From the NCBI RefSeq assembly GCF_900095195.1, contig NZ_LT606950.1, positions 240,001-272,000 of the forward strand: a DNA stretch of 32,000 nucleotides, given 5' to 3'. This DNA comes from Polynucleobacter necessarius. GTDB lineage: Bacteria > Pseudomonadota > Gammaproteobacteria > Burkholderiales > Burkholderiaceae. The position numbers were made by a program, and so were the translations under genes. Numbering within the stretch: position 1 is the first letter of the stretch; the number at the start of each line of letters is the position of its first letter. Below are positions 1-32,000 of the stretch, one piece after another. The notes below the pieces were generated by a model. It did not search any database. It was not told the DNA's origin and was given only the letters and a program-made list of their open reading frames with translations.

Positions 1-846
1 ACGTTTGCTGTGGGTATTGGAATTCTTCAATTCTGCGCCCTTAGGAAAATGAATTACTTCTTTAGCGCTGTAGCTATTTTTGGCATGTTAATTTCTGTAT
101 TAGTTTTTAATTTGGTAAATATTAAAAATGCAGTCATTTATACCTCTGTATTGACAATAATTTTTTTAATTTCACTTGTGTTAAATTCCTGGAGAAAATT
201 ATTAAATAATAGTAAGCTCCTTAAACGCGCTTTTTTAGTGGCAGTCATTATTTGCGTCCCAATATTATTTTCGATTGATCAAAGTCTTGAAAAAAACTCA
301 GCTTGGAAAAGTTTTTTTCAAGATGTCAAGGTAGGGCAGCAGGTTGATTTATATGAAAAGTGGAAGGAATTTGGGGGCAATGGGTTTCCCGTTAATGAAA
401 ATGGCAAGGTGGTGTCAGTAACGGTTTACTATAGGACGGCGTGGGCGATTGTCGGTTCAAGAATGCTCATTGAGAACCCGTTGGGTTACGGATTAGTCTA
501 CCGATCATTTGCAAATTTGGGATTAAAGAAGTGGCCAAACTCTTCTCTTGATCAAGTTCATAGCGGGTGGCTTGACTTAGCTTTAGGGATTGGCGTGCCT
601 GGAATAATTTTAATTTTTACCGCATTTCTTCTCGTTCTATATCGGTTGCATACAATCTCGAAGTCGTCAAATATTGCGGATGATCAAGCTTTATTGGCTT
701 GCGTTTTGTCTTGGGGATTGTTTGCAATTTTTTTGACCTGGACAACTTCGGAAATTTCCCAAGGTATTAATTTAGTTCAACTTATCTTTTGGATTTGCTT
801 TGGAGTTGGCAGTACTATGACAAAAAAATACCTTTGTTATAGGTAA
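1..846 (+). CDS. O-antigen ligase / Wzy_C-family integral membrane protein, 5'-partial (continues left of window)
   Basis: The frame is open from nt 1. The protein is multi-pass and hydrophobic with a large hydrophilic loop. RTAWAIVGSRMLIENPLGYGL and HSGWLDLALGIGVPGIILIF resemble the loop Arg and His motifs of WaaL/Wzy_C proteins. This is a family-level call only. Confidence 0.55.
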   Translation, partial: TFAVGIGILQFCALRKMNYFFSAVAIFGMLISVLVFNLVNIKNAVIYTSVLTIIFLISLVLNSWRKLLNNSKLLKRAFLVAVIICVPILFSIDQSLEKNSAWKSFFQDVKVGQQVDLYEKWKEFGGNGFPVNENGKVVSVTVYYRTAWAIVGSRMLIENPLGYGLVYRSFANLGLKKWPNSSLDQVHSGWLDLALGIGVPGIILIFTAFLLVLYRLHTISKSSNIADDQALLACVLSWGLFAIFLTWTTSEISQGINLVQLIFWICFGVGSTMTKKYLCYR

Positions 847-933
847 ATTTTGGGACAAAATTACTCCAAGACGTTGCTACCCCATTAGGCTTTCACAATT
901 TTTCAACAAAATTTTACATATACAGGATAGCTT

Positions 934-1629
934 TTGAAAAGATTGGCAATTATTCCCGCGAGAGGTGGTAGTAAAAGGATACCAAAGAAGAATATTAGGC
1001 TATTTCATGGTAGACCTATGATTCTATGGGTACTGGAGCAAATTAGAGCATCCGATCAGTTTGATGTGATACACGTCTCAACCGATGACAAGGAAACACT
1101 TGAGTTGGTTAGTGCAGCAGGATTTTCGCCCGAATTTATGAGAAATCCAGAGGCTGCAACTGATAGCGCTCCATTGAGTGATGTGAAGAGATATGTATTA
1201 GAGAAATACAGTGAGAGAGGGTTTGAATTTGATATAGTAGGCATATTTTTTGCCACTGCTGTTTTCTTGGACAAAAATTGTATCTCGGATGCTCTTAAGC
1301 AGTTTGAAATTAATAATCAAGTCAATGAAATGATATCCGTAACAAAATTTTCGGTTCCAATTGAGTGGGCATTAAAAATGAACGGTAATGGAATATTGTT
1401 GCCGGTTGATAGTATTGGCATTACAAAAAGATCTCAGGATCTTCCGGTTTCATGGCACGAAACAGGGGAGTTTGTTTTATATAAGGAAAAATCATTCACT
1501 CTTGCACAACAAACCAGAACTTTAAAAGGTGGATATTCAGTGAACCACCTTTCAGTTGACATAGATACTCCTGAGGATTTGGTTAAGGCCGAACAACTTT
1601 TTTATTTAAAAAATCACATACCGCTATAA
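934..1629 (+). CDS. pseF: Pseudaminic acid cytidylyltransferase (CMP-nonulosonate synthetase family)
   Basis: TTG start with AGGA about 8-11 nt upstream. The N-terminus KRLAIIPARGGSKRIPKKN is the acylneuraminate cytidylyltransferase motif. Length is about 230 aa, and the gene sits with pseB/C/G/I. Confidence 0.8.
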   Translation: MKRLAIIPARGGSKRIPKKNIRLFHGRPMILWVLEQIRASDQFDVIHVSTDDKETLELVSAAGFSPEFMRNPEAATDSAPLSDVKRYVLEKYSERGFEFDIVGIFFATAVFLDKNCISDALKQFEINNQVNEMISVTKFSVPIEWALKMNGNGILLPVDSIGITKRSQDLPVSWHETGEFVLYKEKSFTLAQQTRTLKGGYSVNHLSVDIDTPEDLVKAEQLFYLKNHIPL

Positions 1630-1638
1630 TGGATCCAT

Positions 1639-2400
1639 ATGAACATGGAAGATAGTTTCAGTGGGAAAACAGTGCTTATTACTGGAGCCTCAGGTGGTAT
1701 TGGCTCCGCAATTGCATTATTTTTCGCATCCAAAGGAGCGAACTTAATATTATTGGGTCACGATAATTCTGCTCTGATGGAGTCGTTGTTATTTGAGGTA
1801 AAAAAATATGATGTTTCTGTTATTGATATCTTAGGCGATATTTCATCGCCAGTTTTTTGCGATGCCGTTAAATTCACCTCAATTCGGAATTTTAAAAAAG
1901 TTGATATTTTAGTAAACTGCGCTGGAATAATTACTAGAACTCCTTTTGAGCTCATGACCCTTGAAGAGTGGTCGTCTGTAATTAACGTAAACTTAAACGG
2001 CACTTTTAATATGTGTCAAAAATTTATGCCAGACATGGCAAAAAATAATTACGGAAGAGTTGTTAATATTACTTCTCAAATGGCCTTTTTGCCGCATCCT
2101 GGCGCTTCCCCTAGCTACGAAGCTACTAAAGCGGCAATAACCGCCTTCACTAGACATTTAGCAAGTATTTATGCTGGTAAGAATGTGTGTGTAAACTCCG
2201 TTGCGCCAGGTTCAATTAATACTCAACTGCCAAGATCTATGCCTCCCGATGTTAGAAAGGCCTTGGAGCAAAGGATTCCCATGTCAAGACTTGGGGAGCC
2301 TGAGGAGGTGGCTAGTGTTGTTGGATTTCTTTGTTCGGATTCAGCGTCCTACATTACCGGCACTACTATTCACGTAAATGGCGGGACCTTGATGACATAA
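1639..2400 (+). CDS. Short-chain dehydrogenase/reductase (FabG-like 3-oxoacyl reductase family)
   Basis: [18 protein letters not shown] (TGxxxGxG), the YEATKAA (YxxxK) catalytic motif, and the C-terminal [11 protein letters not shown] typical of classical SDRs. Confidence 0.85.
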
Positions 2401-2419
2401 TTTCTGGGGGTGGGGTAAC

Positions 2420-2686
2420 TTGATAAACGTGCGAGAAAAGCTAATTGAATTATTGAAAGAAGCTGGCGTGGTTAATTTTGGAAATAATGTTGATAACTTT
2501 AATTTTATTGACGATGCTGGTTTGGATTCATTTGAAATAATAAATATTATCTCAGATATAGAATCTATTTTAGGCGCTGAATTACCTATGCATGAGCTTG
2601 AAAAAACGGGCTCGCATACCATTTCTGGTTTTGTTAAAGTCGCCGAAGGGGTTATTAGGAGAATTGATGGGGGTAATCTACGATGA
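2420..2686 (+). CDS. Acyl carrier protein-like carrier protein
   Basis: 88 aa. DDAGLDSFEIINIISDIESILG matches the phosphopantetheine attachment motif (Ser codon at 2528-2530). A G-rich SD (ggggtgggg) lies just upstream of the TTG start. Confidence 0.75.
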   Translation: MINVREKLIELLKEAGVVNFGNNVDNFNFIDDAGLDSFEIINIISDIESILGAELPMHELEKTGSHTISGFVKVAEGVIRRIDGGNLR

Positions 2687-4184
2687 ATTATTGCGGGGAT
2701 CAAATAGAACTCCTAACAAAATTGCAGTTATCACTGCAGAAAATATTTCGATTACCTATTCAGAGTTGTGCCTTCTCGTAAGAAAGAGGGCTAATCGGCT
2801 ATTAAAGCTAATCGATTTTAGAAGTGGCGATAATTGCTGTGTTGCGATATTGTATCGAGATGAGTGCGAACAATTAATTACAGTTTTGGCGTTAAATGCC
2901 TGTAATCTCTTTATAGCCCCTATAAATCCAGAGCTAATAGATAGTCAAGTCAAATTGGCCGTTGAATCGGTAGAGGCCAATTACCTTTTGCATGATCTTC
3001 CATATGAACTAGATAATCTTGACATATTATCATTTCAATGCAGAGTCGAAGATGACAGAGCTGAGAATGAAGCAGAGGTGAGGGTTGAGTCCTGTGACTA
3101 CAGCAACTTTTTGGTTACCTTGTCTTCTGGCTCAACGGGTAATCCAAAGCCAATAGTCTTCTCCGAAAAGGCCAAGATTATGCGTTTTATGCATGCAAAA
3201 AATACTTATATGTTGAGCGAAAATGATGTTGTTTTATGTGCATCACCTTTTCACCACTCATTAGGTCAAAGACTTACTTTTTTACCATTATTGTTAGGTG
3301 GGACACTTGTATTCCTAAGAAAATTCTCAAAAGAAACTTGGTACAGCAAAGTCAAGGAGGCAAAAGTTTCATTTACAATAGCCGTCTCCTCCCATCTTAA
3401 TTCCTTGCAAGATGATTTTTTTGAATTTATATCAAAGGGCTCTGATCTAAGAGCGCTTGTTTCATCCTCTGCATTTATTGACGACGAAACCAAAGAGAGA
3501 TTTTTTGCAATATCTAACTTTGATTTTTATGAAATGTACGGAGCATCTGAAGTCGGCACTGCAACAAATTTAAATAAAAATGATCATGTAAGCAAGCGAG
3601 GTTCTGTGGGAAGAGCCTGTGAAAATGTAATTATTGAAATTGTAGATGAACATAAAAAAAGGATTGAAACGCCTTTATCAGTAGGGGAAATAAAAATTAA
3701 ATCCAACACGATTTGTGAAGGTTATTTTAATAGAGACGATCTGAATAGGGAAACGTTTGTAGATGGATACTTTTACACCGGTGATTTGGGTTACCTGGAT
3801 AGAGATGGGTATCTGTACTTTGTAGACAGAAAGAAAGACCTCATCATAACTGGAGGTAGCAATATTTACCCTTCTGATATCGAGGAGGTAATTAGACAGA
3901 TAGAGGGGATTATTGATTGTTGTGTAGTAGGATTTGAGGACAAATATTTGGTTGAGGTACCAGTAGCATTTGTTATTGCACGTGGATCAAAGGTTGAAAT
4001 AGAGCAAAAAATTAGAAAACATGTCAGAAAGAATTTATCCCCATTTCAGAGACCAATTGGATATGCTTTTTATGAATCATTTCCAGTTAATGCCACCGGA
4101 AAACTTGATAAGAAATTACTCAGGGAGCAGGCAAAGCAAAATTTTTCTTCTATAAGCAAAAAATATTTAGCACTCAAAAAATGA
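2667..4184 (+). CDS. ANL-superfamily adenylating enzyme (acyl-CoA/acyl-carrier-protein ligase)
   Basis: TLSSGSTGNPKPIV, YGASEVG and YTGDLGYLDRDGYLYFVDRKKDLIITGGSNIYP are the AMP-binding core motifs. I place the start at ATG 2667 (MGVIYDELL...), which overlaps the ACP 3' end by 20 nt, rather than at the ORF-track start 2592, which lies deep inside the ACP gene. Confidence 0.85.
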   Translation: MGVIYDELLRGSNRTPNKIAVITAENISITYSELCLLVRKRANRLLKLIDFRSGDNCCVAILYRDECEQLITVLALNACNLFIAPINPELIDSQVKLAVESVEANYLLHDLPYELDNLDILSFQCRVEDDRAENEAEVRVESCDYSNFLVTLSSGSTGNPKPIVFSEKAKIMRFMHAKNTYMLSENDVVLCASPFHHSLGQRLTFLPLLLGGTLVFLRKFSKETWYSKVKEAKVSFTIAVSSHLNSLQDDFFEFISKGSDLRALVSSSAFIDDETKERFFAISNFDFYEMYGASEVGTATNLNKNDHVSKRGSVGRACENVIIEIVDEHKKRIETPLSVGEIKIKSNTICEGYFNRDDLNRETFVDGYFYTGDLGYLDRDGYLYFVDRKKDLIITGGSNIYPSDIEEVIRQIEGIIDCCVVGFEDKYLVEVPVAFVIARGSKVEIEQKIRKHVRKNLSPFQRPIGYAFYESFPVNATGKLDKKLLREQAKQNFSSISKKYLALKK

Positions 4185-5779
4185 TCGTATTTAGAGTTAA
4201 TGGATCAAATAGTTCAGGTATTGGACACATTAAGAGGGCAATCAAGTTAGCAAATTCACTCAAAAAAAAATACAAGATTGTTTTTTTGGTGGATGCTATA
4301 CAAAATCTTCCAAGACATTTTGTACCTTCATCATTCAAAATTGTTGAGGTTTATCCTCAAAAGTCGCAATATATCTCCGAGGAAGGGGACGCTAACTTAT
4401 GTATAAATATATTAGAAAGCGAATCAAAAATTAGTGCAGTTGTGGTTGATGACTATAGATTTAGTAAAGTCTGGGAAAAAATTATAAGAAAAAATTTAAC
4501 TCCAAACTTATGTGCATTTGATGATAGAGGGGACGTTGAGCATTGCTGCTCAGTTCTTGTTGACTCAAAATATGATGGTAGGGGAAGCAGCACGAGGTAT
4601 GAAGGCAAAACAAATCCTGAGTGTATAAAACTGCTTGGACCAAATTATTTTTTCTCACCCCAAAGAGTAAAAGATGAATATGATGATAACCGAGACAAAA
4701 GGTCAGTATTAATTACTTTGGGTGGTGGAGGTAATTTAGAAATAATGCTCCCAGTTATTAATAAATTACTCGACGATATTGATCGTGAGGAATTAAAAAA
4801 AATATATCTAATAGAGGGGCCATTTTCAGAAAATGCAGAAAAAATAAAAAGAATCATCAAAGATAGTAGGCTGATAATAATCAAGAATGCACCAGATCTT
4901 ACTGAGTATTTAACGGATGTATCAGTGTATATAGGCAGTTCAGGCACTACGCTATTCGAGGCATTATCACTAGGCTGTTCTTGCCTCTCATTTTCAATAG
5001 CTCAAAATCAACTAAATGATAAAAAAAATCTTGAAGATTTGGGACATTATTTTCATATCAATAATTTTGAAAATTGTAATAAAAATGATTTTGCTTTGCT
5101 TTGCAAGAATTTCTACTTGAAAAGAGAGCGCATCAAGGAGTTGCAAAAGAGCGCGAATGTAAAATTAGATGAGTTTGGTGTTGAAAGGGTTTCTAATCAA
5201 CTGCAAACTCTTATAAGAGGCGACGATAAAGTAGTCCCTATGCAACATAAATATAAAGAGAAAGATAAAAAAGGAGCATTTAGTAAGAAAAATGATAAAT
5301 CTTTTAGAAAGATTAACGATAAAGATGTAAATGCATATTTATACGCAAGAAATTTAAAAAAAAATTCAGACAATATGACAATTAATTCATTGATACCTGA
5401 AGTGGAGCATTACAATTGGTGGTTAACAAATGAAAGAGAATCTTATGTGATGGAGCATAATGGCAAACCAATTTTATACATATGGCACCAAACAAAAATA
5501 GTGGATTCTGAGCTTTACTTATTTGGTGGCTGGTTTATTGCTAGTGAAAAAATATCTCCTTTAGATGTCATGTTGGCGTTAAAATACCAGCTTAATCTGA
5601 CAAATAAAACATACCCTAATGTAACATGGTTGGCGATAATAAAAAAGACAAACAAATTTGTTAAAAAATTAAACGAAAAATATGGATTTAAAATGACCTC
5701 AAATGAAAAATTTGAAATTGCTATAGAAAAAATATTTAATAAGGTTGATAAAAACAGTTTTGACTTTTATTATAAATAA
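4181..5779 (+). CDS. pseG: UDP-2,4-diacetamido-2,4,6-trideoxy-beta-L-altropyranose hydrolase (PseG) fused to a C-terminal GNAT/PseH-like domain
   Basis: The N-terminus IVFRVNGSNSSGIGHIKRAIKLANSL and IGSSGTTLFEALSLGCSCLSF match the PseG GT-B-like fold. A Lys-rich linker follows, then about 150 aa (EVEHYNWWLTNE...KKLNEKYGFKM) resembling PseH-type acetyltransferases. ATGA overlap with the upstream gene. Confidence 0.7.
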   Translation: MIVFRVNGSNSSGIGHIKRAIKLANSLKKKYKIVFLVDAIQNLPRHFVPSSFKIVEVYPQKSQYISEEGDANLCINILESESKISAVVVDDYRFSKVWEKIIRKNLTPNLCAFDDRGDVEHCCSVLVDSKYDGRGSSTRYEGKTNPECIKLLGPNYFFSPQRVKDEYDDNRDKRSVLITLGGGGNLEIMLPVINKLLDDIDREELKKIYLIEGPFSENAEKIKRIIKDSRLIIIKNAPDLTEYLTDVSVYIGSSGTTLFEALSLGCSCLSFSIAQNQLNDKKNLEDLGHYFHINNFENCNKNDFALLCKNFYLKRERIKELQKSANVKLDEFGVERVSNQLQTLIRGDDKVVPMQHKYKEKDKKGAFSKKNDKSFRKINDKDVNAYLYARNLKKNSDNMTINSLIPEVEHYNWWLTNERESYVMEHNGKPILYIWHQTKIVDSELYLFGGWFIASEKISPLDVMLALKYQLNLTNKTYPNVTWLAIIKKTNKFVKKLNEKYGFKMTSNEKFEIAIEKIFNKVDKNSFDFYYK

Positions 5780-7461
5780 TGCCAATAAAGTTACTAAAAA
5801 TATTAGGTAAGAAATGGTTGAGAAAATATATTATTCTCATGTTTGGCTTGTCATTAGCATCGCTACTTGAGGTTTTATCAATAATTACTGTTTATCCATT
5901 TTTAAAAAAGCTAATTTCATCAAATGAAAATAATTTAAATTCTGAATATTTTAGTATCCAAAACTTGAGTTTAGTATTTTGCCTTATTGTAACGACATCA
6001 GCCTTATTCAGGATTTATATAAATAAATTTCAGGGTAGAGTTGGATTTGGAATCGGGGAAGAGATATCGGATCGAATCTATAAAAATTTAATTTATTCTG
6101 ATTATCATGACTATGAAAACATGGGGATCGATAGATTTGTAACCTCTATCTTAAAAAAATCCGACATCATTGCCCAACAGCACATACTACCGTATTTGAA
6201 CTTATTTGTAAACACATTAATATGTATAGGAATTGCGATTATTTTAATTTATATTAATTTAGTAATATCTTTTTATATTTTTTTATTTATTGGAATTTGT
6301 TACTCTACCATTTCACTCATTAACCGCGAAAAAATTATTAATTCCGGAAAATTAGTATCTAGATGTCTATCTAGCATTAATCAGATATTAAATATTACTT
6401 ATGAAGGTTTTATTGAGAATAAAATTTATAGAAATGAGAAATTCTTCCAATCAAAATTTGAACTATTAAATAAGGAATTGAATGAAAATTTAAGAAAAAT
6501 AGATTTTCTTAGAATTTATCCAAGATTTCTAATTGAAAGTTTGGGGGTGGTTTTTCTTTGCCTTATGGGGTACTATTTGCTACTCAATGGAGAACGGATG
6601 GATGTGGTTTTGCCGATGTTGGGAACAGTTGCATTCAGCGCGCAAAGAATGATTCCATCCGCGCAACAAATATATTATTCATGGAGTGCAATTAAATCCT
6701 CAAAGTATATATGCGAAGAAATAATTGATTATCTAAAAATTAAACAGGAAGATTTATCGGAAGAAATTTATCCTCTGCAGCATATAGAAAAAATTCATTT
6801 TGAAAATGTCAAATATAAATTTGAGGGTGAAAATAATTCAATATTACACAATATTAATTTCAGATTTAAAAAAGGCGAGAGAATAGGAATCATTGGCCAA
6901 TCTGGTTCAGGAAAGTCAACTCTATTAAGGCTTTTAATTGGAATATTGAATCCATCAAGTGGAAAAATCACCTTAAACCAAGGTATTAATTTAAGTGAAA
7001 ACAAGAGATTTCTTTGGAGTAGAATTTCATACATATCGCAGAAGATGACTCTCTTCCCAGGAACAATAGCAGATAATATAGCACCCGAATTAGCTTCAAT
7101 TCACCAATCTATGAGTAGGATTGAAAATGCTGCTAAATCTGCCAAGATATCTAGTTTTGTTGAAGGTTTGCCTTGTAAATATCAAACCAAAGTTGGTGGA
7201 AGTTCTTTTTTACCATCGCCGGGTCAAATCCAAAGAATCATTTTGGCAAGAGCACTATACAGAGAGCCTGAAATATTGATTTTGGATGAATTTACAAGCG
7301 CCCTAGATGCATCAACAGAGATAGCCATAATATCTGAAATATTAGATCTATTTAAAGACAAGTCAATCTTGATGGTGAGCCATAAGAAATCGACGTTGAA
7401 TTTGTGTGATAAGGTTTATGTAATTAAAGATGGAAATATTGAACTATTGTATGAAAAATAA
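5779..7461 (+). CDS. ABC exporter, fused permease-ATPase (PglK/MsbA-like)
   Basis: Six predicted TM helices, then Walker A GQSGSGKST, signature-like PSPGQIQRI (a degenerate LSGGQ), Walker B ILILDEFTSALD and H-loop MVSHK. PRFLIESLGVVFLCL and SAQRMIPSAQQIY parallel the PglK segments as I recall them. The start overlaps the pseG stop (TAATG). Confidence 0.85.
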   Translation: MPIKLLKILGKKWLRKYIILMFGLSLASLLEVLSIITVYPFLKKLISSNENNLNSEYFSIQNLSLVFCLIVTTSALFRIYINKFQGRVGFGIGEEISDRIYKNLIYSDYHDYENMGIDRFVTSILKKSDIIAQQHILPYLNLFVNTLICIGIAIILIYINLVISFYIFLFIGICYSTISLINREKIINSGKLVSRCLSSINQILNITYEGFIENKIYRNEKFFQSKFELLNKELNENLRKIDFLRIYPRFLIESLGVVFLCLMGYYLLLNGERMDVVLPMLGTVAFSAQRMIPSAQQIYYSWSAIKSSKYICEEIIDYLKIKQEDLSEEIYPLQHIEKIHFENVKYKFEGENNSILHNINFRFKKGERIGIIGQSGSGKSTLLRLLIGILNPSSGKITLNQGINLSENKRFLWSRISYISQKMTLFPGTIADNIAPELASIHQSMSRIENAAKSAKISSFVEGLPCKYQTKVGGSSFLPSPGQIQRIILARALYREPEILILDEFTSALDASTEIAIISEILDLFKDKSILMVSHKKSTLNLCDKVYVIKDGNIELLYEK

Positions 7462-8086
7462 ATTTCAGAATGCGGGGTACGTTGAGCCTTTTTGTCCTGT
7501 TTATTTAAGAAAATTCATTGCTCGATGGATTAATGGTGGTGAAATCTTGGATTATGGTTGTGGGTACGGAGGGTGGACAAAAAAAATTAAGGAAATTTTC
7601 CCAAAATCATCTATATCAGCATTTGATATAGATGCTCAGGCGATGATGAGTACTGAAGAGAGCTTAAATATTTTGAATAAATTTAGTCGAGATAAATTAT
7701 ATGACGCAATATTTTTGAATTTTGTAGTTGATGTTATTGATAATGATGCAGAGGTAATTCAAGTTCTTGCAGATATAAATAGCCTGTTAAAACCTGGCGG
7801 CAGAGCGATAATAATGTATACGCCTTACGAAAAATATTCCCTCAGATGGATTTTTTATAGGCTTAATTCACTTAATGTTAAAGAATGGCATGATAAATAT
7901 CGATTCCAGAGGGTTTATTATAGCTCTAATGAACTATTTAATATAATTGAGAATTCTGGGTTCAAAATTTTAGACATTATTAAACCCAGATTTTTTCACA
8001 AATCTGGAGTATTGCTAAATAGAGTGCTTCAAATATTGCCCATTTACTTTCATTCACTGATAGTGTTTTCGGTTGAGAAAAGGTAA
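7430..8086 (+). CDS. Class I SAM-dependent methyltransferase
   Basis: ILDYGCGYGGWT (motif I) and LKPGGRAIIM (post-I/II). An alternative start at ATG 7451 cannot be excluded. Confidence 0.75.
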   Translation: MEILNYCMKNKFQNAGYVEPFCPVYLRKFIARWINGGEILDYGCGYGGWTKKIKEIFPKSSISAFDIDAQAMMSTEESLNILNKFSRDKLYDAIFLNFVVDVIDNDAEVIQVLADINSLLKPGGRAIIMYTPYEKYSLRWIFYRLNSLNVKEWHDKYRFQRVYYSSNELFNIIENSGFKILDIIKPRFFHKSGVLLNRVLQILPIYFHSLIVFSVEKR

Positions 8087-8090
8087 AATT

Positions 8091-9113
8091 GTGCTATCTA
8101 TTAAAATTAGCCCTAAATTTTTCTTTTTATTCTTTTTTTTAGTTTTAAATATATGTTTATTTTATAAAACACCCATAGATAAAATTGACTTTAGGGAGCT
8201 TTTTAAATTATTATTTCCAACCCTCTCAATTTTTTTTGCATTATTTCTTAATTATCAACAATTAAAATTTCTTTTTAAGATACTATTTGTTGTCTTATTG
8301 ACCCATATCGCATTATCATTTTTATTTGAATTTATTTTTAATGCCTCAATTTTTTCCAAAAGCAGCGATAATAGGTACTATCTAACCCTTTTGGGTAGAA
8401 GCGCTGGAGAAACTGCTTTAGCATTTTATGTGCTTTACGTTTCAACTTTTTATTTTATGATTTTTAATAATTCTCTTGAAAAGAACAAAAATACCTTATT
8501 GTTTCTATTTTTTATGGTCATTAATGTCTGTATCTTAACGCAATCAAGAACCTGGATTCTCGTTTTTGCAATATTTTTTTCCTTAGTGTCCATAATGGGG
8601 AATTTAAATAATTATAAAAAATTTATACTCTACAAATCAAAAATTATTATATTATATTCGATTGTTACTACGATAAATATCGTATATACAGGCTACTTTA
8701 ATATTTTATCGCAAAGGATGTCGCATTCATTATTGTCCGGCAGGGTTGAAATTTGGCAAGAATATCAAAAATCGGTGGGTAAATTAAGTCCTGTTGAGTT
8801 TTTAGTTGGTAAAAGTCTTGAGCGTAAAACTCTCAAAAATGAAGATAAGGGTATAGAAACTTCCGATACGCACAATATGTTTATTGATATTTCGCAGACT
8901 TATGGGATCTTAGGTTGTATTTTATTGATTTTTTCTTACTTAATTTCGATTTTTAAAAGCCAGCCTAATTTATCCTTACCAATCATTATTGCATTTTGCA
9001 TAACGGGTTTCGTTATGAGTCCATTTAAAGTTCCGTATTTATTTTATACAAATATTTTATTGCTTATAATTCCACTTCTTTACCATCGTAGGGTTTCTCA
9101 CCCACACCCTTAG
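8091..9113 (+). CDS. O-antigen polymerase/ligase-like (Wzy_C) polytopic membrane protein
   Basis: About 10 hydrophobic segments, extremely AT-rich. QSRTWILVFAIFF and SDTHNMFIDISQTYGILGCILLIF resemble Wzy_C loop motifs. I prefer GTG 8091 (SD-like gagaaaagg upstream, no overlap) over the ORF-track TTG 8073. Confidence 0.55.
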   Translation: MLSIKISPKFFFLFFFLVLNICLFYKTPIDKIDFRELFKLLFPTLSIFFALFLNYQQLKFLFKILFVVLLTHIALSFLFEFIFNASIFSKSSDNRYYLTLLGRSAGETALAFYVLYVSTFYFMIFNNSLEKNKNTLLFLFFMVINVCILTQSRTWILVFAIFFSLVSIMGNLNNYKKFILYKSKIIILYSIVTTINIVYTGYFNILSQRMSHSLLSGRVEIWQEYQKSVGKLSPVEFLVGKSLERKTLKNEDKGIETSDTHNMFIDISQTYGILGCILLIFSYLISIFKSQPNLSLPIIIAFCITGFVMSPFKVPYLFYTNILLLIIPLLYHRRVSHPHP

Positions 9114-9149
9114 TGTATAATTTATTTTTTATTAGCTGGATTAATATTC

Positions 9150-10142
9150 GTGTTTAAAAATTCCTCATTATTAATTACTGGCGGCACGGGTTCATTTGGT
9201 AATGAGTTTCTAGCATCCTGCCTTTTAAATGACGATATTAAAAAAGTTGTCATTTTTTCACGCGATGAAATGAAGCAGTGGGAAATGTCGAAGAGATTTA
9301 GTCATGAACCTAGAGTTCGCTTTTTTATTGGCGATATCAGAGACAAAGATAGGCTCATGCGTGCATTGGATGGTATTGATTATGTTGTACATGCCGCAGC
9401 ACTTAAGATTGTTCCAACAGCTGAGTACAATCCATTTGAATGTATCAAAACTAATATTTTAGGAGCAATGAATTTAATAGATGCCTGTATAGATAAGGGC
9501 GTAAAGCGTTTAGTGGCCTTATCTACAGATAAGGCAAGCAGCCCAATTAATTTATATGGGGCAACAAAACTTGCTTCTGATAAATTGTTCGTGGCAGCTA
9601 ACTCTTATTCTGGTCAGCACGATACTAGATTTTCGGTCGTTCGATATGGCAATGTCATGGGTTCCAGAGGCTCTGTGATACCTTTTTTTTGGAACATGCG
9701 TGATCAAAAGGAATTGCCAATTACTGATCTAGCAATGACGAGATTTATGATTACCCTTGACCAGGGGGTCAAACTGGTTTGGAATGCACTTGAAGACATG
9801 CATGGTGGCGAGATATACGTAAAGAAAATTCCTTCTATGAAAGTGATTGATATTGCCCATAACATCGCCCCTATGGCGCAGCATAAAATCGTTGGGATAC
9901 GCCCCGGAGAGAAAATTCATGAGCAGATGATTGGGATCGAGGATGCGGCTTTCACATACGAGTACGATGATTTTTACAAGATACTACCAAGTATCAACCT
10001 TCGAGGAGATATCGAGCTAATGTCGCGTGGCGGAAAATTAGTGGATAAAAACTTTTCCTATACGAGTGACAATAATACCGATTGGATGCAACCTAAAGTT
10101 TTAGCTGCTTGGATTAAAGCAAATTTATCTAAAGAGATATAA
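9150..10142 (+). CDS. pseB: UDP-N-acetylglucosamine 4,6-dehydratase (inverting)
   Basis: GTG start. LLITGGTGSFGNEF, YGATKLASDKLF (YxxxK) and RYGNVMGSRGSVIP are typical PseB/FlaA1 signatures. About 330 aa. Confidence 0.9.
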   Translation: MFKNSSLLITGGTGSFGNEFLASCLLNDDIKKVVIFSRDEMKQWEMSKRFSHEPRVRFFIGDIRDKDRLMRALDGIDYVVHAAALKIVPTAEYNPFECIKTNILGAMNLIDACIDKGVKRLVALSTDKASSPINLYGATKLASDKLFVAANSYSGQHDTRFSVVRYGNVMGSRGSVIPFFWNMRDQKELPITDLAMTRFMITLDQGVKLVWNALEDMHGGEIYVKKIPSMKVIDIAHNIAPMAQHKIVGIRPGEKIHEQMIGIEDAAFTYEYDDFYKILPSINLRGDIELMSRGGKLVDKNFSYTSDNNTDWMQPKVLAAWIKANLSKEI

Positions 10143-10143
10143 G

Positions 10144-11295
10144 TTGATTCCTTACGCGCGCCAAAGTATCTCGGAGGAAGATATTGAAGCTGTCAATAGA
10201 GTCCTAAAATCAGATTTTCTTACTCAAGGCCCCGTAGTACCCCTCTTTGAAAATGCAATTAAGAAATACTGTAAGGTTGATCACGCAGTAGTTACGAGCA
10301 GCGCAACATCAGCACTTCATATTGCTTGCATGGCTTTAGATGTTGGCCCTGGTGATCTGGTGTGGACTAGCCCAAATTCTTTCGTAGCCTCTGCTAACTG
10401 TGCGTTGTATTGTGGTGCGCAGATCGATTTTGTTGATATTGATTCAGTTACCATGAATATATCAATTGAAAGTCTAGCTGCTAAATTGAAGCTGGGCAAA
10501 ATCCCCAAAGTAGTAATCGCAGTCCATTTTGCAGGAACCTCCTGTGATATGCGATCAATCAAAAGGCTTTCTGATCAATATGGTTTTAAGATAATTGAGG
10601 ATGCCTCTCATGCGATTGGAGGAAGTTATATTAATAATAAAATTGGATCGTGCGAATTTAGCGATGTCACGGTACTAAGCTTTCATCCAGTTAAGATTAT
10701 TACTACTGGTGAGGGCGGCGCCTTATTGACCAATGATGAGAAGATAGCCGATAGGGCGGTGCTTTTAAGATCTCATGGTATCAACAGGGCACTTACCAAA
10801 AGTGATTCTCAAAATAAACCCTGGTTTTATGAGCAAATTGAATTGGGGTTTAACTATCGAATGACAGATATACAAGCTGCGCTTGGGCTTTCTCAGCTTG
10901 AGCGCATTAATGAATTCGTGGATAAACGTCTAATGATTGCGTCAAAGTATGAATTTATGCTTTCTCCTATAGGCTTAAAGTTGCCTGAATTGAGCAGGAA
11001 TAAAGGCTCTGCGTATCATCTTTATGTCATTCAAATACCTGACATATCGGAAGTTCAAAAAGTCTTGATTTTTAAAGGTCTTAATAGTTTGGGGATAAGT
11101 GCAAATGTTCACTATATTCCAATTCATCTCCATCCCTTCTATAAAGCTTTAGGATTTCAAATTGGGGACTTTCCAATTGCTGAAAAATATTATCTCGAGG
11201 CGTTAAGTTTGCCAATGTATCCGGGGTTGGCCGATAAAGACCTCGAACATATCTGCTTCTCATTGAAAACAATGTTAAATCAAAAACTAAATTGA
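10144..11295 (+). CDS. pseC: UDP-4-amino-4,6-dideoxy-N-acetyl-beta-L-altrosamine transaminase
   Basis: TTG start. MIPYARQSISEEDIEAVNRVLKSDFLTQGP is the characteristic PseC N-terminus. PLP-Lys context SFHPVKIITTGEGG. Lies immediately after pseB. Confidence 0.9.
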   Translation: MIPYARQSISEEDIEAVNRVLKSDFLTQGPVVPLFENAIKKYCKVDHAVVTSSATSALHIACMALDVGPGDLVWTSPNSFVASANCALYCGAQIDFVDIDSVTMNISIESLAAKLKLGKIPKVVIAVHFAGTSCDMRSIKRLSDQYGFKIIEDASHAIGGSYINNKIGSCEFSDVTVLSFHPVKIITTGEGGALLTNDEKIADRAVLLRSHGINRALTKSDSQNKPWFYEQIELGFNYRMTDIQAALGLSQLERINEFVDKRLMIASKYEFMLSPIGLKLPELSRNKGSAYHLYVIQIPDISEVQKVLIFKGLNSLGISANVHYIPIHLHPFYKALGFQIGDFPIAEKYYLEALSLPMYPGLADKDLEHICFSLKTMLNQKLN

Positions 11296-12185
11296 TTAAT
11301 AAATTTACCAAAAGAATTTCAATTGGAACTGCTCAATTTGGAAGCGCTTATGGAATCGCAAATAGAGTTGGGGAGGTTAGCGAAGACCACATCGCAGAGA
11401 TGTTGACACAAGCAAAATTAAATGGAATTAAAAAATTAGATACAGCACCCTCTTATGGAAATGCTGAGTCTAAATTAGGTAAGTACGGGGTTAAAGATTT
11501 TGAAATTACTACTAAGGTCTCAAAAATTCCACCCGAAGTCGATGATATTCGTGGCCATATAACCAGAGAAGTTGATAGCTCCATTATAAGGCTTGGAGTA
11601 AATTGTATAGACACAGTGTTATTTCATAATGAAAAAGATTTGGAAGGTCATCGGGGTTACTTAGCATATCAAGCGCTGTATGATCTACAGCTTCAAGGAC
11701 TTGTAAAAAAAATTGGAGTTTCGACTTACTTTAGTGACAGTTTAGAGGCAGCGCTAAGAGAATATAAATTTCAAACTATACAGGTGCCATACAGCATAGT
11801 TGATAGAAGGCTGGAATTTTTTAATTCAAGGTTAGATCTTTATGGGATTGGCATTCAAGCTAGGTCTATTTTTTTACAAGGACTTCTTCTTTTGCAAGCA
11901 AAAGAAGCTATGAAGAGATGCAAAGCATGGGGTAGTAAAGCAGCCGCTTGGAGCTTATTTTTGAATGAAAATAAATGTGCCGCTTATGATGCGGCCCTTT
12001 ATTTCGGGTTATCAAATAGCAATATAGAGACATTTGTGGTGGGTCTGGACAGTTTAGAGCAATTGCAAATGCTTTTGTACTCATTAAAAAGTTTTAATGG
12101 TAACAAATGGCTTTCAATTGAACAGCTAAAGTCTGAAGATGAGAATTTATTAAATCCTTTTGCGTGGAAGAGACTCGATGAATAA
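11292..12185 (+). CDS. Aldo/keto reductase family oxidoreductase
   Basis: ISIGTAQFGSAYGIAN and LDTAPSYGNAE (the Asp/Tyr of the AKR tetrad). TTGA overlap with the pseC stop. Confidence 0.75.
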   Translation: MINKFTKRISIGTAQFGSAYGIANRVGEVSEDHIAEMLTQAKLNGIKKLDTAPSYGNAESKLGKYGVKDFEITTKVSKIPPEVDDIRGHITREVDSSIIRLGVNCIDTVLFHNEKDLEGHRGYLAYQALYDLQLQGLVKKIGVSTYFSDSLEAALREYKFQTIQVPYSIVDRRLEFFNSRLDLYGIGIQARSIFLQGLLLLQAKEAMKRCKAWGSKAAAWSLFLNENKCAAYDAALYFGLSNSNIETFVVGLDSLEQLQMLLYSLKSFNGNKWLSIEQLKSEDENLLNPFAWKRLDE

Positions 12186-13491
12186 AAGTAAAAAAGGTTT
12201 GGAACTATGGGGCCGGGCAAAAAAAGTGATCCCCGGCGGAAATATGTTGCTGTCCAAGAGATCGGAAATGTTTCTTCCAGAGAGGTGGCCCAGCTACTTT
12301 GATAAAAGTCGTGGTTGCACGGTCTGGGATTTAGATGGGAACTCTTATGTTGATATGTCGATAATGGGGATTGGAACCAACAGTCTAGGTTATGGGCATA
12401 AAGATGTTGATAAAGCTGTCATGGAGGTGGTTCAAAAAGGCAATATGTCAACCTTTAACTGCCTTGAGGAGGTTCTCCTTGCTGAAAAACTATTAGAGCT
12501 TCACCCATGGGCGGACATGGTTCGACTTGCGAGGACAGGTGGCGAGGCAAATGCAATAGCAATACGCATTGCGCGTGCGGCATCAGGGCGTGATGGGGTG
12601 GCAATATGTGGCTATCATGGTTGGCATGATTGGTATTTATCTGCAAACATACGTAATAATAATCAACTTTCCGATCATCTTTTACCCGGACTATCACCGA
12701 ATGGTGTTCCAAACAATCTTGGAGGAACGGTATTCCCATTTAGGTATAACAATACTGATGAATTTATGAAGGTCATTACCGAAAATGATATCGGGGTAGT
12801 CAAAATGGAGGTATGTCGCAATGAGCGTCCAGCACCAGGTTTTTTAGAATTTATACGCGATGAAACCAAGAAGCGTGGAATTGTGCTGATTTTTGACGAG
12901 TGCACCTCTGGATTCCGAGAAACATATGGGGGGTTGCATTTGAAATATGGCGTTAACCCTGATATGGCAGTATTTGGAAAGGCGCTAGGTAATGGGTACG
13001 CTATTACAGCGGTAATCGGATCAAAAAATATTATGGAGGCAGCGCAATCAACCTTCATAAGCAGTACTTTTTGGAGCGAGAGAATTGGACCCGCAGCAGG
13101 TATTGCAACTTTAGATGTAATGAAGAAACTTAAATCATGGGAAATAAATTCAGAGACTGGAGAGAGAATAAAAGAGCTCTGGAAATTAATTTCTATAGAA
13201 AATAAAGTGCCGATTAAAGTTTCAGGATTATCTTCGATACCATCATTTAGTTTTGATTCACCCAATCACTTGGCTTTGAAAACATTTTTGACTCAAGAGA
13301 TGTTAAAAAAGGGTTACTTAGCTACACCTCTGATCTTTGTATGCACTAAACATGAAGAACTGATTGTCAAAAGATATGGCCAAGTTCTCAATGATGTATT
13401 TCGTGAAATAAGTCACCTACATGAATTTGAACAAATAGTTAGCCGTTTGGATGGACCGGTATGTCATGATGGTTTTAAAAGACTAAACTAA
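12178..13491 (+). CDS. Class III PLP aminotransferase (glutamate-1-semialdehyde 2,1-aminomutase-like)
   Basis: VIPGGNMLLSKRSEMF...WDLDGNSYVDM, FDECTSGFR and FGKALGNGY (PLP Lys). I place the start at ATG 12178 (MNKSKKG...), which overlaps the upstream stop. Confidence 0.8.
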   Translation: MNKSKKGLELWGRAKKVIPGGNMLLSKRSEMFLPERWPSYFDKSRGCTVWDLDGNSYVDMSIMGIGTNSLGYGHKDVDKAVMEVVQKGNMSTFNCLEEVLLAEKLLELHPWADMVRLARTGGEANAIAIRIARAASGRDGVAICGYHGWHDWYLSANIRNNNQLSDHLLPGLSPNGVPNNLGGTVFPFRYNNTDEFMKVITENDIGVVKMEVCRNERPAPGFLEFIRDETKKRGIVLIFDECTSGFRETYGGLHLKYGVNPDMAVFGKALGNGYAITAVIGSKNIMEAAQSTFISSTFWSERIGPAAGIATLDVMKKLKSWEINSETGERIKELWKLISIENKVPIKVSGLSSIPSFSFDSPNHLALKTFLTQEMLKKGYLATPLIFVCTKHEELIVKRYGQVLNDVFREISHLHEFEQIVSRLDGPVCHDGFKRLN

Positions 13492-13530
13492 GAACAGCTA
13501 TTCGATTGCAAGATTGAACTAAAATAAAAA

Positions 13531-14571
13531 ATGAAAATAGGCAAACATACAATTTCAAGCATTACAGATCCGCTGATTATTGCAGAAGTATCAGGTAATC
13601 ATAATGGTAGTTTAGATATTGCACTTAAGTTAGTAGATGCGGCAGCGCAAGCTGGAATTAAAGTCATTAAATTGCAGACATATACACCCGATACCATCAC
13701 TATGAATCATGATGGTAAGGAGTTTTTAATTGAAGATAGAAAAAGTTTATGGTTTGGTAGAACTTTATACAACCTATACAAAGAAGCATATACTCCATGG
13801 GAGTGGCAGAAGGAGATTTTTTTGCACGCATCCAGGATGGGCGTGCAGTGTTTCAGTTCAGTATTCGATGAATCCTCGGTAGATTTTTTAGAGTCAATTG
13901 AATGTCCAGCCTATAAGATTGCATCTCAAGAATGCGTACACATACCGTTAATTGAGTATGTAGCTCAGACTGGTAAGCCCATCATTATTTCGACTGGAAT
14001 GGCATCTTTAGGTGAAATAGAAACTGCAATTAATGCCTTTTCAAGAAAAAGTTCTGCTGCTTATAGCATCATGAAGTGCACAAGCCAATATCCGGCAGAT
14101 CCAAGAAATTCAAACGTTCTCACAGTTCCCTACATGAAAAAAATATTTGGTTGCGAGGTGGGGCTTTCAGATCATACTTTGGGTGTAGGTGCCTCGTTGG
14201 CTGCAATTGCACATGGCGCAACATTCATAGAAAAACATATTACGCTCAGCAGAAAAGATGGTGGAGTTGATGGCGCATTTTCCCTTGAGCCAAACGAATT
14301 CAAAATGCTCAATGATGAGGCATCGAGAGTGAAACTTTCTCTTGGAAAAGTGAGGTTTGGCCCAGTCGAAGATGAAATTGCCTCCCTTCAAGGAAGGCGC
14401 TCAATTTACGCAGCGGCCGATATCAAAGCGGGTGAAAAATTTACTAAAGATAACATTCAAGTAATCAGGCCATCAGGTGGCATTGAACCAAAATCATACC
14501 GCCTAATTTTAGGCAAATCCGCTATAAGCGATATAAAAAGAGGTACGCCTTTAAATTGGGATTTGATGTGA
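13531..14571 (+). CDS. pseI: Pseudaminic acid synthase (NeuB family)
   Basis: IIAEVSGNHNGSLDIALKLVDAAAQAGIKVIKLQTYTPDTIT plus a C-terminal SAF-like domain (RRSIYAAADIKAGEKFTKDNIQVIRPSGG). About 346 aa. Confidence 0.9.
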   Translation: MKIGKHTISSITDPLIIAEVSGNHNGSLDIALKLVDAAAQAGIKVIKLQTYTPDTITMNHDGKEFLIEDRKSLWFGRTLYNLYKEAYTPWEWQKEIFLHASRMGVQCFSSVFDESSVDFLESIECPAYKIASQECVHIPLIEYVAQTGKPIIISTGMASLGEIETAINAFSRKSSAAYSIMKCTSQYPADPRNSNVLTVPYMKKIFGCEVGLSDHTLGVGASLAAIAHGATFIEKHITLSRKDGGVDGAFSLEPNEFKMLNDEASRVKLSLGKVRFGPVEDEIASLQGRRSIYAAADIKAGEKFTKDNIQVIRPSGGIEPKSYRLILGKSAISDIKRGTPLNWDLM

Positions 14572-14624
14572 ACAAGCTAAGTAAATGGCTAAAGACAGCG
14601 CAAATAAGCAGCTTGGTTAAAAAT

Positions 14625-14660
14625 AAAACTATTTGAAATTTTGATTTCAAATAGTTTTTT
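14625..14660 (+). terminator. Rho-independent-type hairpin closing the pseF...pseI gene block
   Basis: Perfect 11-bp stem ctatttgaaat (14629-14639) / atttcaaatag (14644-14654), 4-nt loop, then T6 (14655-14660), preceded by A4. The stem is AT-rich, so stability is modest. Confidence 0.5.
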
Positions 14661-14761
14661 GTAGCGATAATTAGTCTGCAAATGTGTTAAAAGACCAGGC
14701 TTCGCACCGAGCCATAATTAATTTAGATTTAAGAAAAGTTCCAAAATTTTTTATTTTTGCT

Positions 14762-15787
14762 ATGACAAAAAGTGATAAAGATATTAAGAAGTTGACTATT
14801 GTATTGCCGACATACAATGCAAGAAAATCCATTACAAGGGCCGTGGATTCAGTTCTAAATTTGCTGAATGATTCAGAACTTAGTACAGAGCTAATTGTAA
14901 TTGATGATTATTCAGATGATGATACATTCGAAATAATTAATAAAAATTATTCAGCATTTTCTAACATATATATATATAAAAATGCAAAGAATGAAGGCCC
15001 AGGAAAAACAAGAAATAGCGCATTAGAAAAAATTTCAAGCGGGTATGTAGGGTTTATTGATTCGGATGATCAGTTAAACCCTACCACCTATAAAAAAGCA
15101 TTCCTAGATGGTTTGATCAAAAATGCTGATTTAATAACATTTGATGTTGCAACTATTATGCCAACAAAATCAATACTCAGATATGACTATGATAGAGTTG
15201 GGGGTGATAAATTTAATTTGGTTAGAAATTGCATCAAAGGGGATCTGGATGGATCTGTAATATTTAGTATTTACAAAAAATCAATGCTTGATAACTTTAG
15301 AATAAAGTTTTCTTCAAACTACTATGAGGACATAGTATTTAATTATTCGGCTATTATGTCCTCCGATAGTATTCATGTGGCAAAAGAAATTTGCTACAAA
15401 AAATACTGCACTCCAAAATCAATACTAAACTCAATATCTGAAAAGCATATTGACGGAATGATAGACGCTTCTATCTTGGTTAGAGATTTTGCAATTCGTA
15501 ATGGTTACTCTACATATAAAGAATTTAAATCTGATTTCGACTATTGTCTTTCTGGTTATATTGCCTCATTAGTTATAGATATCTTGAAGCATGAAAAAAG
15601 TATCGATCGATCTATCAGTCTTCTAAAATATCTTCACCAAAAGCTAGAGCGTTGTTTTAGAATGGGAAATATAGCCACGAGAGTCGATACCAAAAAAGAC
15701 AGATTAAGTAATTTTTTCATAAATAATTTTGATACTAGTAGGTTAAATATAACCATTGGTCGGTTAAAGGAGTTGATTGAATTATGA
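14762..15787 (+). CDS. Family 2 glycosyltransferase
   Basis: LTIVLPTYNARKSITRAVDSVLN, LIVIDDYSDDDT and GFIDSDD (DxD). Start placed at ATG 14762 (MTKSDKD...), whereas the ORF track begins at 14684. Confidence 0.8.
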   Translation: MTKSDKDIKKLTIVLPTYNARKSITRAVDSVLNLLNDSELSTELIVIDDYSDDDTFEIINKNYSAFSNIYIYKNAKNEGPGKTRNSALEKISSGYVGFIDSDDQLNPTTYKKAFLDGLIKNADLITFDVATIMPTKSILRYDYDRVGGDKFNLVRNCIKGDLDGSVIFSIYKKSMLDNFRIKFSSNYYEDIVFNYSAIMSSDSIHVAKEICYKKYCTPKSILNSISEKHIDGMIDASILVRDFAIRNGYSTYKEFKSDFDYCLSGYIASLVIDILKHEKSIDRSISLLKYLHQKLERCFRMGNIATRVDTKKDRLSNFFINNFDTSRLNITIGRLKELIEL

Positions 15788-17100
15788 AAACAAAAAGTTG
15801 CATATATTTACAAAAAGCAGTTTACTTTGCTCCCTCTGAAATAAGGGCTTGCTGCCAAAGATTTTTCTACAAGGATCAATTAAAAGGTGACGCAGTATTG
15901 CTCAAAGCCAAAAACAAAAATGTTTCTTATAGCGAAATACTTGACGCAAAGAGAGAGCTAATAAACTTAATCAATAGTAATGAGGAAAATCAGTGCACTG
16001 GCTGCCCCCACATTAAAAAATCAGATTGGCCTCCGGTCGAGTTTGAGTCGGTGAATGTTTGTTCTATTGAGGATCATTCATTGTGTAATATGCGCTGCTC
16101 GTATTGTTCTGATACATTTTATGGTGGTGAAGCTCCACAATATAACTTAAAAAACATTTTGGATGAGATGCGCCCAGATGAAAACCTTCATATTGCATGG
16201 GGAGGTGGGGAGCCAACATTGCGTAAAGATTTTGAAGACCTCTTCTTGGATGTCACTTATAAATTAAATCCCAAAACCCAAAGGGTATTTACTAACGCAT
16301 TAATCTACTCGCCATCTATGCAGAGGGTAATTGATGCAGGTTTGACATCAATTACAACTAGTCTTGATGCTGGTACTGAAGAAACTTTTATTAAAGTTAG
16401 GGGGGCTAAAAAAATCAATAGGGTATTCGCAAATCTTTCTAGGTATAGTCAATTAAGACCAGACTTATGTACGATAAAGTACATTTTTACTGATGATAAT
16501 TGCTCAATTCATGAGATTGAAAGTTTTGTGGGCAAGGTAGAAGAAAATAGACTTCAAGCGTGCAATTTTCTAATAAGCACTGACTTTAAATTGCAAAGTC
16601 TACATGAAAACAAAGTCAAAGGAATAAGTTGGCTTTATTTCCTTTTGGTATCAAAAGGAATAGTTTCGATTACATTTGATGATCATATTTTCGCTAGACT
16701 CAGATCAATAATGCCAAGATTACGAGCGATATTGCAGGATTTCATTTCCTGCAAATCAGAATCAGGGCTTGGCAGCTTAAAAGAATTGATTGATAACTAT
16801 GCTGGCGTTGAAAATGAATTGCCAATTTATGTATGGGGAACCGGAGAATTTGCCAAATTTTTATTATCTTCATCTGAAATGCTGAGCAATAAAAGGATAA
16901 AAATATTAGGCTTTGTGGATGGAAATAGTAATTTATGGGGCGAAGAATTTGATGGATTTAAAATTTTAGACCCCAAAATTTTACTTAACTCAAATGCAAA
17001 GATTCTAATTGCATCAGCAAATCATTATGGTGAGATTGTTAATAGTGTCTTAAAGATGGGAATTGGTCGAGAAAGAATAATCCCCAATTTTATACTGTAA
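15784..17100 (+). CDS. Radical SAM enzyme with N-terminal Cys-rich region and C-terminal Rossmann-like domain
   Basis: CNMRCSYC (CxxxCxxC, codons 16084-16107) and GGGEPTL (SAM-binding GGE motif). Extra Cys residues at CC (ACCQRF) and CTGC lie upstream of the core. The C-terminal IYVWGTGEFAKFL...ILGFVDGNSNLWGEEFDGFKILDP resembles the nucleotide-binding N-domain of NeuD/PglD-type proteins. ATGA overlap with the GT2 gene. Confidence 0.8.
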   Translation: MKTKSCIYLQKAVYFAPSEIRACCQRFFYKDQLKGDAVLLKAKNKNVSYSEILDAKRELINLINSNEENQCTGCPHIKKSDWPPVEFESVNVCSIEDHSLCNMRCSYCSDTFYGGEAPQYNLKNILDEMRPDENLHIAWGGGEPTLRKDFEDLFLDVTYKLNPKTQRVFTNALIYSPSMQRVIDAGLTSITTSLDAGTEETFIKVRGAKKINRVFANLSRYSQLRPDLCTIKYIFTDDNCSIHEIESFVGKVEENRLQACNFLISTDFKLQSLHENKVKGISWLYFLLVSKGIVSITFDDHIFARLRSIMPRLRAILQDFISCKSESGLGSLKELIDNYAGVENELPIYVWGTGEFAKFLLSSSEMLSNKRIKILGFVDGNSNLWGEEFDGFKILDPKILLNSNAKILIASANHYGEIVNSVLKMGIGRERIIPNFIL

Positions 17101-17267
17101 CTTGATTATTGAGAAATTAATACCGCTTAAGCTGTTGTCTAATTTTTGAAGTTCTGATAAGTATGACCACGTAAGTTTTATTCGTGACAAAAGAGCACCT
17201 TTCCATGTTGATTCACCGCGTTGCCTGGGTTTTTCGGTGGGATTTACAATTAACCAATTGGGATTGC

Positions 17268-17777
17268 TTAAGTAAGAGATAGCAAAGAAATAAAGTGCAG
17301 AGGTTTTTTGGTGCAGACCCAAGAGCCATTTATTAATGCATCAATAATGTGACCTTCATTAATTTCGCCCCCAGTGAGTTCATTGCTGCATCCAATTGTA
17401 TTGGAGTTGAAGTAATCTTTAATGCAGGTGTTAACCCATTGCCTTCCAAAATAAGTGTATGCAATTTGGCCCTTGTCAATGAAAAAAGAGTCTGCATTTT
17501 TGAAATATGGTGATGATGGCGTTTTTAAATGTACAAACACATTTTGAAGGTCTATGTCTTTAGGCTGAATTTGAATTAGATTATGAATATCATGTCCTAA
17601 GTAGGATCTTCCGTTAAGAATGAAAACATCAATTTCGACTGAGAAGCCTTCTTTAAGGCATTTTTTTATGCTTAGTATAGAATTTTCGGCCCAATGCATG
17701 TCATACATGGCTCTATGAATAATGATTTTAGATTTTGATATTTGTTCCGGCATATTTTTTCGATTGTGGGTATCCAA
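17268..17777 (-). CDS. Glycerophosphodiester phosphodiesterase (GDPD)-like protein, possibly truncated by a frameshift
   Basis: IIIHRAMYDMHWAENSILSIKKCLKEGFSVEIDV...LGHD carries the GDPD HR / EN / ExD / HD signature. It is the only minus-strand gene in the island. At 169 aa it is short for the family (see finding). Confidence 0.5.
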   Translation of the reverse strand: MDTHNRKNMPEQISKSKIIIHRAMYDMHWAENSILSIKKCLKEGFSVEIDVFILNGRSYLGHDIHNLIQIQPKDIDLQNVFVHLKTPSSPYFKNADSFFIDKGQIAYTYFGRQWVNTCIKDYFNSNTIGCSNELTGGEINEGHIIDALINGSWVCTKKPLHFISLLSLT

Positions 17778-17806
17778 AACTCTATTTTATTATCAAGGAT
17801 TAATTG

Positions 17807-18592
17807 ATGAATGAAAAAGCATCGGTATATACAAAAAAGATACTCATAACGGGCGCTTCGGGGCAGATGGCAAGCATAGCCCGTGATTTATACTGCAGTC
17901 ATTCTGTGGAATTATGGTCAACCAAGGATCTTGTTCTCAGAAAAAATGAAAGTTTACGAAAATCAGCCGACTTAGCCGATTCAACATGGTGGAAGACCTC
18001 TCAATTTAAGGTAAATTACGATATTATTTTTCATTTTGCTGAACCAGTTAAAAAAAAACTAACCCCAGATATTGTCGAAAAAATAATTGAGAGCCATACA
18101 GCTTTTTTAATCAATGCAACGAAATACGGCGCAAAAGTGGTTTATCCACTTACCGCTTATAGGTATGATCAGTCTCTGTCATTTAAAAATAGACAGTATA
18201 GAAATATTAAAGAGCGTGTAGCAATGACATTGCTGAAAAACGAGAAAATACTTCTTCCAATATTGCATCCAGTTGTAGATTTTGGTAATGGACTAAATTC
18301 AATCAGAAATCTCGTTAATAAAGTGCCAATAATTAATCCATTCTCAGAATTTAATGCTGAATTACCAGTTCTGTGTGAACATGATTTGAAGAGTTACATG
18401 CTAAACATTGAACAACAAAAAAGTGGAGCGACTAATGTGTATACTGAAATATTAAAAATAAAAAAAATTTTTAACAACCCCAATAAAAAAGATATAAGTT
18501 TTATTTCTGCACTATTAAAAACATTAATAAATACATTGCCAGATAGCGGTATAAAAAATATTTTAATTAATGGAAGAAAGATATATGATTAG
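17807..18592 (+). CDS. NAD(P)-binding Rossmann-fold protein (divergent epimerase/dehydratase/reductase-like)
   Basis: KKILITGASGQMASIARDL (GxxGxxA) and a QYRNIK (YxxxK-like) motif. Weak, family-level call. ATG 17807 preferred over TTG 17804. Confidence 0.45.
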   Translation: MNEKASVYTKKILITGASGQMASIARDLYCSHSVELWSTKDLVLRKNESLRKSADLADSTWWKTSQFKVNYDIIFHFAEPVKKKLTPDIVEKIIESHTAFLINATKYGAKVVYPLTAYRYDQSLSFKNRQYRNIKERVAMTLLKNEKILLPILHPVVDFGNGLNSIRNLVNKVPIINPFSEFNAELPVLCEHDLKSYMLNIEQQKSGATNVYTEILKIKKIFNNPNKKDISFISALLKTLINTLPDSGIKNILINGRKIYD

Positions 18593-19229
18593 GTTATTTG
18601 ATATATCTTTAGCTATATTTTTTTCCCCACTTTATTTATTATTATTAATAATAGGGTCAGTATTAAAACTGATAATTGATGGCAGGCCAATTTTTTACAT
18701 ATCCAAAAGATGCGTCAAAAATTTGAAAGAAGTAAAAGTCTACAAGTTTAGGACAATGATCAATGAAAGGTTGCTCATTGAGAATGAGGTTGCGAAGTAT
18801 ACAAAAAATGGGTTTGAGACTATACCATTACGATCAAATATTTATACCCCCCTGGGAAGAATTTATGAAAAATTTCAATTAGTGGAGCTACCCCAATTTT
18901 TAAACATTTTGATCGGCGAAATTTCATTTGTTGGATACAGGCCGCTTCCAGAGAAAAATATCAAAAAATTAACAAATGATCTAGGTGGCGATTTAGTTAC
19001 TCAAAGACACAAATACAATGCTGGTCTAACTGGCTATACTCAATTAATTGGAAAGATAAATTTATCTCCGACAAAGCGTTTGCAACTTGAAATACAGCTT
19101 GGTCAAGATCTATATGAAAACGGATTAATTATGGCCTCGAAAACATATTTTTCATTAATCCTCGATACAATAATACTGATAGTTTTTGATAAAACGATTT
19201 TTATTAACAGGGAAAAATTAATTGAATAG
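18585..19229 (+). CDS. Small monotopic phosphoglycosyl transferase (bacterial sugar transferase, PglC/WbaP C-domain family)
   Basis: MIRLFDISLAIFFSPLYLLLLIIGSVLKLIIDGRPIFY (re-entrant helix), VYKFRTMI, and LVELPQFLNILIGEISFVGYRPLPE. ATG 18585 overlaps the upstream stop. Confidence 0.8.
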   Translation: MIRLFDISLAIFFSPLYLLLLIIGSVLKLIIDGRPIFYISKRCVKNLKEVKVYKFRTMINERLLIENEVAKYTKNGFETIPLRSNIYTPLGRIYEKFQLVELPQFLNILIGEISFVGYRPLPEKNIKKLTNDLGGDLVTQRHKYNAGLTGYTQLIGKINLSPTKRLQLEIQLGQDLYENGLIMASKTYFSLILDTIILIVFDKTIFINREKLIE

Positions 19230-20268
19230 TAGTTTTAAAAATATTTTTTTGGTATCAAGCGCGCTCCAGTCAATAACTATTTTCTTATTGCTAAAAAGAG
19301 ACCCGCAATTAAAAAACAGCTCAATTATTTTTTTTGAGAATGAAACGGCTCTAATTCCCAGGTCATTTAAAAATGTAATTATGATCGAATCCACGAGGGG
19401 AAATCGAAAAGCAATAAAAAATAACTTTAAAAAAATAGAAAATTATGTGGATGGGAAACCTGTTCTATGGGTTTCTGATTTATTTTGGCCGATGAATAAT
19501 TTTACCTACACTTCGTTATTGAAATCTAATAAATTATCATCAATTAATTTTTTTGATGAGGGAATGGTCCTTTATTGGCGAAAGAATATTGGTTTAATCC
19601 GTTTTCTTAGAGAGGCATTAAAGTCGCTTACGCTAAAGATAGCGTTGGGTTGTTATTCATTTCTGCCTACAAAACCATTTTTTGGGATAAAAAAATTAGG
19701 AAAAATTTACGCTTACCATAAAGATTTATTGAAACACGAGGGTGTGCAAGAAATTAATATTGAGTCAAATGATTTGGAGGAATTTCGAAATGCTCTTGAT
19801 ATAAATTATTCGCATTTATCCAAAACAAAAATAGATGGTAAGTGCACACTTTTTTTAGCTGGCCCTTATTACCGTTTAAGTTCAGCATCTGAATTCGCGG
19901 TTTTATTAAGAAAATTGGTTTCTTACCTTAACTATTGCGGTTTCCATAATCTAATTGTTAAGTTGCATCCAACTGAGTCAAAGCAGGACTATTTTAATTA
20001 CTATCAATGCCATGGTTTTAAATTAATGGATTGTGTAAATAGTTTTCCAATAGAGGCCTACGCTGATTTGATGGGCGATATTGATTGTGTTGTGGGTTTT
20101 AACTCCTCCGCACTCTTAAACTTAAAAAAGTTTGGCTATGAAGGAAGATTACTTTCTTTCGGGCTTGACTACGTGTCAAATCTAGCTAAGTTTGACGTTG
20201 ATTTAACCGCGAAGCAAACAAGAATTTTCGGCGCCAAGGGTGTCGAGTTTAAAGACTTTTATGATTAA
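19222..20268 (+). CDS. Sialyltransferase-like glycosyltransferase (candidate pseudaminyltransferase)
   Basis: FDEG (D/E-D/E-G motif, codons 19555-19563) and KLHPTES (HP motif, 19966-19971), plus NIFLVSSALQ and GFNSSALLNL, parallel the motif order of GT52/GT38 bacterial sialyltransferases. No other family signature was recognised. Confidence 0.5.
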   Translation: MNSSFKNIFLVSSALQSITIFLLLKRDPQLKNSSIIFFENETALIPRSFKNVIMIESTRGNRKAIKNNFKKIENYVDGKPVLWVSDLFWPMNNFTYTSLLKSNKLSSINFFDEGMVLYWRKNIGLIRFLREALKSLTLKIALGCYSFLPTKPFFGIKKLGKIYAYHKDLLKHEGVQEINIESNDLEEFRNALDINYSHLSKTKIDGKCTLFLAGPYYRLSSASEFAVLLRKLVSYLNYCGFHNLIVKLHPTESKQDYFNYYQCHGFKLMDCVNSFPIEAYADLMGDIDCVVGFNSSALLNLKKFGYEGRLLSFGLDYVSNLAKFDVDLTAKQTRIFGAKGVEFKDFYD

Positions 20269-20280
20269 AATGATGGTCAA

Positions 20281-20811
20281 ATGGATATGATCAGCAGCCT
20301 TGCAAATCAATATTGCAAACTTTCGGCTTTCACATTAGAGGATGTAACAAAGTCTTACGTGAATTGGCTTAATGACAGGGAAATAAACCAATTCTTAGAG
20401 TCAAGGTTTGAATTTCACACTATTGAATCTGTCTTGGAGCAAGTTAGTTTGTGGATTAATAATACAAGCTATATGTACTACACGATTCGTTGTCCAGTTA
20501 CAAACGAGCATGTTGGAAACATTAAATTAGGTCCAATCAACAAATATCATCTTACTGCAGATATTGGTTATGTTCTAGGGAACAAGGAGTTTGCAGGAAG
20601 AGGCTTGGCTACTAACGCTTTAGTTTTATTATCCAATTACGCTTTTCAAAGTGGAGTAAAAAAAATTACTGCAGGCGCATACGAATCGAATATTGCTTCA
20701 ATCAGGGTGATGGAAAAGGCTGGCTATTCACTTGAATGTATTAGAAAGTCACACGTTGTATTTAATGGGGGGCGTGTTAATAGCCTTTTATATTCAAAAT
20801 ATGCAGTTTGA
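20281..20811 (+). CDS. GNAT-family N-acetyltransferase (RimJ/RimL-like)
   Basis: VNWLNDREINQFLESRF, GRGLATNALVLLSNYAF (acetyl-CoA binding region) and MEKAGYSLE. Confidence 0.75.
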   Translation: MDMISSLANQYCKLSAFTLEDVTKSYVNWLNDREINQFLESRFEFHTIESVLEQVSLWINNTSYMYYTIRCPVTNEHVGNIKLGPINKYHLTADIGYVLGNKEFAGRGLATNALVLLSNYAFQSGVKKITAGAYESNIASIRVMEKAGYSLECIRKSHVVFNGGRVNSLLYSKYAV

Positions 20812-20820
20812 CTGTAATTG

Positions 20821-21231
20821 ATGGGGTGCCAATTGATAAAAAAAATTGAGAAAAATAATTTACTCTTAGGAATTGTGATGCAATCGAGTTTTCGGTTAAA
20901 AGAAGGTATCGAATTCATTACAGATGAAAACTCAGAATTTCAACTTGGTTATATGCATAGATCGAGAAATTATGAGGTTAGGCCGCATTTTCATATTCAG
21001 AAATTAAGGCAAATTTCTCAAACTTCAGAAGTTTTGATCGTAAAGACTGGCTCTATATGCGTCAGTTTTTTTGATTGCGGCGGAGATTTTGTATCATCAG
21101 AGGAGTTATCTGATGGCGATATATGTATGTTTGTTGCGGGTGGTCACGGTGTTAAATTTCTCGAAGATAGTGACCTTATAGAGATAAAGCAGGGGCCCCA
21201 CCTCCCCGGTCATGATAAAAAATTTATTTAA
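20821..21231 (+). CDS. Cupin-fold protein (WbuC / sugar ketoisomerase-like)
   Basis: About 137 aa. His-containing RPHFHIQK, and GDICMFVAGGHGVKFLEDSDLIEIKQGP, typical of small cupins in polysaccharide loci. Tentative. Confidence 0.45.
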   Translation: MGCQLIKKIEKNNLLLGIVMQSSFRLKEGIEFITDENSEFQLGYMHRSRNYEVRPHFHIQKLRQISQTSEVLIVKTGSICVSFFDCGGDFVSSEELSDGDICMFVAGGHGVKFLEDSDLIEIKQGPHLPGHDKKFI

Positions 21232-21234
21232 CAA

Positions 21235-22368
21235 ATGAAATACTACCCAGTATCAGAGCCATCATTCATTGGTAATGAAAAAAAATATTTACAGCAATGT
21301 ATAGATGAGGGATGGATATCTTCAGAAGGCCCTTTTGTAGATCAATTTGAGAAGAAATATTCAAAAGCAGTAAATAGAAAGCATGGAATTGCTGTTTCGA
21401 GTGGTTCTGCTGCATTAGATATAGCTATAAAAGCGATTGGTATAGGCGCTGGCGATGAGGTCATAATGCCAGCTTTCACAATCATATCCTGTGCATCACC
21501 AATTGTCAGGGCTGGTGCTACGCCGGTTCTTGTGGATTGCGATCAAAGTACCTATAACATGGATGTTTCGCAAATTGAAAGGATGATAACCAATAAAACT
21601 AAAGCCATTTTATTGGTTCATATCTACGGCATTACCGCTAATGTTGATGAGGTTTTAGCGCTTGCTAAAAAACATGGGCTAAGACTGGTCGAGGACGCCG
21701 CAGAAATGCACGGTCAAGTTTATAAATCTAGACCATGCGGTAGCTTTGGCGATATTAGCATTACTAGTTTTTATGCAAATAAGCTTGTTACTTCCGGTGA
21801 AGGAGGCATGCTAATGACCGATGACGATGCCTTAGCAAATACCGCAAGAAAACTACGTAATCTGTATTTTGATAATGCAAAAAGATTTATACATGATGAA
21901 TTAGGCTGGAATTATCGTATGACAAATCTTCAAGCTGCGGTTGGTTTGGCGCAGTTAGAGAAAATGGATGAATTTGCAAAAATTAAAAGAAGAATTGGCG
22001 AATATTATTTAAAAGAGCTGGAGGGAGTTGATGGAATTCAGTTACCCGTTTATCAAAACGAGTATTGTAAGAATATATTTTGGGTATTTCCCCTGCTCTT
22101 AAATAAATCTTATTTGGGTACTGCGGTTGAATTTGCGAAGTTGTTGCAAGCAAAGGGGGTTGGGACGCGCCCCTTTTTTTGGCCCATGCACAAGCAGCCA
22201 GTTTTTTTAAAGATGGGCTTTTTTAAAGATGAGGTTCATCCTATCTCGGAATACATATCAGAATATGGCCTATATATCCCATGTAGCGTTTCGTTACTAG
22301 AGAGCGATGTGATCGAAATATCTAACAGAATTAAGATGGTAGTTTCTGAGTTGAAGGATAAATTGTGA
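21235..22368 (+). CDS. DegT/DnrJ/EryC1/StrS-family sugar aminotransferase
   Basis: SEPSFIGNEKKYLQQCIDEGWISSEGPFVDQFE, PLP-Lys context SFYANKLVTSGEGG, and NYRMTNLQAAVGLAQL. Confidence 0.85.
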   Translation: MKYYPVSEPSFIGNEKKYLQQCIDEGWISSEGPFVDQFEKKYSKAVNRKHGIAVSSGSAALDIAIKAIGIGAGDEVIMPAFTIISCASPIVRAGATPVLVDCDQSTYNMDVSQIERMITNKTKAILLVHIYGITANVDEVLALAKKHGLRLVEDAAEMHGQVYKSRPCGSFGDISITSFYANKLVTSGEGGMLMTDDDALANTARKLRNLYFDNAKRFIHDELGWNYRMTNLQAAVGLAQLEKMDEFAKIKRRIGEYYLKELEGVDGIQLPVYQNEYCKNIFWVFPLLLNKSYLGTAVEFAKLLQAKGVGTRPFFWPMHKQPVFLKMGFFKDEVHPISEYISEYGLYIPCSVSLLESDVIEISNRIKMVVSELKDKL

Positions 22369-22390
22369 GCAAACAATCAAAGCGTTGAAG

Positions 22391-23557
22391 ATGCGAATAC
22401 TAGTTGTTTATGATGTTGCCTACCCCTTTACTCAAGGGGGTGGCCAAAAGAGAATGTGGGAGGTGGCCTCAAGGCTTGCTAAAAATGGCAACCATGTTGA
22501 CTGGCTATGCTTTAAAACATGGAATGAATCTGATTGTAATCCTAGTTTGCACAAGATTAGATATCTTGGAATTCCAGGCTACAAAGGTTTATACAGAAAA
22601 AATGGTAAGCGAAGATTTTTAGAGCCAATAGAGTTTATTTATTCAATTTTTATGAATAGAACCTCATTAAAAAACTACGATATAGTTTGGCTAGGACAAT
22701 GGCCATTAAGTCACATTATTTATTTTCTTTTCTTCAGCAAAATTGATAGAAAAAAGCTATTTGTTGATTGGTGGGAAATTTGGGGTCATACTTGGCTTCG
22801 CTACTCTGTTGCGGTCGGATGGATAGGTTATTTGTTGGAAAAAGCTTTGTTGTGGATGATATGTAAGTTAGCTAATCTTATAGTAATCTCAGAAAAGTCA
22901 TTAGAGTATATCGAACATACTAAATGTATTTCAAAAAGTTCAGTAAGCATGATTCCGAACGGAATCAATTATCAGGTATTAAATTTAATAGAGTCAAAAG
23001 CAAAAATTTTCACGCTAGTTTATTTCGGTAGATTACAGAAACATAAAAATGTTGATTTATTAATTTTGGCTGTGGATTACATACGAAACCATAGTCCATT
23101 TAATGTAAATTTACGCATTATTGGGAATGGCCCTGAAAAAACTCGCTTGGAAAATTTAATCCATATGCATTCACTTGGTGAGCTTGTGGAAATCATTTCC
23201 GATGTAGAATCAGACTTGGATTTTTACGAATTAATATCCGAGGCTTTAATATTTGTTAATCCCTCAACCAAAGAGGGGGGCGGAAGCATTACTACACTTG
23301 AAGCATTCGGACTTGGTTTGCCAGTCATTGGCTTTGATTGCAAGGACGGGGTTGATCCAAGTCTCTTGAGGGTCGAAAGAGGCGGTATTTTAGTTGATAA
23401 GGTATCTGAAATAACACTCGGAAATACGGTAATTAAGCTCCTAAACGATAAAAATTTAGTGACTACATTGTCGGAGAACGGTAAGAAATACTCCAAAAGT
23501 TTTGATTGGAATGAAATAACAATTCAATATGAATTGTTATTTTCTAAGAATAATTAA
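22391..23557 (+). CDS. GT4-family (GT-B) glycosyltransferase
   Basis: MRILVVYDVAYPFTQGGGQKRMWEVASRLAKNGNHV and NPSTKEGGGSITTLEAFGLGLPVIG (EX7E-like). ATG 22391 preferred over TTG 22385. Confidence 0.8.
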   Translation: MRILVVYDVAYPFTQGGGQKRMWEVASRLAKNGNHVDWLCFKTWNESDCNPSLHKIRYLGIPGYKGLYRKNGKRRFLEPIEFIYSIFMNRTSLKNYDIVWLGQWPLSHIIYFLFFSKIDRKKLFVDWWEIWGHTWLRYSVAVGWIGYLLEKALLWMICKLANLIVISEKSLEYIEHTKCISKSSVSMIPNGINYQVLNLIESKAKIFTLVYFGRLQKHKNVDLLILAVDYIRNHSPFNVNLRIIGNGPEKTRLENLIHMHSLGELVEIISDVESDLDFYELISEALIFVNPSTKEGGGSITTLEAFGLGLPVIGFDCKDGVDPSLLRVERGGILVDKVSEITLGNTVIKLLNDKNLVTTLSENGKKYSKSFDWNEITIQYELLFSKNN

Positions 23558-24546
23558 CTAGGAAAAATTTCTCTCGCCTTGCTATGGTTGCCAATATATT
23601 GCTCAGTTTGTATTTAGCTCCTATTGAAAAATATATTCAGCTTCATAGGACATCTAAATAATTCATTTTGATTCTTTTAATCTAAATAGTTTGAATGCTT
23701 AAAAAGCGGTAACGTCACCCTGTATCAAACTTAGAAGTTTTTCATTATGTAGAAGTAGACTTTTAGGTTGGGTTTAATGCGTATTAAACTTTGTATACTT
23801 TTTCAAAAATTATTGTGGCGCCCTATGCAAAGGTATTTTTTAAGCACACTTTTTCTAGACTATGTGTTCTCTGCAGAACTGATAAAGGATTATTGCAAGG
23901 CAATAGGCATAACCTAATTCCGTCTGTAAATATCACATTGCATATATTCTGGAAGCTTGCCAAACAGTTTAAATGCTGTAGCCAAATTTAAACATTTGGG
24001 TGATCTGAGTGTAGTTTTTAAAATATGAGTAAGTTTCCCATGCTGACGCATATCCAAAGTTGTGACATGAGACAGAGTGCTATGTGTTGTGAAACTAACG
24101 TACCCTTTTTAACTCTGCGTATAGCGCACGATTAGGTGGTCTGAAGTTAGTCCTTTATCATCCCGAATGTCGAGTCGCCTAATAAGAAAATGCGAAATTG
24201 TACTTATGAATATAAAATTAAGATTTTAAAGTCTTTGAATATGAATTTAGACGCCATTACAACAGTTATGAGCACATCATTCTTAAAATATCACTCGGTA
24301 TATTTTTGCCATATGTCTAAATCCGCTATGATTATCGCAGACTCAGGCAGGGCTGTAATTATATTAAGATCCAATAATTCTTTTATATCGCGTATAAGGA
24401 TTGTACAATAAAGAACAGTAAATATAATTTAAATATTCTTAATCCATCAATTCAATGTCGGAAATTTAATTCTAAATAGCGTCATGACTGGAAAAACGCT
24501 CGCCTGTACAAGATTGGATTTTGTCTGAAGCGAAGCAACTATATCT

Positions 24547-25508
24547 TTAGGCATAATAAATTTGAGATTCAGGAACCAAACTCAAGAACAAATACTCAAA
24601 GAAGCTAATCAGATGCACTACACCCTGCATAGGGTGGTTCTGCCAATAGCTAATGTAAGCGCTCCAATAAAGAAGGTGAGGTACATTAGGGTTATATTGA
24701 GACTGCTAATACCTAGGCTAAGAGGGAGCTGGGAATAATTGCTATCGCAGCAATAGTTGGAATGGATAGGCCAATACTGGCTAATGCTGAACCGAGTGCG
24801 AGATTAAGGCTGCTTTGCAAACGATTGGCTTTGACTGCTCGGACAGAAATACGCATGCTGAAAAGCCCAGCAATCTCAAGACTGTCATCAGCGTCATTCT
24901 TCTCATTTTTTCTCTCGTTATTGTTGTTGGTTTAGCTAAGTTACCCGGCCCTGCTATAGAAGCAGGAGTGAAAGCAGCTGGCGCACCTAAGACGATTGTG
25001 GGTATTGCCATTGCGATGCTGGTATTACTACCAGAGGGTTATGCTGCTGCCGTTCTTTTGATCTTCATCTTTCGGTAAATAGTAGTCACGGTGACTAACG
25101 GTTTGAAAAAATAAGAACGCGACGTACAACACAAAAGAAGCAATACCTGCAAAGGCTGGCCGACTTTTTGTAAAGTCCGGCCCCGGGGTGCTGGTGGTCA
25201 CAATCGGCATCACCAAAATAAAGGTTCCTAGGGCTGTTAAAACTGCTGGCGCAGAATTGGTGCCCTCATTGCGAAAGGACATTTCATGATGGTGGAAACC
25301 GCCAATAAAGATGCATAAGCCATATATGGTGCGCTCGTATTAGCAATTAGCGTGACCATCATCGAAGTATCACTCATTATTTCCATGATGTTGCTGGCCA
25401 TGATGGCTCTCAGTTTGTTGCTCGAGATGCTGTTTTTGCGACCGTCATGATTGTGCTCAATGGTGTGATTGGCTCACCTGCCTTGTGGGCGATCACTTCT
25501 GCATGATG
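24547..25508 (-). pseudogene. chaA: Ca2+/H+ antiporter (ChaA-like) remnant: 5'-truncated, frameshifted, with two internal blocks inverted
   Basis: Five colinear blocks match successive ChaA regions. They are HHAEVIAHKAGEP (minus, 25470-25508); IYGALVLAISVTIIEVSLI...ARDAVFATVMIVLNGVIG (PLUS, ~25322-25473); GLCIFIGGFHHHEMSFRNEG...FLFFQTVSHRDYY..KDEDQKN (minus, ~25055-25321); HAEKPSNLK...AGAPKTIVGIAIAMLVLLPEGYAAAV (PLUS, ~24848-25054); and VRAVKANRLQSSLNLALGSALASIG...GRTT..QGVVHLISFF (minus, 24547-~24847, with extra frameshifts). Confidence 0.65.
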
Positions 25509-26142
25509 GGCTGCAGCAATCAATACGCCTGCGAAGGCTGCGGTCAATGAAGATAGTGCGTAAGAAAATGTAGTTACTTGGCTAGTGTTAATCCCCATCA
25601 AGCCTGCAGCATCGCGATCGTTCGCGGTTGCAACCACTTGCTTTTCCGTAAATCGTTTTACGGTTGAAGAACTCTACCAATAACATCATCACCAGAGCGC
25701 CTACAACCACCAAGATTTCCATCGGAAGAATATTGGCGCTAAAGAAATTCATTGGCACCATTGGCAATGGTGCTGGGAATGGCAATGCATCACGACCCAA
25801 AATATTTTCAGCAACGTTTTTGAAAATGATTCCGAGCGCGATGGTGGACATAATTCATCCGAACTCGGATTTGATTTTGATAGCGGGACGCACACCAATT
25901 AATTCCACAAAACTACCTTGCAACATGCCGAACAAACACACGATGGGGATTATGACCCAGTAGTTGAGTCCGAAAGTATCCACACAGGTTAGGCAAAAAA
26001 GCGCGCCCAACATCAGGACTTCACCTTGTCCGAAGTTCAATGTGCCGGAAGTGGCAAAAGTAAGCTGGAAACCGAAAGCGATTACCGCATAGATCATCCC
26101 CACCGCGATACCGCTTGAGAGGATGTGAGCAAGCATGTCCAT
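25509..26142 (-). pseudogene. livH: Branched-chain amino acid ABC permease (LivH-like) remnant: two frameshifts, 3'-truncated
   Basis: Three minus-strand ORF pieces read through as LivH: MDMLAHILSSGIAVGMIYAVIAFGFQLTF...IKSEFG / (W)IMSTIALGIIFKNVAENILG...NRKTIYGKA / VATANDRDAAGLMGINTSQVTTFSYALSSLTAAFAGVLIAA. Frame breaks lie near 25852 and 25632. The last third is missing, and the remnant abuts chaA sequence. Confidence 0.7.
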
Positions 26143-26200
26143 TGTGCCTGCCTAAAATTTATAAATACTTCTGTTTTATGAATGAATCCAACATTGTAAG

Positions 26201-26233
26201 CAAAACGCCGCCTTTTGGGCGGCGCTTTGTTTT
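26201..26233 (-). terminator. GC-rich hairpin terminator after the binding-protein gene (potentially bidirectional)
   Basis: Stem cgccgcc (26206-26212) / ggcggcg (26218-26224), 5-nt loop, flanked by A4 on one side and ctttgtttt on the other. On the minus strand it reads gcgccgcc-caaaa-ggcggcg-TTTTG. Confidence 0.6.
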
Positions 26234-26284
26234 ATCCAATGTTGCAGTGCAACAAGTACTTATTGCCTGCGACTGAAGATCAGA

Positions 26285-27469
26285 TTACTTCTTCTTGGCT
26301 GTTGCGTCTTCAGCATTCAAGAACTCAACGCGACCGTTCTCAACTACACCCATCACAACATCTTTTGCCTTAATTGCTTCATGGTCTGTTGCGGAGAATG
26401 GCTTGTTGTAAGTGATCACAACACCATCTACTGGAGCCTTCAAATCTTGTAATGCTGCCAAGATTTTTGGTCCCTCAGTGCTGTTAGCTTGCTTGATTGC
26501 AGCAGCCAAGAGGTAAACAGAGTCATAACCCTGTGCAGCAGACACTGGAGAAAGAATGTTGTTATTTTTTGGCTTGAACTCTTTCAAGTAGGCTTCCTGG
26601 AAAGTCTTACGCTTTGGAGTCGTGGATGGAGACTGAATGTAGGTTTGTGGCATGGTTGCACCGTCACCGTTCTTACCAGCAGTATCGATGAAGCTCGCCA
26701 TTGACAATGTCCAGCCACCGATCATTGGCTTTTTCCAGCCCAACTTCGCCATACCGTTTGCAATTTGTGCCAACTCAGGTCCAATTGCATACGTTAAGAT
26801 TACTTCTGCACCCGCATTTTTTGCTTTGAGCAATTGTGAAGTCATATCTACGTCACCAATGTTGAATTTCTCAACAGCTACTGGTGTTACGCCATATGTC
26901 TTGAGGGCTTTTTCCAAGTCCTCACGACCCAACTGGCCATAGTTTGTAGAGTCAGCCAAGATCGCTACTTTTTTCAAGCCGCGCTTTTCAACCGCTTCTT
27001 TAGCAATCATTGGTGCCTGAATATTGTCCGCTGCAGCGTTACGGAAAATATAGTTCTCTGGCGCGTTCGGGAATTGCTTGGTCAAGATAGAGCCAGTAGC
27101 AACGTTGTTCATCACTGGAATCTTGGCGTCTTGATAAAAACGCTGGGAAGCCAATGCAACACCAGTATTGATGTAACCCAAAGTGGCAACCACTTTCTCG
27201 TTATTAATCAACTCTTGAGCAATTTGTACGCCACGCTCGTTTTTCGCTTCATCATCGCGTTCAATCAATACGATTTTGTTGCCGTTAATACCACCAGCAG
27301 CATTGATCTCTTTAGCAGCAAGACGCACTCCGTCGCGCATACTCACGCCCATCGAAGATGAACCACCAGTAAATGGGCCAGATAAACCGAGTTTGATATC
27401 GGCTGCGTAAGCGCTAGTGGCAACTAATGCAGAAGCGGCTACAGCAAAAATGTGACGACGAATATTCAT
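26285..27469 (-). CDS. Periplasmic branched-chain amino acid (Leu/Ile/Val)-binding protein family, ABC substrate-binding component
   Basis: Signal peptide MNIRRHIFAVAASALVATSAYA. IKLGLSGPFTGGSSSMGVSMRDGVRLAAKEINAAGGINGNKIVL is the type I PBP (LivK/LivJ) N-terminal pattern. 394 aa, uninterrupted. Confidence 0.85.
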   Translation of the reverse strand: MNIRRHIFAVAASALVATSAYAADIKLGLSGPFTGGSSSMGVSMRDGVRLAAKEINAAGGINGNKIVLIERDDEAKNERGVQIAQELINNEKVVATLGYINTGVALASQRFYQDAKIPVMNNVATGSILTKQFPNAPENYIFRNAAADNIQAPMIAKEAVEKRGLKKVAILADSTNYGQLGREDLEKALKTYGVTPVAVEKFNIGDVDMTSQLLKAKNAGAEVILTYAIGPELAQIANGMAKLGWKKPMIGGWTLSMASFIDTAGKNGDGATMPQTYIQSPSTTPKRKTFQEAYLKEFKPKNNNILSPVSAAQGYDSVYLLAAAIKQANSTEGPKILAALQDLKAPVDGVVITYNKPFSATDHEAIKAKDVVMGVVENGRVEFLNAEDATAKKK

Positions 27470-27607
27470 AATGTCTCCATGACTAAAAATGCGAATGAAA
27501 TAAAACTTTTTTATATTTACTACAACTGACGAACGATTATCTTACCGTGATTGCCAAAGCAAAAAAAGGGGCTGCTATTAGGGTTTTACATTAGCGTGTT
27601 GAGTGGG

Positions 27608-29115
<1,508 letters not shown>

Positions 29116-29116
29116 A

Positions 29117-29419
29117 GGCGAGATCTCTCAGGCAGAGGGAGTGGCGCAGCAGATCGGCGCAAAGGACTCTCCAAAACTAGAGGTTCGATTCGCACCTTCT
29201 TGGCTCGCTTTTTTGCCCATGGTTTGGGGCGATTATTGGGTCATCGATTTAGATCCCCAGTATCAAGTAGCTGCAGTGAGTGATCCGAAGCGCGAATACC
29301 TTTGGGTGTTGTCTAGGACACCACAGTTGGACAAAAAATACGATGAGCTCTTGGTCCGGCTGCAGGCTCAGCAATTTGATATTCGTCAGCTCGAGCTCAC
29401 CACGCAAACGGCACAGTAA
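29117..29419 (+). pseudogene. blc: Bacterial lipocalin (Blc-like) C-terminal fragment
   Basis: GEISQAEGVAQQIG...KLEVRFAPSWLAFLPMVWGDYWVIDLDPQYQVAAVSDPKREYLWVLSRTPQLD parallels the C-terminal half of Blc (…LKVSFFGPF..YNVIALDREY…DYLWILSRTP). There is no N-terminal half, lipoprotein signal or credible start. Confidence 0.7.
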
Positions 29420-29432
29420 TCGAGTCATTCCA

Positions 29433-30215
29433 TTGAGTTATTTTTCATTACCACTAGGGATCGAGGTATTCGAGTGGGGATGGCTTTCTGCCAACAATAT
29501 CTTTCACTTTGGCGAAGAGGATGTATCGCTGGTAGATAGTGGATATTGTTCACATCAGAGCATGACATTGGATTTTGTTCGAAATGCACTCCTACGCCAT
29601 CAGCTAAAAAACTTAGATAAGGTTGTTAATACCCACCTGCACTCTGATCATTGTGGTGGTAATGCGCAACCAGCCAATAGCTATCACTGCAAAATTTGGA
29701 TACCCAGTGCAGAAGCTCCAGCAGTAGAGAGTTGGGATGAAAACCGATTGAGTTATCAAAATCTTGGTCAAGAGTGCCCACGCTTTCAATGCGATGAGGT
29801 TCTGGAGCCGGGTCAGAGTATCCAATTGGGGCGCTATCAATGGACAATATTGTCGGCGCCAGGACAGGATCCACATCCTGTCATGCTCTATCAAGAGGAG
29901 CATGGGATTCTGATTTCTGCGGATGCCCTTTGGGAGGAGGGGTTTGGTGTCGTCTTTCCTGAGATGTGGGGCGAACCAGGGTTTGAAGAGGTGGCGCAAA
30001 CCCTGGATCTTATTGAAAATCTAAAAATCTCGGTAGTGATTCCGGGTCACGGCAAAATCTTCACCGATGTTACAAAATCCATCGCTACAGCGCTCTCTCG
30101 ATTAGACTACTTGGCATCCAATTCTGATCGAAATGCTCGCCATGGAGCTAAGGTGCTTTTGAAGTACAAGCTAATTGAGTGGCAAATAAAAGAATTGAGT
30201 GAGGTTAAAGAGTAG
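29433..30215 (+). CDS. MBL-fold metallo-hydrolase (ends at an in-frame TAG; homologous frame continues to 30356)
   Basis: VVNTHLHSDHCGGN (HxHxDH), later ISADALWE and VIPGHG. TTG 29433 is the first plausible start after the blc remnant; the ORF-track start at 29280 overlaps that remnant. Confidence 0.7.
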   Translation: MSYFSLPLGIEVFEWGWLSANNIFHFGEEDVSLVDSGYCSHQSMTLDFVRNALLRHQLKNLDKVVNTHLHSDHCGGNAQPANSYHCKIWIPSAEAPAVESWDENRLSYQNLGQECPRFQCDEVLEPGQSIQLGRYQWTILSAPGQDPHPVMLYQEEHGILISADALWEEGFGVVFPEMWGEPGFEEVAQTLDLIENLKISVVIPGHGKIFTDVTKSIATALSRLDYLASNSDRNARHGAKVLLKYKLIEWQIKELSEVKE

Positions 30216-30367
30216 ATTTTGAATACACCCGCTTTAAAGAGCGCAGCGTATCAACTCAATATAGATGACGAGGAGTTTTCTCAATGGCTGCTACAAGCTC
30301 TGGTTAAATCCGGAGCTGCCCTGTGCGATGGAATGAATTTAATGGATCAGGTTTAATAAGGGGATAT

Positions 30368-30776
30368 ATGGAACATACTGTTTTAGTGACTGGTGCTACG
30401 GCTATGCGCTAGGTCTCGATATGACTCGTAGAGATCTACAGCGGTTTATGGGAGATCAAAAGAAGCCCTGGGAAATTGGTAAGTCGTTTGATTACTCTGC
30501 CCCAATCGGCCCAATCTATACCGTAGATAAAATTGGTCATTTCCAGAAGGGTGCTATTGCGCTATCGGTAAATGGCGTAACTAAACAGAGCGCTGATTTG
30601 AGTCAAATGATTTGGTCGGTGGCTGAACAGGTTTCAAAGCTATCCGAGGCAAATGAATTATTCCCTGGCGACATATTTATTCCGGCACTCCTGAGAATGT
30701 TGGTCCTGTTGTCAAAGGCGATGTAGTACGCTGTACGATTGCCGGCTTACCGGATTTGGTAGTGAAAATCGTTTAA
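30368..30776 (+). pseudogene. Fumarylacetoacetate hydrolase (FAH)-family C-terminal fragment, frameshifted, preceded by the first ~11 codons of an unrelated SDR/epimerase gene
   Basis: YGYALGLDMTRRDLQ...KPWEIGKSFDYSAPIGP...SQMIWSVAEQVSKLSE...FPGDI, then a frameshift (~30675-30682) to YSGTPENVGPVVKGDVVRCTIAGLPDLVVKIV* (stop at 30774-30776). Upstream, ATG 30368 with SD aagggg encodes MEHTVLVTGAT, a Rossmann N-terminus that stops making sense at ~30400. Confidence 0.65.
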
Positions 30777-30781
30777 GATCG

Positions 30782-31526
30782 ATGCGCGTATTGCTAGCCT
30801 TAGGGCTTTTATTCGTCTCTTTGGGAACGCATGCCGTTGAGTATCGCTTTTATTCGGCGGCAGGCGTCAAGGCTCCTTTGACAAATCTTTCGGAAATTTT
30901 TAATCGTAATCAGTCTGGATATCGAATCGTGAATGATTTTGATACCGCAGGAGCTGCAGAAAAAAAATTTTCGAGGATACTAAAAGTACTTGCTTAATCA
31001 CCACCAAAGTTCGCATGGACAACGCCATCAAAGCCGGCACTCTTCCGATGAATAGCGCAACACCATTGGTAGATACTCTTGCAGGAATTTCCTCTTCAAA
31101 TACGGTAAAGCCAGTTATTAAGAACTCGCAGCAATTAACCGATGTTTATTACAAGCAAAGTCGATTGCATTCTCGGACCCCGAGAGAGGCGCAACCGTGG
31201 GCCGTCATTTTCAGCAGGTGATTAAAAAACTCGGCATTGAAGATCAGGTATTAAAAAAATCCATACTGGCAAGCGATGGCGTCGAGACCATGAAACTGGT
31301 TTTGGCAAAAAAAGTCGAGATAGGAATCGCGCAAATGAGTGAGGTTATTCAGGCAGATCGAAGTGCACTTGTTGGGCCATTTCCCCCCGAATATGAATTG
31401 GCAACCCGATATTCGTTATATTGCAAGAATCGGGATCAAGACAAGCTGGCATCGTTTATTGGTTTACTGCAATCCCCGTTCGGCAATCAAGTATTCAGGA
31501 GTTCTGGCTTACGTCCGGTGCAGTAA
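30782..31526 (+). pseudogene. ModA-like periplasmic substrate-binding protein with at least 2 frameshifts
   Basis: Signal peptide MRVLLALGLLFVSLGTHA, and FYSAAGVKAPLTNLSEIF..NDFDTAGAAEKKF. The frame breaks at the A8T4 run (30960-30971) and again near 31145-31150. The last piece, ...SIAFSDPERGATVGRHFQQVIKKLGIEDQV...VGPFPPEYELATRYSLY, runs to 31526. The family call is tentative. Confidence 0.5.
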
Positions 31527-31535
31527 ATAGCTGGA

Positions 31536-32000
31536 TTATGGATTTTTCTTCCATTTGTAGAATTTGGGATAGATGCGCATCACGGTTGGACCATTAAAGT
31601 CCCAAGTTTTGCATGTGCCTAAATACAGGGGAGGCTGATTTCCATCGATATCCATTAGGGCCCCGGGTATCGCTTGAAAAGCTGCTGTCGCTAGATTATT
31701 TAAGAGCTCTCTTAAATGCGTGCAGCCTGCAATTCCGCCTAAGTGCGTTTGAATGGTTTTGCGCCACCCCTTGCCCAATTGTTCTCCAATGAGTGCATTC
31801 ATGGGCGGAATAACATGGGGGCATTCAGGATGAGGATGTCCATCCATCGCAACTTCTATGCCTTGAATAATTAACTCACTATTGAGAGTCAGGCGCACCC
31901 ACTTGTCATGGAAAGCTTCACCCGGTTGGTAGGTTGTGGTTCCTGTGACAAAGGGCGTTGTCTTGTAATCACGAAGATGCCCTTCAATATCCCAAAGACC
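31536..32000 (-). CDS. DUF2889-family protein, 5'-partial (continues right of window)
   Basis: The minus-strand frame is open to nt 32000 (GLWDIEGHLRDYKTTPFVTG...HDKWVRLTLNS...). HPHPECPHVIPPM and GGIAGCTHLRELLNNLATAAFQ are typical DUF2889 strings. Confidence 0.65.
   Translation of the reverse strand, partial: GLWDIEGHLRDYKTTPFVTGTTTYQPGEAFHDKWVRLTLNSELIIQGIEVAMDGHPHPECPHVIPPMNALIGEQLGKGWRKTIQTHLGGIAGCTHLRELLNNLATAAFQAIPGALMDIDGNQPPLYLGTCKTWDFNGPTVMRIYPKFYKWKKNP

Follow-up and report, generated by a model that had tools for sequence, protein, structure and literature searches.

In the flagellin glycosylation islands of Aeromonas, two accessory modules, one built around an acyl carrier protein (ACP) and the other consisting of an aldo/keto reductase (AKR) and a class III aminotransferase (AT3), have already been linked to pseudaminic acid (pse) genes; a reductase lies between the ACP and the AMP-synthetase, and a lipid ('liposugar') role was suggested for the same gene types (PMC7874193). 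The AKR and aminotransferase are very widespread in pse clusters that contain neither ACP nor adenylate-forming (ANL) genes (PMC7874193, PMC3694923, PMC7371886), namely those of Leptospira, Legionella Sg6/12, marine Gammaproteobacteria and Aeromonas group I. EpaA (CTP_transf_3 plus AKR) and EpaB (an SDR) have been demonstrated experimentally to convert Pse5Ac7Ac to its 8-epimer (PMC12053666), and for ElaA, ElaB and ElaC, structures and docking suggest action on CMP-Leg via an 8-keto intermediate (PMC13656337). Both EpaB and ElaC are FabG/KAR-like SDRs that act on nonulosonic acids (PMC12053666, PMC13656337).

Here we compare these systems with a locus of Polynucleobacter necessarius. The window, meaning the whole stretch of 32,000 nucleotides that was analysed, holds a predicted surface-glycan island of low GC content (27-42%, versus 43-49% in the flank), whose core is predicted from its gene families to make a CMP-activated pseudaminic acid derivative. 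Pseudogene-like fragments adjoin the island in the host genome (24.8-29.2 kb of the window). The relevant features are as follows.

934-1629, + strand: pseF-like CMP-pseudaminic acid synthetase (CTP_transf_3); TIGR03584 is the best NCBIfam match (164 bits, cut-off 205.7); Pfam PF02348, 80 bits
1639-2400, + strand: FabG-like SDR; adh_short_C2, 190 bits
2420-2686, + strand: acyl/peptidyl carrier protein, 88 aa; PF00550 (PP-binding), 21.4 bits, marginal against a gathering score of 20.8
2667-4184, + strand: ANL adenylate-forming enzyme, 505 aa; AMP-binding, 164 bits, and AMP-binding_C, 51 bits
4181-5779, + strand: PseG (UDP-sugar hydrolase) fused to a divergent GNAT; TIGR03590 is the best match (136.7 bits, cut-off 153.55)
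5779-7461, + strand: fused TMD-NBD ABC exporter, PglK/MsbA-like; ABC_tran, 101 bits
7430-8086 (likely start 7451), + strand: SAM-dependent methyltransferase; Methyltransf_23, 49 bits; 211 aa in contig L001
8073-9113 (likely start 8091), + strand: Wzy_C membrane protein (polymerase or ligase type); PF04932, 36 bits; 340 aa in contig L001
9150-10142, + strand: pseB, UDP-GlcNAc 4,6-dehydratase (inverting); TIGR03589, 516.8 bits, cut-off 407.75
10144-11295, + strand: pseC, UDP-4-amino-4,6-dideoxy-N-acetyl-beta-L-altrosamine transaminase; TIGR03588, 515.3 bits, cut-off 423.5
11292-12185, + strand: AKR of a pse-cluster-specific subfamily; PF00248 (Aldo_ket_red), 96 bits
12178-13491 (ORF from 12160), + strand: class III GSA-aminomutase-like PLP aminotransferase, 437 aa; PF00202 (Aminotran_3), 125.6 bits
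13531-14571, + strand: pseI, pseudaminic acid synthase; TIGR03586, 437.5 bits, cut-off 340.25; NeuB and SAF domains
14625-14658, + strand: hairpin with a 15-bp stem of A/U pairs only, then a T run; terminator-like or attenuating
14684-15787, + strand: GT2 glycosyltransferase; Glycos_transf_2, 78 bits
15784-17100, + strand: radical SAM protein (CX3CX2C); Radical_SAM, 46 bits
20281-20811, + strand: stand-alone GNAT, 176 aa, with an intact acyl-CoA motif; Acetyltransf_3, 67.5 bits

PseB, PseC and PseI score above the NCBI curated equivalog cut-offs, and PseF and PseG are best matches that fall under theirs; the PseF-like protein is 49% identical to PseF of a marine type-A locus (L018). Family membership firmly predicts that PseB and PseC turn UDP-GlcNAc into UDP-4-amino-4,6-dideoxy-beta-L-AltNAc, that PseI joins the freed hexose to PEP and that the PseF-like enzyme attaches CMP. 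An earlier note on this DNA, made from the letters alone, had proposed a candidate for every Pse step, which stands for pseB, pseC, pseG, pseI and pseF; no separate PseH gene is present, the GNAT being fused to PseG. The genes it named, on a single strand with overlapping or near-abutting ends, are all present, according to the ORF positions in the window and the gene calls of a 99%-identical contig (L001), where junctions range from -20 to +39 nt. Its account of the block omitted the three genes at 5779-9113, with which the block comprises 13 ORFs, all intact and translationally coupled. The best NCBIfam match of the ABC exporter is PglK (215.8 bits, far under the cut-off) and a 27-29% identical homologue lies directly upstream of pseB in four marine loci (L029, L031, L036 and L043); it is a probable flippase for a lipid-linked glycan.

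The hairpin at which the block had been said to end is there (dG -15.8 kcal/mol, z = -5.05 versus shuffles), though it was not detected by a terminator scan that requires GC pairs, and conserved partners continue past it. The GT2 and radical SAM genes, both outside the interval covered earlier, have homologues in L022-L024: the GT2 (36-40% identical) between pseF and the radical SAM and SDR genes, and the radical SAM protein (42-52%) directly upstream of SDR-ACP-ANL. In L018 and in type-B loci, the corresponding place is taken by radical SAM proteins of other types. Since these conserved partners lie just past the hairpin, the functional unit probably extends beyond 14571.

Between pseF and pseG we confirmed the YxxxK SDR, the 88-aa LDS carrier protein and the ANL enzyme. 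The SDR carries a YEATK motif, matches the 3-oxoacyl-ACP reductase family TIGR01830 at 218 bits (under the cut-off of 297.75) and has FabG enzymes as its closest solved structures. In the carrier protein, the phosphopantetheine-site Ser37 (codon 2528-2530) can be read within the LDS motif; its start may be at 2429, because the L001 product was called at 85 aa, and positional homologues also match PP-binding (34.3 bits in L010, 23 bits in L004). The ANL enzyme, for which the ORF finder gave a start at 2592, corresponds to a RefSeq product of 505 aa (WP_162784563.1), placing its true start at 2667. Of 8000 scored candidates, 2929 were homologous to it at E <= 1e-20, and the named ones among the best 120 are mainly from Gammaproteobacteria. 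We propose it as a candidate acyl-ACP ligase. Its closest solved relatives are MenE, FadD13, luciferases and malonyl/oxalyl-CoA ligases, and no DltA-type enzyme was found among its matches at E <= 1e-30, so that an aminoacyl-type group appears less likely than one of (hydroxy)acyl or keto-acid type. The idea of an N-acyl group built on a carrier protein is strongly supported by the conserved ANL/ACP synteny described below, the aminoacyl option being the less likely one.

The fusion protein (WP_114661823.1, annotated as 'hypothetical protein') comprises a PseG part at residues 1-~346, with TIGR03590 covering residues 2-283, and a GNAT part at residues ~371-532 (DNA ~5291-5779), for which no Pfam or NCBIfam match was obtained. 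The AF2 model of the whole protein (pLDDT 86) has C. jejuni PseG (3hbn/3hbm, TMt 0.70-0.74) as its top Foldseek match, and the C-terminal domain (pLDDT 94.6) adopts a GNAT fold with TM 0.64-0.73 to many GNATs, including the PseH structures 4xpk and 4ri1. Residues invariant across 16 homologues were identified. In an alignment at 12-38% identity, the fusion GNAT domains lack the acyl-CoA motif R/Q-x-x-G-x-G/A, which stand-alone GNATs from these loci retain. We propose that this cryptic domain is a predicted acyl-ACP-dependent replacement for PseH, although a GNAT lacking the motif might bind acetyl-CoA anyway and the genomes might carry a canonical PseH gene at another site. The stand-alone GNAT of the window matches PseH weakly (29.9 bits, cut-off 93.1), has a 35% identical homologue adjoining pseF in L018 and could be a second N-acyltransferase, or even the real PseH.

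Comparison of related loci ties the fusion to the carrier module. All 32 related loci whose flank could be used have an ANL gene no more than 5 kb from the PseG-GNAT fusion; this set leaves out seven further fusion loci in which no ANL was detected, each of which breaks off within 1.5 kb downstream of the fusion. Wherever an ACP gene was detectable it sat beside the ANL, and in L029 an 80-aa ORF occupies this position. The fusion loci span several bacterial orders (Pseudoalteromonas, Alteromonas, Rheinheimera, Shewanella and Oceanospirillales, and further Thiotrichales, Methylocystaceae, Rhodospirillales and Magnetovibrio), and Leptospira, as a negative control, has an unfused PseG, an ordinary PseH and no ANL. 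The flagellin glycosylation island of Alteromonas L010, which lies between flagellin/FleQ and Maf, contains no GNAT besides the fusion domain; in complete islands such as this one, that domain is the sole N-acyltransferase candidate, and type-B islands likewise contain no other GNAT. L001, L018, L022, L023 and L024 share the order SDR-ACP-ANL-PseG/GNAT, with SDR identities of 51-54% in the last four, and we assign the SDR to the carrier module. Type-B and type-C loci possess ACP, ANL and fusion but not the AKR/AT3 pair, and type-B loci also lack an SDR of the window type. This conserved ANL/ACP linkage supports a predicted acyl-ACP-dependent N7-acylation.

The AKR and aminotransferase between pseC and pseI, confirmed by Pfam matches and positions, appear from their distribution to be a separate and far more widespread module. 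The catalytic tetrad of the AKR (D50/Y55/K75/H112) is readable in the sequence, and fusions of the CTP_transf_3-AKR and GNAT-AKR types belong to the AKR's subfamily (32-41% identity). The aminotransferase is identical to WP_114661834.1 of P. necessarius; among its best 120 homologues, the 119 non-identical ones are 61-87% identical and come from sources as diverse as Leptospira, Azoarcus, Enterobacterales and Gammaproteobacteria, and 78 of the 120 carry an N-terminal CTP_transf_3 (cytidylyltransferase) domain. The pseC-AKR adjacency is kept in Leptospira and marine loci, with a conserved order pseC-AKR-[CTP+AT3], and some of the closest solved aminotransferase relatives add an amino group to sugar or acyl aldehydes or ketones. 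These fusions, with the occurrence of the pair in ACP/ANL-free clusters, point to the nonulosonic acid or CMP step rather than to the carrier protein, and by analogy with EpaA/EpaB the pair probably tailors the finished or CMP-linked sugar. The presence of enzymes beyond those needed for Pse5Ac7Ac is accordingly supported, but the five accessory genes, earlier taken together as a single unit that builds the acyl group, fall into two independent modules.

Taken jointly, we consider it rather probable that the locus combines a carrier-derived N7 acyl group with separate AKR/aminotransferase tailoring of Pse. For the carrier module, whose steps are drawn from conserved synteny, fusion architecture and the missing motif, the ANL enzyme would adenylate a small carboxylic acid and load it onto the 88-aa carrier protein, where the tethered group would be modified by the FabG-like SDR, for example by 3-oxo to 3-hydroxy reduction, and probably also by the conserved radical SAM enzyme. 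The fusion GNAT would then use the loaded carrier protein rather than acetyl-CoA as acyl donor and acylate the UDP-sugar at its 4-amino group, the future N7 of Pse, before the PseG domain of the same polypeptide cleaves off UDP. The substrate of the AKR and aminotransferase, acting together with the cytidylyltransferase, would be the nonulosonic acid once finished or linked to CMP; the most plausible route has a keto group at C8 (or C4) that is either reduced or transaminated. The literature searched contains no report of an 8-amino Pse derivative. Neighbouring glycosyltransferases, one of them polysialyltransferase-like, would use the derivative, and the PglK-like exporter and Wzy_C proteins would process the product into a cell-surface glycan.

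The best-surviving alternative, which we regard as unlikely, is that SDR, AKR and AT3 all tailor the nonulosonic acid by C8 epimerisation or amination in the manner of EpaA/EpaB or ElaABC, that the fusion or stand-alone GNAT acetylates with acetyl-CoA, and that ACP and ANL are there to O-acylate Pse, acylate a different sugar or provide a lipid anchor. The SDR could indeed belong with the AKR instead of the ACP, because it adjoins pseF in the window and FabG-like SDRs reduce CMP-8-keto-nonulosonates (ElaC and EpaB; PMC12053666, PMC13656337); however, its conserved neighbour is the ACP rather than pseF or the AKR, with GT2 and radical SAM genes intervening in L022-L024, and the Aeromonas reductase occupies a comparable place (PMC7874193). 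A GNAT with an intact CoA motif occurs in the window and beside pseF in L018, but type-B islands have no second GNAT and retain ACP, ANL and fusion without AKR, AT3 or an SDR of the window type. The lipid component suggested for Aeromonas (PMC7874193) would give ACP and ANL another role, whereas no O-acyltransferase family was consistently found in these loci.

We consider it improbable that the five genes form one acyl line in which AKR and aminotransferase make the acid for the ANL enzyme (amine to aldehyde to alcohol, as for 4-hydroxybutanoate). GABA transaminase and succinic-semialdehyde reductase are the classic example of a class III aminotransferase paired with an AKR, and 4-hydroxybutanoyl and hydroxybutanoyl N-acyl groups on nonulosonic acids are reportedly described in Knirel's reviews. 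Both modules do occur together in the window and in three further settings (the P0002 contig, L018/L019 and L022, with ANL identity of ~41-68%), but the AKR/AT3 pair is absent from most loci with fusion, ACP and ANL, its fusions to cytidylyltransferase or GNAT domains point to the sugar, and it is found overwhelmingly without ANL or ACP, including in Aeromonas group I (PMC7874193). Finally, we consider it very improbable that just Pse5Ac7Ac or a simple variant derived from CoA is made and that the accessory genes, without influence on the glycan, are hitch-hiking or decaying passengers on an island taken up horizontally by an eroding genome: the island's foreign GC content, the pseudogene-like fragments right beside it and the sub-cut-off PseF and PseG would fit, but all 13 block ORFs are intact and coupled, the block is kept gene for gene in another lineage (ANL 68% identical), the same accessory set recurs in different gene order in L018 and L022 (~41-44% identity), and the aminotransferase is very strongly constrained.

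The locus would thus most likely decorate pseudaminic acid, a bacterial look-alike of sialic acid, with an unusual carrier-built acyl group. The association of the accessory genes with nonulosonic acid loci, found in related loci, was already described in Aeromonas, a precedent that clearly establishes it for both modules. A point against the carrier route is that in A. baumannii, Pse5Ac7(3-hydroxybutanoyl) is made through variant PseG and PseH only, with no ACP (PMC9676051), so that simple hydroxyacyl groups do not require one.

The earlier note described positions 934-14571 as a pseudaminic acid (Pse) locus whose five accessory genes form a single unit for building an acyl group on a carrier protein. 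Our ORF listing and profile searches bear out its gene list, and the serine codon of the carrier protein's LDS motif can be read at 2528-2530 as it stated, but three genes at 5779-9113 (an ABC exporter, a methyltransferase and a Wzy_C protein) had been left out. The block is arranged as follows:

934-14571, plus strand: the whole block, starting with a PseF-like gene
1639-4184, plus strand: FabG-like SDR, 88-aa carrier protein (ACP) and adenylating enzyme (ANL)
4181-5779, plus strand: 532-aa PseG-containing protein
5779-9113, plus strand: PglK/MsbA-like ABC exporter, SAM methyltransferase and Wzy_C membrane protein
9150-11295, plus strand: PseB, then PseC
11292-13491, plus strand: aldo/keto reductase (AKR) and GSA-aminomutase-like class III aminotransferase (AT3)
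13531-14571, plus strand: PseI

In the gene calls of a 99%-identical metagenomic contig (L001), junctions range from a 20-nt overlap to a 39-nt gap. Judged by the NCBI curated equivalog thresholds, PseB (inverting UDP-GlcNAc 4,6-dehydratase; TIGR03589, 516.8 bits against a cut-off of 407.75), PseC (DegT-type C4 aminotransferase; TIGR03588, 515.3 against 423.5) and PseI (PEP-condensing synthase with NeuB and SAF domains; TIGR03586, 437.5 against 340.25) are assigned at equivalog level. The best match of PseF (TIGR03584, 164 bits) lies under its cut-off of 205.7, as does the sole match of PseG (TIGR03590, 136.7 bits against 153.55). The AlphaFold (AF2) model of the full PseG protein has a pLDDT of 86, and the top Foldseek match of its N-terminal part is C. 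jejuni PseG (TMt 0.70-0.74). An exact-sequence look-up of the window PseI matched no record. Three P. necessarius proteins from one contig correspond to other genes of the block: WP_114661834.1 is 100% identical to AT3, while WP_162784563.1 represents the ANL and WP_114661823.1 (annotated 'hypothetical protein') the PseG protein as protein-cluster members.

The claim that every canonical Pse step has a candidate gene holds for the acylation step insofar as a candidate enzyme is present, but this enzyme is not a member of the PseH family. All window proteins fall short of the PseH model (TIGR03585), among them the stand-alone GNAT at 20281-20811 with 29.9 bits against a cut-off of 93.1. Residues ~371-532 of the PseG protein match no Pfam or NCBIfam model, including the PseH HMM, and a profile built from 13 homologues of this C-terminal domain retrieved only MJ1062 from the PDB sequences, with an E-value of 0.51. 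The fold was therefore settled by structure prediction: the domain is modelled with a pLDDT of 94.6 and adopts the GNAT fold, with Foldseek TM scores of 0.64-0.73 to many GNATs, among them both PseH structures and the 3-hydroxybutanoyl transferase FdhC. Stand-alone GNATs of the same loci keep the R/Q-x-x-G-x-G/A acyl-CoA motif after strand 4 (AGRGLAT, WGKGVAT), whereas the fused domains lack it and have SEKISPLD or EKETNFQS at the equivalent position; since these were aligned at low identity, the missing motif is supportive rather than conclusive.

To place the PseG-GNAT fusion in context, we gathered 40 loci from scans of GTDB genomes and JGI metagenomes, for which the fusion alignment served as query, and from the contexts of ANL homologues. 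A tblastn census found an ANL gene within 5 kb of the fusion in 32 of the 40 loci. Seven of the other eight end within 1.5 kb downstream of the fusion, and the eighth, from Leptospira, has an unfused PseG followed by a normal PseH, and no ANL. Three arrangements recur around the fusion:

Type A (window, L001, the P0002 contig with ~68% ANL identity, L018/19 and L022-24): pseF-(GT2-radical SAM)-SDR-ACP-ANL-fusion, with AKR-AT3-pseI nearby wherever the flank exists
Type B (Alteromonas, Pseudoalteromonas, Shewanella maritima, Rheinheimera, Oceanospirillales, Thiotrichales, Methylocystaceae, Rhodospirillales, Magnetovibrio): pseF-fusion-Gfo/Idh/MocA-pseI-ACP-ANL, often then FkbM methyltransferases and a radical SAM/SPASM protein
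Type C (marine contigs): fusion, 80-aa ORF and distant ANL, then, in L029, the one contig annotated beyond the ANL, LuxE, LuxC, FabA-like protein, GMC oxidoreductase, SDR and transketolase

The carrier protein of the window is a marginal PF00550 match (21.4 bits against a gathering score of 20.8; Ser37 in the LDS motif), its positional homologues score 23-34 bits as PP-binding domains, and the ANL has both an AMP-binding N-domain (PF00501, 163.9 bits) and a mobile C-domain (PF13193, 50.7 bits). The 32-kb window contains no dedicated PPTase gene. The Alteromonas island L010 has flagellin/FleQ on one side, Maf on the other and no second GNAT within it. Taken together, the universal coupling to ANL, the fusion to PseG, the lack of another acyltransferase and the missing CoA motif are best read as pointing to acylation of the 4-amino group of the UDP-sugar (N7 of Pse) by the fused GNAT, which would use acyl-ACP. 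The fusion is thus a predicted acyl-ACP-dependent replacement for PseH, and the testable rule would be that a PseG-GNAT fusion without the CoA motif marks carrier-protein-dependent N7-acylation and is always found together with an adenylating enzyme and an ACP.

In L022-24, GT2 and radical SAM genes stand between pseF and the SDR, whose conserved neighbour is the ACP, and for this reason we assign the SDR to the acyl-building module (SDR-ACP-ANL). The alternative, that it is a sugar reductase of the ElaC/EpaB type, is disfavoured by this synteny and is kept as a rival. The window counterparts of these GT2 and radical SAM genes (14684-15787 and 15784-17100) are 36-52% identical to the homologues that lie directly upstream of SDR-ACP-ANL in L022-24, and the functional unit therefore probably extends beyond 14571. 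The hairpin at which the earlier note ended the block does exist (14625-14658, a 15-bp A/U-only stem followed by a T run; dG -15.8 kcal/mol, z = -5), but the functional unit probably runs past it as well.

A radical SAM protein accompanies the ACP/ANL/fusion core in all three locus types, each time from a different subfamily (plain, B12-binding or SPASM; examples lie at 15784-17100 in the window, 7162-8913 in L018 and 18005-19036 in L010), which may mean that the acyl group or the sugar undergoes a radical reaction such as C-methylation. In L018/L019, which represent an abundant marine type-A lineage, PIN/DUF6364 and HEPN/nucleotidyltransferase toxin-antitoxin-like pairs are inserted between the pse genes (2760-5789). 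Homologues (27-29%) of the window's PglK-like ABC exporter lie directly upstream of pseB in four marine type-C loci (L029, L031, L036 and L043), so the exporter-pseB adjacency recurs outside Polynucleobacter. The sfmABCDE genes of Shewanella oneidensis, also compared, are a different gene set.

As to the nature of the acyl group, the solved relatives of the ANL at E ≤ 1e-30 are MenE, FadD13, luciferases and malonyl/oxalyl-CoA ligases, likening it to acyl, aryl or short dicarboxylate CoA ligases rather than to amino-acid-adenylating enzymes. No DltA-type enzyme is found among them at this threshold, which makes the loading of D-alanyl (DltA/DltC-like) or other aminoacyl groups less likely. A simple 3-hydroxybutanoyl group made by the SDR-ACP-ANL module is possible; A. 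baumannii needs no ACP for its 3-hydroxybutanoyl Pse derivative (PMC9676051), and the conservation of a radical SAM partner suggests a more elaborate acyl group. Aeromonas AH-3, which has an ACP-type module, produces a Pse derivative of 376.14 Da (PMC7874193). By our arithmetic this is Pse5Ac7Ac (316.13) plus 60.02, a difference that could be explained if a C4H6O3 acyl group took the place of one acetyl.

The AKR/AT3 pair behaves differently from the carrier-protein genes. The AT3 family is very large, all 8000 scored candidates matching at E ≤ 1e-30. Apart from the identical P. necessarius protein, the best 120 of these 8000 are 61-87% identical, and their origins are varied, with Leptospira, Azoarcus, Enterobacterales and Gammaproteobacteria among them. 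An N-terminal CTP_transf_3 (SpsF/KdsB-like) domain is present in 78 of the 120, and these 78 proteins are ~675 aa long. Such a fused gene occurs in Leptospira jelokensis in the order pseC-AKR-(CTP+AT3)-pseG-pseH-pseI, and in an abundant marine lineage in the order pseB-pseC-AKR-(CTP+AT3)-deacetylase-(formyltransferase+GNAT)-DUF218-pseI; ACP and ANL are absent from both contexts. A full-library search showed that the subfamily of the window AKR includes CTP_transf_3-AKR and GNAT-AKR fusions (32-41% identity), and the EpaA-like architecture (CTP_transf_3+AKR) is found among its relatives at 36-41% identity; the window AKR itself is unfused. A tblastn search of phage genomes with the window AKR gave no match, and an IMG/VR scan gave one weak locus at 25%. 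The nearest solved relatives of AT3 include enzymes that aminate sugar aldehydes and beta-keto-acyl groups.

AKR and AT3 thus form a separate, cytidylyltransferase-linked module that recurs in thousands of pse clusters, and one of the two partners is often joined to the cytidylyltransferase in a single protein. The idea of a carrier-protein unit is accordingly well supported for SDR-ACP-ANL and the cryptic GNAT, but does not extend to this independent and widespread pair. That the accessory genes associate with pse loci is upheld by the synteny census, and both modules have already been published for Aeromonas, for which reason neither association is categorically new.

Our literature search for the function of an AKR/class III aminotransferase pair found none. 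Such a pair is present in the LPS clusters of Legionella pneumophila Sg6/12 (PMC3694923), and Moritella has a bifunctional cytidylyltransferase-AKR protein after PseC (PMC7371886). Among relatives in kind, only the A. baumannii enzymes EpaA/EpaB and ElaABC have been characterised by experiment. EpaA (CTP_transf_3+AKR) and EpaB (SDR) have been shown experimentally to turn Pse5Ac7Ac into its 8-epimer (PMC12053666), while for ElaA, ElaB and ElaC structures and docking have led to the proposal that they process CMP-Leg via an 8-keto intermediate (PMC13656337). Both systems (Pse to 8-epi-Pse, Leg to 8-epi-Leg) rely on oxidoreductases that are functionally tied to a cytidylyltransferase and modify a complete 5,7-diamino nonulosonic acid by way of a keto intermediate, and EpaB and ElaC are FabG-like SDRs, a type of enzyme that the window also encodes. 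In contrast to EpaA, the window AKR is unfused and its usual partner is a class III aminotransferase instead of an SDR, which suggests amination instead of, or besides, epimerisation. We infer that the pair acts on Pse or CMP-Pse through a keto intermediate, the outcome being an epimer or a new amino group.

An unlikely but specific version of this scheme is that AKR/AT3 oxidises the C8 hydroxyl of Pse or CMP-Pse and transaminates the ketone, giving an undescribed 5,7,8-triamino-pentadeoxy-nonulosonic acid from which SDR-ACP-ANL and two GNATs would make a doubly or triply N-acylated sugar; a literature search for a triamino nonulosonic acid found none. The closest precedent for what AKR and AT3 may do is the formation of Kdo8N in Shewanella, where the dehydrogenase KdnB and the aminotransferase KdnA convert a hydroxyl of an ulosonic acid to an amine before CMP activation. 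The enzyme families differ, since the Kdo8N route uses an iron alcohol dehydrogenase and a different class of aminotransferase, and its substrate is an octulosonic acid with a primary alcohol.

The window contains no flagellar genes. Besides the Wzy_C protein and the PglK-like exporter inside the block, the window encodes a second Wzy_C protein (its first ORF, 10-846), two further glycosyltransferases, a WbuC-cupin/DegT pair and two adjoining genes:

18570-19229: initiating sugar transferase (Bac_transf)
19222-20268: polysialyltransferase-like protein (PF07388, alpha-2,8-polysialyltransferase family, 55 bits)

The latter may be the enzyme that transfers or polymerises the Pse derivative. Flagellin and Maf genes, the feature of Aeromonas-type flagellin islands, are both missing from the 32-kb window, whereas the related type-B loci L004, L010 and L020 have pse genes next to flagellin and Maf. 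Given the Wzy_C proteins, the exporter, the transferases and the lack of flagellar genes, the Pse derivative is probably part of a surface polysaccharide or lipooligosaccharide.

The GC content is 27-42% across the glycan island (1-24000) and 43-49% in the right flank (25000-32000), a contrast that suggests horizontal acquisition of the island. Between 24800 and 29200 all ORFs of the flank are short fragments of proteins that are usually longer: two LivH-like permease pieces (87 and 95 aa), two ORFs of 213 and 124 aa that make up a split EamA transporter, a C-terminal piece of a GMC oxidoreductase (178 aa) and a cation-antiporter-like piece of 87 aa. This looks like pseudogene decay, as fits the reduced P. 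necessarius genome, and the 24-kb island stands fully intact beside it. Two ORFs in the island, at 17268-17777 (169 aa, its sole sizeable minus-strand gene) and 17804-18592 (262 aa), match no Pfam or NCBIfam model, and a 37% homologue of the latter directly follows the fusion gene in the metagenomic locus L021. Scans of the window for tRNAs and Rfam families were empty. Positions 1-8180 of L001 cover the region upstream of the window start and show that the first window ORF belongs to a 473-aa protein, of which it forms the C-terminal part. Ahead of this protein L001 encodes an epimerase/dehydratase, a DegT aminotransferase (450 aa), a thiamine-diphosphate enzyme (622 aa), a HAD hydrolase, another member of the NeuB synthase family (366 aa, without a SAF domain and ~26% identical to PseI) and another epimerase. 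These genes suggest that the island carries a further, unusual pathway of the ulosonic-acid type, and the set recurs in the 68%-related contig.

Many pathogens and environmental bacteria carry Pse on their flagella, capsules and LPS, and both antigenicity and the recognition by phages and antibodies depend on its N-acyl groups. Several derivatives, such as the 376-Da and 403-Da sugars of Aeromonas, are known as masses only. Our analysis turns a loose gene association into two testable rules, one for the fusion with ACP and ANL and one for AKR/AT3; if either were confirmed, nonulosonic acid biosynthesis would gain a new enzymatic step and the prediction of glycan structures from sequence would improve.

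The logic proposed for the window resembles the assembly of the AHBA side chain of butirosin, in which the acyl group is likewise assembled and modified on a small carrier protein of its own (BtrI), with the ligase BtrJ, before the acyltransferase BtrH moves it onto the amino group of an aminosugar. The analogy is one of mechanism only and the families differ, BtrJ being an ATP-grasp ligase and BtrH not a GNAT. With the canonical CMP-Pse5Ac7Ac pathway of C. jejuni and H. pylori (PseB, PseC, PseH, PseG, PseI, PseF) the window shares PseB, PseC and PseI at equivalog level, a PseG domain whose best structural match is the C. jejuni enzyme and a PseF-like cytidylyltransferase. It differs in having no stand-alone PseH, the candidate N-acyltransferase being the divergent GNAT fused to PseG, and in seven extra enzymes interleaved or adjacent (SDR, ACP, ANL, AKR, AT3, radical SAM and methyltransferase). 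As with psaG/psaH of A. baumannii, which make Pse5Ac7RHb (PMC9676051), and FdhC (PDB 5ktc), the window candidate is a GNAT-type enzyme that would transfer an acyl group other than acetyl to the amine of a sugar. The donor in those systems is a CoA thioester, and neither ACP nor ANL is needed, whereas the window GNAT lacks the CoA motif and is always accompanied by both. The Aeromonas polar-flagellin islands, in which PseG/PseH chimeras have also been described, share gene content with the window as well: group I carries an AKR and a class III aminotransferase interleaved with the pse genes, and group II an ACP, a 3-oxoacyl-ACP reductase and an AMP-dependent synthetase (PMC7874193), like the SDR-ACP-ANL module of the window. 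Their Pse derivatives, of 376 Da in AH-3 and 403 Da in AH-1, are structurally unsolved (PMC4691044). The type-C loci resemble group II and carry LuxE and LuxC, which the window lacks. Each of the two modules characterises an island group of its own in Aeromonas, whereas in the window both stand in one operon-like block.

What the first reader, a model, noticed from the sequence alone, without database searches (positions are those of the whole stretch)
15784..17100. Three-part radical SAM enzyme in a two-gene operon with a GT2 glycosyltransferase
The canonical CxxxCxxC (16084-16107) and GGGEPTL motifs sit in the middle of the protein. An N-terminal ~95-aa region carries four or five additional Cys residues (C..CC, CTGC), which could bind an auxiliary cluster in an unusual position. 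A C-terminal ~100-aa Rossmann-like module (IYVWGTGEFAKFL...ILGFVDGNSNLWGEEFDGFKILDP) resembles the nucleotide-sugar-binding N-domain of NeuD/PglD acyltransferases. I do not recognise this architecture as any characterised sugar-modifying radical SAM enzyme. Its translational coupling to a GT2 gene suggests radical chemistry on a nucleotide sugar or lipid-linked glycan, such as C-methylation, epimerisation, or deoxygenation/deamination.
Basis: partly seen in the sequence, partly recalled or inferred. Interest (0 to 1): 0.65.

Follow-up and report, generated by a model that had tools for sequence, protein, structure and literature searches.

The report
Glycosyltransferase-coupled radical SAM sugar-tailoring enzyme
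This gene encodes an uncharacterised but widespread iron-sulfur "radical" enzyme that always works with, and in most bacteria is fused to, a sugar-transferring enzyme, so it probably makes an unknown modification of a cell-surface sugar.

Summary
ORF 15784-17100 encodes a 438-aa radical SAM (rSAM) protein with three parts:
- an N-terminal five-Cys domain;
- a CxxxCxxC/GGGEP core;
- a C-terminal Rossmann-like module.

Its start overlaps the stop of a canonical GT2 gene by 4 bases.

The pair is a split form of a widespread enzyme. In 31 of 55 genomic relatives, and 85 of 143 further cluster representatives, GT2 and rSAM form one ~780-aa protein. The five N-terminal Cys are essentially invariant. 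Their order and spacing follow the Twitch auxiliary-cluster pattern, but at the N-terminus. The C-terminal module is homologous to the N-domains of FkbM methyltransferases and NeuD/PglD-type acyltransferases.

No curated family cutoff is reached, no close solved structure exists, and no paper on it was found.

Relatives sit in O-antigen and flagellin-glycan loci that make N-acylated amino-dideoxy sugars, usually next to a GFO/IDH/MocA or SDR oxidoreductase.

Best reading: the enzyme performs radical tailoring of a nucleotide-linked sugar, probably through a keto-sugar that the oxidoreductase then processes, coupled to transfer by GT2. The exact reaction is unknown. It is an uncharacterised variant of sugar-modifying rSAM enzymes and is moderately to highly interesting.

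The parts
14762..15787 (+). GT2 glycosyltransferase, partner subunit. The ORF call starts at GTG 14684; the likely start is ATG 14762.
   Evidence: Pfam Glycos_transf_2, 78 bits. The PxxN, DD, NxGPGxxRN, DSDD (DXD), ED and Y..R..S motifs are conserved in 45 rSAM-linked partners. The nearest PDB sequences are K4CP, TarP and TarS.
15767..15787 (+). Translational-coupling junction: AAGGAG (15767-15772), rSAM ATG (15784-15786), GT2 stop TGA (15785-15787).
   Evidence: Sequence read.
15784..17100 (+). Radical SAM protein, 438 aa (whole gene including stop).
15784..16053 (+). N-terminal Cys-rich domain (aa 1-90): C6, C23, C24, C71, C74. Proposed N-terminally placed Twitch-like auxiliary Fe-S site.
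   Evidence: The Cys are invariant. Predicted beta-hairpin at 12-21, helix at 49-64, then CxxC. No PDB fold or sequence match.
16054..16683 (+). Radical SAM core (aa 91-300), with CxxxCxxC at 16084-16107 and GGGEP at 16201-16215.
   Evidence: Pfam PF04055. Foldseek hits to SkfB, BlsE, SuiB, anSME and DesII cores.
16684..16815 (+). Helical linker (aa 301-344), the least conserved and least confident region.
   Evidence: pLDDT 63-84. Variable in the alignment.
16816..17097 (+). C-terminal Rossmann-like module (aa 345-438): WGTGE...VD, with G352, G354 and D379.
   Evidence: Weak PF22674 C2185-like_N hit. Foldseek hits to 2g6t and Rex. 3nkl at E 4e-4. hhalign to FkbM and NeuD-like N-domains.
17804..18592 (+). 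Candidate partner oxidoreductase (divergent SDR-like; TGASGQ and YRNIK motifs). Context only, not shown to belong.
   Evidence: Weak Pfam Epimerase hit, E 0.011. The role is suggested only by the GT2+rSAM+SDR/GFO adjacency in relatives.
1639..5779 (+). FabG-like SDR (1639-2400), ACP (2420-2686), AMP-ligase (2592-4184) and PseG-fusion (4181-5779). This module directly follows GT2-rSAM in the nearest genomic relatives.
   Evidence: Gene order in L005 and L048.

Best explanation
**What it is.** The gene encodes the radical-SAM half of a two-part enzyme, fused in most bacteria, with the layout GT2 glycosyltransferase / radical SAM. The enzyme tailors and then transfers a sugar during surface-glycan synthesis. 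In this window that glycan comes from a horizontally acquired pseudaminic-acid-containing O-antigen-type locus of a Polynucleobacter.

**Shown.**
- The rSAM has a canonical SAM-cleaving [4Fe-4S] site.
- It has an invariant five-Cys N-terminal domain.
- It has a C-terminal Rossmann-like module of the kind that sits at the N-terminus of nucleotide-sugar-modifying enzymes.
- Its partner GT2 keeps all the catalytic GT-A motifs.
- GT2 and rSAM are adjacent or fused almost everywhere.
- A GFO/IDH/MocA or SDR oxidoreductase is the next most constant neighbour, even in relatives of only 25-30% identity.

**Inferred.**
1. The C-terminal module holds the nucleotide of an NDP-sugar. The sugar is most likely an N-acylated 4- or 3-amino-dideoxyhexose: the UDP-linked pseudaminic-acid intermediate here, and dTDP-amino-dideoxyhexoses in other loci.
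2. The 5'-deoxyadenosyl radical abstracts a ring hydrogen.
3. The N-terminal Twitch-like cluster moves one electron.
4. The immediate product is a keto-sugar. It would form either by BtrN-like alcohol oxidation or by DesII/AprD4-like elimination.
5. The partner NAD(P)H oxidoreductase or a DegT aminotransferase then converts the keto-sugar. The net result is epimerisation, deoxygenation or amination at an unactivated carbon.
6. The coupled GT2 transfers the product to the growing glycan.

**Probabilities.**
- About 0.8 for 'glycan-tailoring rSAM obligately coupled to GT2'.
- About 0.4 for 'keto-sugar-forming step completed by the neighbouring oxidoreductase'.
- At most 0.2 for any single named reaction.
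For: **Architecture and conservation:**

**GT2 linkage**
- A GT2 homolog lies within 300 bp in 45 of 55 loci.
- The two form a single ORF in 31 of 55 loci. One example is L026:8957-11302, with Pfam GT2 plus Radical_SAM.
- 85 of 143 additional 50%-identity representatives are at least 700 aa, with the rSAM part at the C-terminus.
- The GT2 catalytic motifs are conserved.

**C-terminal module:** homology to NDP-sugar enzyme N-domains.

**Genomic context**
- GFO/IDH/MocA in 39 loci.
- DegT in 37.
- AMP-ligase in 28.
- ATP-grasp in 17.
- NeuB in 16.
- ACP in 16.
- 4,6-dehydratase in 16.
- Several loci also carry Maf and flagellin genes.
- An oxidoreductase lies within two genes in 33 of 51 loci.
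- Relatives from Brachyspira, Elusimicrobium and Geobacteraceae at 25-30% identity still show GT2 + rSAM + SDR.
- The DNA homology to L001 is strongest over exactly the GT2-rSAM pair, which in L001 is flanked by IS genes.

**Precedents**
- Twitch element order, and the proposed role of auxiliary clusters in oxidising the radical intermediate in BtrN and anSME (PMC6231123).
- The rSAM dehydratase AprD4 with its NADPH reductase partner AprD3 (PMC5461906).
Against: - There is no biochemical evidence of any kind. The substrate, the site of H abstraction and the product are all inferred.
- The N-terminal domain has no significant match to any SPASM or Twitch model or structure.
- The window itself has no GFO gene. 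Its FabG-like SDR sits next to an ACP and an AMP-ligase, so that oxidoreductase may serve the N-acyl chain rather than the sugar.
- The frequent ACP/ligase or ATP-grasp neighbours would fit chemistry on the acyl substituent equally well.
- GFO-family enzymes can oxidise sugars on their own, which makes an rSAM dehydrogenase partly redundant.
Confidence: 0.6

Rival explanations
1. The rSAM acts on the N-acyl substituent rather than the sugar ring. The substituent could be a hydroxyacyl or aminoacyl group carried on the ACP, or one already amide-linked to the amino sugar. Possible reactions are deoxygenation, cyclisation or C-C bond formation in the side chain. GT2 then transfers the finished sugar.
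For: - A carboxylate-activating enzyme co-occurs in most loci: AMP-ligase plus ACP, or ATP-grasp. Typical gene orders are AMPlig>GFO>ACP>GT2-rSAM and GFO>ATP-grasp>GT2-rSAM.
- In the nearest relatives the order is GT2>rSAM>FabG-like SDR>ACP>AMP-ligase>PseG-fusion.
- The window carries the same SDR/ACP/ligase/PseG module.
Against: - Distant relatives keep GT2+rSAM+SDR without any ACP, ligase or ATP-grasp nearby.
- The C-terminal module is of the type found on NDP-sugar enzymes.
- The fusion partner is the GT, not the ACP or the ligase.
Confidence: 0.2
2. The rSAM is a direct radical epimerase, like HygY, NeoN or AviX12. One Cys of the invariant CC pair returns a hydrogen atom to the opposite face, so no free keto intermediate forms. 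The neighbouring oxidoreductases would then be unrelated to its reaction.
For: There are five invariant N-terminal Cys although only four are needed to ligate a cluster. The core has no other invariant Cys. That Twitch-type rSAM sugar epimerases exist is from my own knowledge and was not checked here.
Against: It does not explain why an SDR or GFO gene is the most constant neighbour across 25-50% identity. Which Cys ligate the cluster is unknown.
Confidence: 0.12
3. It is a peptide or protein maturase of the SPASM/Twitch group (sactipeptide- or anSME-like). It would act on a small protein such as the ACP-like gene product or flagellin, not on a sugar.
For: The best structural and profile hits are the RiPP maturases SkfB, CteB and SuiB, and anSME. 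Small 85-93-aa ORFs are frequent neighbours.
Against: - Those hits cover only the generic core (TM about 0.36-0.40).
- There is no RRE domain.
- The small ORFs carry a phosphopantetheine-attachment signature.
- The loci are full of NDP-sugar genes.
- The fusion is to a GT with intact catalytic motifs.
Confidence: 0.04
4. The N-terminal Cys domain is a structural zinc-binding or docking domain. For example, it could form the interface to GT2 rather than hold an auxiliary Fe-S cluster.
For: No SPASM or Twitch model or structure matches it. In fusions it lies exactly between GT2 and the core.
Against: - The Cys spacing and secondary-structure order match the Twitch definition.
- NCBIfam already recognises rSAM proteins with an N-terminal Twitch domain (NF033640). 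Distant relatives give weak hits to it, including one to its N-terminal region.
- Invariant Arg21 and Arg26 flank the CC pair, as would be expected near an active site.
Confidence: 0.15

Closest known systems
BtrN (Twitch-domain radical SAM 2-deoxy-scyllo-inosamine dehydrogenase, butirosin pathway)
   Same: - It is an rSAM acting on an amino-carbohydrate.
- It has one auxiliary cluster in a Twitch domain whose ligands follow the order Cys / beta-hairpin / Cys / helix / CxxC (PMC6231123).
- The product ketone is passed to a DegT-type aminotransferase (my own knowledge).
   Different: - BtrN's Twitch domain is C-terminal; here the Cys domain is N-terminal.
- Sequence similarity is confined to the core (E 5e-3).
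- BtrN has no Rossmann module and no GT partner.
- BtrN's substrate is a free cyclitol, not an NDP-sugar or glycan.
AprD4/AprD3 (radical SAM diol dehydratase plus NADPH reductase) and DesII (TDP-4-amino-4,6-dideoxyglucose deaminase)
   Same: - The logic is the same: an rSAM makes a keto-sugar and a dedicated reductase or aminotransferase finishes a deoxygenation (PMC5461906).
- DesII uses the product of a DegT-family 4-aminotransferase acting after a 4,6-dehydratase. Those are the same upstream genes that accompany this family.
- DesII is among the structural hits (E 6e-6).
   Different: - There is no specific sequence relationship.
- Those enzymes have neither the N-terminal Cys domain nor the C-terminal Rossmann module.
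- They are not coupled to a GT.
NCBIfam NF033640 'N_Twi_rSAM' (radical SAM proteins with an N-terminal Twitch domain)
   Same: The concept is the same: a Twitch-type Cys domain placed before the rSAM core. Relatives give weak hits (L026 fusion 40 bits; L062 N-terminal region E 0.015).
   Different: All scores are far below the cutoff of 170 bits. The window N-terminus gives no hit at all. It is therefore a different family. I do not know of any functional characterisation of NF033640.
NeuD/PglD-type acyltransferases, FkbM-type methyltransferases, WbpM/PglF-type dehydratases and CAC2185 (PDB 2g6t)
   Same: They share the small Rossmann-like module G-x-G ... (V/L)D ... G ... P ... I(A/G)S. In PglD that module binds the nucleotide of the UDP-sugar (my own knowledge).
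   Different: In those proteins the module is N-terminal and is followed by a left-handed beta-helix, a methyltransferase or a dehydratase domain. Here it is C-terminal to an rSAM core.
Pathways that use separate rSAM and GT2 enzymes (HpnH/I/J in hopanoids, MftC/MftF in mycofactocin, ArsS with the arsenosugar GT2)
   Same: An rSAM and a GT2 work in one pathway. The window GT2 gives weak hits to the MftF and arsenosugar GT2 models.
   Different: Those are separate proteins from other rSAM families, and their substrates are not surface glycans. As far as I could find, none is a GT2-rSAM fusion.

Membership tests
Radical SAM superfamily (PF04055) | CxxxCxxC motif that binds the SAM-cleaving [4Fe-4S] cluster. 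| tested here: met
   C101/C105/C108, nt 16084-16107. Invariant in 222 of 222 relatives.
Radical SAM superfamily (PF04055) | Profile score above Pfam's gathering cutoff, and the GGE SAM-binding motif. | tested here: met
   46.3 bits against a cutoff of 29.5. GGGEP at aa 140-144; G141, G142 and E143 are invariant in 222 of 222 relatives, and G140 and P144 are invariant or nearly so in the 109-sequence alignment.
Radical SAM superfamily (PF04055) | Partial (beta/alpha)6 barrel fold. | tested here: met
   Model pLDDT 90.7. Foldseek probability 1.00 to many rSAM cores.
SPASM/Twitch radical SAM subgroup | Auxiliary-cluster domain C-terminal to the core. | tested here: not met
   The region C-terminal to the core is a Cys-free Rossmann-like module. 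The Cys domain is N-terminal.
SPASM/Twitch radical SAM subgroup | Twitch element order: Cys, beta-hairpin, Cys, alpha-helix, then two Cys (PMC6231123). | tested here: met
   C6, strands 12-15 and 19-21, C23/C24, helix 49-64, C71xxC74. This is pattern-level only.
SPASM/Twitch radical SAM subgroup | Detectable sequence or fold similarity of the Cys domain to known SPASM or Twitch domains. | tested here: not met
   No Pfam SPASM/Fer4 hit at E<=10. PDB profile search best E 0.23, to unrelated proteins. Foldseek best E 3.2.
SPASM/Twitch radical SAM subgroup | The domain actually binds a second Fe-S cluster. | not testable with these tools
   This needs Fe/S analysis and spectroscopy.
NCBIfam NF033640 N_Twi_rSAM | Whole-protein score of at least 170 bits. 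| tested here: not met
   It is not among the window protein's 25 best hits (7 weaker hits were not shown), so it scores at most about 18 bits against a cutoff of 170. Relatives score 23-40 bits. The window N-terminus gives no hit.
MoaA (GTP 3',8-cyclase) | Equivalog score of at least 284 bits, and a C-terminal CX2CX13C cluster. | tested here: not met
   51.7 bits, core only. There are no C-terminal Cys.
Characterised sugar rSAM enzymes (BlsE TIGR04466, DesII, BtrN, viperin) | Family-level sequence match. | tested here: not met
   Viperin 33 bits against a cutoff of 180. BlsE, DesII and BtrN give only core-level PDB hits, E 1e-3 to 5e-3 by sequence.
NeuD/PglD sugar N-acyltransferases | N-terminal Rossmann-like nucleotide-sugar-binding domain. 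| tested here: met
   A homologous module is present, but at the C-terminus: hhalign 81%, E 1.2e-5 over 55 columns.
NeuD/PglD sugar N-acyltransferases | Left-handed beta-helix (hexapeptide) catalytic domain. | tested here: not met
   No Hexapep hit. It is not a member; only the accessory module is shared.
GT2 glycosyltransferases (partner protein 14762-15787) | GT-A profile match with a DXD motif and an acceptor-side ED motif. | tested here: met
   PF00535 at 78 bits. DSDD and ED are conserved in at least 95% of 45 partners.
Proposed GT2-coupled N-Cys rSAM family (this family) | GT2 adjacent or fused, five N-terminal Cys, and the C-terminal WGxGE...VD module. | tested here: met
   The window protein is the split form.

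The most novel reading that the evidence does not exclude
GT2-rSAM proteins are a previously undescribed class of bifunctional 'tailor-and-transfer' glycan enzymes. They would install a chemically difficult modification at an unactivated sugar carbon at the moment of glycosyl transfer: radical deoxygenation, epimerisation or C-C/C-X bond formation. They would use an N-terminally transposed Twitch cluster. Their product would be a so-far undescribed sugar on the surfaces or flagella of very abundant bacteria, including SAR11, Prochlorococcus, Polynucleobacter, Pseudoalteromonas and Helicobacter/Sulfurimonas relatives.
Probability: 0.35. Interest if true: 0.78.

Novelty: new variant of a known kind. 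Interest (0 to 1): 0.6.

Why it matters
- **Rarity of the enzyme type.** Radical SAM enzymes that act on sugars are few, and almost all come from antibiotic pathways. This is a large family (622 clusters at 50% identity with E<=1e-30) that sits in the surface-glycan and flagellin-glycosylation loci of ecologically dominant and host-associated bacteria.
- **Physical coupling.** The family is physically joined to a glycosyltransferase.
- **What solving it would give.** Working out the reaction would probably reveal a new sugar modification. It would show a new arrangement of an auxiliary Fe-S domain. It would also let hundreds of O-antigen and flagellin-glycan loci be annotated properly.
- **Practical value.** The split form in this window gives a naturally separable rSAM subunit for biochemistry.

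Tried and rejected
- **Curated family assignment.** NCBIfam gave only sub-threshold generic hits to MoaA, StsB, viperin, MftC and PqqE. Pfam gave only the superfamily domain plus a weak C2185-like_N hit. Rejected as MoaA, viperin, BlsE or a SPASM maturase.
- **PDB by sequence and profile** **and by fold**. Only core and Rossmann-level matches appeared. The N-terminal domain alone matches nothing.
- **Exact-sequence lookup of the window protein's contig.** This failed.
- **Literature.** Ten searches found no characterised member. They combined radical SAM with pseudaminic, legionaminic or nonulosonic acid, flagellin glycosylation, O-antigen cluster, fusion, Twitch + GT, and capsule + epimerase. 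Two more searches were for the BtrN/Twitch and AprD4/AprD3 precedents. The only related mention is of phase-variable 'MoaA/NifB/PqqE/SkfB family' rSAM genes in Campylobacter fetus, and homology to this family was not verified.
- **Cys-Cys distances in the model.** Coordinates are not exposed to scripts.
- **Rfam and tRNA scans of the window.** Nothing was found.
- **C-methyltransferase idea.** Set aside because the protein has no cobalamin-binding or HemN-like domain. Separate B12-rSAM genes do occur next to it in 4 loci.
- **GT2 using CMP-pseudaminic acid directly.** Considered unlikely because GT-A/DXD GT2 enzymes use NDP-sugars (my own knowledge). A polyST-like gene (19222-20268) is the likelier Pse transferase.
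Full report
**1. The observation**

ORF 15784-17100 (+) encodes a 438-aa protein.
- The CxxxCxxC motif is C101/C105/C108, exactly nt 16084-16107.
- WGGGEPTL is aa 139-146.
- The N-terminal ~95 aa hold five Cys: C6, C23, C24 and C71-T-G-C74.
- Pfam finds Radical_SAM at aa 100-230 (46.3 bits, cutoff 29.5).
- The upstream ORF is a GT2 (78 bits). Its TGA overlaps the rSAM ATG in ATGA, and AAGGAG lies 11 nt upstream of that ATG.

All the descriptive claims are therefore correct.

**2. It is a real, large and uncharacterised family**

- A word-indexed search found 312 relatives, mostly ~435 aa and from metagenomes.
- An exhaustive profile search of 1.84 billion cluster representatives found 622 with E<=1e-30 and 2,473 with E<=1e-10.
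- In 222 near-full-length members, C6, C23, C24, C71 and C74 are conserved in 215-222. The exceptions are almost all truncated N-termini.
- The three SAM-cluster Cys, G141, G142, E143 and G352 are conserved in all 222. R21, R26, E96, R206, K232 and D299 are conserved in at least 213.
- No NCBIfam model comes near its cutoff. The best is MoaA at 52 bits against 284; viperin, MftC, PqqE and StsB are all generic core hits.
- The PDB has nothing closer than rSAM cores by sequence or profile: CteB 5e-9, SkfB 3e-8, MoaA 1.5e-6, anSME, BlsE and BtrN.
- The same holds by fold: SkfB, BlsE, SuiB, anSME and DesII, with TM about 0.35-0.40.
- Ten full-text searches found no paper on a member (two further searches were for the precedents cited below).

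**3. Anatomy**

The AlphaFold model built on 109 sequences is confident (pLDDT 90.7, pTM 0.89).

*(a) Residues 1-90, the N-terminal Cys domain*
- It is a beta-rich domain.
- C6 precedes a beta-hairpin (strands 12-15 and 19-21) and C23/C24 follow it. A long helix (49-64) comes next, then C71xxC74.
- This is the order that defines a Twitch domain: Cys before the hairpin, Cys after it, helix alpha2', then two Cys (PMC6231123).
- The spacing is C-x16-C-x47-C-x2-C. From memory this is close to that of BtrN's four ligands.
- The domain is N-terminal, whereas SPASM and Twitch domains are by definition C-terminal.
- I could not confirm the homology. Pfam SPASM/Fer4 models do not hit. A profile of the domain finds nothing in the PDB. 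A separate high-confidence model of the domain (pLDDT 92) has no Foldseek match (best E 3.2).
- NCBIfam does contain a subfamily named for an N-terminal Twitch domain (NF033640). Relatives of this protein hit it only weakly, at 23-40 bits against a cutoff of 170. One distant relative hits the N-terminal part of that model at E 0.015. The window N-terminus does not hit at all.
- An auxiliary Fe-S cluster is therefore the best reading of five invariant Cys, but it is inferred.

*(b) Residues 91-300*
- This is the rSAM partial barrel.

*(c) Residues 301-344*
- This is a variable helical linker with lower confidence.

*(d) Residues 345-438, the C-terminal module*
- It is a beta-alpha-beta module with G352-x-G354 and D379.
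- It gives only a weak hit to Pfam C2185-like_N (12-16 bits, cutoff 27).
- It superposes on PDB 2g6t (CAC2185) and on Rex.
- It matches the WbpM-type N-domain 3nkl at E 4e-4.
- In profile-profile comparison it is homologous to the N-domains of the FkbM methyltransferases encoded in the same loci (97%, E 7e-11). It is also homologous to those of NeuD/PglD-like hexapeptide acyltransferases (81%, E 1.2e-5).
In PglD that module holds the nucleotide of the UDP-sugar (my own knowledge).

**4. The GT2 is an obligate partner**

- Among 55 genomic loci with full-length relatives, a homolog of the window GT2 lies within 300 bp in 45.
- In 31 of the 55, GT2 and rSAM are one ORF of 747-836 aa. The window GT2 (aa ~36-366) and the rSAM (aa 2-438) align colinearly with that ORF and without a gap. 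Pfam confirms both domains in L026.
- 85 of 143 additional representatives are at least 700 aa, with the rSAM part at the C-terminus. This explains the odd JGI name 'poly(ribitol-phosphate) beta-N-acetylglucosaminyltransferase'. The GT2's nearest solved relatives include TarP and TarS.
- The 45 partner GT2 sequences conserve PxxN, DD, NxGPGxxRN, DSDD, ED and Y..R..S. The GT2 is therefore a catalytically competent GT-A enzyme and not a degenerate binding domain.
- The window carries the split form.
- Homology to the 80%-identical metagenomic relative L001 is strongest over exactly the pair: 77% over 14799-17102, against 64-66% elsewhere. In L001 the pair is flanked by IS3-type genes. The pair therefore behaves as a mobile two-gene module inside a bigger cluster.

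**5. Context**

*The window*
- Positions 10-23557 are one co-directional surface-glycan locus with low GC (0.27-0.42, against 0.43-0.49 in the flank beyond about 25 kb).
- Its genes, in order:

| Position | Gene |
|---|---|
| 934 | PseF-like |
| 1639 | FabG-like SDR |
| 2420 | ACP |
| 2592 | AMP-ligase |
| 4181 | PseG-fusion |
| 5779 | ABC exporter |
| 7430 | Methyltransferase |
| 8073 | Wzy-like |
| 9150 | PseB |
| 10144 | PseC |
| 11292 | Aldo-keto reductase |
| 12160 | Class-III aminotransferase |
| 13531 | PseI (437 bits) |
| 14684 (ORF call; likely start ATG 14762) | GT2 |
| 15784 | rSAM |
| 17804 | Divergent SDR-like ORF |
| 18570 | Initiating phosphoglycosyltransferase |
| 19222 | PolyST-like transferase |
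| 20281 | GNAT |
| 21235 | DegT |
| 22385 | GT1 |

- The flank is Polynucleobacter. A LivJ-like protein is 93-96% identical to named Polynucleobacter proteins, and the contig is 1.55 Mb.

*Related loci*
- The most constant neighbours are GFO/IDH/MocA (39 of 55), DegT (37), AMP-ligase (28), ATP-grasp (17), NeuB (16), a small ACP (16), a 4,6-dehydratase (16) and a PseG fusion (13). Antibiotic_NAT/DUF4910, FkbM or TylF methyltransferases and B12-rSAM genes also recur.
- Two settings recur. One is pseudaminic-acid gene sets, several of them in flagellin islands with Maf (L008, L011, L018, L044). The other is RmlA/RmlB/DegT sets for dTDP-amino-dideoxyhexoses (L038, L049, L056, L064).
- What the two settings share is an NDP-linked 4- or 3-amino-dideoxyhexose, a carboxylate-activating enzyme for an unusual N-acyl group, and an oxidoreductase.
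- An oxidoreductase (GFO or FabG-like SDR) is within two genes in 33 of 51 loci.
- Relatives of only 25-30% identity in Brachyspira, Elusimicrobium and Geobacteraceae keep the N-terminal C...CC...CxxC pattern. They still sit in GT2 + rSAM + SDR trios, without any ACP, ligase or ATP-grasp.
- The conserved core is therefore GT2 + rSAM + NAD(P) oxidoreductase.

**6. Mechanism**

*Shown*
- The parts list and its conservation.
- The fusion with GT2.
- The glycan context.

*Inferred*
- The rSAM binds an NDP-sugar through the C-terminal module and abstracts a ring hydrogen.
- It uses the N-terminal cluster for the accompanying one-electron step.
- It releases a keto-sugar that the partner oxidoreductase or a DegT aminotransferase converts, and the GT2 then transfers the product.

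*Precedents for that logic*
- BtrN, where a Twitch cluster is proposed to oxidise the substrate radical (PMC6231123).
- AprD4/AprD3, an rSAM dehydratase with an NADPH reductase (PMC5461906).
- DesII, which acts on the DegT product of a 4,6-dehydratase pathway (my own knowledge); it is also a structural hit.

*Why GT2 probably does not use CMP-pseudaminic acid*
- GT-A/DXD enzymes use NDP-sugars.
- In the Pse setting the likely substrate is therefore the UDP-linked 4-amino-4,6-dideoxy-AltNAc intermediate or a housekeeping UDP-sugar. This is inference.

*Probabilities*
- About 0.8 for the general role.
- About 0.4 for the keto-sugar/oxidoreductase scheme.
- At most 0.2 for any specific reaction.

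*Main rival*
- The chemistry could be on the N-acyl chain (0.2). This is favoured by the ligase/ACP and ATP-grasp neighbours and by the window's own SDR-ACP-ligase module. It is disfavoured by the distant trios that lack those genes.
- Direct epimerisation through the spare Cys, a peptide-maturase role, and a purely structural Zn domain are further rivals.

**7. Comparison and novelty**

- The protein is a member of the radical SAM superfamily only. It fails every tested narrower family: MoaA, viperin, BlsE, NF033640 and the SPASM/Twitch subgroup as defined by a C-terminal domain.
- It works like the small group of carbohydrate rSAM enzymes but differs in three ways. It has an N-terminal Twitch-like domain. 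It has a C-terminal NDP-sugar-enzyme accessory module. It is obligately coupled or fused to a glycosyltransferase.
- I rate it a new variant of a known kind. It is uncharacterised, widespread and experimentally tractable, with an interest score of about 0.6.

Noticed in passing
window 23557-29115: The flank belongs to a Polynucleobacter. The LivJ-like protein at 26285-27469 is 93-96% identical to named Polynucleobacter proteins, and the contig is 1.55 Mb. The flank looks decayed. There is no ORF of 120 aa or more in 23.6-26.3 kb, only frameshifted LivH-like permease fragments at about 24.8-26.1 kb. A 178-aa C-terminal fragment of a GMC oxidoreductase sits at 28579-29115, and a short EamA ORF at 27914-28555. 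The small genome and pseudogenes fit a host-restricted lineage of the Euplotes-symbiont type, yet the ~24-gene glycan locus is intact.
   Followed up: partly
window 1-25000 versus 25000-32000: GC content is 0.27-0.42 across the glycan locus and 0.43-0.49 in the chromosomal flank. The nearest relatives of the rSAM are marine gammaproteobacterial or metagenomic. The locus therefore looks horizontally acquired.
   Followed up: partly
window 14625-14658: A perfect 15-nt AT-rich inverted repeat (AAAACTATTTGAAAT / ATTTCAAATAGTTTT, 4-nt loop) lies in the 112-bp gap between PseI and GT2. DNA homology with L001 starts about 140 nt downstream of it, at 14799. It could be a weak terminator or a module junction.
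   Followed up: no
L001:76-1217 and 3917-4983: In the 80%-identical metagenomic relative, the GT2-rSAM pair is bracketed by IS3-type transposase genes (HTH_Tnp_1/rve). It is inverted relative to the GT1/DegT/GNAT/polyST/Bac_transf genes that follow it in the window.
   Followed up: partly
window 2420-2686: This is an 88-aa acyl-carrier-protein ORF (PP-binding 21.4 bits, cutoff 20.8; LDS motif). It is overlapped by the mechanical AMP-ligase ORF call. Together with the FabG-like SDR (1639), the AMP-ligase (2592) and a PseG protein carrying a 250-aa unassigned C-terminal domain (4181), it looks like a module for an N-(hydroxyacyl) pseudaminic acid.
   Followed up: partly
window 11292-13491: An aldo-keto reductase and a glutamate-semialdehyde-aminomutase-like class-III aminotransferase are inserted between PseC and PseI. 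The same two genes recur in other Pse loci that carry this rSAM: L005, L008, L011 and L045. There the aminotransferase is often fused to a CTP_transf_3 cytidylyltransferase. They have no assigned role in the canonical Pse pathway.
   Followed up: no
window 17101-17803 (minus-strand ORF 17268-17777): The 700-bp gap after the rSAM holds only a 169-aa minus-strand ORF with no Pfam or NCBIfam hit. By eye its N-terminus (IIIHRA...ENS...E.D) recalls glycerophosphodiester phosphodiesterases. It may be a remnant gene.
   Followed up: no
L022:12514-14760 (also L016, L037, L041): A B12-binding radical SAM protein is encoded next to the GT2-rSAM fusion in 4 loci. Read by eye, the L022 protein ends in the same Rossmann-like motif (VAIWG...VIVDKSEARVG...P...CIVVS) as the C-terminus of the rSAM studied here. 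The module would then be attached to two different rSAM classes.
   Followed up: no
L038:5552-6613: In Vibrio sp. WZ-1 a full-length DAHP synthase paralog (aroFGH, 488 bits) sits inside the glycan locus, between DegT and the GFO/ATP-grasp/GT2-rSAM genes. That is an unusual gene for such a locus.
   Followed up: no
window 20281-22368: GNAT (20281), a 137-aa ORF without hits (20818) and DegT (21235) are arranged like an FdtC/FdtA/FdtB-type set for a 3-acetamido-3,6-dideoxyhexose. The 137-aa ORF gave no significant family match. A 141-aa ORF recurs in a similar position in L036 and L056, and that one also gave no NCBIfam match.
   Followed up: no

Follow-up and report, generated by a model that had tools for sequence, protein, structure and literature searches.

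The 32,000-nucleotide stretch of DNA analysed here (the window) very probably records an early, pseudogene-rich stage of genome reduction in an obligate Euplotes endosymbiont, in which the chromosomal backbone evolves neutrally whilst an adjoining island for a predicted pseudaminic acid (Pse) glycan remains under purifying selection. Eight of 10 window proteins are exact RefSeq matches to Polynucleobacter necessarius, all on a single contig of 1,550,368 bp, and a homologue search with the LivK-like protein returned Polynucleobacter throughout as its closest relatives. P. necessarius is an obligate cytoplasmic endosymbiont hosted by Euplotes ciliates, and its burden of pseudogenes is described in PMC5632650, PMC11253213 and PMC4285135. 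PMC5632650 gives about 18% pseudogenes, without mobile elements, for strain STIR1, and according to PMC11253213 the genomes of symbiotic strains are smaller, with a lower coding share and a heavier pseudogene load.

The features of the window are given below. The sister strain used for comparison is represented by three assemblies, mutually 99.98-100% identical and about 99% identical to the window.

1-23557, plus strand: surface-glycan island of low GC (~35%), extending past the left window end, with full-length Pfam/NCBIfam matches
17101-17803, no strand: dead spacer in the island, lacking 365 bp present in the sister strain
23558-24546, no strand: non-coding spacer between island and backbone, of which 248 bp (23759-24006) occur only in the window strain
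24571-25516, minus strand: chaA (Ca2+/H+ antiporter) pseudogene with frameshifts, two in-place inversions and its 5' end lost
24844-25049, no strand: micro-inversion 1, 206 bp, in chaA, window-specific, inverted repeat GACAGC / GCTGCC
25324-25474, no strand: micro-inversion 2, 151 bp, in chaA, window-specific, inverted repeat AGCCA / TGGCT
25512-26142, minus strand: livH pseudogene, residues 1-210 of 292 remaining, frameshift near 25640-25658
26285-27469, minus strand: intact gene for a LivK-like substrate-binding protein of 394 aa with 93-95% identity to free-living orthologues
27611-28555, minus strand: EamA transporter pseudogene, broken by 1-nt indels at three window-specific sites (27622, 27703, 27941)
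28521-29118, minus strand: GMC oxidoreductase pseudogene, residues 348-547 only, 2-nt deletion at 28668
29117-29416, plus strand: 3' fragment of blc (lipocalin) that keeps residues 89-188 of 194
29433-30356, plus strand: MBL-fold hydrolase, colinear with a 307-aa orthologue over its full length, Trp261 TGG to TAG at 30213-30215
30368-30409, plus strand: SDR stub of 14 codons, MEHTVLVTGATAMR*, the orthologue being 256 aa
30421-30776, plus strand: FAH-family fragment, Pfam positions 93-177 of 214, 5'-truncated, frameshift near 30670
30782-31526, plus strand: pseudogene of a ModA-like periplasmic binding protein, split over three frames by two frameshifts
31536-32000, minus strand: DUF2889 gene leaving the window end, no lesion seen, residues 26-176 of 182 aligned

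Between 24.5 and 31.5 kb, nine of the 11 backbone loci are broken. A preliminary description of this DNA had counted seven or eight; every locus it named is broken where it said, including the MBL hydrolase cut by a TAG (annotated in RefSeq as a 260-aa protein), and the LivK-like and partial DUF2889 genes are indeed the only clean ones. What remains of livH is split between two frames (residues 1-168 and 162-210) and is cut at residue 210. Breakage in all relatives can be set aside, as free-living Polynucleobacter carry intact orthologues of ChaA (342 aa), LivH (292), EamA (305-319), GMC (547-555), Blc (191-194), MBL (307-312), SDR (256) and DUF2889 (179-182), whilst breakage of the FAH and ModA-like genes was judged by Pfam profile coverage and reading frames only. 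LivK is intact despite its destroyed permease, and thus intactness alone is no proof of function; its dN/dS against the sister strain is ~0.37, resting on just nine changes. In PPGSP2, another symbiont, EamA and livM have been broken independently.

The island (GC ~35%, against ~46% in the backbone) encodes PseB, PseC and PseI, all scoring over their NCBIfam equivalog cut-offs (516.8 bits against 407.75, 515.3 against 423.5 and 437.5 against 340.25, respectively), together with PseF-, PseG- and PseH-like proteins that fall under theirs (PseF 164 bits against 205.7, the PseG-like N-terminal domain 136.7 against 153.55 and the PseH-like GNAT 29.9 against 93.1). It also holds an ACP and an acyl ligase, an ABC exporter, two Wzy-like proteins, glycosyltransferases and an initiating sugar transferase. 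In common with the Pse clusters of Gram-negative bacteria, this island has PseB, PseC and PseI as well as proteins resembling PseF, PseG, PseH and Wzy, along with an exporter and an initiating transferase. It differs from them in that PseF, PseG and PseH are here below cut-off, the cell carrying the cluster is an obligate intracellular symbiont, and there are extra acyl-modification genes (ACP, AMP ligase, SDR, a radical SAM enzyme and a class III aminotransferase). No meaningful literature link between pseudaminic acid and Polynucleobacter was found. The closest non-self homologue of the last island glycosyltransferase is 73% identical and the next only 49%, and the cluster is therefore lineage-specific. 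No tRNA or Rfam family was found within the 32-kb window, so the island boundary has no tRNA marker. The claim of 23.5 kb of intact glycan genes stands insofar as the ORFs are open, but the stretch is not wholly coding, with the dead spacer at 17101-17803 lying inside it and a second one, 23558-24546, following it; the 365 bp that the sister strain retains at 17101-17803 hold a frameshifted RuBisCO-like remnant.

Comparison with the sister strain separates the two compartments. The island is 98.7-99.1% identical, and its ORFs differ by 81 synonymous (Sd) and 75 non-synonymous (Nd) changes, giving dS = 0.0206, dN = 0.0050 and dN/dS = 0.24; only two indels occur in them (3 and 12 bp), both in-frame. 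The dead backbone, in contrast, has accumulated 61 substitutions and 16 indels, roughly one indel for every four substitutions, and 15 of the 16 are not a multiple of 3 (indel to substitution ratio, backbone versus island, Fisher p = 4e-7). Divergence in the chaA region (2.26%) is about equal to the island dS. The dead loci thus show a neutral pattern, with divergence close to dS and indels unconstrained to multiples of 3, and strain-specific lesions have fallen in GMC, livH, EamA and chaA. EamA is intact in the sister strain (292-312 aa). These values, obtained from the dN/dS comparison of island genes with backbone remnants that had been proposed as a check, bear out the earlier suggestion of relaxed selection on the backbone and continuing selection on the island.

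The sequence of events we favour is as follows. ChaA, the Liv permease, EamA, GMC, Blc, MBL, SDR, FAH and the ModA-like protein, with roles in transport and peripheral metabolism, are unneeded inside the host, and their genes drift neutrally, gaining small indels, about one per four substitutions, and a nonsense codon. Micro-inversions lie at inverted repeats of 4-6 bp and would have arisen, perhaps, through replication template switching, and larger rearrangements are joined at microhomologies of 2-4 bp. The adjacent low-GC cluster, whose predicted product is a pseudaminic-acid surface glycan, stays open under purifying selection, presumably since the symbiont meets its host through the cell envelope. 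The symbiont is intracellular, and therefore of the roles proposed for the glycan (host, phage or grazer interaction) only that with the host is plausible.

Reductive evolution is the right reading of this species, but it is not new, since PMC5632650 already documents ~18% pseudogenes; erosion would be a genome-wide trait of P. necessarius and nothing special to the neighbourhood of the island. The known erosion (Boscaro et al. 2013 PNAS; 2017 Nat Ecol Evol), followed here through the summaries in PMC5632650, PMC11253213 and PMC4285135, concerns the same species and has in common with the window a recent free-living ancestry and many still recognisable pseudogenes. Nothing essential differs; what the window contributes is a local view in which two strains are compared and island is set against backbone. 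Mobile elements are absent from the stretch examined, as in PMC5632650, and the window ORFs scanned contain no IS or transposase domain. Sodalis glossinidius and Serratia symbiotica, both recently host-restricted, have likewise undergone massive pseudogenisation, with fragments produced by frameshifts, nonsense codons and truncations and with envelope functions retained (PMC3091646, PMC4285135). However, insertion sequences account for much of the inactivation and rearrangement in those two symbionts, whereas the junctions in the window are plain microhomologies. The main pattern is a nucleotide-level confirmation of known biology, a young obligate symbiont in the midst of gene loss, in which transport and peripheral metabolism have been lost first and a cell-surface glycan pathway retained. 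From the strain pair, moreover, the neutral mutation spectrum can be estimated cleanly for this region, at about one indel to four substitutions, together with microhomology rearrangements.

Set against an expectation of 18%, nine broken loci of 11 give a binomial probability of ~8e-6, although the loci are non-independent and the counting of fragments varies among studies. The high local density of dead genes could reflect more than average erosion, with a single complex rearrangement, or a hotspot next to a hypervariable glycan locus, having cut chaA, livH, GMC and blc together among dispensable accessory genes; we give this a real, albeit less than even, chance. Relative to the sister strain, the livH-GMC block (25517-29118) is inverted with both ends inside genes, and the two micro-inversions directly adjoin it. 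All junctions carry 2-6 bp of (micro)homology, including 3-4 bp at the chaA/livH junction (25516/25517), and the GMC end at 29118/29119 is likewise a rearrangement junction. Five seemingly missing flanking genes (CbiX, acyltransferase, SLT, endonuclease and SRAP) lie at another place on this chromosome, and their RefSeq protein numbers follow soon after that of LivK. Given the inverted block and these five relocated genes, what the preliminary description took for multi-gene deletions can be explained, at least in part, as rearrangement breakpoints; the 1-nt indels, nonsense codon and micro-inversions it listed are seen in the sequence. However, EamA, MBL, SDR, FAH and ModA-like, five of the nine broken loci, have no visible tie to the junctions; in the sister strain chaA and GMC had been broken before, or were breaking independently, and in that strain, which lacks the rearrangement, the corresponding region is still roughly half pseudogenes. 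Local rearrangement thus supplements genome-wide erosion as an explanation and does not replace it.

The intactness of the island could also be owed merely to a recent horizontal transfer, the genes being unselected and too young to have decayed. Its low GC relative to the backbone and its lineage-specific gene content would fit such an origin, but we regard it as highly improbable. The island is older than the split of the window and sister strains, and at the backbone ratio the 157 substitutions in its ORFs predict about 40 indels, against the two in-frame ones and the dN/dS of 0.24 observed. Moreover, the non-coding spacer of the island does carry indels that are not multiples of 3 as well as the 365-bp deletion, and mutation is therefore no lower there.

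Least credible of all is that errors of sequencing or assembly, and not true pseudogenisation, account for the breaks in the backbone: some window-specific indels do fall within short runs (a T run at 27622, G5 to G6 at 27941) and both chaA micro-inversions are present in one assembly only, but the lesions include a TGG to TAG transition, a 2-nt deletion outside homopolymers and truncations, the sister strain has lesions of its own in the same genes, and a comparable micro-inversion recurs in its three assemblies. In a three-way DNA alignment, a 1-nt deletion causing a frameshift in chaA is common to the window and the three sister-strain assemblies, and so is no sequencing error. Homopolymer error in particular, already judged insufficient in the preliminary description, was ruled out by the 42 island runs of at least 7 nt, none of which breaks an ORF; the tracts it had quoted lie exactly where claimed.

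The micro-inversions are the less familiar part of this decay. They measure 150-206 bp and have 4-6 bp inverted repeats at their ends; for the two in chaA, seen in a single assembly, the repeat bounds were located in the un-inverted sequence of the sister strain, and the third, comparable one is that of the sister strain itself. Three in-place micro-inversions in about 25 kb of dead DNA compare with none in ten free-living control comparisons, which hints at a lineage-specific defect in repair or replication. No longer repeat than these 4-6 bp inverted repeats coincides with the inversion junctions, and the window ORFs that were scanned include none with a recombinase domain. Programmed or site-specific inversion was ruled out on these two grounds and by the target gene being already dead. 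Hairpin-associated small inversions are known from plastid genomes and template-switch inversions at quasi-palindromes from E. coli. As in these cases, the segment has been inverted where it lies, and a short inverted repeat coincides with its ends. Unlike them, the repeats in the window are only 4-6 bp long and separated by 150-206 bp, which would not sustain a stable hairpin, and the events lie in dead endosymbiont genes, clustered with a 3.6-kb inversion.

A broader reading that joins these strands is put forward as speculative and somewhat doubtful. Dead genes of this Polynucleobacter endosymbiont lineage may decay also by recurrent micro-inversions and microhomology-joined kilobase inversions, the footprint of template switching in a repair-impaired symbiont, and a Pse-type, sialic-acid-like glycan may be among the few accessory traits that selection defends, and hence a ciliate-facing molecule. 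No description of micro-inversion as a mode of pseudogene decay in bacterial endosymbionts was found, the P. necessarius literature being covered through secondary sources. With its genes retained under selection, the predicted pseudaminic-acid glycan is a candidate, open to experiment, for a part in host-symbiont recognition in Euplotes.

Lastly, the island dN/dS of 0.24 is itself not very low. The initiating transferase (18570-19229) has nine non-synonymous changes against one synonymous change; a hidden frameshift was considered here and excluded, since the replacements are conservative and free of indels.

The window divides at ~24 kb. To the left, GC content is ~35% and the ORFs lie on the same strand; to the right, GC is ~46% and, with the exception of one 394-aa ORF (LivK), only short ORFs in many frames are found. 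Pfam searches revealed these short backbone ORFs to be pieces of recognisable genes, as follows.

Backbone genes recognised in pieces (Pfam)
BPD_transp_2 permease (livH), in two frames
EamA transporter, in two frames
GMC oxidoreductase, C-terminal domain only, itself split
Lipocalin (blc), C-terminal two-fifths only
FAH-family enzyme, internal piece only
SBP_bac_11 binding protein (ModA-like), C-terminal half only

Lesions in the left part of the backbone were resolved by mapping translated ORFs of free-living loci onto the window. chaA (orthologue 342 aa) is found as pieces on both strands, and livH (orthologue 292 aa) is split between one frame (residues 1-168) and a second (residues 162-210), beyond which it stops. 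EamA (orthologues 305-319 aa) extends over its full length but is partly out of frame, and of the GMC oxidoreductase (orthologues 547-555 aa) only the part from residue 348 onward remains, with a frame change near 28668. The reference for the right part was the neighbourhood of the MBL hydrolase orthologue in P. wuianus and strain es-MAR-4, where the gene order is MsrP-(MsrQ)-blc-MBL-SDR-DUF2889. Residues 89-188 of 194 are left of blc, and 14 codons of the SDR gene. The MBL gene is colinear over all 307 residues, with TAG at 30213-30215 in place of the orthologue's Trp (TGG). The SDR stub is followed, before DUF2889, by a 5′-truncated and frameshifted FAH fragment and the ModA-like gene, spread over three frames. 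In total, 9 of 11 backbone loci are broken. Both Pfam and the mapping of free-living orthologues agree with the preliminary description that the LivK-like and DUF2889 genes carry no lesions, and its observations were right in nearly every detail, micro-inversions included. It had proposed checking the orthologues in relatives, and the free-living Polynucleobacter loci proved full-length where compared. The MBL gene (29433-30215) appears in RefSeq as an ordinary 260-aa protein (P0218); the stop falls 47 codons before the conserved end, and the codons beyond it remain colinear with orthologues.

In a scan of one genome per species, the top matches of the window LivK were all Polynucleobacter (87-95% amino-acid identity), and 8 of 10 window proteins are identical to RefSeq P. 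necessarius entries, all on one 1,550,368-bp contig. Obligate endosymbionts of Euplotes ciliates carry this species name (PMC5018217), and neither the Euplotes host nor the symbiont can grow separately (PMC11253213). Relative to their free-living kin, genomes of the symbionts are reduced in size and in coding DNA and enriched in pseudogenes (PMC11253213). Strain STIR1 is quoted as having lost ~28% of its DNA, with ~18% pseudogenes and no mobile elements (PMC5632650), and its size and gene number are given in PMC4285135. The reductive evolution previously proposed for the window is thus the documented state of P. necessarius, and there is little new in the main pattern, both the phenomenon and the organism being already known.

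Contigs holding the same island at 98.7-99.1% identity to the window were recovered from ENA ERZ27248707, Logan SRR32119647 and Logan SRR8208349. Among themselves they are 99.98-100% identical, and therefore represent one second strain assembled three times (hereafter the sister strain). Three indels in EamA are all specific to the window, the sister EamA being intact (292-312 aa). The window GMC gene has a 2-nt deletion and the sister copy two other 1-nt deletions, whilst in the sister livH there is a private +1 insertion and the truncation falls at another point. When chaA was aligned three ways, one 1-nt deletion proved common to both strains, and each strain also had deletions of its own; the gene had therefore died before the two strains diverged. 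This shared lesion has been sequenced four times. Taken together, the alignments indicate that the backbone lesions are real and still accumulating. Homopolymer sequencing error, already discounted in the preliminary description, was excluded as their cause, since all 42 island runs of at least 7 nt are undisrupted. In PPGSP2, another P. necessarius symbiont lineage (locus L018 from LT606947.1, locus positions 8925-9789 and 13258-14124), EamA is split into ORFs of 233 and 143 aa and livM is cut to 288 aa versus 642 aa. Both genes were broken independently there, the same genes decaying in parallel.

The strain pair also allowed selection to be compared between the island and the backbone. Across 6,366 island codons there are 81 synonymous and 75 non-synonymous differences (dS = 0.0206, dN = 0.0050, dN/dS = 0.24). 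Only two indels fall within island ORFs (3 bp and 12 bp, both in-frame); 1-nt and 9-nt indels and a 365-bp deletion all lie in the non-coding 17.1-17.8 kb of the island. Within the shared backbone (24007-25516 and 25751-29118), dead or non-coding DNA contains 61 substitutions and 16 indels, of which 15 are not multiples of three (Fisher's exact p = 4e-7 for indels relative to substitutions in island ORFs and in backbone). Moreover, divergence of the chaA region (2.26%) is about equal to island synonymous divergence. Because of these divergences, dN/dS and indel spectra, the dead backbone DNA is seen to change at the neutral rate, and the island proteins are constrained. The core interpretation of relaxed selection on the backbone and continuing selection on the island is thus right and passed the tests run.

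LivK (26285-27469) is free of indels in both strains and keeps 93-95% identity to its free-living orthologues, even though each strain has its own breakage of livH and no livMGF genes lie next to it. Its dN/dS is ~0.37, a value derived from only 9 changes. LivK could be an orphan binding protein that remains in use, or else the loss is very recent.

A closer comparison of gene order bears on the multi-gene deletions previously proposed. Beyond chaA, the sister strain has CbiX, a truncated NIR_SIR gene, a 687-aa acyltransferase, a split beta-lactamase gene, DarP and the 5′ part of GMC, followed by EamA, LivK and livH, which share the island's strand. The window has chaA fused directly to livH (25516/25517); there the block livH-LivK-EamA-GMC (3′ part) is in the opposite orientation, and it joins mid-blc at 29118/29119; the junctions show 2-4 bp of microhomology. 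Counterparts sharing over 90% identity with the sister's CbiX, acyltransferase, SLT, endonuclease and SRAP are found on the window's own 1,550,368-bp chromosome, with RefSeq numbers (WP_114661878 to ...898) closely following that of LivK (WP_114661858). The genes between the junctions in the sister thus seem not to have been lost from the window strain. Since they are present on the same chromosome, the four half genes at the junctions are best read as inversion or translocation breakpoints and not as edges of multi-gene deletions; the missing halves presumably lie outside the window. The four genes are truncated, but the deletion reading fails at least in part, the block being inverted and five 'missing' genes lying elsewhere on the chromosome.

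Two segments inside chaA, 24844-25049 and 25324-25474, are reversed in place relative to both the sister and free-living chaA, and are 96.6-98.7% identical to the sister once reversed. At the ends of the first segment, the un-inverted sister sequence has the short inverted repeat GACAGC/GCTGCC, and at those of the second AGCCA/TGGCT. No longer inverted repeat matching the segment ends was found for either, nor any recombinase domain among the window ORFs scanned. An automated search for in-place inversions across the sister strain, PPGSP2 and free-living pairs identified a third, of ~165 bp, in all three sister assemblies (L087:6746-6909, equivalent to L085:20263-20430; also in L084 and L088). 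It lies inside a dead acyltransferase-3-like gene and is inverted relative to at least 12 free-living Polynucleobacter loci. None was found in the 21-kb PPGSP2 locus or in ten free-living versus free-living controls. The putative window pair, which comes from one assembly, and the sister case would together bring the count for this lineage to three or more micro-inversions in ~25 kb of decaying backbone. Template switching during replication, from one short inverted repeat to the other, may have produced them; RecA-independent illegitimate recombination is the alternative. Such events may point to a replication or repair defect specific to this lineage.

The island itself is not wholly coding. 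Its 0.7-kb gap at 17.1-17.8 kb (17101-17803) has as its sister counterpart a gap of 1.1 kb, which contains a frameshifted remnant of a RuBisCO-like C-terminus (L081:13850-14144, PF00016, E = 2e-8); 365 bp of this gap are deleted in the window strain. A RuBisCO-like gene formerly lay inside the glycan cluster. A further ~1 kb between the island and chaA is non-coding, and a 248-bp segment of it (23759-24006) is found only in the window strain, being absent from all sister assemblies, and has no second copy in the sequences compared.

Lastly, we examined the content of the island. PseB, PseC and PseI exceed NCBIfam equivalog cut-offs, and PseF-, PseG- and PseH-like proteins fall under them. With full Pfam profile coverage there are also an ACP, an AMP-dependent ligase, an SDR, a class III aminotransferase, an aldo-keto reductase, a radical SAM enzyme, a methyltransferase, an ABC exporter, two Wzy-like proteins, an initiating sugar transferase, a polysialyltransferase-like enzyme and GT2/GT4 glycosyltransferases. 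The nearest non-self relative of the last glycosyltransferase is 73% identical and the next 49%, and the island is on this basis lineage-specific. Retention of the glycan through a candidate role at the host interface is plausible. The SDR, ACP (2420-2686), AMP-dependent ligase, aldo-keto reductase, class III aminotransferase and radical SAM genes, at 1639-4184 and 11292-17100, adjoin the Pse genes, which suggests that the nonulosonic acid is of an unusual kind, acylated or modified in some other way. The first island ORF (10-846) encodes a 278-aa Wzy_C-like protein whose Pfam score does not reach the cut-off; upstream of it, a stop codon lies among the opening 9 bases of the window. Only one island gene, that of the initiating sugar transferase (Bac_transf, 18570-19229), has dN/dS >1, differing from the sister by 9 non-synonymous changes and 1 synonymous change, all window-specific and for the most part conservative.
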